Assembly: GCF_963506605.1 (NCBI RefSeq)
Contig: NC_083287.1
Location: 57,722,001 to 57,786,000 of the forward strand
Length of the DNA: 64,000 bases
Direction: 5' to 3'
Source: Zootoca vivipara
Lineage: Eukaryota
Shown: positions 1 through 64,000 of the stretch, piece by piece
How positions within the stretch are numbered: the first letter of the stretch is position 1
How the letters are laid out: the number at the start of each line of letters is the position of its first letter
The notes under the pieces: generated by a model
Databases searched by the model: none
Told to the model about the DNA's origin: nothing
Seen by the model: only the letters and a program-made list of their open reading frames with translations
Position numbers and translations under genes: made by a program

Positions 1-1349
1 CGCACACGCCATCCGCCGGAGTCTGTCTTCGCACACAGGGAAAGCCCCCAACTCACTGAGGGTTTGAGAGTCATTGGCTCCCCTCACCTGGTCTAGCTGG
101 CCAGTTGAAGCCCTTCCCGTGATGTGGCCGCTGTCTCATGCCGGCAGCATTTGGGAACCACAGGTGGGAGTGAAGCTTAGGGACCAAAGGGGAACAAACT
201 ATCCCAGAAGGAGCATGACCCAGAGGTATGACCCCTCCCCTAACACCCCATTCAGCCTAATCCCCCCTCCTGCAAATCAAAGAATTCTAGACTTGGAAGG
301 GATCCCAGGGGTCATCTAGTCCAGCCCCCTGCAATGCAGGAATCTCAGCTAAAGCACCCATGACAGATGGCCACCCAGCCACTCAGTGGTGACCTTGGGG
401 GGGGGCAGTCTCTGCCCTTCTCTCAGCCCCACCACCGGCCTCAGCGTGTCTTCGTGGGAATTAAAGGAGGAGGAGGGGGGGAGCAGATAAGCAACTCCAA
501 GCTCCAGGGAGGGAACAGTGGGAAATAAATGCAATGAACAGACAGACAAAGACTTTATTTTGTCTGTCTGGAGAAGGAGCGAGGCTGATTGGCGAAATGC
601 TGCTGGGAAGATTTCTCCTCTGCTTCTTGCATCACCCTGAGAGAGGCGGCCCAGGCCTTCTCCAACTTGCCAAGGCCACTTGCCCAAGAGCCAAGGCTCC
701 GGATCAGCACCATACCGTGGCAGGGCCTGCAGATGGCAGGGAGGGGGGCGGTGTGCCAAATCTGCTCCTGCTCCCCCTTGTCAAGGACAAAACTCTCTGC
801 CTAGTCACACACAGGAAGGTCTCTGCTGGGATCAAAAGCCTTAAACCAAACACACGTTTCATTGGAGAGGCAGCGGCCGTAACCCAAGGCCACCCAGTGA
901 GCTTCATGGCCAGCTGGGGATTTGAACCCTGGTCTCTGCCACATCCTAGCCCGACACTCTAACCCTTACTCCACACTGCCTCGCTCTCGATTGCCTGCTT
1001 CTGGCTCGCAGATTGCTTTATCCTACAAAATCTTAATAGGTCACTGGGGCAGGGTGGGTGGGTGGGGGATAGACCTCTGGAGTGCCCCTCCCAACGCTAC
1101 AATCCTGTGGTCTTGTGTGTGGCATTGAGGACACCCCCAGTTCCGGGGGGGGGGGCGCGCTATTGGGCCGTCACTCAGTTGTAGAGCCTTGCAAGCAGAA
1201 GGTTCAAACCTCAGCATCTCCTGATCGGATAGGTCAGTGGTCTGACTTGATGCAAAGCCTTTTCCCTACGTTAATAGCTCAGCCCTTTATTCGGGATCAT
1301 GAAGACTAGAATATTTAGAGGACTGGCTGGGCAGAGCTAACAGCCCAAC

Positions 1350-1588
1350 CCTTGGCGAGCCGCTGCTGCTGCTGCCGGTCAGTGTGGCCCCCACTGAGCT
1401 ATATTGGCTCGGCGAGGTCAGGCATCTCGGCGCGCTCCTCTCGGCGCAGCGCAGCAGAGGAAAGCGGCGCGGGGAGGGCAGAGAGCTCTTGCCAGGAGCC
1501 GCCACCGTCGCCGCGGCTTCTCCTGCAGCTGCAGGAAGTGGATAGTGGAACCTCCCCGAGGCTGCGGTTGCGGTTGCTGCTGCTGTTG

Positions 1589-1623
<35 letters not shown>

Positions 1624-2270
1624 GGATGTCTTGCAACAAACCTCGCGCGGCGCCGTTGCTGGGCGAAGCTGAGGAGGAGCGCGGAGCTGCCGCCGCCGCT
1701 GCTGCAAAAGGTACGTTGTTGCAGCAAATAAAAGGCGAGGAAGGGAGGCAGCGCCGGCCCTCCCCTCCCCTCCGCCAACCCTGCGGGCCGGATCCTGCCT
1801 GCAGTGCCTCGTGCAAAGCGGAGCAGCAGCAGCAGCAGCCCGGGCACGGTGAGGCACTGCTAGGGTGGGAGGGGGTGCCCCCCCCCGCAGCTGCCGTGTG
1901 AACGGAGCGTGCGTGGGGAAGGCGATCCGGAGCAAGGCTATTTTTTTATTGGGGGGGGGGTGTTGGATAGAAGCAGAGGACCCCCCCCCTCCAGTCTTCC
2001 TCTTCCCAGCCTGCCTCCCCTCCTCCTCCTCCTCCCTTTCTTCCTTTCGGGCCCGGGCTGACTCCTCTCCGGGCGCACGTGGCCGGCCGGCGAAGCTTCC
2101 TCCCCCTTCCCCCCGCGGCCCTCGGCTCGCTGCAATCCGGCCCCGCGGGCGCTCCGGCCTCCGCCCAGTCTCCAGCCTCGCGCGGAGGACGGCAGCGGGC
2201 GCCTCTGCCACCGGCTCCCCGCGTGACCTTGGCCCTGTTGCTCCGCGTTGGACGCGCCGGCGAGGGATCC
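1350..2270. promoter_or_regulatory. CpG island / promoter and first exon of the zinc-finger gene
   Basis: Very GC- and CpG-rich stretch with (CCTG)n and (CAG/CTG)n runs. It contains the predicted ATG (1626) and splice donors at 1711 and 1849. Confidence 0.8.
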
Positions 2271-2765
2271 CCAATCCCCCCTGATTTTGCCAATCAATCA
2301 ATCAATCAGAACCCGCGGGGCGGATTTGTTTCTTGCACGGTGTGCATTTGGGCATACATACATACATATATATATGTATGCCCAAATGCACACCGTGCAA
2401 GAAACAAATATATATATATTTGGTATTGCATCTGCAACTCGCAAGCAGGATCCGCTCTTTCCGGCGGGATCCTGAAGCCTTGGAGAAGGCTCAAGGCCGG
2501 CAGGAATCTTCCACAGCCTTTGCAAAAACAAAACAAAACAAAAAAGCCCCCAAGACTGCAGGCCCCACGGAGGCCTGCCTGCAAATCCAGCCGCACAGGT
2601 AGAGCTGCCCAGTTGCATTCTGGGACTTGCAGTTTCTTCTCCCCCCCTCCCGGAGTTAAGGTGAGGCTGTGATTTGGATGACGTCATCGCACTCTTATCC
2701 CCCTCCTTGGGAAAGAGGGAGAAAGGCAGGTTGTGTGAAAGCTTGAGGAGTCTTGTCTGGGCAGA

Positions 2766-2829
<64 letters not shown>

Positions 2830-5336
2830 CATTATTTCTTTTAAGGAGGGAGCTTTGGCGCTGTCTGATTCAGAGCTGGCTCAACAAAAGCCCTCAGGCT
2901 TTTGGCGCAGTTTTTCCTGCAGCGCCCTCCCTGCGAGGTCTGCCTTCCGCCTGGGGAAAAGGAGCGTTGACCCAAGCCTTGGGTGCCTGGGGGTGGGGTG
3001 GGGGCAGGGGGTCCCTTGAAGGTGCAGCTGCTGGGATTTAGGAAGCTGATGCCTTGTGCTGAGTCAGACCACGTGGGTCTCACCGGCTCAGTGTTGCTTG
3101 CTCTGACTGGCAGCAGCTCTCTGAGTCTTTTGGAATGTGTGTGTGTTCGGAGGCTAGGTCCTAGCCAGACATCCTGCAAGTGGCCTCGTCTGCGTTCACA
3201 TTATCCTGTTTACTTTGCCCCCCAAATCCAGGTTTTTGGTGAGCTGGGAAAATGCAGGCTGGTGTGGGCCTGTGTGTGTCTCGACGCCTGACCACACCTG
3301 GAGAGATTTTGTCAGCTGCCGGTCCCTTTTGGCAATTTTGGACTGGAGCTCCAAAATAGAAGAATACTGGACGATTTTTAAATTTATTTCGACACCGTCA
3401 GACCAACATGGCTACCTGCCTGAATCTACCATTCTATGATTCATTGGAGCTTTTGAAACAGAAGTTGGCTGTCTGACAGGGAATCTTCAGCTGGGATTCC
3501 TGCATTTCAGGGGGTTGAGCTGGATGACCCTTTAGGTGCCCCTTCCAGCTCCACCATTCTATGGAACTATTCTGTTGTGCTCATGTTTCATAACTGCCTT
3601 GATGCCAGCATTATTATAGTTGTTCTTTTCCTGGTACCTTTTCTCATACTTTTAAAACATCAATAAATATCATATGGTGAGGGGAGAGAGACTTTCTGCT
3701 CTTCATCAGGCAATGGTTTTTTTCCACCTCTTTGCTCCCACCCTCTAGCCCTGGGAGCCTTTTCCAGGCCATGACTTTAGGGACAGCAGAAGCAGCTGGG
3801 AAGATCACGGATGTTTTTTTAAAAAACCCACAATTTTGTGTGTCTTTGCTTCTCGATTTGTGTTGTGTTATTTTATGCACTGAGACTTGCTGGTGTTTTT
3901 ATTGATTACAGCTTCGGAATTATTGTAATCGTTAAGAGTGAATTTCTGTTTAAATATTATTTGCTGGTGTTTAAGTTTATTGTGTGCTATTCTACTCTAA
4001 TGGATTATTGAATATTACTTTATTGGACATAAGCTGTTTATTTTAAAGTTATGTTTTTTATTATGACATTTTTCGTATTGGGTCAGATTGTTGTAAGGCT
4101 GTTTCTGTAGCTTGTGAACCGCCTTGTGTAGTACAGCGGTACCTCGGTTCTCGAACGGAATCCATTCCAAAAGCTTCTGAAACGCTTGAAAACCAAGCTT
4201 CTTGCACTCAGTGGAAGCCACGTTGCACGTTTGGGTTCCGAAAAACATTTGAAAATTTACTTCCGGATTTTTGGCATTTGAGAACCAAAACGTACGACAA
4301 CGGAGGCGCTCGAGAACCGAGGTAGCACTGCACTAGAGAAAGGTGGCGTGCAGATTAAAAGCGAGATGAAATATAAAAGTAAAATGAAATAACTTCCTTG
4401 TGCTTTCCCTCTCTCTTCCCTCCCCCTCCAGGAAGCGAGGGCCCCATGGAGGGAGACAAGGAGCCGCCCGTCCGGGGCCACCAGGCTTCCCCACCCGGGG
4501 GTGACAACCCCTTCCCGTTCCCCGCCTGGGAGGAGGGCTCCGGGGACGAGAACGCCCTGGTCATCCACAGCCAGGTGGAGGAGGAAGAGCACAAGTGCGC
4601 AGCGTGTGGCGAGAGCTTCCCGCACCCGCTGAGCCTCTTGCGCCACCAGAAGCAGCAGCACGCGGGCGAGCGGGCCTTTGTGTGCCCCGAGTGCGGGCGT
4701 GGCTTCACCCTCAAGCACAACCTCATCATCCACCAGAGGATCCACACTGGGGAGAAGCCCTTCGGCTGTGGGGTTTGTGGCAAGCGTTTCAGCCTCAAGC
4801 AAAACCTCCTGACCCACCAGAGAGTGCACGGCGGCGGCGGAGAAGGGTCCCCGTCCTGCCCCGTCTGCGGGAAGACCTTCCGGGAACAGCGGCTGCTCCT
4901 CGCCCACCGCCAGAAAGGCAGCTGCGGCCCCCCTGCCCAGGAGAAGCCGGGGGCGCCCTCCCCGCCGCGGATGCACACCCGGGGGAGGCCCCGCGTGCCG
5001 AGCGAGGAGGGCGATGTGCAGAGGCCGCTGCGGGTGAAGCACCAGCAGAAGCCCCGCCAGAACGGGGCGGCCTTCCCCTGCCAGGAGTGCGGCGAGGCCT
5101 TTGGCCGCCGGAGCAGCCTGGCCGGACACCGCAGGACCCGCCACCAGGCCGAGAGGCCGCCGCTGCAGGGCGAGGAGGGTCGGAGGCGCCCCAAGGAGGC
5201 CCCCGCGAGCCCCGGCCGGAGGCTCCACGCGGGAGACGCCCCCTTCCAGTGCCTGACCTGCGGGAAGAACTTTGTGCAGAAGGGGAACCTGGCAGCGCAC
5301 CGGAGGAGCCACCTGGGGCAGGAGGCGCTCGGCTGA
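1626..5336 (+). CDS. C2H2 zinc-finger protein; model join(1626..1710 or 1626..1848, 4432..5336), 329 or 375 aa
   Basis: Terminal exon has 5 canonical C2H2 fingers (e.g. CPECGRGFTLKHNLIIHQRIH-TGEKPF) plus one degenerate finger. A polypyrimidine tract and AG end at 4431 (phase 1), matched by phase-1 donors AAG|GTACGT (1711) and ACG|GTGAGG (1849). No KRAB/SCAN domain seen. The terminal exon is much more certain than exon 1. Confidence 0.85.
2324..2409. repeat. Perfect 37-bp inverted repeat with 12-nt loop
   Basis: 2324-2360 is the exact reverse complement of 2373-2409. Confidence 0.95.
2769..2824. repeat. (GT)n microsatellite
   Basis: About 28 GT units. Confidence 0.98.
4134..4330. mobile_element. 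Tc1/mariner (Tigger/pogo-like) MITE
   Basis: TIRs CAGCGGTACCTCGGTTCTCGA...TCGAGAACCGAGGTAGCACTG with TA on the left; related copies at 34405 and 59901. Confidence 0.7.
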
Positions 5337-8235
5337 GGGGGGGGCTGCCCCTCCAATGGGCCGCGTCAGGGCGGGGGGGGGGGGGTCGGAGGAAGAAGAG
5401 GAAGGTCCTGGAAGCGGAAGCACCTGTCTGGGAAATGGGAGCGCGGAGGGACTTGGGGATAAGGTCTGGGAAGGGGAGATCGAGGGCCTCCTAGCAGAGC
5501 AGCGATTGCCCTGCCAGGAATATGGACCATAACCGCTCCAAGAACTTGGCATCCCATCAGCCTTGAAACATTCCTTGGGGACCCCTCCTTTCTGAAGCAA
5601 AAGCCCATTTGCTACACATCAGCCGCATTTCAAGCTTGGGTGTGCCCTGAACTTTCATAGGTGGGATTTTTCTCACGCCGTGCCATCGTTTGGTTTCTGT
5701 TTTGGGCAGCGACGTTGTGCTCCTCTTTAAGTTTCCGTTCTGAGCCATTGCACCAGCGCACCGTTACCTCCGCTCTGGGATTTCCCAGCGTTTACGTTCT
5801 GCTTCCCGTTTTACAAGTACGGACTCCCAGGTTTATTTTCCCCCAAACCCCGTTGGGTGGTTAATTCCTGCCCTCCCCTAAGATCCACGCAGCATGTCCA
5901 GCTACAGCCTTCTCTGTTCTTTTGCTCCTGCAGCAGAGTCATCTGGTTTGGGGGACGGGGACGGGGTGTCAAAATTGTTGCCAAAGATAATCAACACAAA
6001 CTCGGGGGTTGCCGGGGGAACAGAACTGGGGTACACAAAGGTTGTATTTGATTGCGGAGGATTTTGGCCCGCCGTGCGTCGTCTTCCTGTGGATTTGAAC
6101 CTGCAGCTCAGGGGAGAATCTCCTGCTGACAACTGCATCTTGCTAGACACATTGGAGGAAGGTGGAGTGATTGCACTATGTACCGGAGAACCCACACATT
6201 TGCTAGAGAACCCATAAAAGAGGGCAGATGATGTGTTTGCCGGTTGTTGCTGGAAAACGTCTTCGGAGGAGAGAGGAATTCTGAAGAGCTGTGGCAACAT
6301 TCTCTTCTGAGATTCTGGGTTCCAGAGCCTGATTTCCAGATCCACAGAAGGAAAAGACCATGTGGGAGTTTAGGCCATGGAAGGACCTTTTTGGATAGCT
6401 TAATGTGGGGAAAAGAAGTGATTGTAAAAGTTGAATGTTCTGAAACCACTTAGGTGCCCAGAATTTTGGGGATGGTTTTGAGCTGGGAGAGAAACTCCCA
6501 TAAAACACTAGAGTGGCCTTCACCGAGGCTGGGTCCTCCACATGTTTTGGGGCTCCCGGCCTCTCCTCGGCCCCAGCCAGCCCAGATGTAGCCCCCGCAA
6601 TCCTAGCATCACACAGCTAGGGTTGCGGGGAGTCAAAGACATCTGGGTTGTGCGAGGTTGGCAAAAGTGAGCTCCGAAGATCTGATCGAGAAATACACCT
6701 GCTGCATGCTTTTGAGTTGTGTGCGTGTGGGGGGGGGGTCTCTCATCCTTAAACCCTGTTGGGAGGGGGCTTCTGCAGCTGATCTCCCCTCACCAGGTTA
6801 GTATCCAGCAGCTGCAAAAGGGTCATGCTACTGAGCTCTGTCGTTCCCTCCCTGGAACGGACTCCGCTGCTTCTGCTACGGTCCAGGGGTTTCAGTTTCT
6901 CTGTTACACAAGGCTTAACTTGAGCCTTCAACATGTTAACGTATGTTTCAAGCGTTTTTAAGCACTCCTGTTTCAAAGTGCGCACAATGGGCGGAGATCT
7001 TTGTGGAAGTTGCACGCCGCAGCAGCATTCGGAAAGAAAAGAAAAGAAAGTGTTATGTACCTCTGTGGAGATCTTCACATGGCATGTTACCCGATCCAAA
7101 GTTTCGCTCCAAAGCGCTGCACCAGACTTCAGCGACCTGGTGTCCTGCAAATGTGGTGGGCTCTGCCGACAGGTAGGTGATGGGATTTGTACTCCCAACA
7201 CACCTGGAGGGCACCAGGTTGGCAATGGCTGTGCCAAGCCATTGGGCACATTCCTGGTCTGGCTGAATGAGAAGTATTGGATGAGGATGGGATGGGCAGG
7301 GCCTTCCTGGTGTTGGGACCTGTTGGGACCTCAGGGGTTTCCCATGTGTGCCTGATGCAGAATGGATATGGTATTGATCAGTGTCCTTTGCTGGGTGGCC
7401 AGAACAGGTTAAAAAGGGTTCCCTAATTGATGTGTGAGATGAGAACCTATTTCAGGGGTGGGTCCTGGTAAACAGGTGAGCTTGTCCACATATCCACCAG
7501 GGAACATTTTGTGTCCAAATTAACTCACTAGCTCCTTAGTAAACCACTTTTTTTGCTGTTTTTCTACAACTGCAAAAAAGGTGGTGGTTGTCAAATGGAT
7601 CTTGTGATCCATTATGGGTGGTCAGGGGTCTCCATTCAGCACAGCCTTCAGCAACCTGGTGCCCTCTGAGGTTTTTTTTTTGGACTACAACTCCCATCAG
7701 CCCCCAGCCAGCACAGCACCATGGGTGTTGTAGTCCAAAACAGCTCAGGAGTGTTACCACATTGCTGAAGGTTTTCTTTGCTGGCTCAGAAGATGGATGG
7801 GGCAAGGAGGCCGCCTTCCCTCTGCAAAGACACGCTTGGGAATTTCACGTGACCGGCCTCCCAAGATGGTCCCATCACGAGAAACGCCTGGCGGTTATAC
7901 TGGTTATTCACGTACAACAATCTGTGGGGTGCCTCTTCTTTCTCTAATAGGCAAACGGCAACGTTGAAAAGTGGTTTTTTTGTTTTGATTTTGTTGATGT
8001 GGCCTTTTCAAAACTGGCAGGGCAATGTGGTTTTGCAAAAGCTCCCTGGCAAAAGAAGGACCCATTTTAATGTGCTGTGAAAATGAGCAATTTCTAACCT
8101 AGGTCAATTTTGAAAGTGTTGTCCTGTCTGGAGAAGAATGCAGGGGTGGAAGTTGGCTTCTGGTTTTTCTCCCCAACCCTAAAAAATTACTGGGTGAAGA
8201 CAGTCCTGGGAGATAGTCACTCAGGTTGAAACTTT

Positions 8236-8365
8236 NNNNNNNNNNNNNNNNNNNNNNNNNNNNNNNNNNNNNNNNNNNNNNNNNNNNNNNNNNNNNNNNN
8301 NNNNNNNNNNNNNNNNNNNNNNNNNNNNNNNNNNNNNNNNNNNNNNNNNNNNNNNNNNNNNNNNN
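8236..8365. other. Assembly gap (130 N)
   Basis: Run of N. Confidence 1.
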
Positions 8366-8856
8366 AGCATCCTCTGTAGAAAAATGCCACTTTGAACCTT
8401 TGCAGCTTTGCCTTCTGGGTCCCCTGGAAATATCCCCCCCTCCTTCTGCGCCCTCTCCAGACACCCAGATGACGACCACTTAGATGGGTCGTGCGCAGCA
8501 TTAATGGTGGCTGGAAAGCAGAGGTTTGCGCAGAGCAAGACCTCTCTGCCCCTCAAGGCAACGTGGATCGACTCCCCTGGGGTGGTTCTGGCCCGCCAGT
8601 GAGAGCCAAGAGCTGCCTCTCGACGGAAGACGCTTGATGCAAAACTCTAGTGCTTGGATGATGCACCTTATTCCCCCAACTGCTTGATCCTCTTTCTTGG
8701 TTGAATAAAATTAAGTTTGCCTTTCCTTCGGCTCCTTGCTGTGGTGATTTCTCTTAAATGAGCAGAAGGATCCCCGACTCTTCACCGGCTGGGGGTTGGT
8801 TGTCGTCTTTCCCAACTGAGGCCACATCCATGCCATAATATTGGTAGTAGGAATAT

Positions 8857-8932
8857 TTGAATTATGGTGCTGCAGGAGACTCCTGGGAGTCCCATGGACT
8901 GCAAGAAGATCAAACCTATCCATTCTGAAGGA

Positions 8933-8981
<49 letters not shown>

Positions 8982-9798
8982 TTTATTTATACCCCGCCCT
9001 CCCCAGTCAGAACCGGGCTCAGGGCGGCTCACACCAATAAAATTACAATGAAACATAAAAAGCAATTGATTAAAATACAGATTAAAATACAGTATTAAAA
9101 TTTAAGTTTAAAATGCAGCCTGATTTTAAGTAGTACATAAATCCAAGCCATGAGGGAGGAAAACACAGGGGTCAGACTAAGTCCAACCCAAAGGCCAGGC
9201 AGCTCTGTCTTGCAGGCCCTGAGGAAAGATGACAAATGCTGCAGGGCCCTGGTCTCCTGTGAAAGAGCGTTCCACCAGGTTGGGGCCAGTACTGAAAAGG
9301 CCCTGGCCCTAGTAGAGGCCAATCTAGCCACCCCATGGCTCGGGATCTCCAGAATATTGTTTGTGGACCTTAAGATCCACGCGGGGCATACCAGGAGAGG
9401 CGGTCCCGTAGGTACGGGGGTCCCAAGCCGCATAGGGCTTTAAAAGTCAAAACCAGCACCTTAAACCTGATCCTGTACTCCACCAGGAGCCAGTGCAGCT
9501 AGTAAAGCACTGGATGAGTGCTCAGCCCTGAGTGCTCATTGGAAGGACAGATTGTGAAGCTGAGGCTCCAATACTTTGGCCACCTCATGAGAAGAGAAGA
9601 CTCCCTGGAAAAGACCCTGATGTTGGGAAAGATGGAGGGCATTAGGAGAAGGGGATGACAGAGGACGAGATGGTTGGACAGTGTTCTCGAAGCTACCAAC
9701 ATGAGTCTGACCAAACTGCGGGAGGCAGTGCAAGACAGGAGTGTCTGGCGTGCTATGGTCCATGGGGTCACGAAGAGTCGGACACAACTAAACAACAA
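8857..9798 (+). mobile_element. BovB (RTE) LINE 3' fragment split by a minus-strand L2 insertion (~8936-9520)
   Basis: BovB sequence stops at ...AAGGAAAT (~8935) and resumes at TCAGCCCTGAGTGCTCA (~9522). The intervening DNA is L2-like with an (AAT)n tail. Confidence 0.8.
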
Positions 9799-9799
9799 G

Positions 9800-10290
9800 T
9801 AATATTAAATTATTATTATTAATTATATTACAGTACTTGTACCTCATCCATCTGACTGGGTTTCCCCAGCCACTCTGGGCAGCTCCCAACAGATTAAAAA
9901 CAGAATAAAACATCAAACATAAAAAACTTCCCTAAACAGGGCTGCCTTCAGATGTCTTATAAAAGTCAGAGAGTTGTTCATTTCCTTGACATCTGATGGG
10001 AAGGTGTTCCACAGGGCAGGCGCCACCACCAAGAAGGCCCTCTGCCTGGTTCCCTGTAACCTCACTTCTCACAGGGAGGGAACCGCCATAAGGCCCTCAG
10101 TGCTGGATCTCAGTGTCCAGGCTGGACGATGGGGTGGAGACGCTCCTTCAGGTCCACTGGGCCAAGGCTGTTTAGGGCTTTCAAGGTCAGCACCAACACT
10201 TTGAATTGTGGTTGGAAACGTACTGGGAGCCAATGTAAGTTTTTCAGGACCAGTGTTATATGGTTTCTGCTGCTCCCAGTCATGAGTCTA
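9800..10290 (-). mobile_element. L2 LINE 3' fragment
   Basis: Reverse complement of the L2 3' end seen at ~59130-59520. Confidence 0.8.
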
Positions 10291-10431
10291 GCAGTGTGGG
10301 TTTAAAGCGCTACAGGGCCACTGAACAGTCATGGCTCCCCCCCCCTCCTGCAAAGTATTCTGTATAATTTGTTATGGGTACTGAGAGATGCAAGGCGGTC
10401 CTTATATTGTCATCCCAGTGAGGACAATATA

Positions 10432-10686
10432 GTGAGCTAGTGTGGTGTGGTGGTTAAGAGCAATAGACTCATAATCTGGGGAACCAGGTTCGCATCTCCG
10501 CTCCTCCACATGCAGCTGCTGGGTGACCTTGGGCTAGTCACACTTCTTTGAAGTCTCTCAGCCTCACTCACCTCACAGAGTGTTTGTTGTGGGGGAGGAA
10601 GGGAAAGGAGAATGTTAGCTGCTTTGAGACTCCTTCAGGTAGTGATAAAGCGGGATATCAGATCCAAACTCCTCCTCTTCTCTTCT
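10432..10686 (+). mobile_element. tRNA-derived SINE (CORE/MIR-like squamate SINE)
   Basis: A-box (TGGTGTGGTGG) and B-box-like (GGTTCGCATC) motifs, a GTGACCTTGGGCTAGTCAC core, and a simple-repeat tail. Confidence 0.65.
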
Positions 10687-11869
10687 CCTAGAGTGGTTTT
10701 AACAAATCCCTCTTCCCAGGGGACTACGGGAATTCCAGCCCAGGAAACCTGTGTGAGTTTGTCCAACAATATGCTGCGACAAGGCTCTATTCACACCATA
10801 GACTTAAAGTGCTATGATACCACTTTAATTGTCACGGCTTTCTCCAAACAATTCTGGGAGCTGTAGTTTGTTAAGGGTGCTGCGAAGCCCTGGAGCCCCT
10901 CGCAGAGCTATAGCTCTCAGAGTTCCCTGGGAAAGGCGACTTGCTGTTCAACCTCTCCGGGAATTGTAGCTCTGCGAAGGGGTCTGGTCAACTTGGCAAC
11001 TTTTTTCGGGAAGCCAGGATTGGGGACTGTAGCATGTTAAGGGTGCCGAGAGGAGTTAGGAGGCCCATGTTCCCCTCACAGAGGTACAATTTGCAGGAGG
11101 TCTCAGCAGTCAGTCCCTGTGAGGGGAACGGGGTCGTGGGTCTCCTCTAACAACACCCTGATCCTACACCCCACTGGTATCCGAATCTTAAGCTCATATT
11201 TCTGTGGATCAAAACGGTTTTACAGTATTGGTGTAAGTGACATGGCTGCTGGATAGACCATTGCCAGAATATGTCCTGCATGGCCTCCTTAGTAGTGGTA
11301 CTTGGAGACCCTGAGAAAGAAAACTCTGCTTGGGTGTCTCCTTTTAGCAAACGCAGGAGGAGGATGTGTCAAATGTTGCCAGAGGAAGAGAAACTTAAAC
11401 ACGTAGCAGAGTTCCCAAAAATAGAGATCAGAGGCAATATTTCATCCAGAAGAGCTTTACTGTTCCTGAAGGCAAATGAGCAGAATGGTCACAAATCCAA
11501 TACATTCAGGATTGGCAAAGTCCATAAAAACCCAGTTGCAGCAGACTTAGCTTAAATGAAGAACTTACAAGAACTTATAACAAGGATAAACCCTTAACAC
11601 TATATACAGAACAGAACAAAGCGATAGAAAGAGAAAGTGGGAAGAGAAACCCAGGCTCTTCCTGGCCTGAATATTGCAGTCAGCATGACCTTGCAGAAGA
11701 GATAACAGAAGCAGAGGAAGCCAGCTGCTTCTCAGAAGGTCACAAACTCTCTGGCAGGCTCTTTTCACGCACAGAAAAGTTCTGTATCATTTTGTAAGTT
11801 TTTACTCCGCAGATTGACAGGATGGTGGTAACAGAGAGAAGGTAAATAAAGGGAAGATAAGGCAAGCAG

Positions 11870-12630
11870 GAGGCAGTGAGAGATTTTACTTTCTTGGGCT
11901 CCTTGATCACTGCAGATGGTGACAGCAGTCACAAAATTAAAAGATGCCTGCTTCTTGGGAGAAAAGCAATGACAAACCTAGACAGCATCTTAAAAAGCAG
12001 AAACATCACCTTGCCAACAAAGGTCCGTATAGTTAAAGCTATGGTTTTCCCAGTAGTGATGTATGGAAGTGAGAGCTGGACCATAAAGAAGGCTGATTGT
12101 CGAATAATTGATGCTTTTGAATTATGGTGCTGGAGGAGACTCTTGAGCAGGCATCCCCAAACTGCGGCCCTCCAGATGTTTTGGCCTACAACTCCCATGA
12201 TCCTTAGCTAACAGGACCAGTGGTCAGGGAAGATGGGAATTGTAGTCCAAAACATCTGGAGGGCCGAAGTTTGGGGGTGCCTGCTCTTGAGAGTCCCATG
12301 GACTGCAAAAAGATCAAAGCTATCCATTCTGAAGGAAATCAGCCCTGAGTGCTCACTGGAAGGACAGATCGTGAAGCTGAGGCTCCAATACTTTGGCCAC
12401 CTCATGAGAAGAGAAGACTCCCTGGAAAAGACCCAAAAGATGTTGGGAAAGATTGAGGGAACCAGGAGAAGGGGACGACAGAGGACGAGATGGTTGGACA
12501 GTGTTCTCGAAGCTACGAACATGAGTTTGACCAAACTGCGGGAGGCAGTGGAAGACAGGAGTGCCTGGCGTGCTCTGGTCCATGGGGTCACAAAGAGTCG
12601 GACACGACTAAACAACAACAACAACAACAA
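11870..12630 (+). mobile_element. BovB LINE 3' fragment with nested hAT MITE
   Basis: ORF pieces match the 23421-24659 RT C-terminus; (CAA)n tail. Confidence 0.9.
12148..12283 (+). mobile_element. 136-bp hAT MITE
   Basis: TIR CAGGCATCCCCAAACT...AGTTTGGGGGTGCCTG; perfect 8-bp TSD CTCTTGAG. Confidence 0.92.
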
Positions 12631-13769
12631 GGCAAGCAGGATGGATGGAGGGGCCTATCCTGTTAAGCTGCAAGTCCATCATGGGATATGGCTGTAAGTC
12701 CAGCATTCCATTCTCACAATGGGCAACCAATTGCCTTAGCCAGGGGTTTTCAGCCAGTGTGCCGTGGCACCCTGGGGTGCCTTGAAGGAGGGTCAGGGGT
12801 GCCGCTGGCAACCCTGGCCTCTGTCCCTCTTTCCTTCCCTCCCTTCTCAAATGCCCTCTCTTGTCTCTGCCTTCCAAAGGCTCGTGTGGCTGTTTGCTGC
12901 AGCAGCCCTGGCTACAAGCTCCCCAGGCAAAAGGTCCCTCTGGGGCTGGCCAGGGGGTGCTGGTTGCTAGGAGCAGAGGCAACCTCGGAGTAAGCAAGTA
13001 AGTGAGTGAGTGAGTGAGGGAGCCCAGCCAGCCAGTCCACCAGCCCTTGCTGTTGGGAATGGACAGACAGGTCCCAGGCCCCTGTGGGTCAGGGTGAGGA
13101 GGCACCTCTCTTTGGGGCGAGGGGTGGCAGCTCAGAGACCAGGGGCAGCAGCAGCGGCTGCCCAGAGGACTCCCAAGAAGAGGGGAGAGGGATCTGAGGT
13201 AACCCTCCACAAGGAAGGGTGTTTGAAAATGGGTGAGGGGCTGCCAGCTTTGCAGGCAAGGGGTGGCCTAACTGGGCTCCTGAGCCCCACAGGGGAGCTG
13301 CAGAAAGAAAGGTAGTTGGTCAAGGGAGCCATGGACTCAGAAAGGTTGAAACCCTCTGGCCTGTAGGGAACCAGCAAGCAGGATCTGAGCACATGAGCCC
13401 TTTGCCCTCCTGTGGCTTCCAGAAACCAGGATTCAGAGACATTGCTGCCCCCAGTCATTGAGGCAAAGCCCATGATGCTGTTTGTCATTTGGGCGCATCT
13501 GGGAAGAGGCTTCTGGACTGCCTCTTTGGACCTGATCCTGCAGGGCTCTTCTCACGTTCTTAGCAGGGAAGGCATAAAGAGAAGAAGGGCCTCCTTGGAT
13601 GACCTTGGATGACCTTCTCCGTGCCTTCGAGCCCCAAGTTCTTAAAGGTAAACCCCAGCGCTTAGGAAAGGGTTCAGATTTGGATAGTGATGCTTTTTCC
13701 AAGTGAGCAGCGCAAGTTAAAACCCTGGCCGCTGTGTTCTTCATTTATTGGAGCACCTGAAATGTCCCT

Positions 13770-13895
13770 AGTCACCATTCTGGCTGCCGCATTCTGCCGG
13801 ATTAGTTGTCGTTTCTGAGTCACCTTCAAAGGGAGCCCCACGTAGAGCGCATGGCAGTAGTCCAAGTGGGAGATAACCGGAGCATGCGCCGCTGC
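13770..13895 (-). mobile_element. L2 RT remnant directly after the GIMAP stop codon
   Basis: HAPVISHLDYCHALYVGLPLKVT matches the L2 ORF at 58446-59372. Confidence 0.75.
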
Positions 13896-13903
13896 CGCGT
13901 TCT

Positions 13904-16900
13904 TCATGCGTTTGCCTCAGCAACTTTGTTTGATGTCATCCTAGGATGGCCTTGATTCTTCTCTGCCATCTTCTTCTCAATCATGGAGAGCAATTCCTCG
14001 GCTTGGGCTGCAAGCTCGTCTCCTGTTTCATTGTTGTTGAAACTGCAAAACCGTCCGTCACACTGATCCCTCAGTTCCTGAAAGTTTTTGTTGTCCGTGG
14101 AAGATATGTAATCTTCCAATCTTTCATTCCGCAACCTTTCTTTGTGGCTGAAGACAACCACCATGCATTGGTCGCTACTGTTGAATGTCTTCCTCACCCG
14201 CTGAACCACCTGGTGGTCTTCCTCTGTGAATCGGCCCACTGGGACGACCAGAACCAGAGCATGGGGACGGGGCTTGGAGAGACGTAGGCAGTGCTCAATC
14301 TCAGTAGAATTTTTGGGTCCATCAGAGTCAAAAATCGCAGGCGTGTCAATGACAACTACCCTCTTCCCGTTCCACTCTCTTATTCCTAACTGGCAAGACT
14401 TTGTAACTGGGGTCATTTCAAGCCTGGAGTCAAACCTCTTTCCCCCAAGGATGGTGTTCCCGGTCGCGCTTTTGCCAACCCCGGACTTTCCGACAATGAC
14501 GATGCAAAGCTCGGACTCCTCTTGCTCTGCTGAAACGGGATCAGCTGCATCTGTTAATGTCGTTGGAAAAAGAAGATCAGAACTGAGGAGTCCTAAAGCT
14601 TCTCATGGGGATCAGCACTTAAACTTTGCACTGGTTAGAGCCCTTGTAAGGCTCACTTTTGCAACCTGAATTTCCTGAACTGCCCAAGCAGTTAACTACA
14701 GAATGGGATGCAGAAAGCTCAGTCTATCTCTTTATTACAGCACGACACAGTTGCTAGTAATTCAAATGTTAAAGTTCTCTCTTTTGTTCTGTATGGTACT
14801 ATTTTATACCGTATATTTGGGCAAAGATTCTGTTTTTTTTTAAATTCATTTTTATTGATTTTTCTGTATATACATCAGCAAAAATGAGAAAGGCACACAG
14901 ATTCTGTTTGAGTATTGGTCATGGACCGTAATAAAGAGACTGACTGATTGACTGAATGCAGGAAGCGGATTTTGAACCGTGCAATTCATTCTTGCTGTTT
15001 TGAATTTCATTGTGTTATTCTCTTCCTTAGTAGGTGGTGCAAACAACTATTCTGAATTATGTTTTTTGTGGGTTGGGGAAGGAGGCATGGGGAATGAGTT
15101 TACAGAACCAAGAGAGCAGTGGCCCAAACCCAGGAATTTAAACTGTGCCTGGAAACAAACCTGATGCTGGTGTGAGTTGCTCTCTTTAATGTCTAATGTT
15201 CTACAGTTGTTTATGTGCTATAAGCCGGCGAGAGTGGCTGGGGAAACCATAACGAAATACTACTACTACTACTACTAGGGACGTGGGTGGCACTGTGGGT
15301 TAAATCACAGAGCCTAGGGCTTGCTGATCAGAAGGTCGGCGGTTCAAATCCCCGCGACGGGGTGAGCTCCCGTTGCTTGGTCCCAGCTCCTGCCAACCTA
15401 GCAGTTCGAAAGCACGTCAAAAATGCAAGTAGATAAATAGGAACCGCTACAGTGGGAAGGTAAACGGCGTTTCCATGTGCTGCTCTGGTTTGCCAGAAGC
15501 GGCTTTGTCATGCTGGCCACATGACCTGGAAGCTGTACACCGGCTCCCTTGGCCAGTAAAGCGAGATGAGCGCCGCAACCCCAGAGTCGTCTGCGACTGG
15601 ACCTAATGGTCAGGGGTCCCTTTAACTTTACTACTACGGTACTACTAATTTCAAAACACTGCTCAATGTCATTCCTTGCAGTTCCCTCCAGGGCTGCTAG
15701 ATGTCACTCTGAGACAGAACATGATTATCACAGACTTTTCCCTTCCACCCCCTTGCAGTCCTGTTTTCAAGGGTTCAAAAGTGTTTTGCACATCGAGTGT
15801 GCGCTTATATATTGCCAAAAAGGAGAGAAACGAGGAAGTGGGCTGGCATAAGAGGTAGATTTGGAGAGCATCTATTGTATGGGAAGTAAATTTGCTATTT
15901 AAAAAAACAAAAAAACCCCAAAACTTTACACCCATACAGCAGGGCTGAACGCAGCTGAACCCGGAAAGAAACTTTGCCATGAGTGCTTACTTTGAACAGG
16001 GGGGCTCTCTCCTCCCCCCACTCCGGACCCCTCAGTTCCTGGAATCTCCACGGCCTCCTGCGGCCTCTCTTCCTCTGGCGGGCGCACAGAAAGGTCCTTT
16101 TCGTTTAGGATCAAGGTAGGACTTCCAACCATTTCAGGCCTGCAGAAGGGCTTCTCCTTGTTCTGCTCCACCATGTCCTTCACCAAGGAGAGCAGTTTCT
16201 CAGCCTGCATCTCCCTCTCGTTTTGGTTGTCGTTGTCGACCGAGCACCACTGGAAATTGCGTTGGTATTCTGGGCGGGAAAGATGTTCCTCCCAAGCTGC
16301 GCTGTCCAGTTTCCCCCCAGTGAGCACGACAATTGTGTACTTCATGGCTTCGCAGCCAAATATCTCCTGAACCCACTCTATTGCCTTATCGTCCGCATTG
16401 TCACAGTGGTGCGTGACCAGCAACAAAGCGTGCGGTCCTGGTCTGGATAGACGGAGGCAGTGCTGGGAGTCAGGGGAATCTTTGGCTTTGCCGCTCCCAA
16501 GGTCAAAATTAGCAGGTGTGTCAATGAGGACTAGCCGCCTTCCCTCCCAGTCCCCGATTCCTAACTGGCAGGATCTCGTCACGGTGCCAACCTCAAATGT
16601 CTCCTCTCCAAGAATCGTGTTTCCCGTTGCACTTTTTCCTGCTCCTGGTTTCCCCACGAGGACAATCCGCACTTCTTCGCTGTCTGTCGGAATCTGGTTC
16701 TCAGGCTTTGATGCTGTTGAGGAAAGTTCAGATATTAGAGGGTGCAACGAAGGTTGTGTAGGAAACCAGTGCATTCATTGATATTGGGGGTTTGCACGGG
16801 GTGCTTTGCCTGTAGTTTTGAAGGAGGGGTCCTAGGCTGGGGACCCCCTAAGTTATATCTTGTAAGCAGAGACGGAAGGAGTTCACCTGTTTTGCAATAA

Positions 16901-19073
16901 ATAAATAAATGCAGAGCTGAGAGGCGATGTGATGGCACCGTAAGGGTCTATCTCGGGGGTGGCCTGTAAATGTGTGGGCGGTGTTGTGTAAGGCAGTTCA
17001 TGCACTCCAAATCTGCTCCCACAAAAGATGCACAACTGGAGTGATGGGTGCCTCTAACCCTCTGCACCCTGCTGCTTATCCGTCTGCAGTGATTTATCCG
17101 AAGCTTAGAAGCTTCATTATGTCACTTCCCTTGACCGGAGTCAGACTCAGGGGAAAGTTTCTGGCTGTGTGTATTCAAGATCTGTCTCGTTTCTGTCTTA
17201 GTTTCTCATCTGTGCTAGATGAGATTGGCACAGGGACCATCCCAGCTTTTGCTCTGCTCCTCCCTTGCAGCCTGTCTGTGGCCTGAAAAAAGTGTTTTAG
17301 CTGACCCCAGGAAGATCACTAACCTCACCCTGCTGATGAGAATTCTCTGTTTAATGCAATAGACCAGTGTCTCCCAAGCCGTTTCTGGCCATCACCTCCT
17401 TCCCAGTGCTCCCTACTCTACCCTATCAATCAAAAACATTATTCAGAATAGCGGTTTGCATGGCACACATAGGAAGATAATAACACAACAAAATTCAAAA
17501 CGGTAATAATCAATTGCACATTTGCACAAAATCCAATTAAAACTAATTAATTCAACAAAACGGATGAACTTGATCCCGCAATCCCAACGATAGTCCTTTG
17601 CTCTTCTGGCGGCCCGGCTGCTGCCCCTTGCCTCGTAGTGACCCCTCCCTAGGCAGCCCCACACTTTCCATATGACCTTTTGGAACTTTTGAGGAAACTC
17701 TTGAGGAAAAACTTACCAGAGTTGCTCCGAATGGAAGAGCAGAGTTCTGTAAGCCTAGAATTAGAGAAGAGAAGAATGAATGAGGAGGGGCCTTGCCTTT
17801 CACACCAAAGATGTTAGACCATTTAACTTTTCACCGCAGAAATAAGCAGTTGTGTACAGAACATGTTTGTGTGCGAAGTATATCCTTCTGTATCTTATAG
17901 GGAAATGTCATGTCATGTTAGGCTTCATTATCCTCTCACAATATTCATCCAAAGAGATTGTGGTATATTTAGCAATTCCTAACATAGCTTCTTCCTGTGA
18001 TGACAGTTGTAGCTCAGTCGGTAGACCACGAGCCTCTTAATCTCAGGGTTGTCGGTTCGAGCCCCACATTAGACAAAAGATTCCTGCATGCAGGGGGCTG
18101 GACTAGATGACCCCCGGGGTCCCTTCCAACTCTATGAGTCTACGATTGTATTTTTTTCTGAAGGGCTTCAGGCTTGAGAGGGCTCTTGTGCTCGGATCCT
18201 GCTTGAGGGCTTCACTTTGGAGCACCCGGTTGGCACTGTGAGAACAGAATGTGGGACTCGATGGGTCACTGGCCTGATCCTGCAGGCTCTTCTTATGTTC
18301 TTAAGGCTGCAGGATGGCCCCCTTGCCATGCTCTTTTACACCTATAACAGTCTTTGGCCACCCTCCACTTGGTTCTGTAAACCCACCCCCAGGGCCCTCT
18401 GCCCTATTCTGCCCAAAGCATAATTCACAATAGTGGTTTGCACGGCCCACTAAGGAAGGAAACAACACAATGACATTCAAAAGAGTAAGAAACAATTGCA
18501 CATTTGTTTAAAATCCAGTTAAAACTATTTAGCTTAACTGATTCAGCAAAATGGGTGTCCAGTGACAGCAGCTTTTCAAAGTCAGTTATTTGCACCTCCC
18601 CCCCCCCCGCTTCCTCCCTTTCCCTCTTAGTGCCCCCTAAATAACCCCACCCATTTTGGGAACTACTGATCTACAAAAAGCCCCTAGAAGGGAGATTTGT
18701 AGTTCAGTGTCTCCAGCCTAGAAGAACCAGGTACACCCCCCCCCCCGAGCCCCTTGGAGGAAGTCAAGGACATAAGCAAACAGTGTCCTGCAGCATTTTG
18801 TTACAGCTCCCCTTGTGTTTTGCTCAGTTGCTTCACAGCAGAGTACTAAACTGGCTTGGCCCTGGAGGAGGAGGTCAGCAGGGAGCAGAAGGTTGCTGTG
18901 GCTTCAAACCACTCAGTCGGGCTCCAGAAGTGCAAGTCTGCTCCTTGTAATTCCATCTGTATATTTTTTGTTATTTTAGTCGGGTATTTTCAGTGTCCCC
19001 TGAAATAAATCCACCCTCCCATAGCAAAGTTTATGAAAAGGAATTAAACACCTTCTTACCATTTGATGTCCAT
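13904..19073 (-). CDS. GIMAP: GIMAP-family GTPase with two tandem AIG1 domains (GIMAP8-like architecture); complement(join(13904..14550,15991..16713,17717..17754,19060..19073)), 473 aa
   Basis: Two G domains (GKPGAGKSATGNTILG..DTPA..PGPHALLLV and GKSGVGKSATGNTILG..DTPA..PHALVLVVPVGRFT). All three introns are GT-AG with consistent phases 2, 1, 1, giving 1422 nt (474 codons) from MDIKW to the stop. Confidence 0.85.
15278..15630 (+). mobile_element. Sauria SINE, full length (in GIMAP intron)
   Basis: GGGACGTGGGTGGCACTGTGG head, B-box GGTTCAAATCC, TTTAACTTTA tail; inserted into a (TAC)n run. Confidence 0.9.
18002..18150 (+). mobile_element. SINE with tRNA-Lys(CTT)-like head and CR1-type 3' tail
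   Basis: TAGCTCAGTCGGTAGA..CTCTTAATCTCAGGG..GGTTCGAGCCCCAC followed by GGACTAGATGACC..GGTCCCTTCCAACTCTA. Confidence 0.85.
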
Positions 19074-19156
19074 CTCTGCTAAAGAAATCTTTCTCCAGCG
19101 TCTCTCTCTCTCTCTCTCTCTCTGGGCTGTGAATTCTGCAGAGATAAATGCTTTCT

Positions 19157-19168
19157 AGTTTCACTTTC
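19157..19168 (-). promoter_or_regulatory. ISRE/IRF element upstream of the two-domain GIMAP
   Basis: AGTTTCACTTTC (GAAAGTGAAACT on minus), about 85 bp 5' of the ATG. Confidence 0.6.
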
Positions 19169-19995
19169 AAGAGCAGCCTAGTTCCCTTCCTGTCATTGCA
19201 CTGCACTGCCCACATCTGCAGGCAGCTGTCTCTCTACGCCCAAACAGGCTGCTGTAATCCAGGCACCCAGTTGAAGGCCCTTCCGGATTCTCTGTTGTTC
19301 TGAAAACCAAGAACAGCCCAGGAGAAGCCGGAAGCCAGCCCTGTTCTCCCCAGCAGTTTGGATGTCCGTTGGACCCAAAAGTGCAGGCTTCACTGGCTAG
19401 GGGATTTATTTATTTTTTAAAGTAATTGCTTTGGTGCATCCCAGGTCCCTCTGCATCTGAGCTGAAAGCAGCAACCTCCGGAGAATAAGACCCACGGGCA
19501 GCACTGCAGGGCTGTTGTGTTGCAGTTGGGCAAGGAAGGGGGTGGAAGATCCTCTCTCAGGCACCCCCCCTTTCATCACTCATGCAAAATCATCCTGCAA
19601 GTCTGCTACCTGCTTCCCACCTCTAGAGGTGCAAACCTTTCCAGAAATCACGTTCAGTCTATTCATTATGCGTAGGGAACATTCAGTATTTTGGGCAGTG
19701 TGATTCGAAGATTCGAAGGATTTGTGCATCCCCGTTTCTGAGAGGGAAGAGACTCCAGGAATGCCCAGGAATGAAGGTCAATATTAAATATTCAACAGGG
19801 GGTTTCCACTCCTTCTTGAAATTAGCCTCTTTTGATCTCTAATTTTCATAGTTACATTTGCCTATTCGGCATATTCCGTCAGTTGTAACTGCCAATCTTC
19901 TTTGGTAGTAGTTCAAAGGATACAATGGTTTCAAAACGTCTCTTCTGTAATTGGATTTATTTATAAAGGTTTATACGTCAGATGAAGTATATATA

Positions 19996-20038
19996 CCAGG
20001 ACAGGGCCCTGTTTCGAATAGTCTTCTTCATCAGCTGG
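19996..20038 (-). ncRNA. Minimal type-I hammerhead ribozyme (Penelope-associated)
   Basis: Minus strand reads CCAG-CUGAUGA-A-GAA(GACUA)UUC-GAAA-CAGGGCCCUG-UC-CUGG. It has the complete core, stem I CCAG/CUGG, a palindromic stem III and a GUC cleavage triplet. Confidence 0.8.
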
Positions 20039-20061
20039 AATAAGTCAAATATACATTCATT

Positions 20062-20539
20062 GTTGTTGTTGTTGTTTAGTCGTTTAGTCGTGTCCGACTC
20101 TTCGTGACCCCATGGACCATAGCACGCCAGGCACTCCTGTCTTGCACTGCCTCCCGTAGTTTGGTCAAACTCATGTTCGTAGCTTCGAGAACACTGTCCA
20201 ACCATCTCGTCCTCTGTCGTCCCCTTCTCCTAGTGCCCTCAATCTTTCCCAACATCAGAGTCTTTTCCAAGGATTCTTCTCTTCTCATGAGGTGGCCAAA
20301 GTATTGGAGCCTCAGCTTCACAATCTGTCCTTCCAGTGAGCACTCAGGGCTGATTTCCTTCAGAATGGATAGGTTTGATCTTCTAGCAGTCCATGGGACT
20401 CTCAAGAGTCTCCTCCAGCACCATAATTCAAAAGCATCAATTCTTCGGCGATCAGGCTTCTTTATGGTCCAGCTCTCACTTCCATACATCACTACTGGGA
20501 AAACCATAGCTTTAACTATACGGACCTTTGTCGGCAAGG
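20062..20539 (-). mobile_element. BovB LINE short 3' fragment
   Basis: About 98% identical to 23403-23884; (CAA)n tail. Confidence 0.93.
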
Positions 20540-21427
20540 AGGAGGAGGAGGAGGCATCACCTGGTGGAGCGTCAGATCCTCAGGTGGAACAGGAAGTCAC
20601 AGGTGGATTTCCTCTTTGCCCTGTGGGATTCCCAGCATGGGAGGGAGTCCTGGAGGGAGGACAAATAACCCTACAGGTAGTAACCAGGCCAGAAGGAAGG
20701 CTCTGCTGGGCCCTCCACACTCGGAGGCAGCAAACCCTTCTGGGTACCAGTTTCTGGAAGCCACAGGTGGGGAGAGATGCTCTGGTGCTCACATCCTGTT
20801 TACAGGTTTCCCAGAATGGGCATCTGGTCTGCCACTGTGAGAAGAGGATGCTGGACTAGTTGGGCCCATTGATCCAAGAGGTTCTTCATAGAATCGTAGA
20901 GTTGGAAGGGACCCTCCAGGGTCATCTAGTCCAACCCGCTGCAAGGCAGGAATATGCAGCTGCCCCATTAGGGGACTGGACCTGCAACCTTGGCCTTATC
21001 AGCACCGCCGCGCTCCAACCAACAGAGCTATCAGGGTCAAGTCTCATGTTCTTTATGTGCTGGAGGGTAAGATCCTGGGACGGCACTGTTTCTCTGGCTG
21101 GGAGTGAGCCTCACTGCAGGGGCACAGGCAATGGGTGCCAGGGAAGACCCTGCCAGCTCCCTCCTGACCTAGGGTGACTTTAGGAGCAGGGCTGTGGCTG
21201 AGTGAAGGAGCATCGGCAGATCTCAGCTTCGATCCTGGGTAGGCCCCTTGAAGTCTAATCGTGGTCAGAGGTACAAAAGGAGGCTACCCAGGAAGCAAGG
21301 CCAAGCTGTGGATCTTTATCGGTCTGCTGCAACAAAAGAAGTCGTTTTATTTCTGCAGTGCAGGGGATGGTCTAGATGACCATAGGGGTCCCTTCCAACT
21401 GCAATTCTGTTTAGGGAAGCTTTTAAT

Positions 21428-21563
21428 CAGGCATCCCCAAACTGCGGCCCTCCAGATGTTTTGGCCTACATCTCCCATGATCCCTAGCTAAGAGGACCAG
21501 TGGTCAGGGATGATGGGAATTGTAGTCCAAAACATCTGGAGGGCCGAAGTTTGGGGGTGCCTG
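21428..21563 (+). mobile_element. 136-bp hAT MITE
   Basis: Same TIRs as 12148; TSD CTTTTAAT. Confidence 0.92.
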
Positions 21564-21672
21564 CTTTTAATATTTAATAGATTACATTACATTTTAATGT
21601 TCTGTTCTGTTGGAAGCTGCCCAGAGTGGCTGGGGAAACTGTCAGATGGGCAGGGTATATATAATAATAAAA

Positions 21673-21725
<53 letters not shown>

Positions 21726-23402
21726 TATGATCCTCTCCAGAATCTTCCATTCAGCTCCACTGGATGTCATTCTCATTCTAGTGCAATGAGAAAGGCATAG
21801 CTGCCAAGTTTTCCCTTTTCTCATGAGGAAGCCTATTCAGCATAAGGGGATTTCCCTTAAAAAAAGGGAGAGAAACATTTTCTCGCTTTCTCCACTGGGT
21901 GCCTCATTTTTAAAACTCCCCAAATGTTCCAGCCTTTCTTCATTGGGGAGTTGCGCCTTAATCCTTTGGCTTGCCCTTTCCTGCACATTTTTAATCTCCG
22001 CCTTTTATTTTCGCCTGCAAAAGTGTTTCCAGCCCAGATCTCCAGTTGCAACAAGGCCGGGCAGGCTCAGGCAATGCTTCCTTTGCCTTCCTCTTTCCCA
22101 CGGCTGGGGCGTTCGGGAACCGTATCCCAAAACTGCTGAAGGGCAACAGGTTGGCAAACGCTGCCTCCCTGAGAATCCCAATTAGTGGGGGATTAAGAAA
22201 ACCTTGTGAAATATCGGCAGCCGGTCTCTTGGGAACTCACACCAGCGCAGCGTTGGCTGCCAACCTAAGCAGTGCGGAAAAGGGCTTGGACCAATGCATG
22301 AAGCCCAGTGAGGCTGGTGCATAGATAAACTGTGGAACTCCCTCCCACAGGATTAGGCAGATTCATGGAGGAGGAGAGGGCTGTCGATGGCTACTAGCTA
22401 CGATGGCTCTCTATCCTGCTTCCATGGTCGAAGGCAGCAATGCTTCTGAATCTCAGTTGCTGGAAACCACAGGAAGGGGAGAGTGTTGCTCTTGCGCTCG
22501 AATTCTGTTCGCGGGTTGGCCACTGTGAGAACAGGATGGTGGAGCTTGATCCTGCAGGCTCTCCTTACACACCAATCTCTGAACGGTGCAAGATTCCAAG
22601 GGGTTCCCAGCGCTCCGCCGGGGGTTTTGTTTCCTTTTGGGAATGAGAGAAAGGGGAGACTGTGGTGTTTCCAAGATCTATATACACACACAAGCTGAGC
22701 CTACGATGAAGGGGTTCACAGCATTAACACCCAAGAAGGCCTTGCTTCTCCCATGGCCAAAGCCTTGGAGCCCAGCAGAAATCAGGCATGGCTTTTTCTC
22801 TGCCTTTCCGGCCTGCAGCTTTTGCCTCCAGCTTCTAGCTCACAGTTCAACTCTCAACTCTTCCCCTTTGTCTTTCTAACTAACCAGGAAGGGAGCCCAT
22901 CTGTTTGTCCTCTGGCACAGAGCTACATCTTTTGTTTCCTGAAGGGCTCCTACTTAGCAGGCCATCAGCAGGCTGGCCTGGCTATCTCAGCAATTGGATC
23001 CATGCTGGTTGCAGGAATTAGAAGGGGAAGCATTTGGGCATTCGTATGTTGTCTGTTGTCAATGGAGTGCGCCTTCAGGGGTGAAGTCAGATTGCTGCAT
23101 TAGCAGCCTGGAGGTGACCTCTCAGGGGCGCAAGCCTGGGCAGTGTGCCTGGAGGTCCTGGGCTGCCCAGACAACAAGACCCCCTTCTCAGCCTCGCTGA
23201 TGGGGTCCAAAGGAAAACAGAGCAAGATGTTTGGCCCCAGGAGGCGTACAAGGCACCATCCAACCGTCTTAGGGACTCCACTCTGGAATTGTGTAGGGTT
23301 TATTCCTGAGCCCTTTCTTCTTCCAGAGATGTTTCCATCTGATAGCCATGTTCAAATGTATAGCCATGTTCAAATATATGATAGCCATGTTCAAATATAT
23401 GA

Positions 23403-25545
23403 TGTTGTTGTTGTTGTTGTTTAGTCGTTTAGTCGTGTCCGACTCTTCGTGACCCCATGGACCATAGCACGCCAGGCACTCCTGTCTCGCACTGCCTCCC
23501 GCAGTTTGGTCAAACTCATGTTCGTAGCTTCGAGAACACTGTCCAACCATCTTGTCCTCTGTCGTCCCCTTCTCCTAGTGCCCTCAATCTTTCCCAACAT
23601 CAGGGTCTTTTCCAAGGATTCTTCTCTTCTCATGAGGTGGCCAAAGTATTGGAGCCTCAGCTTCACGATCTGTCCTTCCAGGGAGCACTCAGGGCTGATT
23701 TCCTTAAGAATGGATAGGTTTGATCTTCTTGCAGTCCATGGGACTCTCAAGAGTCTCCTCCAGCACCATAATTCAAAAGCATCAATTCTTCGGCGATCAG
23801 CCTTCTTTATGGTCCAACTCTCACTTCCATACATCACTACTGGGAAAACCATAGCTTTAACTATACGGACCTTTGTCGGCAAGGTGATGTCTCTGCTTTT
23901 GAAGATGCTGTCTAGGTTTGTCATTGCTTTTCTCCCAAGAAGCAGGCGTCTTTTAATTTCGTGACTGCTGTCACCATCTGCAGTGATCAAGGAGCCCAAG
24001 AAAGTAAAATCTCTCACTGCCTCCATTTCTTCCCCTTCTATTTGCCAGGAGGTGATGGGACCAGTGGCCATGATCTTGGTTTTTTTGATGTTGAGCTTCA
24101 GACCATATTTTGCGCTCTCCTCTTTCACCCTCATTAAAAGGTTCTTTAATTCCTCCTCACTTTCTGCCATCAAGGTTGTGTCATCTGCATATCTGAGGTT
24201 GTTGATATTTCTTCCGGCAATCTTAATTCCTGCTTGGGATTCATCTAGTCCAGCCTTTCGCATGATGAATTCTGCATATAAGTTAAATAAGCAGGGAGAC
24301 AATATACAACCTTGTCGTACTCCTTTCCCAATTTTGAACCACTCAGTTGTTCCATATCCAGTTCTAACTGTAGCTTCTTGTCCCACATAGAGATTTCTCA
24401 GGAGACAGATGAGGTGATCAGGCACTCCCATTTCTTTAAGAACTTGCCATAGTTTGCTGTGGTCGACACAGTCAAAGGCTTTTGCATAGTCAATGAAGCA
24501 GAAGTAGACGTTTTTCTGGAACTCTCTAGCTTTCTCCATAATCCAGCGCATGTTTGCTATTTGGTCTCTGGTTCCTCTGCCCTTTCGAAATCCAGCTTGC
24601 ACTTCTGGGAGTTCTCGGTCCACATACTGCCTAAGCCTGCCTTGTAGAATTTTAAGCATAACCTTGCTAGCGTGTGAAATGAGCGCAATTGTGCGGTAGT
24701 TGGAGCATTCTTTGGCACTGCCCTTCTTTGGAATTGGGATCTAGACTGATCTTCTCCAATCCTCTGGCCATTGCTGAGTTTTCCAAACTTGCTGGCATAT
24801 TGGGTGTAGCACCTTAACAGCATCATCTTTTAAAATTTTAAATAGTTCAGCTGGAATATCATCACTTCCACTGGCTTTGTTATTAGCAGTGCTTTCTAAG
24901 GCCCATTTGACTTCACTCTCCAAGATGTCTGGCTCAAGGTCAGCAACCACACTACCTGGGGTGTACGAGACCTCCATATCTTTCTGGTATAATTCCTCTG
25001 TGTATTCTTGCCACCTCTTCTTGATGTCTTCTGCTTCTGTTAGGTCCTTACCACTTTTGTCCTTGATTATGGTAATTTTTGTACGAAATGTTCCTTTCAT
25101 ATCTCCAATTTTCTTGAACAGATCTCTGGTTTTCCCCATTCTATTGTTTTCCTCTATTTCTTTGCATTGCTCATTTAAGAAGACCCTCTTATCTCTCCTT
25201 GCTGTTTATTGGAAATCTGCATTCAGTTTCCTGTATCTTTCCCTATCTCCCTTGCATTTTGCTTGCCTCCTCTCCTCCGCTATTTGTAAGGCCTCGTTGG
25301 ACAGCCATTTTGCCTTCTTGCATTTCCTTTTCCTTGGCATGGTTTTCGTTGCTGCCTCCTGTATAATGTTACGAGCCTCCATCCATAGTTCTTCAGGCAC
25401 TCTGTCCACCAAATCTAAATCCTTAAACCTGTTCCTCACTTCCACTGTGTATTCATAAGGGATTTGATTCAGATTGTATCTTACTGGCCCAGTGGTTTTT
25501 CCTACTTTCTTCAGTTTAAGCTGGAATTTTGCTATAAGAAGCTTG
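23403..25545 (-). mobile_element. BovB (RTE-clade) LINE, 5'-truncated, with RT domain
   Basis: ORF 23421-24659 has QAGFRKGRGTRDQI, FIDYAKAFD, GVRQGCILSP and LRYADD; upstream ORF pieces are interrupted; (CAA)n tail. Confidence 0.96.
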
Positions 25546-25618
25546 CTATAAGAAGCTTTGCTATAAGATTTTGCTATAAGAATGTTTTTGCTATACATTC
25601 ATTAGAGACCCTCTAAGC

Positions 25619-25752
25619 CAGGCATCCCCAAACTGCTGCCCTCCAGATTTCTGGCCTACAACTCCCATGATCCCTAGCTAACAGGACCAGTGGTCAGGGA
25701 TGATGGGAATTGTAGTCCAACAATCTGGAGGGCTGAAGTTTGGGGATGCCTG
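25619..25752 (+). mobile_element. 136-bp-family hAT MITE
   Basis: Same TIRs; TSD CTCTAAGC/CTCTAAGA. Confidence 0.9.
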
Positions 25753-25907
25753 CTCTAAGAACATTGAATTATAATACAAGCATATCTATATCACAATATT
25801 AAAAAATCTTTAACATATCTGGGCAAATATAACAATGAAAAGATATTCTTACCAAGTTGTACATGTAGTTCAAATTAGATAACCAAAGTGTGTTTGTAAT
25901 ATATATA

Positions 25908-26253
25908 GGGACCCAGGTGGTGCTGTGGGTTAAACCACAGAGCCTAGGGCTTGCTGATCAGAAGGTCGGCGGTTCGAATCCCTGCGACGGGGTGAGCTCC
26001 TGTTGTTCGGTCCCAGCTCCTGCCAACCTAGCAGTTCGAAAGCACCTCAAAGTGCAAGTTCTGGCGGGAAGGTAAACAGCGTTTCCGTGTGCTGCTCTGG
26101 TTCACCAGAAGCGGCTTTGTCATGCTGGCCACATGACCTGGAAGCTGTACGCCGCTCCCTCGGCCAATAACGCGAGATGAGCGCCGGCTGCAACCCCAGA
26201 GTCAGTCACGACTGGACCTAATGGTCAGGGGTCCCTTTACATTTACCTTTACC
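25908..26253 (+). mobile_element. Sauria SINE
   Basis: Homologous to 15278-15630; TSD TAATATATATA. Confidence 0.92.
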
Positions 26254-26710
26254 TAATATATATAGGAAGGAAACTATGTGTGTTCTAATACAAACTCAAA
26301 AGTTTAAAGGTTTAAAGAGGCAGTGGTACTAAATCTCTCTTAAAGATACAGTAAGGAATAAGGCAGATTACAGAAAGGAAGTAAAGTCTTGATGGTTGTT
26401 TAGAACTAAGGGAGAGATAGTGCTAAACAGGTGAATGAACTTAGTCTCTCGTTGTAACAAAAGTTTATCTACTGTATATTCTGGCGATGGAAACGATCTA
26501 GGGGTACGTAGCTTCCAAATAACAAAAAACAAAAAGTCATCTTCTGTGTGTTTGCATTGCATGTAGCGTTCTACCAGCGGTGCTTCCACGATTTCGTTGC
26601 GTATTCTGGATTGGTGTTCATTGATCCTAAATTTTACTTGCCTGGAGCATTTACCAATATACATCATTCTTCTCCTGTGGCTTTTATCTTGAATTTTGAA
26701 TCCTGCCTGC

Positions 26711-26883
26711 CAGGGCTGTCTCAAGCAGGTCGGGCGCCCTGGCGCTGAGGCGCGGAGATCGCTCCGGCGCCCCCGCCCTTGCAGCATGCAGTACGGCTTC
26801 CGCGTGGCTTTGTCGCGCAGCGCCCCCCCAGCCCAGCGCCCTGGCGCCCCGCACCACTGGGGCTACACCTAGAGCCGGCCCTG
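26711..26883 (-). mobile_element. GC-rich hAT MITE
   Basis: TIR CAGGGCTGTC...GCCGGCCCTG; TSD CTGCCTGC; ends match 31853-32226 in inverted orientation. Confidence 0.85.
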
Positions 26884-28794
26884 CTGCCTGCGCTTTCGTT
26901 AGAGCAGTAAATCTTCAGGCAGCTAACATGCTCCTTAAATTGTAAATTTTAACCCCCTCCTCAAAGTCTTGGCCACTGCCATATCCACAACATGGAAGTT
27001 ACCGAAAAGTGAAAGAATAAAAGAGTATTGTGGTGCCCCTAGGGGTTTGTTAGAGCAGAGCTGAGGAACCCCCCATGGCTTCTCCTGGGGTCGATCAATC
27101 TACTAAAGGGGGCCTGACTCTCTGCTCTCAGAGGTGGCAGCAGCAGAGAAGGTGATCTGCCTACCTGGCCCTCCTGCTCCTGAGGAAGCTAGTCTTTCCC
27201 CACCTTTGGCCGGCAGAGAGAAGCCTGCCCTGCCCACCCCATGGGGACTGGCAGCTTGAGAGGCTCCCTTTGGGGAGATCTGCTTTGGGAGAGAGCAAGG
27301 GCAAGGAGCACCTCCTCAACGTCTTCTATGGGGAGGGCCTTGACCTGAACGGTTTTAACTGGTTTTTAACTGGGTTTTTTAACTGGGTTTTTTTTTTATT
27401 TTGGAGGGAGGGAAAGCGAAAGTGATGGGCCATTTCTGAGAATTCACATGGTTAGAAAGAACAGCCTGCCTAGGTCTGGAAACCAACAGGGGAGAAGGGT
27501 GTGTTGTTTTTCTTGCTGGACATTTCCTTCTTTTGTTTGAGTGGCTTTTCAATGCAAAACAGGATACTAATCTCTCTGCCCTTTGCAAAACAGCTCAGCA
27601 AAGATTTCCACATTTTATGTTTTGTTTATGCTGTAAGAACATAAGAATGTATGAAGAGCCCTTCTGGACCTGGCCTGTGGCCCATTGAGTCACAGACTCA
27701 TAGAACTGAAGAGCTGGAAGGGACCCCAGGGATCATCTAGTCCAACCCCCTGCAATGCAGTTGTCCCATACGGGGACTGAACCTGCAACCTTGGCGTTAT
27801 CAGCACCACACACTAACCAACAGAGCTATCCAGTCCAGTCTCCTGTTCTCACAGTGGGCAGCCAGATACCCCCAAGGGAAGCCTGCAAGCAGGAGCTGAG
27901 CTCAAGAACAACTCTACCCTCCTGTAGTTTCCAGCAGCTGGAATTCAGAAGCATCGCTGCCTCCGACTGTGGCTAACTCCAGCTGTGCACAGACATTATT
28001 TCACATGCATGTATCTTCAGTGAAACATATGTGCTGTGAAGGCAACAAATGTGTGTTTGTAAACGTCTCTGGCATACAGGTACAGTATATTCATCAGGGT
28101 GGCATTGATGATGATGATGATGATGATGATGAAATACATAATATAATAAGAACAAAAACCAACAATCCCCCTTGCACAACACATATAAAAGCGCTTTGGA
28201 TGTCAATCCACCAAAGGCCTTGTTGGAGAGGAGCGTTTTTGCTTTGCACCTAAAGATGCCTAATGAAGGTGCCAGGCGAGCCTCCCTGGGGAGAGCATTC
28301 CACAAAAGGGGAGCCACTGCAGAAAAGGCCCTGTTCTCATGTTGCCACCCTCTGGACCCCTTGAGGAGGAGGCATATCTCACATACAGGTGGGGTTGACC
28401 CCGGATCCTTTCCCAGGACACACTAAGAGGCGAAATTGAGTCTGCACAATCAGCACAACTACCCAGAAAAAAGGTGGGGGAGAAGCTTCTGCAGTTTACC
28501 GGCGACAGGTAGTGGTTGGGCAGCAGGACCCGGTTGAGGTTTATCAAGTCAATGCAAGTTCTCAACTCCTCTGTGTTTGTTTGCTTTGCAAACAGCGTGG
28601 GTGTCCCCGCAAGCAGTGGAAGGGTGGGTGAGCCCTTCTGGAGATTTTTGTCCAGTTCTTCTCATGGAGCAACCAGCCCACGTTCCAAGAGTGGAGAGAG
28701 AGCTTGCTCTTTGGGATCTGCAGCCTGGGAATCCGCTCTATTGCAGTCTTATGGGTGAGGAGTTTATCTGCCTCCTTTTTACAGTTCACACAGA

Positions 28795-29770
28795 ATCCTA
28801 GAATCCTAGAATAGTAGAATTGGAAGGGGCCCCCAGGGATTGTCTAGTCCAACCCCCTGCAATGCAAGAATCTCATCTAAAGCATCCATGACAGGTGCCC
28901 ACCCAAGCTCTGCTTATAAATCTCCAAAGCAGGAAAGTCCACCACCTCCTGAGGGAGACTGTTCCACTGTCAAACTGATTTTACCGTCAGAAAGTTTTTC
29001 CTGATGTTTAGCCAGAATCTCCTTTCTTGTAACGTGAAGCCATTGCTTCGAGTCCTACCCTTTGGAGAAGGAGAATGCAAGCTTGGTGCATCTTCCATGT
29101 GACAGCTCTAGAGATATTTGAAGATGGCTCTCATATCTCCTCTCAATCTCTTCTTTTCCAGGCTTAACATCCCCAATCTCATCAACTAATCGGATCTCAT
29201 TTTTTGGCAGAATTACAAGCCTGGTAGATGAAGGGGATGCTGTGGATATAGCCTATCTTGATTTCAGCAAGGCCTTTGACAAGGTGCCCCATGATATTCT
29301 TGTAAAGAAGCTGGTAAAATGCGGGCTAGACAATGCTACCATTCAGTGGATTTGTAACTGGCTGACTGACCGAACCCATCAATGGGGCTCCTCCTCATCC
29401 TGGAGAGTAGTGACTAGTGGGGAGCCACAGGGTTCTGTCTTGGGCCCAGTCTTATTCAATATCTTCCTAAGGCTTTTTTTCTCCAGACCCTTGATCATCT
29501 TGGTCGCCCTCCTCTGCACATAATCCAGTTTGTCAAGATCCTTCTTAAATTGTGGCCCCCAGATCTGGACACAGTACTCCAGGTGTGGTCTGGCATCTGG
29601 GAAGGAATGGCATCCTGGTAGCAACTGGCTTTCTTCTGTTATGAGGTGATGGTCAATCAGTTCCTTCCCTAGCAGACCACCAGTTGAACATGGGCCTACA
29701 GTGTGATGCAGCAATAAAAAAGGCTAATGCTATTCTAGGCTTCCTCCACTGGTCTAGTGTCCCGATCAAG
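28795..29770. mobile_element. CR1 LINE fragments in alternating orientation
   Basis: Minus-strand CR1 3' end and RT pieces (RPHLEYCVQIWGPQFKKD) interleaved with plus-strand RT (DIAYLDFSKAFDKVPH..PQGSVLGPVLFNIF). Confidence 0.85.
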
Positions 29771-30029
29771 GGCATTAATGTGTCTATGGCACATGGTCTG
29801 ACTCTGTATAAGGCTGCCTCCTGTGCCTCTGAATACACCAAGTATGGGGAAAGCCATTGAGCTTACGTCTTGCTTGTGAGCTTCCTGTCATGGCATGTGG
29901 TTTCCAGAGCCATCAGGCTGCTGGTCTATGATAGACCCCTTTTGCCTGATCCATCAGCCGGTCTCTTTTGATGCTATTGTGTTCTCCTTTTATGGATGTG
30001 TAGTTGCATGAATCAACTGAGAATAAAAT

Positions 30030-30041
30030 ACTTTCACTTTC
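30030..30041 (+). promoter_or_regulatory. ISRE/IRF element, candidate promoter of the second GIMAP
   Basis: ACTTTCACTTTC followed by CACTTTC; candidate non-coding exon ending ~30177 at a weak donor. Confidence 0.5.
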
Positions 30042-30397
30042 CACTTTCGGCTATTAATGTGCACTCAAAACCTGCGTCAGATTCAGAACTGTCTCTGAGA
30101 GGGACGGAGAGAGTCAGAGAGAAACAGCCAGACCAGGAACATCTCCAGGCTGAGAAAACTGCCCAGCAGAAGTCAAGGTAGTGAAAACACCCCACTGTTC
30201 TGGTGGAATTAAGCAGAGGCGGGGGTCCCTCCTGCAGAAGGAAATGGGGAGGGGAATGGGAAAATATTTTGCAAATGCCACAATGCGCCTTCCGCATTGT
30301 AGGGACGGTTGGTGGTTGGAGGCAAAGTCTGCTCTCCTGGGTGATGCTCTAAAAGGAAGGGGAAAGGGGGGGCACAATCCATGCCAAAGATTCATCC

Positions 30398-31030
30398 CTT
30401 TTTGTTTCTATATAATTTCAATTAAATTTTCTGTTTTACAATTGAAAACACTGATTTTACATCCTTAAAATATCAATGACGTCCCTTCTTCTCTTTCCAT
30501 GGTTCATTTTGCATATCTTAAATCCCTGCATATTTTACAAAAACTAAACCATTCAGTATTCCATTATTGCATCCACCAAAACTTATTTACACTGTTGAAT
30601 TTATCTGCCAGCATTTTCAGCTGTACACAATTATTTTCCATATATTCAATAAACATTTTCCAATCTTCTTTAAATACATTTTCTTCTTGTTCTCTTATTC
30701 TATATGTTAAGTCTGCAAGTTGTGCTTATTCTGTCAACTTAAGTTGCCGTTCTCCTTTGGTTGGGACCTCACTTGTTTTCCATTTTGGGGCTAAGAAAAC
30801 ACGGGCTGCAGTAGTGGCACACCTAAATAACCTTTTTCTGACACCTGGAAATTTCAGTCTGAATTATCCCTAGCAGAAAGGACTCGTCTTTTGTTTCCCA
30901 GTCTAATAACAGATTATACATTTTAAACAAAAGTTTCTCTTTGTTTTGTAGAAGTTCTTTTTTGAATTGTCAGCTTTGGTCCGAAAAACCATTCTTTCTA
31001 TCTACTTGAAACATTTCATGTGACAGATGG
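30398..31030 (-). mobile_element. L1/Tx1-like LINE 3' fragment
   Basis: AT-rich ORF2-end and 3' UTR-like sequence; a second copy is at ~49095-49290. Confidence 0.6.
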
Positions 31031-31852
31031 TATTGTAACCAATCCGTAACATTTCCTATTGATTTCAACATTCCTTGTTTCGCTAGAGTGGACATGCAAG
31101 GGAATGTTTGGTCCAGCCAGTTGAAACTTCCTGTTCCTCTCGGCCTGGAGCATCCTTCCTTGCATGGGACTAGTGGGTGGGCGTGACCTTTCCAGACCTG
31201 GTAAAAGGCCAAGTCACGCTGGCCCCTTTCTCTTTCTTCCCCTTTTTGTCCTGCCTGCTTCCTGCATCACCTGGACTGGACTGCTGGCTGCCACAGCACT
31301 TCCCCAGGTCATCTCCCATATGGGGTAAAGCTGTTTCTACATGTTTGTAACTTTAAGCCTTAAGCCTGCCTTCAGGGATCACACTGTGCTCAGCCTGATC
31401 AGAAGTAAAACTATGTTTTTGTTACTTATGAATAAGACTGTGGTGTCTTTATACTTTTAGGAGGGATTCAAAGGGGTCTTACCAGGAATATTAGAACATA
31501 TCTCAATCTGGACAAGCCAGACCAGATTGCTAGTTGTCTTAAGAAACTCACACAAGTTTGCAACCAGCTTTCTCTGCTGCGTCTGAAGCGGAATGAACTC
31601 TGCTAAGTGCAGAAACCTGCTAGCCAAGTTAGGAAGGATATTAATAAACAATATATTCTCTCCTGACACCCTGAACATTCCCATAGGACCATCTAGTCCA
31701 ACCCCCACAACGCAGAAATCACATCTAAAGAATCCACGACAGACGGCCACCCAGCCTGTTTAAAAACCTACAAGGAAGGAGATAAGACCTCCTTCTGAGG
31801 GGAGCCGTTCCAGCAGCAAACAGCTCTTGCCTTCAGAAAGTTCCTCCTAAGG

Positions 31853-32226
31853 CAGGGCTGTCTCTAGGCCCGGGTCCAGTGGCGCGGGGTGCCAGGTCAC
31901 CAGGGGCGCTGCTGCACCCGCTGAGAGGCGCGGCGGAGGCCGCCCCAGACGCACCTCTCAGCTGTTCAGCAGCTTCAGGCCGCTCTCCGGAGGTGCGCAG
32001 GCCTGGGGCTGCCTTCGCTGCATGCAGGGGCGTCGCAACAGGGGGCGGGCAGCGCCCCCTGGCCCAGGGCCAGCCCAACCGCCAGGCTGGGTGGCGCAGG
32101 GTGCTGGCCCTCCAGGCGGCAGCCACGCTGCGCCCGCCCACCGCGCTGGGAAACAGGGTGGGGGGGCGCCAGAGGGATCCGTCGCACCACGGAGCCAGGG
32201 CGCCAGGTATGCTTAAGACGGCCCTG
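31853..32226 (+). mobile_element. GC-rich hAT MITE nested in a CR1 remnant
   Basis: TIR CAGGGCTGTCT...AGACGGCCCTG; perfect TSD TCCTAAGG; a decayed relative is at ~54700-54947. Confidence 0.9.
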
Positions 32227-32529
32227 TCCTAAGGCTTAGTCAGAATCTCCTTTTTTGTAAATCAAATCCACTGGTTCGGGTCCTGCCCTCTGGAACAATA
32301 GAAAACAAGCTTGCTCCCTCTTCGGTGTGACATTAAAGTACAGGTGTGTGGGTTCTGGGTGCAAACCTGTAAGGTTGTAAGTCCTCTGGCTCTGATTTGC
32401 AGGCACCTCCTCCTATTCCTCTTCCTCTTCCTCCTTCTCCTCTGTTCGTTGTTCTGCTGTTGTAAAATAGCACAATTAAGAAACACCGAAAATCAGCCTG
32501 TCAAGTTTACTGACCCCACAGGGAAAGTA

Positions 32530-32710
32530 CCGTATATTCCAGCTTATAAGACGACAGGCGTATAATACGACCCCCAACTTTTCCAGTTAAAATATAGAGT
32601 TTGGGATATACTCACCGTATAAGAAATACGACCCGGCGTATAAGACGATCCCCAACTTTTGAGAAGATTTTCCTGGGTTAAAAAGTAGTCTTATACGCAG
32701 GAATATACAG
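32530..32710. mobile_element. Tc1/pogo-type MITE
   Basis: TA|CCGTATATTCC...GGAATATACAG|TA. Confidence 0.75.
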
Positions 32711-33239
32711 TAACTAGATTGGGTTGACTGATTTGATCTTCTTGTGAAACTGACTAGAATGTAGAAGGGTCGTTCTCAGGTGAAATTTGGTTTAGAGTTT
32801 AATTTTTAGCCCTGTTTACCCAGAACTGAGCTTATCTGCAAACGCTCTTGCCTTGTACAAGTAGGAATGGAAGGAGCTCTAAGTTTTGGTTCTTGCAGTT
32901 TCTACGATTCCCTTTTGGACTTAGAGCCCTCACAAGGAGTTCATTTTTTCACTGGAGCCAAGGTGGAACGCCAGCAACTTTTAGTTCTTTGAACGTTGCT
33001 TCCTGCTCCAAGTTTCTTAGCTTCCAGTCTTAGGTATCAGAGAGGACCGATTTACGTATTACCCAAACTTCGTTTTTGGCTAAGGACTCCAGTAGCAGGG
33101 GAGTCCCTGGAGAGAAATTGAGCTCTGCATCACTGAGAGTCCCCCATGAGTTCTGCAAATGGCTTTTGGTGTTTTTAATGCAGGATTTCTGGACTGCCGT
33201 GAACCCTGAGTGGTGACTTGTCTTTCTGCGACAGGCAGC

Positions 33240-35888
33240 ATGGCCAAAGGTGAGTCTTTTCCTGATAGTGACCATCATGAGGTAGTAAAACAAAGGCTGC
33301 ATGGTTTGCTTAAGACTTCAAGATGGCAGAGGCAGGAGAAGGATGAACCCAGGGGAAACGCAGAATGGGAACCTCCAATATTTCTCCAATGAAAATAGGG
33401 ACATCCTATTCAACAACAACAACAACAACAATTTTATTATTTATACCCCACCCATCAGAATGGGTTGCCCCAGCTACTCTGGGCGGCTTCCAACATATAT
33501 AAAAAACATAATAAAACATTTAAAAACTTTCCTATACTGGGCTGCCTTCAGATGTCTTCTAAAGGTTGTATAGTAACTTATCTCCTTGGCTCGGGGGTCA
33601 CATAACTCCAGACCCTCCTACGTTTCTTTGATGATAATAGGGACGTCCTAAGGCAAAGCGGGACATTTTGGGATCACATCAGAAACTGGAGGGTCTGTGG
33701 GAAGGGGACAATCCCAGAGAGGGGTCTCCAGTAGTGGGGAGAGAGTCAGGGAATAGTAATGAGGAGAGGAAGAGGCAAGCACCCCTTGAACTCTTATCCA
33801 TGCACTCCCCATAGCAGGATTGTCCCCTTTCCCCACCGCTCATGCCAGCTTCTTCTGGGCAGAAGGATGTGCATCATAGCTGCCAAGTTTTCCCTTTTCT
33901 CGCGAGGAAGCCTATTCAGCATAAGGGAAAATCCCTTAAAATAAGGGATAACTTGGCAGCTATGATGTGCATGGAAGGGAGACCGTCTCTGTGCACTCAG
34001 AGGAGGAACAGGGGCAAATCTTGGAGATGCCACTCGCACCCCCTTGATCAAGAAGGAGTGAGAAACGCAGACAGCAGAGGGGGCGACACCTAGGAAGGAG
34101 CAGTGAGCGCCCGAGAAAATGCTCCTTGTCTATATGCATTGCCTGAAATGCCAAAGCTTTCTCTCAATAAAAGTTAATGGGAAACTTCCAGCAAGTCTTG
34201 GCTCAATTCCAGGAGGGCAGGACATGCACGGCCACCACAAATCTCTGGAGTGCTACTTATGGCTTCAAGGTGGCCACAAACATGTCTTCTTCTTGGATCA
34301 TGCTGAGGGTAAAAACTGTGGCCAGGGTGCCCCCTGGAAGGATCCATCCAGACACATTTTCTCGACACTGGCAAGAGAAATAGGGGTAGGAAATTCCCCT
34401 TGTACCGTGGAACCTCGGTTTTTTAACGAAATGAGTTTCGGAAGACCGTTTCAGTCCCAAAACATTTGAAAACTGAAAACTCAATACAGAAGCCTCAATA
34501 CAATAGCGAAACTCAAAACAGAAGCCTTGCAGCATGCTCAACTTCCGAAAAGTGTTTGAAAACCGAAGCATTTATTTCCGGGTTTACGGCGTCCGAGTTC
34601 TGAAACGTTTGTCAACAGAGATGTTCGAAAACAGAGGTTCCATTGTAGCTTTAATAGAATCACAGCGTTGCAGAGTTGGAAGGGACCCCAAGGGTCATCT
34701 AATAATAATAATAATTTAATATTAATTTATTACTTCTACCCCACCCATTTGCCCGGGGGGGGGGCAGCCACTCTGGGTGGCTTCCAACGGAATATTAAAA
34801 ACATTATAAAATATCAAACATTAAAAACTTCCCTAAACAGGGCTGCCTTCAGATGTCTTCTAAAAGTCAGGTTGTTGTTTATTAATCTAGTCTGATCCCC
34901 TGCAATACAGGAATCACAACTACAACACCCGTGGCACATAGTGTATTTTAATGTTTTAATGTTCCTGCTGGAAGCCGCCCAGAGTGGTTGGGGAAACCCA
35001 GCCAGATGGGTGGGGTATAAATAATAAATTGAAACTTCCTGTTCCATTTCCCTGTTGAGCAGCTCTTGGCATCAGAAAGTTCTTCTTAGTCAGAATCGCC
35101 TTTCTTGTTAAAAAAAAAAAGTAGGTAACTAATAAGTAGCACACCTATGAAACATTTGTAAGCCTTTTTTTTTTTTTGCTAGTCTCAGGAACTTTGCTGA
35201 CATGGCATTTTTTATCTCTTGTTTAGCCAGACCAGATGAAGAATTGAGAATTCTGCTCATTGGAAAAACAGGATCTGGGAAGAGCACAACAGGAAACACC
35301 ATCCTGGGGACTAAAGAATTTACAAGCACATGTAATCCTGGTTCAACAACCCAGGACTCCAAAAGAAAAGATGCCACTGTAGGTGGCAGGAGAATTGCTG
35401 TTGTTGACACACCTGGGTTCTTTGATACAAAAAGTAATAAATGCTTCACACCAGAAGAGCTGAAGAAGTGCGTTAATATGGTCTATCCTGGATTTCACGC
35501 CATCGTCGTTGTGGTAAAAACGGGCAAGATCACAACGGAGGACCAGGAAACATTTCGGAAAGTGAAAAGCTTCTTCAAGGATGAAGGAAAGAAGTATTTG
35601 ATTCTTTTATTCACCTTTAAAGATCAGTTAGATATGGAGGGTTCAACTATAGAGAAGTTCTTAACAGGTGTTGACGGGCACCTGAAGGATCTGATTCAGA
35701 TGTCCAAAGGACGATTCATTGCTTTTAACAATGTGGCTGGTGGAAAAGAAAAGCAGAGTCAGGTGGAGAAGCTCATTGAGATGATTGATGAGATGGTGGC
35801 AATCAATGGCAGTACAAATCTGTACACTGTGGAAAAATCCGAAAAGGACAACTCTTGGGGGAGTTGGCTTAAGTCTTTCCTTTTTTAA
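33240..35888 (+). CDS. GIMAP: GIMAP-family GTPase, single AIG1 domain; join(33240..33249,35227..35888), 223 aa
   Basis: Motifs GKTGSGKSTTGNTILG, DTPG, YPGFHA, TFKDQL, FNN. Mini-exon ATGGCCAAAG|GTGAG (phase 1) fits acceptor TTTAG|CC; total 672 nt. Confidence 0.9.
33875..33964. mobile_element. 90-bp hAT MITE
   Basis: TIR CATAGCTGCCAAGTT; TSD ATGTGCAT. Confidence 0.9.
34405..34645. mobile_element. Tigger/pogo-like MITE
   Basis: TA|CCGTGGAACCTCGGTT...GAGGTTCCATTG|TA. Confidence 0.75.
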
Positions 35889-36376
35889 ACACCTGTTGAA
35901 GTCCTAATTGTTCTAAAATAGTTTCTTTCCATTTTATCTGGTTGTATTACTGTAAGCAACTGCGGTTTTTATCGAGAGCTTTTTATCTTATCATCTGTTT
36001 TGTCTGTGGCGAGCCTGCAAGTGTGGTAGGAGTCACCCTTTGCTTGGCTTACTTGCTCCTTCTTCTTTGTATCTTTTTGAACCTCAATTGCCCCAAGATG
36101 GAAAAACCTGCGTATGGCTCCCCTTTATCACATACACAGCCCAACAAGGCAATGACAAAAATCCACCAACAGCATACAGATCAGTACGGCTTACCTGATC
36201 CAAAACACCCACCCGCCCCACTCACACATGAAAACAAAGCTCACCGCAGCCAACCACAAATGAACAACCACACCCTAGGGCAACCCCAACCTCTCTCACC
36301 ACCAAAGGAACACAAGTGAACAGCAAGGAACTTGCACAAGCAACACACTGACACAAAACCCCACATATATTAAGTA

Positions 36377-37061
36377 CTGTATATACTCGAGTATAATCCT
36401 ACTTTTTCAGCACAAAAAATGTGCTGAAAAAGCCGCCCTCGGCTTATACTCGAGTGAGGCCATAGCTGCCAAGTCTCCCATATTCCACGGGAAACCCTCA
36501 TTTTTCCAGCCGTTTCCCGCTGGCAGCCCGGATTTTTTTAAAAAACCTGTAAATCCCCTGGATTCTTACCGGCCCGGGGAGGCTCCTTCTGCACGTCTGG
36601 AGTCTCTGGACATGCGCAAAAGCAATTTCTGGCACTGCGGCCATTTTGGAAATGGGCAGAGCATGCGTAGAAGCGACTTCCGGTGCTGCTCTGCCCAGTT
36701 CCAAAATGGCCGCAGCGCGACTTCCGCTGCTGTGCCGCAGCCGATCCCGGATTTTTCAGCGGCAGAGAAAGGCACAGGACTGGGGGTTCAGAGAAGCACT
36801 GCGCTGCGACTCTCCGAACCCCCGTCCTATGCCTGCTCTGTGTGAGGCAGTGGGGAGGGAGAAGCGGCAAGGAAGGGATCCTTCCTCGCCGCTTCTCCCC
36901 CCCACCCCGCCGCCAACAGCTGGGAAAGGCATAGGACAGTATTTATTTTTATTTTTGAAATTTACCAGTTGCTGCTGCATTTCCCACCCTCGGCTTATAA
37001 TCGAGGTAAAATTAGGTGCATTGGCTTATATTCGGGTCGGCTTATACTCGAGTATATACAG
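36377..37061. mobile_element. Tc1/pogo-type MITE with nested GC-rich hAT-like element (from 36460)
   Basis: TIR CTGTATATACTCGAGTATAA...TTATACTCGAGTATATACAG; internal CATAGCTGCCAAGT terminus. Confidence 0.7.
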
Positions 37062-37520
37062 TGACATAGACACATCGGCAGTTCGGCACCCCACCGCACC
37101 CCCACTCAACACTCCCCCCTCCCCCTCTTTCCCCTTTTTCTTCCTAATGTAACACTAATATCTCAACAAATGAAACTGATCTGTAGAAAATGTAACTTGA
37201 AAAAAGAGACACTGCACATACTTCTGTAAACCAATAAATCTTCAATAAAAATATGTTGATTAAAAAAGAGAAGATGTTTCTGTCTTCATTTCTTCCCATT
37301 TGCCCACTGCAGCTTTCCTTCACTGGTGGCGTTGTTACGAGGAGTTACAAAAACAATTCCTGACATCAAGGGGGAAGTTATAAATTACAGGGGTGTGTGT
37401 GTGTGCAAAATTGGAGCCATAAACTTTTACTATAAAACAAAACAAAGCTCCAACAATAAGATAAAATAGTATCACTTATTGATAAGATTGGCAAGAAGCA
37501 TTGACTCCCACTATATGCCC

Positions 37521-40500
37521 TGTTATGTACTGAGCTGAATCCTAGAACAATAGGATTCAGAATCAGCGGGAGCTACCCAATCCAACTCCAGGTGGAAGTG
37601 AATCCGCAACCTGATTGGCCTGCTGGAGCAGCCAATCAGGCGGCTGGCAGAAGTGAATCTGCTACCTGATTGGCCTGTAGGAGCAGCCAATCAGGCTGCA
37701 GGCAGAAGTCAATCCACAATATAATTGGCCCACAGGTGTAGCCCTGAAGTAGCCAATCACGCAAGGCCCATTGTGTAAATAATGTATATAAGCAGATGGT
37801 TTTGGGAAAAGAGCCATTCGTCTTCTCTTCTCCTCCTTGATGACTATGAGCTGAATTAAGAGCATGAAATTCACTCTTGACTCCGAGTATATTTCACTGG
37901 CGACGAAGGTGGGATCCTGCTGAGCTGACCGCCACCACGCACTGCACCGCAGCACCGCCACCTGCTGCACCGCTGCATCGCACCGTGCATCCAGGCTTCA
38001 GCTCCAGGACCCAAGGAACCCAGAATGGCAACTGACAGCAGCTTCTCGCCATTCAAACCAGCATCAGGAGACTGGGAAGGGTACGCCACCCGTTTCAACT
38101 TCCTCCTGCAAGCGAAAGAAGTCACCAACGATGCCATGAAGAGGGCAACATTCTTCAGCGTCTGTGGAGAGGAGACGTTTGAAATCGCCCGGGCTCTCCT
38201 TGCACCTAGAGATGTCGCTACCGTCTCTTACAAAACAATAATGGAACGGCTGAAGGAGCACTTCTCACCACAGCCCTCGGTGGTAGCTTGCCGAAATGCC
38301 TTCTACGCAAAGCGGCAAGCCCCGGGGGAAACCATAACTGGGTTTGTGACCTCCCTCCGCCAAGCCGCCCGGTTATGCAACTTCTCAGAATTGGAGAACA
38401 TGCTTCGTGACCACCTCGTCGGTGGCCTGAGGGACGAGATGTTGCAACGGCGCCTCTACGCCAAAAAAGACCTCACGTTCCAGATTGCTCTGGAGGAAGC
38501 CCTGGCAACCGAAGCCGCCGAGAGGTCAACGCAAGAGGCACGACCGGCCCCGCCATCCCAACCGAGGGTCTACCACGAAGACCTCACCGACGAATCCGAA
38601 TCTGACAGGGAGGAAGTACACCGAGTACAGCGGCGCACTCAAGCAGCACACACACCACAGCAGCCTCGACGAGAAGGAGGGAACTGTGCAAGCTGCGGGG
38701 AGAACCACGAGAGGAGGACCTGTCGTTTCCGCAACGCAGAGTGCAGGCAGTGCAGAAAATTGGGACACATCGCCCGGGTGTGTCGGGCTCGACTCACCCG
38801 TCGACAAGCATCAGATGACCGACCCAGGAGCCCCAGGTCACACGGCACCATGCACCAAGGCAACTCGACGGAGATCACGGACTACCAGGTATTCCAGTTG
38901 CCCCATCCCAGCACAGAGAAAATTTATATAGAGGTACAGATAGAGGGAGCCCCATGCCGCATGGAGCTGGACACGGGTTCAACTCTATCCATAATCTCGG
39001 CCCGAACATTAAGGGAACTGTGCCCTAATGGGGGCCCCAAACTAAGGCCGGCCCCATTCACCCTCCGGGACTTCCAGAAACGTAAGGTCCCTACAATGGG
39101 GGTGGGGACCTTCAGGGTGCAATATCGAGGGCGAAAGCAACAATTGGACTTGCTGGTAGTTAAGGGCCCCTACGTTAGCTTACTGGGACTGGCATGGTTT
39201 GGACCTCTGGGGCTAGCCGTTACCGGGGTGAACCGCACTAGCTTACAAGTGGACGTGGACGCCATATGCAAAGAGTTTCCAGGGGTTTTCGATGGGGCAT
39301 TGGGACGATATACAGGACCCCCCATTGCCCTACAGCTAGACCCCGCTGTACGACCCATCAGGCACAAGGCCCGCCGGGTCCCGTTCGCCCTGAAACCCCG
39401 CATAGACGAGGAATTGGACCGGCTCGTGGAGCAAGGAGTGCTGGAGCCGGTGCCCAACGCCCCCTGGGAAACTCCAATTGTCACACCCGTCAAGCCTAAC
39501 GGTTCGGTCCGCATCTGTGCAGACTACAAATGCACCATAAACAAGGCTCTCACGGCCCATGCATACCCAGTGCCAGTGGTCAGCCATGTCCTCGCCACCC
39601 TGGCTGGGTCAAAAAATCTTTGGCAAACTGGACTTGGCCCAAGCGTATCAACAGTTGCCTGTGGACGAAGCCACAGCAGAGGCTCAGACGATTGTGACGC
39701 ACAGAGGGGCATTCAGAGTAAAGCGGCTGCAATTTGGCGTTAGCGTGGCACCAGGCATATTCCAGAATCTAATGGACTCTCTCCTTAAAGGGATTCCTGG
39801 CGTCACCCCCTTCTTCGATGATGTACTGATCGCCGGGCCCACACCAGAGGAATTTGAGGACCGCCTCCGCTCCGTCCTGCACCGTTTCCAGACGGCGGGC
39901 CTCAAGGTGAAGCGGGAAAAGTGTTTACTGGGAGTGCCGCAGGTGGACTTTCTGGGATTTAAGGTGGACGCAGAAGGGGTCCATCCAACCGGTGACAAGG
40001 TACGGGCCATTTGTGAGGCCCCAGCGCCCAAGAGCAAGCCCGAACTTCAGTCATTCTTGGGACTATTGAACTTTTACCATGCCTTCCTTCCCCATAAGGC
40101 AGCGGTAGCGGAGCCCCTACACAGACTCCTAGATAAAAGGGCCCCTTGGGTGTGGGGCCAGCGACAAAGGGCCGCATTCCAGGCAGTCAAGGACTTGCTC
40201 GTCTCGAACTCGGTCTTAGCACACTTCGACGAGAGGCTGCCAGTGGTGCTGGCATGCGACGCCTCTCCCTATGGCATCGGCGCTGTCCTGGGACACCAAC
40301 TCCCGGATGGAAGAGAGGTGCCGGTGGCATACTTCTCCCAGACGCTTGCTGCAGCCGAACGAAACTACTCACAGATTGACAAGGAGGGTCTGGCAATCGT
40401 GAAGGGCGTAAAAAAATTCCATGATTTCTTGTACGGGCGGCCCTTTACCATAGTGACTGACCACAAGCCGTTGCTTGGCCTGTTTGCCCCTGAGAAGCAG

Positions 40501-42482
40501 ACCCCCCAAGTGTTGTCTCCACGTGTCCTCAGGTGGTCAATTTTCCTTGCCGGCTACCAGTATGCACTAATCCACCGCCCTGGGAAGGCGATGGGCCACG
40601 CAGACGCCCTCAGCAGGCTACCACTACCAGAAACAGGCCCCGACCCAGCGCCTGCGCAAGAGGTTATGACCCTGGAGCTGCTTCCCGACCGACCCATTCA
40701 GGCACAAGAAGTTGCGCACCATTCCACAAAAGATAGGGTCATCTCCCGGGTCCTGGACTGGGTGTGGCGAGGATGGCCCAGCAGCAGCCCCGGGCCAGAA
40801 TTCGCTGGCTACACAAACCGCAAACATGAACTGTCGGCCCACAAGGGGTGCCTGTTATGGGGAAGCAGGGTTGTTGTTCCCCAGCCCCTCCGCAAAAGGG
40901 TCCTCACAGCCCTACACGAGACACACCCAGGGGTAGTGAGGATGAAGGCCCTTGCCAGGAGTTATGTGTGGTGGCCGGGGATTGACAGAGAGATAGAGGC
41001 CTGGGTCCAACACTGCCAGACCTGCCAAGAATCCCGCCCGGATCCCCCAAGGGCCCCAGTCCAGCCCTGGGAGTCCGCCCGACATCCATGGTCACGCTTG
41101 CACGTGGACTTCGCTGGCCCCTTCCAGGGAAAAACATTCTTCATAGTGGTGGATTCCTACACCAAATGGCTGGAGGTTGCACTGGTACCATCCACTGCTA
41201 CGGCGGCAGCCATCCGGGTACTCCGTAAGCTGTTTGCGACCCACGGGCTCCCTGACACCCTCGTCTCGGACAATGGAACCGCATTCACGTCAGAGGAGTT
41301 CCAGACCTTCACAGCGCAGAACGCCATCCGCCACATCCGCTCAGCACCATTCCACCCTGCCACCAATGGCCAAGCGGAGCGCATGGTGCGGACCACCAAG
41401 GACAGCCTCCGCCGCATGACACAAGGGGACTGGGAATACCGCCTTGCCGCATTTCTTCTAGCACAGCACAGCACCCCAAGCACAACGACGGGCCGGAGCC
41501 CAGCTGAATTACTAATGGGCCGGCGCCTTGCAACTAGACTGGACCGACTTCACCCCGACAGAGCTCAGGATGAGGTAGTGGTGGGGAAAGGCAGGAACCC
41601 CCGGACATTTGTGGCCCAGGACCCAGTGTATGCAAAGAATTTTGGGGCAGGCCCAGCATGGGTACCCGCCACAGTCACCAAGGTGACCGGTCCCGTGTCG
41701 TACGAGGTACTAACGGAAGGGGGGCAATGTTGGCGCCGCCACTGTGACCAGCTACGGCGACGATTCCCAGGAGGAACCCGGGAGGAGAGCGGGACAGAGG
41801 GGTCCCAAGGGGACAGCAGGGCAGTGAGGCCTGTAGAGCGAGAGGGGTGGGCAGGGGAAGCAGAAGCAGTAGGCACAGAGGGGCGCCCCGAGGCTGGAAG
41901 GACACCGGAACCAGAGCTACAACCTAGTGGTTCAGTGGCGCCAGACCAGACAGCCCTGGCACAGCCAGCAGCCTCGGAACACGAGCCAGAACCAGAACCC
42001 CTGACCAAGGAACACCCCAGGCCACAATGCACACGGAGGCGGCCAGCAGACCTTGGGGACTACGAATGCAACTTCCCGGGCAGGACTGGAACTTAGAGGG
42101 GAGGGGTGTTATGTACTGAGCTGAATCCTAGAACAATAGGATTCAGAATCAGCGGGAGCTACCCAATCCAACTCCAGGTGGAAGTGAATCCGCAACCTGA
42201 TTGGCCTGCTGGAGCAGCCAATCAGGCGGCTGGCAGAAGTGAATCTGCTACCTGATTGGCCTGTAGGAGCAGCCAATCAGGCTGCAGGCAGAAGTCAATC
42301 CACAATATAATTGGCCCACAGGTGTAGCCCTGAAGTAGCCAATCACACAAGGCCCATTGTGTAAATAATGTATATAAGCAGATGGTTTGGGGAAAAGAGC
42401 CATTCGTCTTCTCTTCTCCTCCTTGATGACTATGAGCTGAATAAAGAGCATGAAATTCACTCTTGACTCCGAGTATATTTCA
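37521..42482 (+). mobile_element. Ty3/Gypsy (Mag-like) LTR retrotransposon, full length
   Basis: 376-bp TG..CA LTRs (37521-37896 and 42107-42482, 3 differences). TSD TGCCC. PBS TGGCGACGAAGGTGGGAT (37898-37915) is complementary to the tRNA-Ser(GCU) 3' end. PPT at 42095-42106. Confidence 0.98.
38025..42096 (+). CDS. Gypsy gag-pol polyprotein (Zn knuckles, protease, RT, RNase H, integrase); one frameshift at 39611-39616
   Basis: CASCGENH..C and CRQCRKLGHIARVC knuckles, LDTGS protease, RT FFDD, RNase H CDASPYG..TDHKPL, integrase HETH..CQTC and D..SDNG..ER. Confidence 0.92.
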
Positions 42483-43882
42483 TGCCCCTTAACTGAGCTG
42501 ATACTCATACAAGTGTATGATCTGCCCCAGAGGACGAGACAGACAAAGATTCCAGATTTATTCCCTCCCAAAGGGCCTTCTCTCTGTGTGAGCACCTTGG
42601 ATTGGTCTGTAGATTACGCCTGGAACAAACGCAGAACATTTGATCAAGAAAGTAACTAATCTTGCAGCTGAACTTATTCAAGCAGAAGTTCAAGTCGAAG
42701 TGAAAATCATGGCAGGACCTAACACTGGACCTGCAAGTGATGCGTCTTTATCTACTAAAGAAGTTCTAAGATGAGTAAGAGATGAGTAAAAATAAGCATT
42801 TAGACCTACAGGCCGTGGAGCGAGATGAGTTCTCCGCGAATACCAACTTAACTGCTGCTCTTAATATGGATAGTCAAGTTAAGCCCCCTATTCAAGATCA
42901 TCAGGGTTTAAAGGAGGCAGTCGCTAAATGATATATATATACAGTAACTAAAGAACTAGATTTAATTAAGCAATTTCTATCAGAATGTATTAGCCTACTT
43001 GTCACGTTGGCTCAAATTTGCAAAAGTGATGTGCGGTTAGCCTACTCAAATATGAAAGAAAATGAACATGAGAAAGACATAACCATAAACCATAGGAAGG
43101 AGATGCTGCCTAAGAAAGACATCCTTTGCTCTCTCTCTTCAACCGACCTCCCCTTGAGCAAATCTCCATTTTGCTGGCTGGCAAAAACGTATTTATTACT
43201 GCACATGTAGCAAAATTTGCTTTGGCTGCAAGTAAGTTGCACCAAGGCATGTATCATAAAAGGGAGTGTGAGATGTGGAATGCTTAAGTTACCAGTATGT
43301 AGGTGTGATTCTTGAATTTTGTATGTTTGCTTTGCTGTTGCTGCTGTTCAGTTTTAAATCAATTATTTGTATCCTAAGCATTATGACCAATTGTGATGGC
43401 TTTTAGCTTTTAGCAATAAAGATTCACTCACTCGCTCTTGCTGTAACATTATGATGCTTTCTTTCTTTTAAAAAAATACTATTTTTTATCAGTTTTCAAT
43501 TACAATCCAATAACTGCCTCATTATAACAATACCAGTTTATAATACAATTATTAATACCAATCGTTCAAATACTGACTCATATAATTTAGATAAAGTGGC
43601 CCCCCGCGTGCCAGAATTGATGACTTGAATATTTGCTTTATTTCTTGGGCTTAATAGATTATTCAAGAAATTATATTTCTTATTTCTTTTTCTTTTTAAA
43701 ATTCTGACAATGCAATGTCATGCAAACATTGAGTCCAAACATCCCGCTCTAGCACAGAAGGCAGAGTTTAGGAAATGCATAAAAAATAACTCCCAAATAA
43801 CACAATTGAGTTCCTACCACAGACAACCGTTTTCTTAGAAGGCAAGACACAGTTTATGCTAACCGAGGCCATTTTTTAAAAG

Positions 43883-45135
43883 TGGTTCCCTCGCTGTAAG
43901 AAGCCAAGTTGCAGGGAACCAGGCAGAGGGCCTTCTTGGTGGTGGCACCCGCCCTGTGGAATGCCCTCCCATCAGATGTCAAAGAGATAAACAACTACCT
44001 GTTGACCTATGACTGGAAGAATTGCAATAAAGCACCTAAACCCCTCTGATTCCCAAGATTGACAAGATTTCTGCTCCCCTCGCCCCCCCCATTTCCTCCC
44101 AATGCTTTTCCTGTAAACCAGCTGGTTTACCAGCACTGACAGACATTGGCAGCCGCTGTGCCTGACCCTGCCAGACGAAACCCAATCCATGGCAGAATTA
44201 CTTTCGCTTTCTACGCAGATCAAATGTTTGACTCCTAATGCTCATAAATTCAGGAAAACAGACAAGAGAAGCAGCACATAAGGCCGTCCAGGTCTGTATC
44301 CAAGTGAGGGCAGAGATTGCCAAAGAGGTAGTGTGTGGGCATGGGATTGAGAAGAGGGGCGAGGGAATCTGAAACGATTCAGGGCTAGCTCACTTGCAAA
44401 TAGGTTTAGGGTTGCAACTTAAGCGTGACAGATTAACTGGAAAGCATTTTCTGCAAGAAAACACCAGTGCATATACCAAATTCTTACAAACTTTTAAGAG
44501 GATTTACAAAATATTGTAGCTATGTGGCTGGCTAGGTAGGCTAGGTAGCCACCTGGGGGGCCTGTCTCCAGATGTGAGCCAAAAAAAAGAGGGGGGGGGA
44601 GAGAGAATCTCATAAGTTCTATTATTCCTGGCAAGACCCCTTTGATTCCCTCCTCAAAGAATAAAGACACCACAGTCTTGTTCAGAAGTAACAATAAGAA
44701 GTTTACTCATGATCAGAGCACAGTGTGGTCCCTGAAGGAAGGCATCAGGCTTGAAGTTACAAATAAGTAGAAGGAGTGGATTTACCTCATATGGGTAGTC
44801 CAGGAGGCAAATGGCGAAAAAGAGTCAAAGAGGAAGATGGCTGCATGAATGGACCTTTGATTAGGTCTGGAAGCATCACACCCACCTACCTGGTCACCAG
44901 GGAACCAGGCAGAGGGCCTTCTCGGTGGTGGCACCCGCCCTGTGGAAGGCACTCCCATCAGATGTCAAAGAGATAAACAACTACCTGACATTTTAAAAAC
45001 ATCTGAAGGCAGCCCTGTTTAGGGAAGTTTTTAATGTGTGTCATTTTAATGTATTTTTAATTTTTGTTGGAAACCGCCCAGAGTGGCTTGGGAAACCCAA
45101 CCAGATGGGTGGGGTACAAATAATAAATTATTGTC
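43883..45135 (+). mobile_element. L2 3' end interrupted by an ~0.9-kb insert with a 90-bp duplication
   Basis: 43912-44001 is repeated at 44898-44987; L2 sequence continues on both outer sides. Confidence 0.7.
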
Positions 45136-45590
45136 ATTATTATTCTCATTGTTATTATTAGGAAGCTCACAAGGTCCTGCCTGGAGGCTTGCAACATAAA
45201 AAACTAGGCACGCCAAAGGGTGGATGCTCAGGGACTCCTGGATTCTTGGCCAGCTGTCACCTTCCTTTTGCTCTGCTTTTCATGACCGTTTTATCAGAGA
45301 CCCACCGTCATGAAGTCTTGCTTAACCCTCCCAATTCACTTTTCTCCTTTTCCCTCCCAAGCAAGTGATGTTCTTCTAAACAGCTTGCCTCCCCCAGTCC
45401 CAAGCCTCCGCGGGAGGAGAGCGATCCCCGCAGAGGCTTAGGATGGAAGCTGCGCTTGCCTTTTCTCTAAGCTGAACAGCGCCCCACGCGGCCACCCATC
45501 GCGCAAGCCAGCTGCTAGTTCTCCAAGCAGCCACTAGGGGGAACTCTTGCCCTGCTCATTCCAAGCAGAAGAGAACCTCATTCAGCTGCT

Positions 45591-45709
45591 ACTTTCATTT
45601 TCCCTTCGGAGAAGCAGCTCTTCGCTCGCTCCCGTTCACGGCAGGAAAATTCAAAACGGCGTGGAAGACGACGCGGGACGAAGGAGGATCTGCAGAAGCA
45701 GCTGAGGAG
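45591..45709 (+). promoter_or_regulatory. ISRE-like element and candidate non-coding first exon of the third GIMAP
   Basis: ACTTTCATTTTC (45591-45602) in a small CpG-rich patch; donor GAG|GTGAGG at 45710. Confidence 0.5.
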
Positions 45710-46918
45710 GTGAGGCAGAGTGGTGGAGAGGAGGAGGGAGAAAGGGATCTCGTTGCAAGAGGACCCGGGAGACGCCCTTGTCTCGCTTGCAGCCCTTGGC
45801 ATTGGCAGCCTCTCTGCGCTCATGGGCGCACCTTCCTCGCTCAGAAGGAGCTCCGTTCAATAGGTCCAGGCATACTAGGCTGGGCTCATGGCATCAAAGC
45901 TTCCTAGGGTGGCAGCAGCAGCTGTGTTTAGCCTGTTGCAAGAAAAGGCAAGGAAGAAGGATCCTTGCAGAGGATCTTTAAAGGCTGACCGACCGACTGT
46001 GGCTTAAGAGGGTGCCAAACTGGGGCTTCTCTTAATAGGAGCAGGCGGGGTTGGACACTGTGGTCTTTTTGGCGCTTGCTGAAATTATTCCTTACCCTCC
46101 CACATTTTCCTGATGAAAATAGGGTCCGTCCTGCTCCATAATATGATTAATAATTTTATTACTTGTACACACCTGACTTTGTGGCCCCAGACACTCTGGG
46201 TGGCTTCCAACATGTATATAAAAGCAGAAGCAAACATTAAACAGCTTCCCTATCCAGGGCTGCCTTCAGATGTCTTCCATAGGTTGTCTAGTTACTTCTA
46301 TCCTTGGCTCGTGGGTTCCATAACTCCATGCCTCCAACATTTCTCCGATGGTAATAGGGGCATCCTGAACCTGGATGTCCCTATTGGTTAGAGCCAGGGG
46401 TGCAGGTTCGATCCCCATATGGGACAGCTGCATATTTCTGTATTGCCAAGGGGTTAGACTAGATGACTCTTGGGGTCCCTTCCCACTCTACAATTCTATG
46501 ATTCTATTAATCTAAGGAAAAGCGGGACATTCTGGGATCAAATCTGAAACCGAGGTGGCTTTAAATCTGGGACTGTCCCTGGAAAATAGGGACACTTGGA
46601 AGGCCTGTGAATCTTCTTTAGACAAGCTTATTCAGATGCTTAGAAAGCTGATGAGACTTTTAATCTGTTCCTAGCTCTTGTCATTTTAACTTTTTAACGC
46701 AGCTTTTAAGTCATCATTAATTCTTCTTAATGGCGTTGTTTGTTTGTTTTTGCAAACTGCTTTGAGGTTCTTTTTTTTTTACAATCAAGGAGTGCATATT
46801 TTTATGAAATGAATAAATTAAGCAAACGCTCTACCAGAATATAAATTTTATTATTTGAACCCCACCCATCTGACTGGGTTTCCACAGCTACTCTGGGCAG
46901 CTTCCAAAAGATCTAAGC

Positions 46919-47540
46919 CAGCGTTTCTCAACCGCTGTTCTGCGGCACACTACTGTGCCGTGAGACGCTGGCTGGTGTGCCGCGGCGTGCGGCTTGTTTC
47001 CCGGGCAACGGCAAACCCTCACCAGCCGGAAGCCTCGGCTCAAGGCTCGCGAGAGCGCAAACCTGGCTGACGAGAGAAAGCTCCACTTCCGCCACCCCCG
47101 CACGCCGTTGAGGGAAAGGGAGCCAGAGAAAGGACTACAGTTCCCAGGGGCTCCTTTCGGGCAACTGTTCTCGCCGCTTGCTCTCGCGAGATGGCCCAGC
47201 GCCGCTCTGTTCCCCAACCCCACCTCTCGCAAGTTCGCGCTCGCTTGCGGCGCGGTGGTTGAATGTGGGGCGGTGGCGGCGGTGGCAGCGCGCTCCGCTG
47301 CCTCGTCGTCTCCTCCGACGGAGCTGTCCTTGTCGCCGTTCGTCCGGAAGCTCCGTAAGTGGTGGATCCTCCGAAGCCCCTCTCCCTTTCAGGCTAGCGG
47401 AGACGAGCGCGCTGGAGCTGCAGCCGCTGCTTCTAGGGGCGCCGGAATGAGCGGCAGAGGGGAACTTTCTTCCAGGTGTGCCGCGTGATTTTTTTCATGT
47501 AACAAGTGTGCCTTGGCCCAAAAAAGGTTGAGAAACACTG
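46919..47540. mobile_element. 622-bp hAT non-autonomous element with CpG-island-like cargo
   Basis: TIR CAGCGTTTCTCAACC...GGTTGAGAAACACTG; TSD ATCTAAGC/ATCTAAAC; inserted in an L2 3' remnant. Confidence 0.85.
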
Positions 47541-47958
47541 ATCTAAACACATAATAAAACATCAAATGTTAAAAACTTCCCAATAGAGTCATATAAAGCC
47601 TTAGATGTTTAAACTGATGTTTGCCAGGTGCTCCCTTCAGGGTGAGGAGGGTTGTTCTTCTGTTCACAATATGTGAAAATAATATTTGAAATAAATAATA
47701 ATAACATTTTTCATTGAATCCTGCGTATGTGCCACCTGACAAAAGAGCCAGAGCGCTTGGGCACAGTCCAGTGGGCATTTCCTTTCGCATTGCTTGCAAA
47801 ATATTCTGGACATTTTTATTACTGAAATGTGCTGTTTCTCACTTGATTTGCCACATGTCTGAACTAGAGGTGGGTGTCTGGGTGGGTGGGCTGGCTTTGC
47901 AGGTGGAAGGCTGCCTGAGACTCTCATCTTGATTTCTTGCCATTTTTTTCAGGGGAAG

Positions 47959-48275
47959 ATGGGCAGGACCAGAGGAGGTAAGGAAGGGTTCAAGTGACTC
48001 AGAGGCCAATGGACTGCTTGGGGTCGGGTGGATTATTCTAAATATATTTTGCAAGAGTTTTTCGCAGCACCCCCACCGACATTTATTTTATTTATTTGCA
48101 AAAATTATTGTTACACCAATATGTAATACTTTTTTTTTAAAAAAAATCAAAGTGGTTTTCAGCAAAAAAATATAAAAGAGTACAATAAGCACCACAACAA
48201 AGAGAGTTAAAAACAGACATCAATGAACCATTGTGGAAGGGTGTGTTCTTAATTGCCTGCATAAGCCTGTCAGGA

Positions 48276-48312
<37 letters not shown>

Positions 48313-50555
48313 CTGCCCATCTGGCTGGGTTTCCCCAGCCACTCTGGGCTGCTCCCAACAGAATACTATTATTATTAATAATACAGCGATAAAACTTCAA
48401 GCATTAAAAACTTCCCTAAACAGGGTTGCCTTCTATAAGTCTGAGGGTTTTTTTATTACCTTGACATCTGATGGGAGGGCGGTTCAGCAGGTGTTCAAAA
48501 GTTGGCTCAGACGGCACCAGCTGAATCTCCAGTGGTAAGGAGTTCCACAGGACTGGGCCGATGATACCAGAAGCTCAGACATGATGCCCACCCTTCCACT
48601 CTTCTCTTCCTCGGATTTTGGGAGGTGGGAGGTGCCTGGGTGGGATGCCATCCTGACGCACATCTGCAAGAACCTAGAAAGATGCCCTTGGCTGCATCAG
48701 GACACTGGTTCGCTCAGCTCATCCTTGCCTGCAGTGGCCAAAGCTTGGATAGTTAATTTGTAAAAGGAACTAGTTCAAGTTCAAGATGCCCCCAGAGGAA
48801 CGAATTCTACTTCACAGTTGTCCTGTTATGAAACAAACTTGTTTGGTTCATGCTCAGTTACAAGCTGCTGTGCAGAATTATGAAACATACTTGCATAACT
48901 GTTTATACCAATGGTCCTCTCAAACTATTTATAGTTTCTTGGTTAGCCAGTCATTTTAATAATTGTTGTTTTTATGTGCCCTGAGATCTGTGGATGAGGG
49001 ACAGTATAATAATAATAATAATAATACTGTAATCACACGTTGTGTGATATTTTACATGAGTTGGTGCTATATAAACACACAAACAAACACACACACTTCT
49101 GTTTTACAATTTAAAATACTAATTTTAACATCCTGAAAATATCAATGATTTCCCTTCTCTTTCCATGTTTCCTTTAAACCATTCAGTATTCCATTATTGC
49201 ATCCATCAAAACTTATTTACACTGTTGAATCTATCAGGTGTACACAATTATTTCCCATATATTCAATAAACATTTCCCAACCTGTTCTTCTTCTGCTTTT
49301 ATTTATACATATGTATAAGCTGAGCCTAGGGCTTGCCGATCACTGAGCCTAGGGCTTGCCGATCAGAAGGTCGGCCGTTCGAATCCCCGCGACAGGGTGA
49401 GCTCCCGTTGCTCGGTCCCAGCTCCTGCCCACCTAGCAGTTTGAAAGCAAGTCAAAGTGCAAGTAGATAAATAGGTACCGCTCCGGTGGGAAGGTAAATG
49501 GCATTTCCGTGTGCTGCCCTCGTTTCCCAGATGTGGCTTTGTCATGCTGGCCAATAACGCGAGATGAGCGCTGCAACCCCAGAGTCAGTCACAACTGGAC
49601 CTAATGGTCAGGAGTCCCTTTATCTTTACCTTTACGCTTTACATATGCATTCAGTCTCTGTGAGGATCAGAAAACCAGGTAATTCTCAACACTCACACAT
49701 TAAGAGGGATCCCACTAGAAGTGGTTGCTCTGATATGTTTGCTGACCAGATCTTCGCTGTCTTTCAAAACCCGCAGGAAATCAAGAACTGAGGATCGCCC
49801 TTGTGGGCAAGACTGGAGGCGGCAAAAGCGCCACAGGAAACACCATTCTTGGCCAGAAGCTCTTTGATTCGAAACTTCAGGCCAGGACAACCACCTTGGC
49901 CTGCCAAAAGGCGTCTTGCATTTGGAGAGGCTATGCCGTGTCCGTGATTGACACAGCGGATATTTTGGGCACAGGAGCTTGCGATGAAAGGCTGGACCAG
50001 GAGACCAAGCGTTGCCTCGACCTCTCTCAGCCTGGCCCTCACGCGCTTGTGTTTGTGACCCAAGTGGGCCGCTTCACCGCGGAGGACAAGGAGGCAGCCC
50101 AGCGAGTCCGGGACATGTTTGGGACGGAGGCCATGAAGCACACCATCCTCTTGTTCACCCGCAAAGAAGCCTTAGAAGGCAACTCTTTGCAGGATTACGT
50201 GATGCAGTCAGAGAATGAGGCTCTCCGGAAGCTGGTCCAAGAATGTGGGGGGCGCTTCTGTGCTTTTGATAACAGGGCGGCAATAGGAGAACGAGATGAC
50301 CAGGTCTCCGAGCTGATGGAGATGGTCATGAAGATGGTCCAGGGGAATGCAAGGCCATACCTGGAGACGCCCATCATGGAGGCAGCGCTTGGATATTACA
50401 TGGCAGGAGGCAGGAAAAGGGCCAAGGGAGAGGGGAAAGGGAAAGCTCGCAAGGGTTTCAGCTACAGAACAATATTTCTCGTCCTGTGTGTGTTTGGTAC
50501 AGGGCTTTACTTTCTCTCTCGATTTCTCCCCATTAGCAGAGCTGGGGATTTTTAA
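47959..50555 (+). CDS. GIMAP: GIMAP-family GTPase with C-terminal transmembrane anchor (GIMAP1/5-like architecture); join(47959..47977,49777..50555), 265 aa
   Basis: Motifs GKTGGGKSATGNTILG, DTAD, PGPHALVFVTQVGRFT, TRKEA, FDN; hydrophobic tail TIFLVLCVFGTGLYFL. Phase-1 GAG|GTAAG donor matches CCGCAG|GA acceptor; AATAAA at ~50805. Confidence 0.92.
49320..49635 (+). mobile_element. Sauria SINE, 5'-truncated, with a 23-bp duplicated 5' end
   Basis: CTGAGCCTAGGGCTTGCCGATCA twice, then SINE body and TTTACC tail. Confidence 0.88.
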
Positions 50556-50689
50556 AGCTTCTTATCAGGTGTCAGGACAAAAACAAATGAATCACCAAAT
50601 AAACAAAGTCTTTTAGATATACCTTCTGTTTTAATACTTTTTAGCTTTCCAAAAAGTTTTACAAATTCTAAACGATTGTACCCCACCCT

Positions 50690-50779
50690 CATAGCTGCCA
50701 AGTTATCCCTTTTTTTAAGGGATTTTCCCTTATGCTGAATAGGCTTCCTCGCGAGAAAAGGGAAAACTTGGCAGCTATG
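50690..50779. mobile_element. 90-bp hAT MITE in the GIMAP 3' UTR
   Basis: TIR CATAGCTGCCAAGTT; TSD CCCACCCT. Confidence 0.9.
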
Positions 50780-50976
50780 CCCACCCTTACTTATGCTGGT
50801 CTATAATAAAGATTTGATTGATTAATGATGGATTGCATCAGTTCATTCCATTTCTGAATCACACGTCAAATCAATTGAACAGGACAAACATAACAATAAA
50901 AGCACATATCAAACTGTTTCACGTATGCAAACAAGGAAAATGAGCTCACATATACGAACCTTATCAAAGCCAGTAC

Positions 50977-51336
50977 TAGGGCTAGGCGATATATTGCCCA
51001 AAACTGGTTTGAAGTCCTTATCGTGATAATCAGTTTCATAATATTTGACCAGGCAATATATTGCAAATCATGGTGCGTGTGTGTGCTATGCAGAAATCAC
51101 AATCTGGGAGAAACCATGAAGCCGGCCAAGGCCTTTTCACATCCATATTTCAGACATTGTGATATATCGGTATATCATGGTGTTTAGCTGGTGATATATG
51201 GCAATGTTGAAAACCAGATATCTGTCCACATCTATATAGCTCCATCCTTATTTCAGACTTTGTGATATATAAATGTATTGCAATGTTTAGCTGGTGATAC
51301 ATTGCAATGATGAAAACTAGATATCGCCCAGCCCTA
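50977..51336. mobile_element. hAT-like MITE
   Basis: TIR TAGGGCTAGGCGATAT/ATATCGCCCAGCCCTA; degenerate 8-bp TSD GCCAGTAC/GCCAATGC. Confidence 0.7.
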
Positions 51337-51791
51337 GCCAATGCACATCAAAATCCCCACTTGTTAATTAATGGGAAGGATCTTGATCTGGGTGGCCAAC
51401 CATAATTATTCCCACTTGACAAATAGGTGATTGGGGCTGACTGCACACGGTCCATTTAAACTGCATGATTTCCCACAGAGAATTATGGGAAATGGAGTTT
51501 GTGAAGGGTGTCTGGGAATTGCTGCTCTGTGAGAGGTGAACTACAGTTCCCAGGATTCCTCAAAGGAAGTCATGTGCTTTTACCGTTTTTTCAATGTGTG
51601 ATGTCTACCACACAATGTGTGATGTGTCCATAAAGAAATTTTGAAAAGAGGAAGAAAAATGGTTTGGGGAGGGTGTGTGTTCTGAACACAGAGAAGCTGG
51701 TGTTTAACCCTTTTGCCTGCACACAATTTACCCTCCCTAAATTCTCCTGATGACAAACAATCATGGTACTGATAGGAATATACAGCAACCG

Positions 51792-52612
51792 GTAGTAGTA
51801 GTAGTAGTAGTAGTAGTAATAATAATAATTTATTTATACCCCACCAACCTGGCTGGGTTTCCCCAGCCACTCTGGGCAGCTCCTAAATGAATATTAAAAA
51901 CAAAATACAGCATTAAACATTAAAAACTTCCCTAAACAGGGCTGCCTTCAGCTGTCTTCTAAAAGTAGGATAGTTGCTTATTGCCTTGACATCTGGTGTT
52001 CCACAAGGTGGGTGCTACTACCAAGAAGGCCCTCTGCCTGGTTCCCTGTAGCATTGCTTCTTGCAGGGAGGAAACCGCCAGAAGGCCCTCGGAGCTGGAC
52101 CTCAGTGTCCAGGCGGAAAGATGGGGGTGGAGATGCTCCTTCAGGTCTACTGAGCCAAGACCATTTAGGGCTTCCAAGGTCAGCACCAACACTGAATTGT
52201 GCTCGGAAACGTACTGGGAGACAATGTAGGTCTTTCAAGACCGGTGTCTAGTTGCCGCATTATGGATTAGTTGTAGTTTCCTGGTCACCTTCAAAGGTAG
52301 CCCCACATAGAGCGCATTGCAGTAGTCCAAGCAAGAGATAAGTAGAGCATGCACCACTCTGGTGAGACAGGTAGGGTTTCATCCTGTGTGCCAGATAGAG
52401 CTGGTAAACAGCTGTCCTGGACACAGAATTGACCTGCGCCTCCATGGACAGCTGTGAGTACAAAATGACTCCTAGGCTGCACACCTGGTCCTTCAGGGGC
52501 AGAGTTACCTCATTCAGGATTAGGGAGTCCCTCACACCCACCAGCCCCCTGTCCCCCCCAAAACAGTACTTTTGTATTGTCAGGATTCAACTTCAATCTG
52601 TTAGCTGCCATC
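51792..52612 (-). mobile_element. L2 LINE 3' fragment
   Basis: Reverse-complement homolog of 58730-59520 with deletions; (TAG)n/(TAA)n tail. Confidence 0.88.
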
Positions 52613-52712
52613 CATCCTACAACCGCATTCCTGCATTGCAGTGGGTTGGACTAGATGATCCTTGGCATCATCCTGGGAACTATTATACAATTCTAAGATT
52701 CTAACTCTAAGG

Positions 52713-52848
52713 CAGGCACCCCCAAACTTCAGCCCTCCAGATGTTTTGGACTACAATTCCCATCTTCCCCGACCACTGGTCCTGTTAGCTAAGGATCATG
52801 GGAGTTGTAGGCCAAAACATTTGGAGGGCTGCAGTTTGGGGATGCCTG
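52713..52848 (-). mobile_element. 136-bp hAT MITE
   Basis: Same TIRs; TSD CTCTAAGG/CTCTAAGA. Confidence 0.9.
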
Positions 52849-53331
52849 CTCTAAGACATAAAATATAGTACAGAAATATTCCTCTCTCTTTTTAAGAGAA
52901 GAAAAGGCCGCTTTCTTCTGAGACAAGCCTCTCCTGCAGGTCTCTTTTCAAGACTTGAGATAAGAAATGGCTTATCAGTTCTGAAGCAGCAAAGCAGTTA
53001 CTCTCTGTGAAGTAGCTCAGCTCTGCTCCAACCTGCAGGTTAGGGAGCAGTTTGCAAATGGGAATGTCCACAAGTTCTTATGAGAGAGGGAAGGGAAACG
53101 TTTCTCTCTCTCTCTGCTCTCTTTCCTCTGCCCACGTGTCCTGAATCGAGCCCAGTGGACTCTGTGGTTTTGGAGAATGCATGTACAGGATTCGGCTGCC
53201 GGCACTTGCAGTCTCCCTCTCCCCCCGGATTTGCTTGCAAAGCCTTTTCCCACCCAACCTGCTGCTATCGCAGGCAGCCAGGGGACGTCCCCTGCTCTGC
53301 TTCAGGAAACCGAATTGATTCTGCCCCGTGA

Positions 53332-53343
53332 ACTTTCATTTTC
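53332..53343 (+). promoter_or_regulatory. ISRE-like element upstream of the GIMAP pseudogene
   Basis: ACTTTCATTTTC, identical to 45591-45602. Confidence 0.4.
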
Positions 53344-56300
53344 AGCTCCGAGCAAAAGTTCGTCTCACAAGCCGGACGATTTCAGGGAGAGCGGAGGAAG
53401 GAGCAGCAGGCAGAGAAGAGCAGAAATAGGAAAAATCCACAGATGACAAAACTTCCCTAAGCAGGGCTGCCTTCATAATATTAAAATACAATAAAAGATT
53501 AAAATACAATAATTCATCAAATATTAAAAACTTCCCTAAACAGGACTGCCTTCATAATTTGCACTTCTCTGAATTTTGTGGTGCAGGTCTTCAGCCAAAC
53601 GTTTATGAAAATGCAAAAGCAGGGCAGTATGTGAAATAAAATACATATATTACTAAAAAGAAAATTTTTAAAAATGCATGCAATGTGTTGGGGGAAATTG
53701 TTTGCAAGAACGTGTACATAGCGTGCCAAGAGTTGAGTCCGGGGAAGAGCCCACCCGTCGGTCGGAGCGCTGCAACGGGCTCTTCTGCTGCGGGTGGCTC
53801 TGTGCTGCAAGTTCGGGGGCGACCAGGCCAGGAACTCCTGCATGCCTAGGACTGGGCAACCGGGGGGGGGGGATCTTTGCACCCCGGCGCCGCATATGCT
53901 TATCCCTGGTCCGACAGGAACCAGATATCTTACATCGGGTTTTGGTAGGAGGGAATCGCTGCTATTTTATTCTCAGAGTGGTGAAATATATTTTATATCA
54001 GCAAAGCTCTTTGAAACCTCAGGAGGCGAGAGGGCTCCCGTGCTCAGATTCTTCTTGTGGTTTCCCGTTGGAGCATCTGTTTAGCCACTGTGAGAAGATG
54101 ATGTTAGACCCAATGGGCCATTGGTCTCATCCAGCAGGCTCTTCCTATGCTCTTCTGTTCAATCAAGTTGGGTATTTTATTGTGTCTTCAGTACAGTATT
54201 AATTATGGCATATTCTGGGTTGTGTAGGGATGGACCTGCTCTGAGACCTTTGGGTAGGCTACCGAAAATATGACACATTTTTTATTTATTTATTTATTTA
54301 GATCCCAGTTCCCTCCCCCCTTTGCCCCATTGAGCTCAGTGCAGCGCACCTGGTCCTCCTCTTCCTCATTTGATCCCCACAACAACCCTGTCAGGTAGGT
54401 TAGGCAGAGAGGCAGCGACTGGCCCCCAAGGCCACACCCAGTGAGCTTCAGGGATTTGAACCCTGGTCTTAGGCCAACATTCTAACCACTACACCACACA
54501 AGCATTTGCAGGGAGGATTAAGAAAGTGGGAAGGGAAGCAAGCACACACAACCCACATCTAGTCCCAACACACACACACACACACACACAAGGCTCCAAG
54601 GCAGGAAGCCAAGTCCAAATGAAAGGAATCCTAGAATCTGAGAGTCGGAAGGGACCCCGAGGGTCATCCAGTCCAACCTCCTGCAATGTAGGAATTTCTG
54701 TTCAGTGGCTTCAGGCTGCTTTCCGGAGGCGCGCGGGCCTGGGGCCGCCTCCGCCGCGCACAGGGGCGTCGCAACAGGGGGCGCGCAGCACCCCCTGGCC
54801 CAGGGCTGGCCCTATGGCCAGGCTGGGTTGCACAGGGCTCCGGCCCTCCAGGCGGCAGCTGCGCAGTGAGCTGCGCCCGCCATGCTGGGAAACGGGGCGG
54901 GGTGGGGGCACCAGAGGGATCTGTCACACCACGGTGTCAGGGCTCTGAAAACACCACTCCCATCCATTTACGGCTAGCCACCCCCCTGAAAAACCCCTTT
55001 GGGCCCCTCTTTCCCTCCTCCAGGTCCCCTTGAAGCCTTGCCAGTTCCCACCCTATATATCTGGGATGGGGAAGGAGCTCAGAGGTCTGCTAGTCCTGGG
55101 GGGCCATCCCCCCGTGGCCTGGGAGGATACTGGGGACCCCCCCAAGCTGAGAGCCTCAAAGAAGAGGAAGAAGCTGCCACCGCCGCCTCCCTATCGCAAG
55201 GGAGCAAAAGATGGGAAAGGGGGGGTGCAGCACAGGCGAGCGAGCCCCCCCCAGCTGCGACCCTACGGCGGCGACAGCGGCTCCCCCGCCCTCAACGCCC
55301 CTCTCTCGGCAGGGGCAGCAAGGGAGAGCGGCTGGGGGGCGCATTGCAAAGAAGGAAAACAGCAGCCAATGCCTGGAGAGGGCAATGCACGCAATGCACG
55401 CAGGGGGAGCGGAGAGCTGTGCCGCCCCCCCAAGGCAGCTCCTTTCCTATTGCTGGGGGTGGGGGGGCAGCGATGAAGGGTCACTGCCACTGGGCTACTC
55501 CTGCCGCCGGCAATCCGGCGCAAACACCCACACACAGCTTCCTTGCAGCAGCCACGACTACCGCCTTCGGGCGCCGCCCCCCAGTCCTCCTTTGCGGGCT
55601 TCTGCCCGCCGAAGCTGAACTGGCTCCTGTTAGTGCATTTCCTCTCCTGGCCCAGGAGGAGTCTCAGTAGCAACTCCTAACTCAGGGGGGGTAGGGGTGT
55701 GCGGAGGGGGGAAGGGGCGATTCCCAGCCCGCGGCGCCGACGATCGCAGTGCAGCCTACCGGGAGGCAGAGCGCAGCAGCAGCTGCAACCAATGCAGGGA
55801 GCCGCGTCTCCTTCACTTGCCAGCCCAGCAGAACTCTTAGGCAGGATAGGTTGCCGCCCGGCAGGGCTTTCCATTGGGAGGCGCGAAGGCTTTAGTGGGC
55901 GGGAATTGGTGTAAATGTAGGCAGGGCGGGCTGAGAGGAGGAGCCGCCGCCGAGGAGCCATAGCACCAGCAGCGTTTCCTCCCCCCTCCCCTCCCGTGTC
56001 AACAAGTGGGGCGCCTGTGCAGGGTATTTGCTTCCCTAGTCGGGCCCGCGGTTTGGTCTTCTGGGGGGGCAGCTGCACCCCCCTGCCCCATGCTGGGTAC
56101 ACCCATGAATCCTTGCCTCTGTAGCCACTACATAAATACCACTGAGACTTCCTTCTGTAGCCTTAGATTCAGTCTGCATGCAGCGTGCCCCGGGAGGAAG
56201 AAGGAGTCAAGAGACACCAGGGCTTTCTAGAGAAAAAGCTTTATTTTCGCAATGCCAGGCAGTGCAAAAAGGTGCTGCGTGTATTCAGAGCAGGCACACC

Positions 56301-57422
56301 TCCACAGAGTTTGCTGCCTCTTTTTATACCCTTATCCATATCCTCTTTTGCAAAACCTCGTCACAGACACGTTGCATGACTTGGCTCATGTTCTACCTAC
56401 GCGGCGTTGTGGTCAGCTCATGCTGGGAATCGATTCACTGTGGTTTAGCAATGGGTTTTAGCAATGGGTTTTGTCATTTCAGCAAGATATTTCTTTGTAC
56501 GTGACTTCGCTGCTTTGGCCAAATGGAGTCAGGCTTATATGCCTCCTACACTTCGGGATTTTGCCGTCCAGTATCCCAAACGGGAAAGATTTGGGCCTCT
56601 TGGGGAAAGTTCCTTTAATGTTTTTCTTAATCTTAATTGGGTAACTGACCGTGGGCCAATTTGGAAATGGACTTGATCCTGGTGGCAATTCTTGGGCCTG
56701 CTAATACCTTTTTACCTTTTACCTTTTATATCTATCTATCTAATGCAGTGGTTATTAACCTGTGTGGCACCCTGGGGTGATTTGAGGAACGTTCAGGGGG
56801 GGCCAGGGGGCTGTCTTTTTATTAACTTGCAGTCCATTATCTTCCTGCATGTTTATCTTCTTAAAAAAAACCAAAAAAACAAAAATCCTCTCCAGCTTCA
56901 GTAACTAACCTTTCCTTAGTTTTGCACAGAGGGCGTGAGGAATGCAAGGAAATAGGAAAGAAGGTTGATGGTGTGTGTGCTTAGATGTGTGTGCGCCCTA
57001 AAAGGAGGGATTTTAAAATAACCCTGAAAGTGAGGCGTATCTTCTGTGCTTCTCTTTCCTTCTACCCCCAACACCCCTCCCCTTTTTTTTTCTCTCCCTC
57101 TCCCCCCAGGAAACCTCCCCCACCTGCTCAAGAGCCAATAAGCTTCACTTCCAGTTTCCTGCCATGGGTTTGGGCTCCTTTTCCAGGACCCCGGACCCCA
57201 GTAGTGCAGGTATTCAGGGGTAATATGGGGGTAATTATTCCTGCCGAACCCCCCAGGGTTGGGGGGGGGATTGGCCACCACCCGCAGGTTGTCCAATAAC
57301 TGCCACTCACTGCAGAATATGGGGGCAGGGACGCAGGGTGCTATTCTATGTTTGAATGTCAAATCATAAATGTACAATTATTTTATAAATTATTTAAAAA
57401 GAAAGAAAAGGAACAGGGAGGA

Positions 57423-58193
57423 ATGGGGGACTCCCCCACCCCGGGGGATCCAATGAAAGAAGGTGGTTGGTCAAGGGAGCTGTGGGCTCGAACAGGTTGA
57501 AAAGCGCTTCTCTGACGTGATCTTTCTAATTCACAGGGGAGAAGGAAGAATCAGAATTGTGTATCGTCCTTCTTGGCAAGGCTGGCGTGGGAAAAAGTGC
57601 CACAGGGAACACCCTCCTCGGACGGGAGAGATTTCGCTCAGCTTTTTCAGCAAAGCCAACAACTCAGAAGGTTGAGAAGGAGAGTGGGGAATTTGAGGGC
57701 CAGAAGTTTTCTGTGATTGACCCGCCCACTGTCTCTAGTTCAGAATCTAGTTCACTGTCTCTAGTTCAGAATCTCTCGCAAAACACAAGCAAAACACAAG
57801 CGAGGGATCAAAAAACCCTGCAAGTCCAGTCCTTATGTTCTGGTCTTTGTGATCACCGTGGGCTGTTTCACTCTGGAAGACAAGAAAACTGCTAAAAAGG
57901 TCAAGAAGGTGTTTGGGAAGAATTTCGGGAAGCGCGTGGTTGTCTTGTTCACCCACAAAGAGGATTTGAAAGGTGAATCCTTGGAGGGCTATGTGGAGAA
58001 GTCCGAAAATGAGGCGCTCCTGAAACTGGTTAAGGATTGTAGGAATCACTACTTTGCTTTGAATAACAAGGCAGCTGGAGAAGAGAAGGAGGAGGTTTCC
58101 AGGCTGATGGAAAATCTCCAGCAGATGCTTCCCGAGGATGGATCAGGGCCCTGCAGAGAAAAAGGGAAAGAGGGAGAAAGGGGAAAGAATTGA
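57423..58193 (+). pseudogene. GIMAP: GIMAP pseudogene; join(57423..57462,57537..58193) with frameshift
   Basis: ELCIVLLGKAGVGKSATGNTLLG and VGCFTLED..FTHKEDL..LNN lie in different frames. 26-bp and 11-bp duplications at 57727-57800 explain the shift. Confidence 0.88.
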
Positions 58194-58217
58194 AGGCTGC
58201 TCTTATATCATCTAGTT

Positions 58218-58354
58218 CAGGCACCCCCAAACTGTGGCCCTCCAGATGTTTTGGCCTACAACTCCCCATGATCCCTAGCTAAGAGGACCAGAGGTCGGGG
58301 AAGATGGGAATTGTAGTCCAAAACATCTGGAGGGCCGAAGTTTGGGGATGCCTA
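58218..58354 (+). mobile_element. 136-bp-family hAT MITE
   Basis: Same TIRs; TSD ATCTAGTT. Confidence 0.9.
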
Positions 58355-58484
58355 ATCTAGTTTATAGTGTTTCGCTTCTTTCTAAAATATGTGGGGCTTC
58401 CCTTGTGCCTAATCTGGAAGTTGCAATGAGTGCAGGATACTACCATTGTTGACAGCAGCAAGTAGCTCTTTCCTCCTGGGCCGT

Positions 58485-59519
58485 GTTCATAAAGTGGTGG
58501 TGGGGGATGAGTGCTTAGACCCCTGGGCTCTCACTTGTGGGGTGCCTCAGGGTTCTGTCCTCTCCCCCATGCTTTTTAACATCTATATGCAGCTTGGAGA
58601 GATCCTCAGGGGGTTTGGGATGGGTGTCCAACAGTATGCGGATGATACCCAGCTCTACCTCTCTTTCAAATCAGAACCAGTGAAGGCGGTGAAGGTCCTG
58701 TGTGAGTGCCTGGAGGCGGTTGGAGGTTGGATGGCGGCTAACAGATTGAGGTTGAATCCTGACAAGACAGAAGTGCTGTTTGTGGGGGACAGGAGGCGGG
58801 CGGGTGTGGGGGACTCCCTGGTCCTGAATGGGGTAACTGTGCCCCTGAAGGACCAGGTGCGCAGCCTGGGAGTAATTTTGGACTCACAGCTGTCCATGGA
58901 GGCGCAGGTTAATTCTGTATCCAGGGCAACTGTTTATCAGCTCCACCTGGTACGCAGGCTGAGACCCTACCTGCCTGCGGACTGTCTAGCCAGAGTGGTG
59001 CATGCTCTAGTTATATCCCGCTTGGACTACTGCAATGCGCTCTACGTGGGGCTACCTTTGAAGGTGACCCGGAAACTACAATTAATCCAGAATGCAGCAG
59101 CTAGACTGGTGGCTGGGAGCAGCCGCCGAGACCACATAACACCGGTCTTGAAAGACCTGCATTGGCTCCCAGTACGTTTCCGAGCACAATTCAAAGTGTT
59201 GGTGCTGACCTTTAAAGCCCTAAATGGCCTCAGTCCAGTATACCTGAAGGAGCATCTCCACCCCCATCATTCTGCGAGAAGCCAAGTTGCAGGGAACCAG
59301 GCAGAGGGCCTTCTCGGTAGTGGCACCCGCCCTGTGGAACGCCCTCCCACCAGATGTCAAAAAGAAAAATAACTACCAGACTTTAAGAGGACATCTGAAG
59401 GCAGCCCTGTTTAGGGAAGCTTTTAATCTTTAAGAAATTCGTGTATTTTAATATTTCTGTTGGAAGCCGCTCAGAGTGGCTGGGGAAACCCAGCCAGATG
59501 GGCGGGGTATAAATAATAA

Positions 59520-59569
<50 letters not shown>
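58485..59569 (+). mobile_element. L2 LINE, 5'-truncated, RT C-terminal half
   Basis: GVPQGSVLSPMLFNIYM, QYADDTQLY, SRLDYCN, LHWLP; (TTA)n tail. Confidence 0.95.
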
Positions 59570-59900
59570 GACGCCTGAGCTCAGAGACCTACCCTGGCTG
59601 CCGATTTGCTGCCAGGCCAAGTTCAAGGAGTTGCTCTCAAGATATTAAGTCCTTGACAGTTTGGGAGCAGTTTAGCCCTGAGATCGCCTGACCCCACATG
59701 TGGTCTCTGGACGGCTTCGATTGGCAGAATGGGCCCAGTTACGGGTGCCACCTAATATCTCTTCTGCATTGATAAGAAATCGTTCTTTCGGTGTGGCGGC
59801 ACGAAGACTCCCTGCCTATTGACCTCAGGCACTGCAACTTCGCTAAGTTTTTTTTGCCACCTGCGAAAAACATTTTTGTTTAAACAAGGCTACTCACATA

Positions 59901-62264
59901 CAGTGCTACCTCGGTTTATGAACACAATTGGTTCCGGAAGTCTGTTCATAAACTGAAGCGTTCATAAACTGAAGCGCACTTTCCCATCGAAAGTAATGGA
60001 AAGTGGATTACTCTGTTCCAGACGGTCCACGGAGTACTTAAACTGAAGCGTTCATAAACTGAAGCGAACTTTCCCATTGAAAGTAATGGAAAGTGGATTA
60101 ATCCATTCCAGATGGGTCCACGGCGTTCGTAAACCGAAAATTCGTAAACCGAGGTGTTCATAAACCGAGGGAGTTTATGGGTCCGCGGAGTACTCAACCT
60201 GAAGCGTACATAACCCGAAGCATGGGTGTAATTGGTTCTGGAAGTCTATTCATAAACTGAAGCGTTCATAAACTGAAGCAAACTTTCCCATTGAAAGTAA
60301 TGGAAAGTGAATTAATCCGTTCCAGATGGGTCCAGTAGACTTCCGGTCTACTGCTAGCGCCGATCGGCGGGGTCTGTTTCAAGCTCTGAGACAGCCCGGC
60401 TCTGCGAGGGGGGGGGGGAAGCCGCGAAAGCGCCGCGGCTGCCCAAAAGAGCCCCATATTGAACTTTATGGGGACGAAGTGATTTGCAGTGCCCAGATCC
60501 CGACTCCCCTACTCACCGGAAAGCTCGAGGAGAGCCCCGGGAAGATCGGGGTGGTAGTCGTGGGGGCCATCTTAAGCTCCATCGTTACCCTCGCAGCAGC
60601 GAAGCTTCGTGCTGGCGGCGGAACGCAGTGGATTCTTTCGTTACAAATGACATCAATTTGGAAACCGTGAGTAAAAGATTATAAGAAGAGTTTAAAAATT
60701 TGAAAGATTTGGCCACGGATGAGGTTAAAAAAGGAAGTCGACCTCTCCTAATTGTGAGACTGTGATACAGTAAACAGATCCCCTGTCGGGAAGAGAAGGA
60801 AGCAACTAATTTATTAACAATTGGACTTTGAGCCCTTTGAAGCCAGGTCCAGGGCTCCGGAGGCCTCGGCGATTGACTTTGAGGTTTTGAAATTACAAAT
60901 TTATACAAGTGATTGGATTGAGGACAAAGTAACCAGATCGGGCAAAAATGGATTACAATGTTTCGGAATAAACCCTCCGCCATTTCCTGCAGTGGGGCTG
61001 GTGGGTTTCCCACGGGAATAGAACAGACAAGATGGCTTCAGACCCAGCAGCTGGAAAAGAACAATTTTGGCAAAGAATATTCGCAGAGCTGCGTGACATA
61101 AAAAAAAAGGACTGAATGTTTACACCAACTTACTGCGGGAATGCGCTTCGTCGCTGGACTACAATGAACAATCAACAGAGGTGAACAGAGAAAGCAGCAT
61201 GGAAAGAAGAATTAATACAGAAGTTGAAAGATTGGATGTGGAGGATATAAAGAAAGCACCAACACTGAACAATTTAATGATACAGGAAGAATTGACACAA
61301 CAGGAAGAGGAAGAAGAAGAAGAATGGCAGTATGTTCCACAAGTGAGAGATGTGGAACAGAAAAAGGATTGGACTCAAAATCTCCTCAAAGATGAACCAG
61401 AGAGGGCTCCTGTCCTCCTAGTGAGAGAGGGAGGGCAGGGCGTCCCCTGGGAAGGTAGACAGAAAGGTACAGGTGGGAAACTGCAGAAGTGGGAGGAAAG
61501 GTTTTTGTGGAAACTGTGGGAAAGGGTGGGAGTGGGTTAATAGATTTTGAATGTGGTTAGAGATGGATGATTGAAATGGCCTGACACTGGTATGTTATAT
61601 GGACTTTCGCTACAATCTTCTGGAAAATCTGGACCTGGGGGGGAGGGGGAGTAATGTTATAATGGTTTGTAGCAATTTATGATTTAAGAATTAATATTAG
61701 AATGATGATTGGTTGTTAATAAAAATTATAGGCAGAAGGGAAAAAGTTATATAATGAAGAAAGGGAATTAGAAGTATAGGATTTGGGGTTAGAAATAAGA
61801 ATAGAGATTTGAGAAAATGTGTAAAATTGGCATAATTACAATGAATACTGTCTAAACAATATTCAAATAGGGACCCAAGGGGGGGGAGGTTGAGGGAGTC
61901 CAAAAGGTGTTTGATTAAGATTTAGATATTGTTTTTTGATATTGTTTTGTTTTGTTTTTGTTTTTGTGTTTTTTGCATTTTTTCTTGCTTTTTTGTATTT
62001 TTTTGTATTTTTGTATTGTGCAAGTGTGTGTATCTGTATGTTTTGTATTTCTGTATGTGTGTGTTGGAAAATCTTCAATAAATTCATTAAAAAAAAAAAG
62101 TAATTGGTTCCGGAAGTCTATTCGTAAACTGAAGCGTTCATAAACTGAAGCAAACTTTCCCATTGAAAGTAATGGAAAGTGAATTAATCCGTTCCAGATG
62201 GGTCCACGGCGTTCGTAAACCGAAAATTCATAAACCGAGGTGTTCATAAACCGAGGTTCCACTG
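59901..62264. mobile_element. Tigger/pogo-like MITE with internal repeats, hosting a nested LINE-like element
   Basis: TA|CAGTGCTACCTCGGTTTATGAAC...GTTCATAAACCGAGGTTCCACTG|TA. Confidence 0.75.
60335..62099 (+). mobile_element. Non-autonomous L1/Tx1-like retroelement (CpG-rich 5' end, ORF1-like remnant, 3' UTR, AATAAA and polyA; no RT)
   Basis: GC-rich start, charged coiled-coil-like ORF at 61181-61540, G-rich then T-rich 3' UTR, polyA ending at 62099. Family assignment is inferred. Confidence 0.6.
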
Positions 62265-63139
62265 TACTTACAATGCTGGTTTTAATTTGTGGCTGTTTTC
62301 ATTGTTATTAATCACAATCCTGTTGTTTTATTCTTTTGGTAAAGTGCTTTGAGGTTTTCTGCGATTGAGACCTCAAGGAATTTTATGAAAATAATAACAT
62401 AACTGTCCGCAGTTCCCTAAAGCCCTCATAGAAGTGGATAGATCAATCCAGTACTCTCAGTGTCTCATTTTCCCCATCTTAAACTCTGTGGAAATGCATT
62501 ATTTTTATTTTTGAACCATTATGAAAGTTCAGCTGTATTTTTGTGTCAATTTCTCCTAACCTTTGTAAATTACATACATGCTTTTGCAAGACACTTGAAA
62601 TAAACAAATACACTGTTCCTAATAAAATGCATCTTTGTATGTCCTTTTCACAATTATATGTGTTCTTGTGAACTCCGGCTGGAGAACTGCGTCACAAATT
62701 CCACAAAGCGAGGATTTCAGAGATTGGCTGTGTTTCATTTTGCTTTGGAAAGCAGAAATTTATTATTTCCACCTTTCATAGAATCATAGAATCGTAGAGT
62801 TGGAAGAGAGCACAAGGGTCATCCAGTCCAACCCCCTGCCGAGCAGGAAACACCATCAAAGCATTCTTGACATGGGAAAGCATTCTTTCATGGGAAGCTG
62901 GGTCAAATGGCCACTGACCATTTTGGATCAGGGGGTACATTTTGAATTAGGATAGAGCGTGGTGGGAGGCGGTAGTCATAAAATTGCTGGCAGGGGTGTG
63001 GGGCAGAGCACAATGGGGCTGCCATGGGGAGGGCAAGTCAGAACACAAAGTTAGAGAGCGTCCAGTCATTGCTGCTTCAGTCTCTCTCCCCACCGCCCAA
63101 TCTTATGCTTGCCCTGGGAAGCCTGCTATCTCCTGACTG

Positions 63140-63858
63140 TGGACAGACAGCTTTCAAAGGCTGAAAATAGACTGAGATAACGAACCATTATCAAACTATT
63201 GAATATTGAATAGATGAACAGTGAACCAGTTACTGGACTGTGCAAGACAGGATGAGCGGTAAGACAACATGTCTGGGTGAACCAAGGGATACATTGAGAA
63301 CATGATTGAGATAAATGACTGTTCTTAAAAAAGACATGTCGAAAGCTGGTCATAAAGACAGTATGAAAATATGATGGAAACCAAACTGTTTTCAACTATC
63401 ACTATTCATATCTATTTGAGGAACCAGCATGGCGACAGCTACCATTTAGTCCAACCCCCTTCAATACAAGACAATATAACTATATGGGGACCTGAGACTA
63501 TATAAGGACCTGGAAGGCCTTGGGAACTTTGCGTCCTGTCCTACCTGCAGGAGGATGCCATCCATTGACTCTTAAAAGAGACTGGCCATCTCTTTTAGTA
63601 GGTTCAACTATCTGGTTAGTATGAATGAGTGGAGTGAATGAGTGAATGGATGAGCTCTTATTATTTGTTAAACAATAAAGGGTTGTATTCTCATGAGATT
63701 TGTGTCACTTTGTCTTTCTTGAAAACACTCTGATAAAGGTAAAAGGAACTTAACTGTTCTTTTCATAACGGACGCTGGGCGGGGTCCGGTCACTGGTAGT
63801 GGCAGCCTGCTGAGGGTGTCTGCATGGCCCCTCACCTTCCTGGGCTCTGTATCTCTAC
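63140..63858 (+). mobile_element. Possible solo LTR
   Basis: TATA (~63498), AATAAA (~63675), ends ..CTACA; no TSD identified. Confidence 0.35.
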
Positions 63859-64000
63859 AATAACAGCTTCAAGGTCGGGGGGGGGGGAACCAACACGGCT
63901 ACCTACCTGTAGCTTCAAGGTCTTTTCCCTCCCTGGGCAGTTCCTTCATCCATGTTAAGCTCTTTGTTTCTAGCGTGTGGGATGAATCAAAGAAGGTCTT

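Follow-up and report, generated by a model that had tools for sequence, protein, structure and literature searches.

The window, that is, the whole stretch of 64,000 nucleotides of Zootoca vivipara DNA analysed here, carries on its minus strand a hammerhead ribozyme motif that lies a short distance upstream of a GIMAP gene on the same strand. The question that this locus raises is where the motif comes from, and whether it does something for the gene next to it. The reading that we consider likely is that of an intact hammerhead of a Penelope-like element (PLE) whose stem I is formed by the end of an intron, and which lies beside GIMAP as an inert passenger; it belongs to a family in which splicing would dim the ribozyme and dimers would be the cutting form.

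Read directly from the sequence, the minus strand from 20038 to 19996 has a complete type I layout with an intact core (Table 1). The catalytic boxes CUGANGA and GAAA and the UH triplet are all present, and three helices are possible, with the ends joined in helix I and a fold that is predicted to be favourable only as a dimer. A preliminary description, made from the letters alone, had written out the same motif, and its letters, stems and predicted cut all match ours. It is also right in that stem I can be extended past a U-U mismatch (by 3 pairs) and that stem III is a self-complementary palindrome (12/12 positions; duplex -24.3 kcal/mol). On the other hand, the word "minimal" has to be dropped: the motif fails the strict published min-HHR consensus, with a helix II that is short (3 bp) and a helix III that is long (the 12-nt palindrome). 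An AATAAA is found at 19961 (-), 38 nt past the predicted cut, and recurs in most of the aligned family copies.

Table 1. Features of the hammerhead locus, its host element and the neighbouring GIMAP gene, in window coordinates
Feature	Position	Strand	Remarks
Neptune-type Penelope-like ORF, 3' end (endonuclease C-terminal part)	26368..26670	-	5'-truncated; stop ends 26368
3' pseudo-LTR, first 114 nt	26254..26367	-	contiguous with ORF in L003, L004, L006, L017, L020
SINE, 344 bp	25910..26253	-	13-bp target duplication 26254-26266 and 25897-25909
Pseudo-LTR leader exon	25853..25909	-	ends at GTAAGA donor
Pseudo-LTR GT-AG intron	20035..25852	-	native 134 nt, now 5,818 nt
MITE inside intron	25611..25752	.	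8-bp target duplication, one mismatch
BovB block, 5,530 bp	20062..25591	-	perfect 12-bp target duplications 25592-25603, 20050-20061
BovB-type LINE piece in block	23405-25590	-	RT domain by Pfam; short iterated filler adjoins
2.8-kb copy of nearby DNA in BovB block	20542-23332		
Short BovB 3' piece in block	20062-20539	-	
Type I hammerhead motif	19996..20038	-	4-bp stem I, extra A9.1, 3-bp stem II, GUC triplet
Stem I 5' strand	20038-20035	-	
CUGAUGA box	20034-20028	-	
Extra A (9.1)	20027	-	
Stem II, 3 bp, G-C closing pair	20026-20016	-	
GAA box	20015-20013	-	
Stem III, perfect 12-nt palindrome	20012-20001	-	
C17	20000	-	predicted cut 20000/19999
Stem I 3' strand	19999-19996	-	3 more pairs possible beyond U-U mismatch
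Pseudo-LTR remainder	19903..19995	-	ends ~130 nt after C3
GIMAP first coding exon	19060..19073	-	ATG 19073; matches P0001 N-terminus; not part of element
GIMAP middle exon	17754-17717	-	
GIMAP AIG1 exons	A from 16713, B to 13904	-	neighbour of element

Searches with motif models, which the same description had proposed, gave a divided result. A hammerhead descriptor found the motif as its single match in the 64-kb window (2/300 approximate dinucleotide shuffles match), whereas the Rfam hammerhead families gave 0 matches for the motif at the gathering threshold and also 0 at E values up to 10. Folded as a single strand, the 43-mer scores like its shuffles (z 0.06). The energy of the fold thus says nothing in favour of the motif, whose reality rests on the core and on the family to which it belongs.

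This family is large. Counted as pattern matches over the genome, the core alone is found 1,437 times (control 148) and TCCAG directly 5' of the core 185 times (control 0), and a search for similar DNA in the same genome returned 48 matches, in 40 of 131 candidates scored. The core is shared by other copies of the element: core and palindrome together have 67 exact matches in the genome, the control 0. Both the 20 copies that were scored and the 29 that were aligned had been chosen by motif or BLAST, which inflates conservation, and the intact core seen in 9/20 close copies is therefore an upper estimate. In the alignment of 29 copies 87% of the cells are paired, compared with 15-42% for slid partners, and the G10.1-C11.1 pair is G-C in 26 of the rows. 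Two-sided changes occur in 2/3 pairs of stem II and once in stem III (L077); stem I is mostly invariant and shows little covariation. The value of 4 of 500 from the shuffle control of the alignment tool should not be read as a probability. Since the motif is common and intact cores are frequent among dead copies, neither the intactness of the window motif nor its position is surprising.

What is private to the window copy is its 11-nt stem II, which has no other match in the genome within 2 mismatches. We considered this stem as a mark of a subfamily and rejected it, as it has 1 genome match within that distance. It has 3 bp, compared with 1-2 bp in the nearest relatives, and, judging from the aligned letters, probably arose by a 3-nt duplication and substitutions. 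A private and longer stem II could hint at selection, although it also permits a slipped register that is predicted to be slightly more stable (see below).

The motif belongs to a truncated, dead Neptune-type PLE, in whose 3' pseudo-LTR it is the hammerhead. Five relatives (L003, L004, L006, L017 and L020) run without a break from the end of the Penelope-like ORF to the hammerhead, and these contiguous copies, together with the reconstruction of the interrupted 3' end, bear out the Penelope origin that had been proposed for the motif. In uninterrupted relatives the distance from stop to hammerhead is 295-324 nt (4 copies measured). In the window it is 6,329 nt on the DNA, and 288 nt without SINE, MITE and BovB composite, both in agreement with the earlier figures of about 6.3 kb and 290 nt. 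Only the last 100 codons of the ORF and the pseudo-LTR are present. The ORF fragment is 91.8% identical at the nucleotide level to L003, the closest long copy, and has 62% amino acid identity to the C-terminus of the RT-bearing ORF of L080 (RVT_1). The stop had been described as that of a GIY-YIG domain; it is indeed the end of the ORF, but the GIY-YIG assignment comes by way of this relative, the Pfam match of the fragment itself being weak (E 0.086, below the cut-off). We call the element Neptune-type by motif and not by tree: the cysteine linker CX2-5CxxC and a CCHH motif are found in L003, L080, L082 and L083 (in the window this region is truncated away), and inverted pseudo-LTR pairs in L062, L064 and L080. 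Two other loci (L079, L084) hold a young Neptune-type family in head-to-tail tandems of 3,781 bp; it has another hammerhead and two overlapping frames, of 252 and 748 codons, and is probably still active.

The large distance between ORF and motif is due to later insertions. A SINE, which we take to be of the Sauria type, struck the start of the leader, at about the probable transcription start of the element, and a MITE and a 5,530-bp block landed within the intron. The LINE pieces in this block are presumably BovB. One 12-bp target duplication surrounds both of these pieces and a 2.8-kb copy that is 94-96% identical to DNA about 24 kb away (source G000:C12:57716554-57721899, L040); two of the junctions in the block carry short iterated filler and the third likely a 7-base microhomology. 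A single insertion event in which the template was switched twice would account for the block. A 3' transduction by BovB from a ready-made source is unsupported, as neither end of the DNA from which the 2.8-kb spacer was copied carries BovB. At its 3' end the element adjoins a broken frame at 19780-19900 (-), which, we assume, resembles the end of a LINE-1 ORF2.

What the preliminary description overlooked is a 3' splice site that overlaps stem I and competes with the ribozyme fold. Stem I takes its 5' strand from a GT-AG intron, whose last four bases stand immediately before C3. In the unspliced copy L017 the donor lies 134 nt before C3, and L007, L014 and L025 join that same leader directly to C3; the window copy (donor 25852, acceptor 20035) has a native intron that matches that of the family. 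The same design of intron and hammerhead is found in five subfamilies altogether, with introns of 99-332 nt and the acceptor always at C3. For 5/6 spliced leader-end types there is an unspliced partner; the L041/L042 type is without one among the loci examined. We see that precisely spliced and unspliced forms have both been copied into the genome.

The two forms differ in how far they extend. None of the 12 spliced copies reaches the ORF, compared with 9/15 of the unspliced ones (p 0.001), and if only independent loci are counted, with the window and the protein-selected L061 dropped, the numbers are 0/10 and 7/13 (p 0.007). Furthermore, the upstream ends of the spliced copies fall at about one position, at most 70 nt before the donor. 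Copies with a short leader that never include the ORF would derive from the mRNA leader, and their common upstream end places the start site, we infer, where the SINE later inserted. In the window copy the canonical branch point (-26 in L017) is stranded upstream of the BovB block, so that splicing of this copy is doubtful.

What would splicing do to the ribozyme? Folding was predicted by ViennaRNA with core tertiary contacts ignored, and the monomer, for which a 4-bp stem III is possible, may therefore be underestimated. In its 171-nt context the monomer is predicted to fold into a hairpin that is inactive (P 0.93), whereas stem I forms with P 0.002. For the unspliced dimer of the window motif the predicted double hammerhead reaches -32.3 kcal/mol, compared with -32.9 for the co-fold optimum and -17.2 for two monomers; the optimum is a slipped register of stem II, 0.6 kcal/mol more stable. 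A double hammerhead so near the co-fold optimum supports the earlier suggestion that the palindromic stem III belongs to a dimer-type architecture. The modelled spliced dimer, on the other hand, has -21.7 compared with an optimum of -27.5, that is, it lies 5.8 above it. In 6/6 natural pairs the stem I duplex is predicted to be weaker after splicing, by 2.0-6.6 kcal/mol. The spliced forms keep the core-proximal G-C pair in 6/6 cases and four stacked pairs with G-U wobbles in 3/6, and for this reason the weakening may be a by-product of the splice consensus and not a switch.

A partner in cis with a compatible palindrome is found nowhere else in 94 kb. The other hammerhead in these 94 kb (L040:950-994 (-), about 29 kb downstream) has a helix III that is not complementary. 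It lies outside the window, about 9 kb before its first position, and is a minimal hammerhead of another family, with a long helix II and a 4-nt palindrome.

We tentatively propose, and rate at somewhat below an even chance, that in lizard Neptune elements a spliceosomal intron switches the hammerhead on and off, in such a way that the spliced leader is disarmed and intron-retaining copies cut as dimers. The lone motif would fold into the inactive hairpin and conceal its cut site. Two motifs that retain the intron would pair by the 12-nt palindrome, form the double hammerhead and be cut after GUC. Splicing would replace one strand of stem I with a poorer one and so dim the ribozyme in the mRNA leader; the dimmed leader copy would keep its capped 5' end, whereas the copies downstream would stay armed. 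Both forms reached the genome by way of uncut RNA, and cleavage would therefore have to be slow, late or assisted by a protein. Slow or assisted cutting fits the metazoan PLE hammerheads, for which no monomer activity and low dimer activity are given in the sections of PMC4209133 used here, and the Poseidon hammerhead of Anolis, which according to parts of PMC11167929 cuts only with its protein and at whose cut site no RNA-seq ends were found.

Maybe, however, there is no splice gate at all. The copies would then be ordinary fossils of a ribozyme that works about equally in both forms or barely works, and the overlap with the acceptor would be compact packing; we find this somewhat doubtful, if quite conceivable. 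Insertion of an Anolis PLE in vitro is described, in part of PMC11167929, as unaffected by hammerhead mutants, and the retrotransposition of both forms uncut and the four stacked pairs kept in half of the spliced forms point in the same direction. What speaks against it is that the weakening has the same sign in all six pairs, and that the acceptor is fixed at C3 although the length of the intron varies more than threefold.

The splice switch and its setting are to be compared with what is known of such ribozymes. Lunse et al. 2017 reportedly deals with dimeric PLE hammerhead variants. PLE hammerheads, their palindromes and their abundance in reptiles have been published (Cervera and De la Pena 2014, PMC4209133; for this and the following papers the comparison covers sections of the text). 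With the pseudo-LTR hammerheads described there the window family shares the CUGANGA and GAAA boxes, the extra base between 9 and 10.1, the G10.1-C11.1 pair, a short helix I, a palindrome in helix III, and thousands of dispersed single copies per genome. It differs in helix II, with 1-4 bp compared with about 6-8, and in helix III, where the 12-nt palindrome stands against a helix that is absent or 2-6 nt long; the turtle and snake rows of the supplement are of the minimal kind. As in Penelope of Drosophila virilis (PMC4209133), the pseudo-LTR intron ends 5' of helix I and there are spliced and unspliced forms. In the aligned rows for D. virilis, however, the intron ends four bases before C3 and a 2-bp helix I is identical in both forms, whereas the lizard AG lies directly before C3 and forms the two core-proximal pairs, so that the whole 5' strand of stem I is replaced on splicing.

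Poseidon PAc of Anolis is likewise a lizard PLE with a pseudo-LTR hammerhead, and its copies end past an uncut hammerhead; it differs in that it belongs to another clade and its ORF begins inside stem II, and the main text of PMC11167929, in the sections compared, does not mention an intron. The Neptune PLEs treated in PMC8557442 have an RT followed by a GIY-YIG endonuclease, an order that may hold for the lizard family too, and share with it the cysteine linker, the CCHH motif and tandem or inverted pseudo-LTRs, the cysteine linker being common to Neptune and Nematis, and that paper, in the part compared, states that both the role of PLE hammerheads and the reason for intron retention are unclear. 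For vertebrate PLEs the literature compared here describes no acceptor directly at C3, though any of Lunse et al. 2017, Arkhipova et al. 2017 and Repbase, which lie outside this comparison, may describe one; the layout is absent from the compared parts of bioRxiv 10.64898/2026.07.22.740005, PMC6765202 and PMC7761336. As far as sequence comparison goes, the locus appears to be an ordinary dead copy, and the novelty would lie at the level of the family, in the acceptor AG within stem I.

There remains the GIMAP gene. From the cut site to the ATG at 19073, which agrees with the database model P0001, there are 926 nt, close to the 0.9 kb given before. The gene had been called a two-domain GIMAP, and this is so only in part: P0001 is a one-domain model of 279 aa that ends after the first AIG1 exon, whereas in P0002 and P0003, the relatives from Podarcis, splicing continues into the second and gives two domains, and both AIG1 exons are present in the window. 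Where the Podarcis relatives imply the acceptor of the second exon, the window has AA, and an AG in the right phase follows 12 nt later. The nearest GIMAP proteins in the database are those of lacertid lizards. In the same region we see a further GIMAP exon on the other strand (49746-50555, +), a Ty3/gypsy-type LTR retrotransposon (37929-42096, +) with two long overlapping frames, protease and then RT, RNase H and integrase, and, just outside the window, a GTPase-like frame of 981 codons (L088:1-2943 (-)).

How much weight should be given to the closeness of motif and gene? Assuming about 1,290 net motifs and 20,000 genes, about 9 sense motifs are expected by chance within 1 kb upstream of some start codon in the genome, so that this closeness is likely due to chance. 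About 90 nt upstream of the ATG there is an interferon-response-like element (19159-19168, -); the window holds 13 occurrences of the pattern GAAANNGAAA, compared with 3.9 expected. The presence of this element near the ATG suggests that GIMAP has its own promoter well downstream of the hammerhead. Three raw RNA runs, about 6% of each of which was read, gave a depth of 0-0.21 over 18620-20024 in 3/3 runs, with GIMAP exon A almost uncovered, that is, GIMAP is silent in these runs, which are therefore uninformative as to a role of the motif. RNA ends at 20000/19999 formed no pile-ups in 3/3 runs, at a coverage near zero. A search of the literature found no report that links a hammerhead to GIMAP.

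In the light of these results it is very improbable that the motif has been retained because it cuts BovB/Penelope read-through RNA ahead of the GIMAP promoter, as the preliminary description had suggested. Such a cutter would lie, as this motif does, on the strand of the gene and close upstream of its ATG, with two sense BovB pieces upstream, and the intact core and private 3-bp stem II would suit it. The placements expected by chance, the predicted inactivity of the monomer together with the absence of a cis partner in 94 kb, the splice acceptor that overlaps stem I, and the near-zero depth and lack of end pile-ups in all three runs (where GIMAP is silent too) speak against it and leave the suggestion unsupported. 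Moreover, the 3' product of a hammerhead begins with a 5'-OH and serves poorly to trigger torpedo termination directly.

We give just as little credit to the pseudo-LTR as an alternative GIMAP leader that starts near 25905 and is spliced over the 5.8-kb intron to 20034, with a dimmed ribozyme in the 5' UTR: donor and acceptor are intact, MITE and BovB block are both intronic, and Penelope of Drosophila is reported to have an internal promoter that overlaps its intron (in part of PMC8557442), but the canonical branch point is left upstream of the BovB block, a SINE occupies the start site, the stretch from the cut site to the GIMAP ATG contains 13 ATGs and two AATAAA, and the three RNA runs, at their near-zero depth, hold no supporting reads.

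The window copy beside GIMAP is likely an inert passenger, and for the GIMAP gene the finding most likely means nothing. For the family, the end of the intron and the hammerhead use the very same bases in five subfamilies, and natural versions of the ribozyme, spliced and unspliced, are at hand in the genome. If true, the intron switch would explain why an intron and a ribozyme have been kept together in one repeat.

What the first reader, a model, noticed from the sequence alone, without database searches (positions are those of the whole stretch)
20050..25603. 5.5-kb BovB-cargo-BovB composite bounded by one 12-bp TSD: LINE-mediated import of ~2.9 kb of other genomic DNA between two GIMAP promoters
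Seen: TATACATTCATT lies at 20050-20061 (next to the tail of the short BovB) and at 25592-25603 (next to the 5' end of the long BovB). I see no TSD around either BovB on its own. Between them is 2.86 kb of non-BovB DNA (20540-23402). Removing 20062-25603 restores a continuous Penelope 3' region, which independently supports a single insertion. The shared ~460 bp of the two BovBs differ at about 10 positions. Inference: either a read-through transcript from a donor with two tandem BovBs was reverse-transcribed from the second 3' end (3' transduction, established for L1; I do not know how well documented it is for BovB), or a circle made by BovB-BovB recombination integrated here.
Basis: partly seen in the sequence, partly recalled or inferred. 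Interest (0 to 1): 0.8.

Follow-up and report, generated by a model that had tools for sequence, protein, structure and literature searches.

The report
BovB LINE carrying 2.9 kb cargo
Two copies of a lizard jumping gene (BovB) and 2.9 kb of ordinary DNA between them sit inside one 12-base target duplication, so they most likely arrived as one retrotransposition that carried host DNA along; the source locus could not be found with the tools at hand.

Summary
TATACATTCATT occurs only twice in the window. One copy abuts the (CAA)n tail of a 478-bp BovB 3' fragment (20062-20539, minus strand). The other abuts the 5' end of a 5'-truncated 2.19-kb BovB (23403-25591, minus strand). Between them lie 2,863 bp of non-BovB DNA. 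Neither BovB has a duplication of its own.

Both outer junctions look like target-primed reverse transcription. The duplication starts with A after a T, which is the published BovB nick signature. The 5' junction shows TATA microhomology and a 48-nt stutter.

Best reading (about 0.57): a read-through RNA from a donor locus with two same-strand BovBs was reverse-transcribed from the downstream BovB 3' end. That is a 3' transduction by an RTE-clade LINE. Such a tandem BovB pair exists in this same window.

Not shown: the donor locus, an empty site, and read support for the junctions. The single read-laying run was swamped by repeats. It showed only that:
- the cargo exists in the source species in two versions, about 2-3% apart;
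- two related species hold cargo-like DNA about 6-13% different.

Rivals: an RT template jump, DNA-level recombination into a pre-existing simple BovB, and misassembly.

This is a neat single case of moderate interest.

The parts
20050..20061 (-). 3' copy of the target-site duplication (AATGAATGTATA in BovB sense), abutting the (CAA)n tail of the short BovB
20062..20539 (-). Short BovB: the last 478 bp of the element with a (CAA)5 tail at 20062-20076. It is 5'-truncated at an (AGG)6/(CCT)6 microsatellite (20537-20554). Proposed site where reverse transcription started.
20540..23402 (-). Cargo: 2,863 bp of non-BovB DNA. It is a mosaic of unique sequence and short repeats: a mir-5408-like MITE at 21428-21565, (TAT)19 at 21673-21728, and a 21-nt tandem repeat at 23340-23403. 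There is no Pfam hit in its ORFs and no second copy in the window.
23403..25543 (-). Long BovB: 5'-truncated, with its own (CAA)5 tail at 23403-23421 and the RT domain in ORF 23421-24659. The reading frame is kept over 727 codons apart from two in-frame stops. The endonuclease domain is missing.
   Evidence: consensus departs at 25543 (table 7, X19)
25544..25591 (-). 48-nt stutter: imperfect tandem copies of the long BovB's own terminal 12-14 nt (TTGCTATAAGAA on the + strand). The last copy runs into the TSD through TATA microhomology.
25592..25603 (-). 5' copy of the target-site duplication. In BovB sense it starts with A and is preceded by T (T|A).
   Evidence: signature from PMC13295347
20000..20034 (-). 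Flank: Penelope-type minimal hammerhead motif (CUGAUGA...GAAAC, palindromic loop, GUC), 11 nt downstream of the TSD. It marks the host element that was interrupted.
   Evidence: only such motif in the window; no Rfam hit
26368..26787 (-). Flank: GIY-YIG-like ORF, taken as the C-terminal endonuclease of the interrupted Penelope-like element.
   Evidence: atlas score 0.95, GIY-YIG clusters; no Pfam hit

Best explanation
One BovB target-primed reverse transcription event inserted a 5.54-kb cDNA into the 3' region of a Penelope-like element.

The template was a single read-through RNA from a donor locus. There, a BovB copy lay about 2.9 kb upstream of, and on the same strand as, an older 478-bp 5'-truncated BovB 3' end. 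BovB has no poly(A), and its RT recognises the element's own 3' end. Here the RT started at the downstream BovB tail. It copied that fragment, the 2.86 kb of intervening host DNA and the upstream BovB's tail, then 2.14 kb of its body. It then stopped and was joined to the target through TATA microhomology, with a 48-nt stutter.

Shown:
- the anatomy of the composite;
- a single TSD;
- the T|A nick signature;
- no individual TSDs;
- a donor-like tandem BovB architecture in the same window.

Inferred:
- the RNA intermediate;
- the donor locus;
- where reverse transcription started.
For: - Exact 12-bp repeat at the two outer edges only; no repeat longer than 5 nt around either BovB alone.
- One edge is a BovB (CAA)n tail and the other a 5'-truncated BovB body, the polarity expected of TPRT.
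- The TSD begins with A after a T, as reported for reptilian Bov-B (PMC13295347). The same holds for the two other BovB copies in the window, which have TSDs of about 8-13 bp.
- The cargo/short-BovB junction is a (CCT)n microsatellite, not a poly(A). The cargo is repeat-studded non-coding DNA, so it looks like contiguous genomic sequence rather than a processed mRNA.
- Two same-strand BovBs 2.07 kb apart exist at 8856-9796 and 11869-12630, so donor-type arrangements are common here.
- Reads: run X15 of the source species holds cargo pieces identical to the window and also a second version about 2% different.
- Reads: run X19 shows only a version about 3% different.
- Reads: relatives B and C hold cargo-like DNA 6-13% different.
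- Reads: position 25269 marks the long BovB as belonging to a subfamily dominant in species A but not in B or C. The composite should therefore postdate the split, and the cargo should have an older home elsewhere.
- Contig depths in X15 fit two loci better than two alleles: flank about 16, each cargo version about 14-17, shared stretches about 27-28. The tool warns that contig depth is unreliable.
Against: - No donor locus was seen.
- No empty site was seen.
- No read or contig spanning either outer junction was listed. The output was swamped by BovB and MITE copies, with thousands of rows not shown.
- The second cargo version could be a divergent allele rather than a donor. X19's flank also differs, by 1.3%.
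- The cargo carries 3 AATAAA and 5 ATTAAA hexamers in the transcribed sense, which a Pol II read-through RNA would have had to pass.
- The final structure is equally produced by DNA-level recombination into a pre-existing simple BovB insertion.
- The assembly has gaps (N run at 8236-8365), so its quality is not beyond doubt.
Confidence: 0.57

Rival explanations
1. One TPRT event but two RNAs. The RT copied an RNA consisting of the cargo plus the short BovB 3' end up to its 5' end. It then jumped end-to-end onto the 3' tail of a separate BovB RNA and copied 2.14 kb of it.
For: It gives the same single TSD and polarity. The long BovB's tail is joined directly to the first cargo base. The stutter at the 5' junction shows this RT or repair process slips and jumps. 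End-to-end template jumps are established for R2 and L1 reverse transcriptases (my knowledge).
Against: It needs an RNA whose 5' end happens to lie 2.86 kb upstream of a BovB fragment, plus a second RNA. Read-through needs only one RNA. Tandem BovBs are common here.
Confidence: 0.12
2. DNA-level event. A plain long BovB insertion with this TSD was already present. The short BovB plus cargo was later copied in from a tandem-BovB locus. Routes: ectopic gene conversion, unequal recombination, or integration of a BovB-BovB recombination circle.
For: It yields exactly the observed structure. The long BovB alone between the two TSD copies would be an ordinary insertion. The two BovB 3' ends are 97.9% identical over 478 bp, enough for homologous recombination.
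Against: It needs two events, the second a rare 3.3-kb heterologous insertion. No intermediate was seen. Other BovB composites with cargo were noted elsewhere in this genome (untested), which fits an RT-based habit better.
Confidence: 0.1
3. Assembly artefact. The real locus has a simple BovB insertion, and the assembler threaded through a different tandem-BovB locus via the shared BovB sequence.
For: BovB is extremely abundant (table 2). The window has an assembly gap. No junction-spanning read was retrieved.
Against: It requires two compensating switches inside BovB homology. Cargo pieces identical to the window exist in an independent run alongside a second version. That fits two real copies.
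Confidence: 0.07
4. Two independent BovB insertions into native DNA. The 12-bp repeat is a coincidence.
For: BovB is dense in this region.
Against: An exact 12-mer at both outer boundaries has a chance of about 1e-6. Neither BovB has a TSD of its own. The T|A rule is met only by the composite's boundary.
Confidence: 0.02

Closest known systems
L1 3' transduction (read-through of the LINE's own 3' end, flanking DNA carried to a new site)
   Same: LINE plus downstream flanking DNA inside one TSD. 5' truncation. Microhomology at the 5' junction. Kilobase-scale host DNA moved.
   Different: L1 transcripts end at a downstream poly(A) signal, and L1 RT primes on any poly(A). BovB has no poly(A) and a (CAA)n tail. 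Here the insertion ends in a second BovB 3' end, which presumably supplied the recognition site. I found no paper describing 3' transduction by BovB in three library searches. That is not proof that none exists.
SINE mobilisation by stringent-type LINEs through a shared 3' end (Sauria SINE/Bov-B; UnaL2/UnaSINE1)
   Same: Any RNA that ends in the LINE's 3' module is reverse-transcribed. The 478-bp BovB fragment plays the part of a SINE tail.
   Different: The 'head' here is 5 kb of Pol II-type read-through RNA that includes another BovB. It is not a small-RNA-derived SINE head. This is a one-off copy, not a family.
Chimeric retrocopies made by RT template jumping (U6-L1 chimeras, R2 end-to-end jumps)
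   Same: Several sequence modules inside one TSD.
   Different: Those junctions join RNA ends. Here the cargo looks like contiguous genomic DNA between two LINE copies.

Membership tests
BovB (RTE-clade LINE) | Reverse transcriptase ORF | tested here: met
   Pfam RVT_1, 3e-35, in ORF 23421-24659. The frame is kept over 727 codons, with two in-frame stops.
BovB (RTE-clade LINE) | 3' end with a (CAA)n microsatellite tail and no poly(A) | tested here: met
   Both copies end in ...GACTAAACGACTAAA(CAA)5. (CAA)n is reported for reptilian Bov-B (PMC13295347).
BovB (RTE-clade LINE) | Tn-TA insertion signature: the TSD starts with A, is preceded by T, and has TTT about 10 nt upstream | tested here: inconclusive
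   T|A is met at 25603/25604. Only TT is present, at -12/-13, not TTT. T|A is also met by the two other BovB copies in the window.
LINE 3' transduction | LINE plus non-LINE 3' flank enclosed by one TSD, with no TSD around the LINE alone | tested here: met
LINE 3' transduction | The transduced segment is contiguous with the source LINE at a donor locus | not testable with these tools
LINE 3' transduction | An empty pre-insertion site exists in other alleles or species | tested here: inconclusive
   No joint 20061>25604 appeared among the rows shown. 3,514 joints were not shown because of repeat flooding.
Penelope-like element (the interrupted host element) | GIY-YIG endonuclease ORF and a hammerhead ribozyme in the terminal region, on the same strand | tested here: inconclusive
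   The atlas places ORF 26368-26787 among GIY-YIG clusters (0.95), but Pfam gives no hit. The hammerhead core motif is present once, at 20000-20034, but Rfam gives no hit. No RT ORF was seen.

The most novel reading that the evidence does not exclude
BovB, a stringent-type LINE without poly(A), habitually starts reverse transcription at any downstream BovB 3' end in a read-through RNA. It thereby moves kilobases of host DNA, here into the intergenic space of a GIMAP immune-gene cluster. The insertion may still be polymorphic in the species: run X19 shows only the other cargo version. If general, this is an unrecognised route of DNA shuffling in squamates and ruminants. It also shows that the BovB RT can make a cDNA of at least 5.5 kb, longer than the ~3.5-kb element.
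Probability: 0.3. Interest if true: 0.65.

Novelty: new variant of a known kind. Interest (0 to 1): 0.45.

Why it matters
3' transduction is a textbook property of L1, which primes on poly(A). RTE-clade and CR1-type LINEs recognise their own 3' end, and for that reason are thought to move little host DNA and to make few retrocopies.

A composite like this shows a way round that limit: a second LINE 3' end downstream acts as the start site. BovB is dense in squamate and ruminant genomes. Four or five fragments lie in this 64-kb window, two of them in tandem. Such events could therefore be frequent enough to shuffle regulatory DNA.

This is one case, and its donor is unproven.

Tried and rejected
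- In-window search for a second cargo copy or a second Penelope copy to align across the insertion site: none found.
- Rfam scan for the hammerhead: no hit. Only mir-5408-like MITE hairpins appeared.
- Pfam scan of eight cargo ORFs: nothing, so no gene fragment identifies the donor.
- Read laying on the whole composite with two runs of the source species and two relatives. More than 130,000 contigs per run were laid because of BovB and MITEs. The junction, joint and loose-end tables were truncated, and no row concerned 20061/20062 or 25603/25604.
- I considered reading an ancestral/derived asymmetry from the variant table. I rejected it because the table keeps only the best-supported rows, which favours variants shared with the relatives.
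- The search of earlier findings by sequence: blank.
- Three literature searches for BovB/Bov-B plus transduction found nothing relevant.
- A shared target motif as the explanation for TCAAATATA next to both tails: the other two BovB copies do not have it. It is left unexplained.
Full report
**What is there**

The 12-mer TATACATTCATT occurs exactly twice in the window, even with one mismatch allowed: at 20050-20061 and 25592-25603. BovB sense is the minus strand. Read in that sense, the stretch is:

- TSD (25603-25592);
- a 48-nt stutter (25591-25544);
- a 5'-truncated BovB (25543-23403) ending in (CAA)5;
- 2,863 bp of non-BovB DNA (23402-20540);
- a (CCT)6 microsatellite;
- the last 478 bp of a BovB (20539-20062) ending in (CAA)5;
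- TSD (20061-20050).

The long copy has a Pfam RVT_1 domain (3e-35). Its reading frame runs for 727 codons with only two in-frame stops. It lacks the endonuclease domain. The two BovB 3' ends are 97.9% identical, with 10 mismatches in 478.

**Is the repeat a real target-site duplication?**

- **Position.** It sits exactly at the two outer boundaries. Random 40-bp pairs from this window share 12 or more bases about 0.1% of the time, nearly always through repeats and without any constraint on position.
- **No rival repeats.** Neither BovB alone is flanked by a direct repeat longer than 5 nt.
- **Length.** The BovB at 11869-12630 (+) has its own 11-13-bp TSD. The one at 8856-9796 (+) has a degenerate TSD of 8-11 bp.
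- **Nick signature.** A 2026 study of reptilian Bov-B reports that TSDs start with A, are preceded by T, and have a T-run about 10 nt upstream (the 'Tn-TA' signature; PMC13295347). In BovB sense the composite's 5' flank reads ...GGGTCTCT|AATGAATGTATA. T|A is met and the T-run is only TT. The two other BovBs in the window also start with A after T.
- **5' junction.** The family consensus departs from this copy at 25543 (loose end in run X19, table 7). What follows is four to five imperfect copies of the element's own terminal TTGCTATAAGAA. The last copy merges with the TSD through TATA. That is the kind of microhomology and slippage expected where a cDNA is joined to the target.

So one end carries the endonuclease and tail hallmark and the other carries the 5'-joining hallmark, for the composite as a whole.

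**The flanks**

A Penelope-type minimal hammerhead motif (CUGAUGA...GAAAC, palindromic loop, GUC) lies at 20000-20034 on the minus strand.

A GIY-YIG-like ORF lies at 26368-26787, also on the minus strand (no Pfam hit).

After subtracting the composite, a MITE (25619-25756, TSD CTCTAAG) and a SINE (25906-26246), the ORF stop and the hammerhead are about 300 bp apart. It is not a direct test, because no second Penelope copy is in the window and Rfam does not detect the ribozyme.

GIMAP (AIG1-type) exons lie at 15926-16774 (minus) and 35202-35888 (plus). The composite is therefore in the space between divergently oriented GIMAP genes.

**The cargo**

It is GC 51%, with CpG depleted like the flanks. 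It is studded with short repeats: a mir-5408-like MITE at 21428-21565, (TAT)19, SINE and MITE fragments, and a 21-nt tandem repeat next to the long BovB's tail. Its ORFs have no Pfam hit. It has no poly(A) at its junction with the short BovB. It looks like ordinary intergenic or intronic DNA, not a processed mRNA.

**Reads**

I laid two runs of the source species (X15, X19) and one run each of two relatives (X5 = species B, X6 = species C) on 19850-25800. More than 130,000 contigs per run matched because of BovB and the MITEs. Thousands of joint and loose-end rows were not shown, and none of the rows shown concerns the outer junctions. Neither the junctions nor an empty site were tested.

What can be reported:

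- X15 has contigs identical to the window at 19850-20016, 20627-20793, 22076-22241 and 22730-23128.
- X15 also has a second version of the cargo. It shows 6 differences in 20929-21232, and both letters are present at 22000, 22016, 22050, 22242 and 22267.
- X19 shows only a different version: 36 differences in 1,197 bp, 3.0%. Its flank piece differs by 2 in 151.
- Species B and C hold cargo-like contigs 6-13% different.
- At 25269 nearly all BovB copies of species A carry the window's C. All those of B and C carry T. The long BovB therefore belongs to a subfamily that expanded in A after the split.

If the composite is one insertion carrying an A-specific BovB, the cargo-like DNA in B and C must sit at another, older locus. 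That is what a donor would be.

Contig depths in X15 fit two loci better than two alleles: flank about 16, version-specific contigs about 14-17, shared stretches about 27-28. The tool states that contig depth should not be relied on, so I count this only as a hint. The second version may be a divergent allele.

**Mechanism**

The simplest account is a 3' transduction adapted to a LINE that recognises its own 3' end. A transcript ran through a BovB, through 2.86 kb of flank and through a downstream same-strand BovB fragment. The RT started at the downstream (CAA)n tail on a T|A nick. It copied 5.5 kb and stopped inside the upstream BovB.

The donor-type arrangement is not exotic. In this window two BovBs lie on the same strand 2.07 kb apart, at 8856-9796 and 11869-12630.

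The cDNA is longer than a full-length Bov-B, which is about 3.5 kb (PMC13295347).

Points against: the cargo carries eight poly(A)-signal hexamers in the transcribed sense, and the donor was not seen.

**Rivals**

- **End-to-end template jump between two RNAs.** This gives the same footprint. The donor's left junction decides between it and read-through.
- **DNA-level recombination or circle integration.** This would act on a pre-existing plain long-BovB insertion and gives the same final structure. An allele with the long BovB alone would support it.
- **Misassembly.** This would need two switches inside BovB homology. Long reads decide it.
- **Two independent insertions.** Effectively excluded by the TSD statistics.

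**Known or new**

3' transduction is established for L1 and SVA. Mobilisation of any RNA ending in a stringent LINE's 3' module is established for SINE/LINE pairs (my knowledge). Three full-text searches for BovB or Bov-B with 'transduction' returned nothing on the subject. This shows only that it is not prominent in the open literature.

Two other first-stage notes in this genome describe BovB insertions with captured DNA inside one TSD. I did not test them.

I class this as a new variant of a known kind. It rests on one well-formed case whose donor, empty site and read support remain to be shown.

- Read laying and the look-up of sequencing runs were capped at one call each.
- No tool offered a search of the whole genome of this species.

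Noticed in passing
window 20045-20053, 23370-23378, 23391-23399: The 9-mer TCAAATATA occurs only three times in the 64-kb window (both strands). Each occurrence lies about 4-30 nt from the start of a BovB (CAA)n tail: next to the short BovB, and in the tandem repeat next to the long BovB. The other two BovB copies lack it. It may be chance (about 0.5%), or a preference of the second nick.
   Followed up: partly
window 25544-25595: 48-nt stutter at the long BovB's 5' junction. It is made of four to five imperfect tandem copies of the element's terminal 12-14 nt, the last sharing TATA with the TSD. It suggests repeated slippage or template jumping during 5' joining.
   Followed up: partly
window 8856-9796 and 11869-12630 (+): Two BovB fragments lie on the same strand 2.07 kb apart, each with its own TSD starting with A after T. 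The first is interrupted by another repeat. The second is interrupted by a mir-5408-like MITE (12148-12287). This is the kind of tandem arrangement a read-through donor would need.
   Followed up: partly
window 25269: BovB copies of the source species mostly carry C here, while all copies in two related species carry T (table 3). This is a diagnostic site for a lineage-specific BovB subfamily.
   Followed up: no
window 12148-12287, 21428-21565, 25619-25756, 52709-52850, 58217-58356: A 138-bp palindromic MITE family scores 35-49 bits against Rfam mir-5408, below the gathering score of 90. The copy at 25619-25756 has a 7-bp TSD, CTCTAAG, and lies 15 nt from the composite.
   Followed up: partly
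window 23340-23403: A 21-nt tandem repeat (TGATAGCCATGTTCAAATATA, 3.2 copies) directly abuts the long BovB's tail. Its origin is unknown. If the read-through model is right, it would be the donor's 3' flank.
   Followed up: no
window 38025-42096 (+): Long gag-pol-like ORFs (572 and 845 aa with protease, RT and integrase-like motifs) suggest a fairly intact LTR retrotransposon between GIMAP genes.
   Followed up: no
window 4398-5336 (+): A 312-aa ORF with several C2H2 zinc-finger motifs in a very GC-rich stretch.
   Followed up: no

Follow-up and report, generated by a model that had tools for sequence, protein, structure and literature searches.

A hAT-type element with the RTTN promoter and first exon in a GIMAP intron of the lizard Zootoca vivipara

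The stretch of DNA analysed here, called the window, measures 64,000 nucleotides and comes from contig NC_083287.1 of Zootoca vivipara. It holds a GIMAP cluster. One GIMAP gene has a native non-coding first exon, an exon with the start codon and a main coding exon (Table 1). The native junction was seen in run X20 (4 reads), X21 (2 reads), X22 (14 reads) and X1 (one contig). Further GIMAP-like open reading frames lie at 13904-16774, 35151-35888 and 57530-58193, the last of which is split over two frames. Just before the 5' end of the native exon, at 45590-45603, the window reads TACTTTCATTTTCC, presumably an interferon-response-like element. The two long overlapping gag/pol-type frames at 37929-42096 have repeats on both sides. 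This is apparently a young LTR retrotransposon, which we take to be Gypsy-like.

Intron 1 of this gene contains a 622-bp element at 46919-47540. Because the native exon ends at 45709 and splices to 47954, the element is intronic. The preliminary description of this DNA had placed a splice acceptor at 47953, about 410 bp from the element. That acceptor is used in RNA and is 413 bp away from the end of the element.

Table 1 Features of the GIMAP locus and of the element inserted in it (positions in the window).
Feature	Positions	Strand	Evidence or remark
Native non-coding first GIMAP exon	45618..45709	+	Junction 45709->47954 in 4/4 runs; X1 contig starts at 45618; 5' end approximate
Old repeat tail, cut in two by the element	46840..46918, resuming 47549-47590	+	Collinear with unsplit copy 48291-48423
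Left TSD ATCTAAGC	46911..46918	+	Partner at 47541-47548, 7/8 match
Left arm of parent hAT MITE	46919..46988	+	15-bp TIR 46919-46933; the 70 bp recur in L052-L062, the empty parents
Captured RTTN 5' end: promoter, exon 1, start of intron 1	46989..47475	+	L021, which has no TIR, matches at 94.5% (495 columns)
Second CGCG core CTCGCGAG	47046..47053	+	Present in host RTTN too
ETS/GABP-type motif CACTTCCG	47084..47091	+	Present in host RTTN too
ZNF143/THAP11-type motif ACTACAGTTCCCA	47134..47146	+	Host RTTN has ACTACAGCTCCCA
CGCG element / BANP motif TCTCGCGAGA	47182..47191	.	Sequence; PMC6192621
GC box GGGGCGG	47267..47273	+	Host RTTN now GGGGCAG
RTTN coding exon 1, 24 codons + 1 base	47282..47354	+	ATG -> GTG in the GIMAP-intron copy
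RTTN exon 1 donor GTAAGT, phase 1	47355..47360	+	Joins exon 2 in frame at host; fits annotated lacertid RTTN proteins
Right arm of parent MITE	47476..47540	+	TIR at 47526-47540
Right TSD ATCTAAAC	47541..47548	+	Read from sequence
GIMAP start-codon exon, ATG 47959	47954..47977	+	Sequence and RNA junctions
GIMAP main coding exon, AIG1 domain	49777..50555	+	PF04548 E 9e-68; junction 47977->49777 in X22 and X1 (2/4 runs)

The element is delimited by 15-bp terminal inverted repeats (TIRs), CAGCGTTTCTCAACC and CAGTGTTTCTCAACC, which match at 14 of 15 positions. Together with the target site duplication (TSD) this agrees with the hAT-type ends that had been noticed earlier. The surrounding old repeat tail, which we take to be L2-like, continues on the far side of the element. 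Both parts line up collinearly with an unsplit copy, so the element is a true insertion. Short TIRs that start with CAG and an 8-bp TSD are the pattern of hAT elements. We take the ends to be those of a Charlie-type hAT MITE, with which they have in common both the CAG start and the central TA of the TSD; the hAT label used here describes these ends. The element also has the other marks of a hAT MITE, as it is without transposase coding capacity and belongs to a high-copy parent family.

Between parent-MITE arms of 70 bp and 65 bp sits a cargo of 487 bp. The interior (46990-47470) has a GC content of 0.66 and a CpG observed/expected ratio of 0.98, compared with 0.44 for the window as a whole. 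This bears out its earlier description as CpG-island-like. The reported motifs are likewise all in place: the ETS, ZNF143/THAP11 and BANP motifs, the near copy of the last, the GC box and the donor CC/GTAAGT. We take CACTTCCG to be an ETS/GABP site, and ACTACAGTTCCCA presumably binds ZNF143/THAP11. In 20000 dinucleotide shuffles, the three main motifs appeared singly in 503, 1 and 55 cases, and jointly in 0. The motifs had been picked after the fact, so this test overstates the case, and the decisive evidence is the source locus.

A search of the genome with the interior gave 47 candidates, of which 40 were scored. Of these, 21 are near full-length matches (95-100%), 5 have a deletion (92-94%) and 14 are partial (87-89%). 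One match differs in kind. L021, on the minus strand of another contig (G000:C8:52614491-52614974), spans exactly the interior at 94.5% identity and has no TIR. No TIRs of the element's family were found in 90 kb around it, and it is the sole CpG-island window in those 90 kb.

The RTTN_N profile (PF14726) has one match in the genome, 2.3 kb downstream of the L021 island. At this host locus a 73-base exon ends at the donor in phase 1 and reads in frame into RTTN exon 2. The joined peptide is the start of the annotated Zootoca vivipara rotatin, P0174. The end of the exon-1 peptide, LSPxxRKL, is common to squamates and mammals, and the host locus continues collinearly past every cargo end. Taken together, the island match, the downstream profile, the in-frame exon 2 and the start of P0174 mean that the cargo consists of the RTTN promoter, coding exon 1, its donor and 120 bp of intron 1.

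RTTN sequence accounts fully for the interior of the 622-bp element. This rules out an interior made of the 5' region or transposase gene of an autonomous hAT. At the level of sequence, a hAT MITE is shown to have captured a host promoter of housekeeping type with its first exon and donor. The preliminary description had proposed just such a capture, resembling those by Pack-MULEs, and a search with the interior has recovered both the single host-gene 5' end and 25 transposon copies. The exon-like tract seen before the donor proved to be a coding exon, with its ATG reading GTG at 47282. An out-of-frame ATG persists at 47263.

These 25 copies are called family A, and they come from inspecting the best 30 of the 40 scored matches. 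Nineteen are about 622 bp long, five about 560 bp, and one (L019) is 1486 bp. Both TIRs are found by a strict pattern in 22 of the 25. The TSDs of these 22 are perfect in 19 cases and match at 7/8 in 3; nearly all are different, and most have a central TA. The element thus has internal sequence in the 100-5000 bp range between both ends of one TIR element, a parental host copy (L021) of at least 90% identity that is not flanked by the element, and multicopy spread with distinct TSDs at sites on many contigs. It is a multicopy Pack-TIR.

The empty parent MITE is 420-590 bp long and has an internal inverted repeat. It is itself a carrier of host DNA: in the copy at L052:1298-1858, about 155 bp come from a coding exon of DNAH10, along with its GC donor. 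This dynein piece matches DNAH10 in the PDB (9fqr, E 3.5e-11). The TIR-less source exon with its GC donor lies at G000:C17:3508745-3508906 (L100:6745-6906) and matches the parent piece at 153/162 positions. A search with the DNAH10 exon gave 892 candidates, of which 40 were scored, all 99-100% alike. Searches with the parent MITE gave 892-1192 candidates, with 40 scored each. The DNAH10-bearing parent is thus a Pack-hAT too, and one of very high copy number.

The 1486-bp L019 is a basal form of the family. Where the parent has the left half of its inverted repeat, L019 has a 113-bp stretch together with about 950 bp from the RTTN locus, and 340 bp of the parent MITE are retained. The RTTN part covers host positions beyond the short cargo on either side and takes in intron repeats that run on in the host. 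The 113-bp stretch (L019:1208-1327), which separates the RTTN cargo from the left arm, matches nothing in the genome but itself. The 622-bp form is shorter than L019 by 292 bp on its left side and by 571 bp on its right, a loss that includes the DNAH10 piece. L019 also retains one host base that is missing from the short form. The capture junctions have just 1-4 bases of shared sequence.

A plausible series of events can be proposed. The parent MITE would have acquired about 950 bp from the 5' end of RTTN, replacing the left half of its inverted repeat. The uptake was likely a templated repair of a break at the hairpin. Internal deletions may then have stripped the DNAH10 exon and the cargo edges, giving the 622-bp and 560-bp forms, which a transposase acting in trans could have spread.

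RTTN sequence is also carried by other elements. Seventeen copies (L039-L049, L067-L072), called family B, have ends CACAGGTGTCAAAC and are 2-4 kb long; their cargo is about 325 bp from this RTTN region. Perfect 8-bp TSDs were found in 10 of the 11 inspected. Three further loci with other ends, L064, L065 and L066 (the last without set bounds), carry this second cargo too and share one chimeric junction with family B. L064 and L065 have ends CAGGGCCGG, with a TSD of 7/8 in L065 and none that is clear in L064. This makes 20 copies in three elements other than family A. The total is about 45 RTTN-cargo copies in transposons (25 + 20).

Some family B copies and their surroundings hold other material. 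The vicinity of L044:4310-4390 has a second promoter-like patch (CACTTCCG, GC box, CCAAT). L045 contains a nested LINE piece, and B-type elements have further mosaic content. A MITE of 138 bp lies at L046:7972-8109; its TIRs are related and its 8-bp TSD is perfect.

The second cargo differs from the host by 19 changes in 317 columns, 11 of them transversions, with 39 CpGs against 40. The family A cargo shows 6 differences from the host in 324 columns. Residue 8 is Ala in the second cargo, as in Lacerta agilis, and Ser in the host and family A. A tree of the cargos, which took 41 of the 46 rows (the cut pattern failed for the other five), separates host and A from B, C and D with support 100/99, a bootstrap value that is not fully settled.

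Two other sources for the second cargo were considered and rejected. Descent from family A conflicts with this 100/99 branch, with the host states that the second cargo keeps at A-derived sites, and with the RTTN intron sequence that L064 has past the family A capture end (C8:52613912-52614002). An RTTN paralogue conflicts with the single PF14726 match in the genome and the single non-transposon match in the cargo searches. Judged by sequence comparison, the second cargo is likely an independent capture, making two in all. It would be a separate and likely older event, after which the cargo was handed among three other elements.

A more far-reaching idea is that the RTTN cassette is a favoured cargo. 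It would have been captured twice and passed among four hAT-type chassis since its methyl-sensitive activator sites help to keep copies open and mobile. It would then be a housekeeping promoter on the move, from which chimeric transcripts start at part of the roughly 45 sites, GIMAP in carriers included. The diverged cargo would have changed while it was a live promoter, and possibly did so in a different lizard lineage. If that last part were true, a host promoter would have moved between species. We regard this combination as doubtful.

What we consider probable is more modest. The element is one of 25 non-autonomous hAT-type copies that bear the promoter of RTTN along with its coding exon 1 and donor; it lies in GIMAP intron 1, where it is likely methylated and is spliced out. 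Each copy is predicted to be an exon trap made of a promoter plus a donor, and host methylation likely keeps most of them off, the GIMAP-intron copy included.

The signature of this is CpG decay. In the cargo of 19 family A copies there are 88 transitions on 106 CpG bases, versus 16 on 216 other C/G bases. This 11-fold excess indicates that family A is likely methylated. In the GIMAP-intron copy 4 of its 7 own changes are CpG transitions, where about 14% would be expected without methylation (rough p 0.008, a figure that leaves out one shared subfamily site). Against silencing, this copy has only 2 CpG transitions in the cargo versus a mean of 4.6, and its four motifs and donor are all kept. 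CpG decay, moreover, speaks for methylation in the germ line and not in somatic tissue. For promoters with CGCG elements, activity is described as abolished by methylation (in the results given in PMC6192621). The least CpG-skewed changes, 5 CpG transitions and 7 others, are those of L018 (G000:C7:63523140-63523620), a candidate unmethylated copy.

The element had been put forward earlier as a constitutive alternative promoter of the GIMAP gene. In carriers of the insertion, the RTTN promoter would fire and its donor would splice to 47954, giving a second 5' exon beside the native one. The layout would allow it: the cargo is in sense orientation, 599 bp lie between the donor and an acceptor in use, and all motifs and the donor are intact. 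The RTTN ATG, which after splicing to the 47954 acceptor would not be in frame with that of GIMAP, has been lost, which leaves a cleaner 5' UTR, and the same design works in bats, in the NUBPL-bearing HelibatN3 described in PMC4778049.

The RNA data point the other way. The native exon splices over the element in 4/4 runs. A 47354->47954 junction is absent among the 15 joints listed of 31 (the other 16 are weaker), which derive from about 6% of each of three raw runs with a floor of 3 reads. RNA depth on the captured exon at GIMAP is 0-3. The loss of the ATG is also less telling than it looks, given that an out-of-frame ATG is left at 47263. The change to GTG is shared with L008 and part of family B, so it need not reflect selection at GIMAP, and we do not accept it as such. 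With the CpG decay added, the constitutive promoter was not borne out, and we think it improbable. As for the two signs by which the proposed function was to be judged, spliced reads are indeed missing from the joints listed, in shallow data from animals not established as carriers, and methylation is pointed to by the germ-line decay. GIMAP reads differ from the assembly (12/486 letters in X1), so the sampled animals may lack the insertion.

Some RNA does come from the family. X22 has about 150 sense reads over 46941-47198 that differ in ten letters from the GIMAP-intron copy and thin out before the exon. Among the 19 aligned family A copies the best match has 6 of these 10 letters. These reads are likely read-through into a family copy absent from the assembly. 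Since they come from another copy, not every family A copy is untranscribed. A weak search for annotated fusions of the RTTN exon-1 peptide with the protein of a different gene found none: 1 of the 153 candidates matched, and this was rotatin itself.

The copy might also alter GIMAP output without being its promoter: the insert could behave like an intronic enhancer, seed methylation or offer a weak cryptic donor. In favour of this, the CpG island measures 490 bp, contains four activator motifs and lies 1.2 kb downstream of the native first exon, and CGCG elements are described as acting in both directions (in the part of PMC6192621 that deals with them). The normal GIMAP splicing seen in RNA argues against it, and we give it little credence.

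That the interior was the transposon's own promoter region, from which the RTTN promoter derived, would fit a count of about 45 transposon-borne copies against one that is not, and it has practically no chance, refuted as it is by a TIR-less and collinear host, in-frame exons 1 and 2 and an annotated rotatin whose N-terminal motif squamates have in common with mammals. On the evidence so far, the RTTN-bearing copy at GIMAP is likely a passenger, and promoter function is likely absent.

Pack-TIRs of animals have been surveyed by Tan et al. (2021, PMC8277862). In that survey's figures there are 370 of them, with four multicopy families (1.4%) and none in anoCar2, the sole lizard included. The hAT case it pictures has three copies; its hAT example is Pack-hAT-N8_XT, with 291 bp of the CAPSL 5' UTR. 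Chimeric transcription with neighbouring sequence is given for at least 30% of Pack-TIRs and is not required. Published multicopy animal Pack-TIRs are these four families and Ssk-FB4. Family A is like the surveyed cases in having TIR arms, an unlinked TIR-less parent, distinct TSDs and a GC-rich cargo. The lizard families differ from them, as the survey describes them, in copy number (25 + 20) and in carrying a whole promoter-exon-donor unit. Moreover, the parent already counts as a Pack element and has hundreds of copies, and a single locus was likely captured two times. The unique-top-hit filter outlined by Tan et al. would likely miss such families.

The closest design is found in bats. The cargo of HelibatN3 is the promoter of NUBPL with six codons and a donor, and chimeric transcripts are driven from it (Grabundzija et al. 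2016, PMC4778049). In the account given there, this activity was shown in HeLa cells and bat transcriptomes. Both it and the lizard element are amplified units of a promoter, N-terminal codons and a donor that could trap downstream exons. HelibatN3 however is a rolling-circle Helitron without TIR or TSD, whereas the lizard element is of the cut-and-paste hAT type and shows CpG decay. The ends of a Helitron (5' TC, 3' hairpin-CTAG, no TSD) are not what is seen here, where TIRs and 8-bp TSDs are present.

Plant Pack-MULE and Pack-TYPE elements, as characterised in PMC8277862, are similar to the lizard element in being non-autonomous TIR elements with GC-rich fragments, serial capture and many copies. 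The vertebrate host, the hAT-type ends and the CpG-island promoter cargo set the lizard element apart from them. No paper on the RTTN-cargo family was found in the literature searched; the parent MITE may be catalogued in Repbase or Dfam, which are outside the scope of this work.

Multicopy gene capture by cut-and-paste transposons has been reported as rare in animals, and vertebrate mobile promoter-donor units are known mainly from bat Helitrons. In this lizard a coding exon (DNAH10) has multiplied into hundreds of copies, and the RTTN promoter was likely taken twice. The families are young, and the full capture series persists in one genome: the parent, the long form and two short forms. This means that the capture mechanism, the state of a CpG island after transposition and the rate at which host genes are rewired are all directly testable in a single species.
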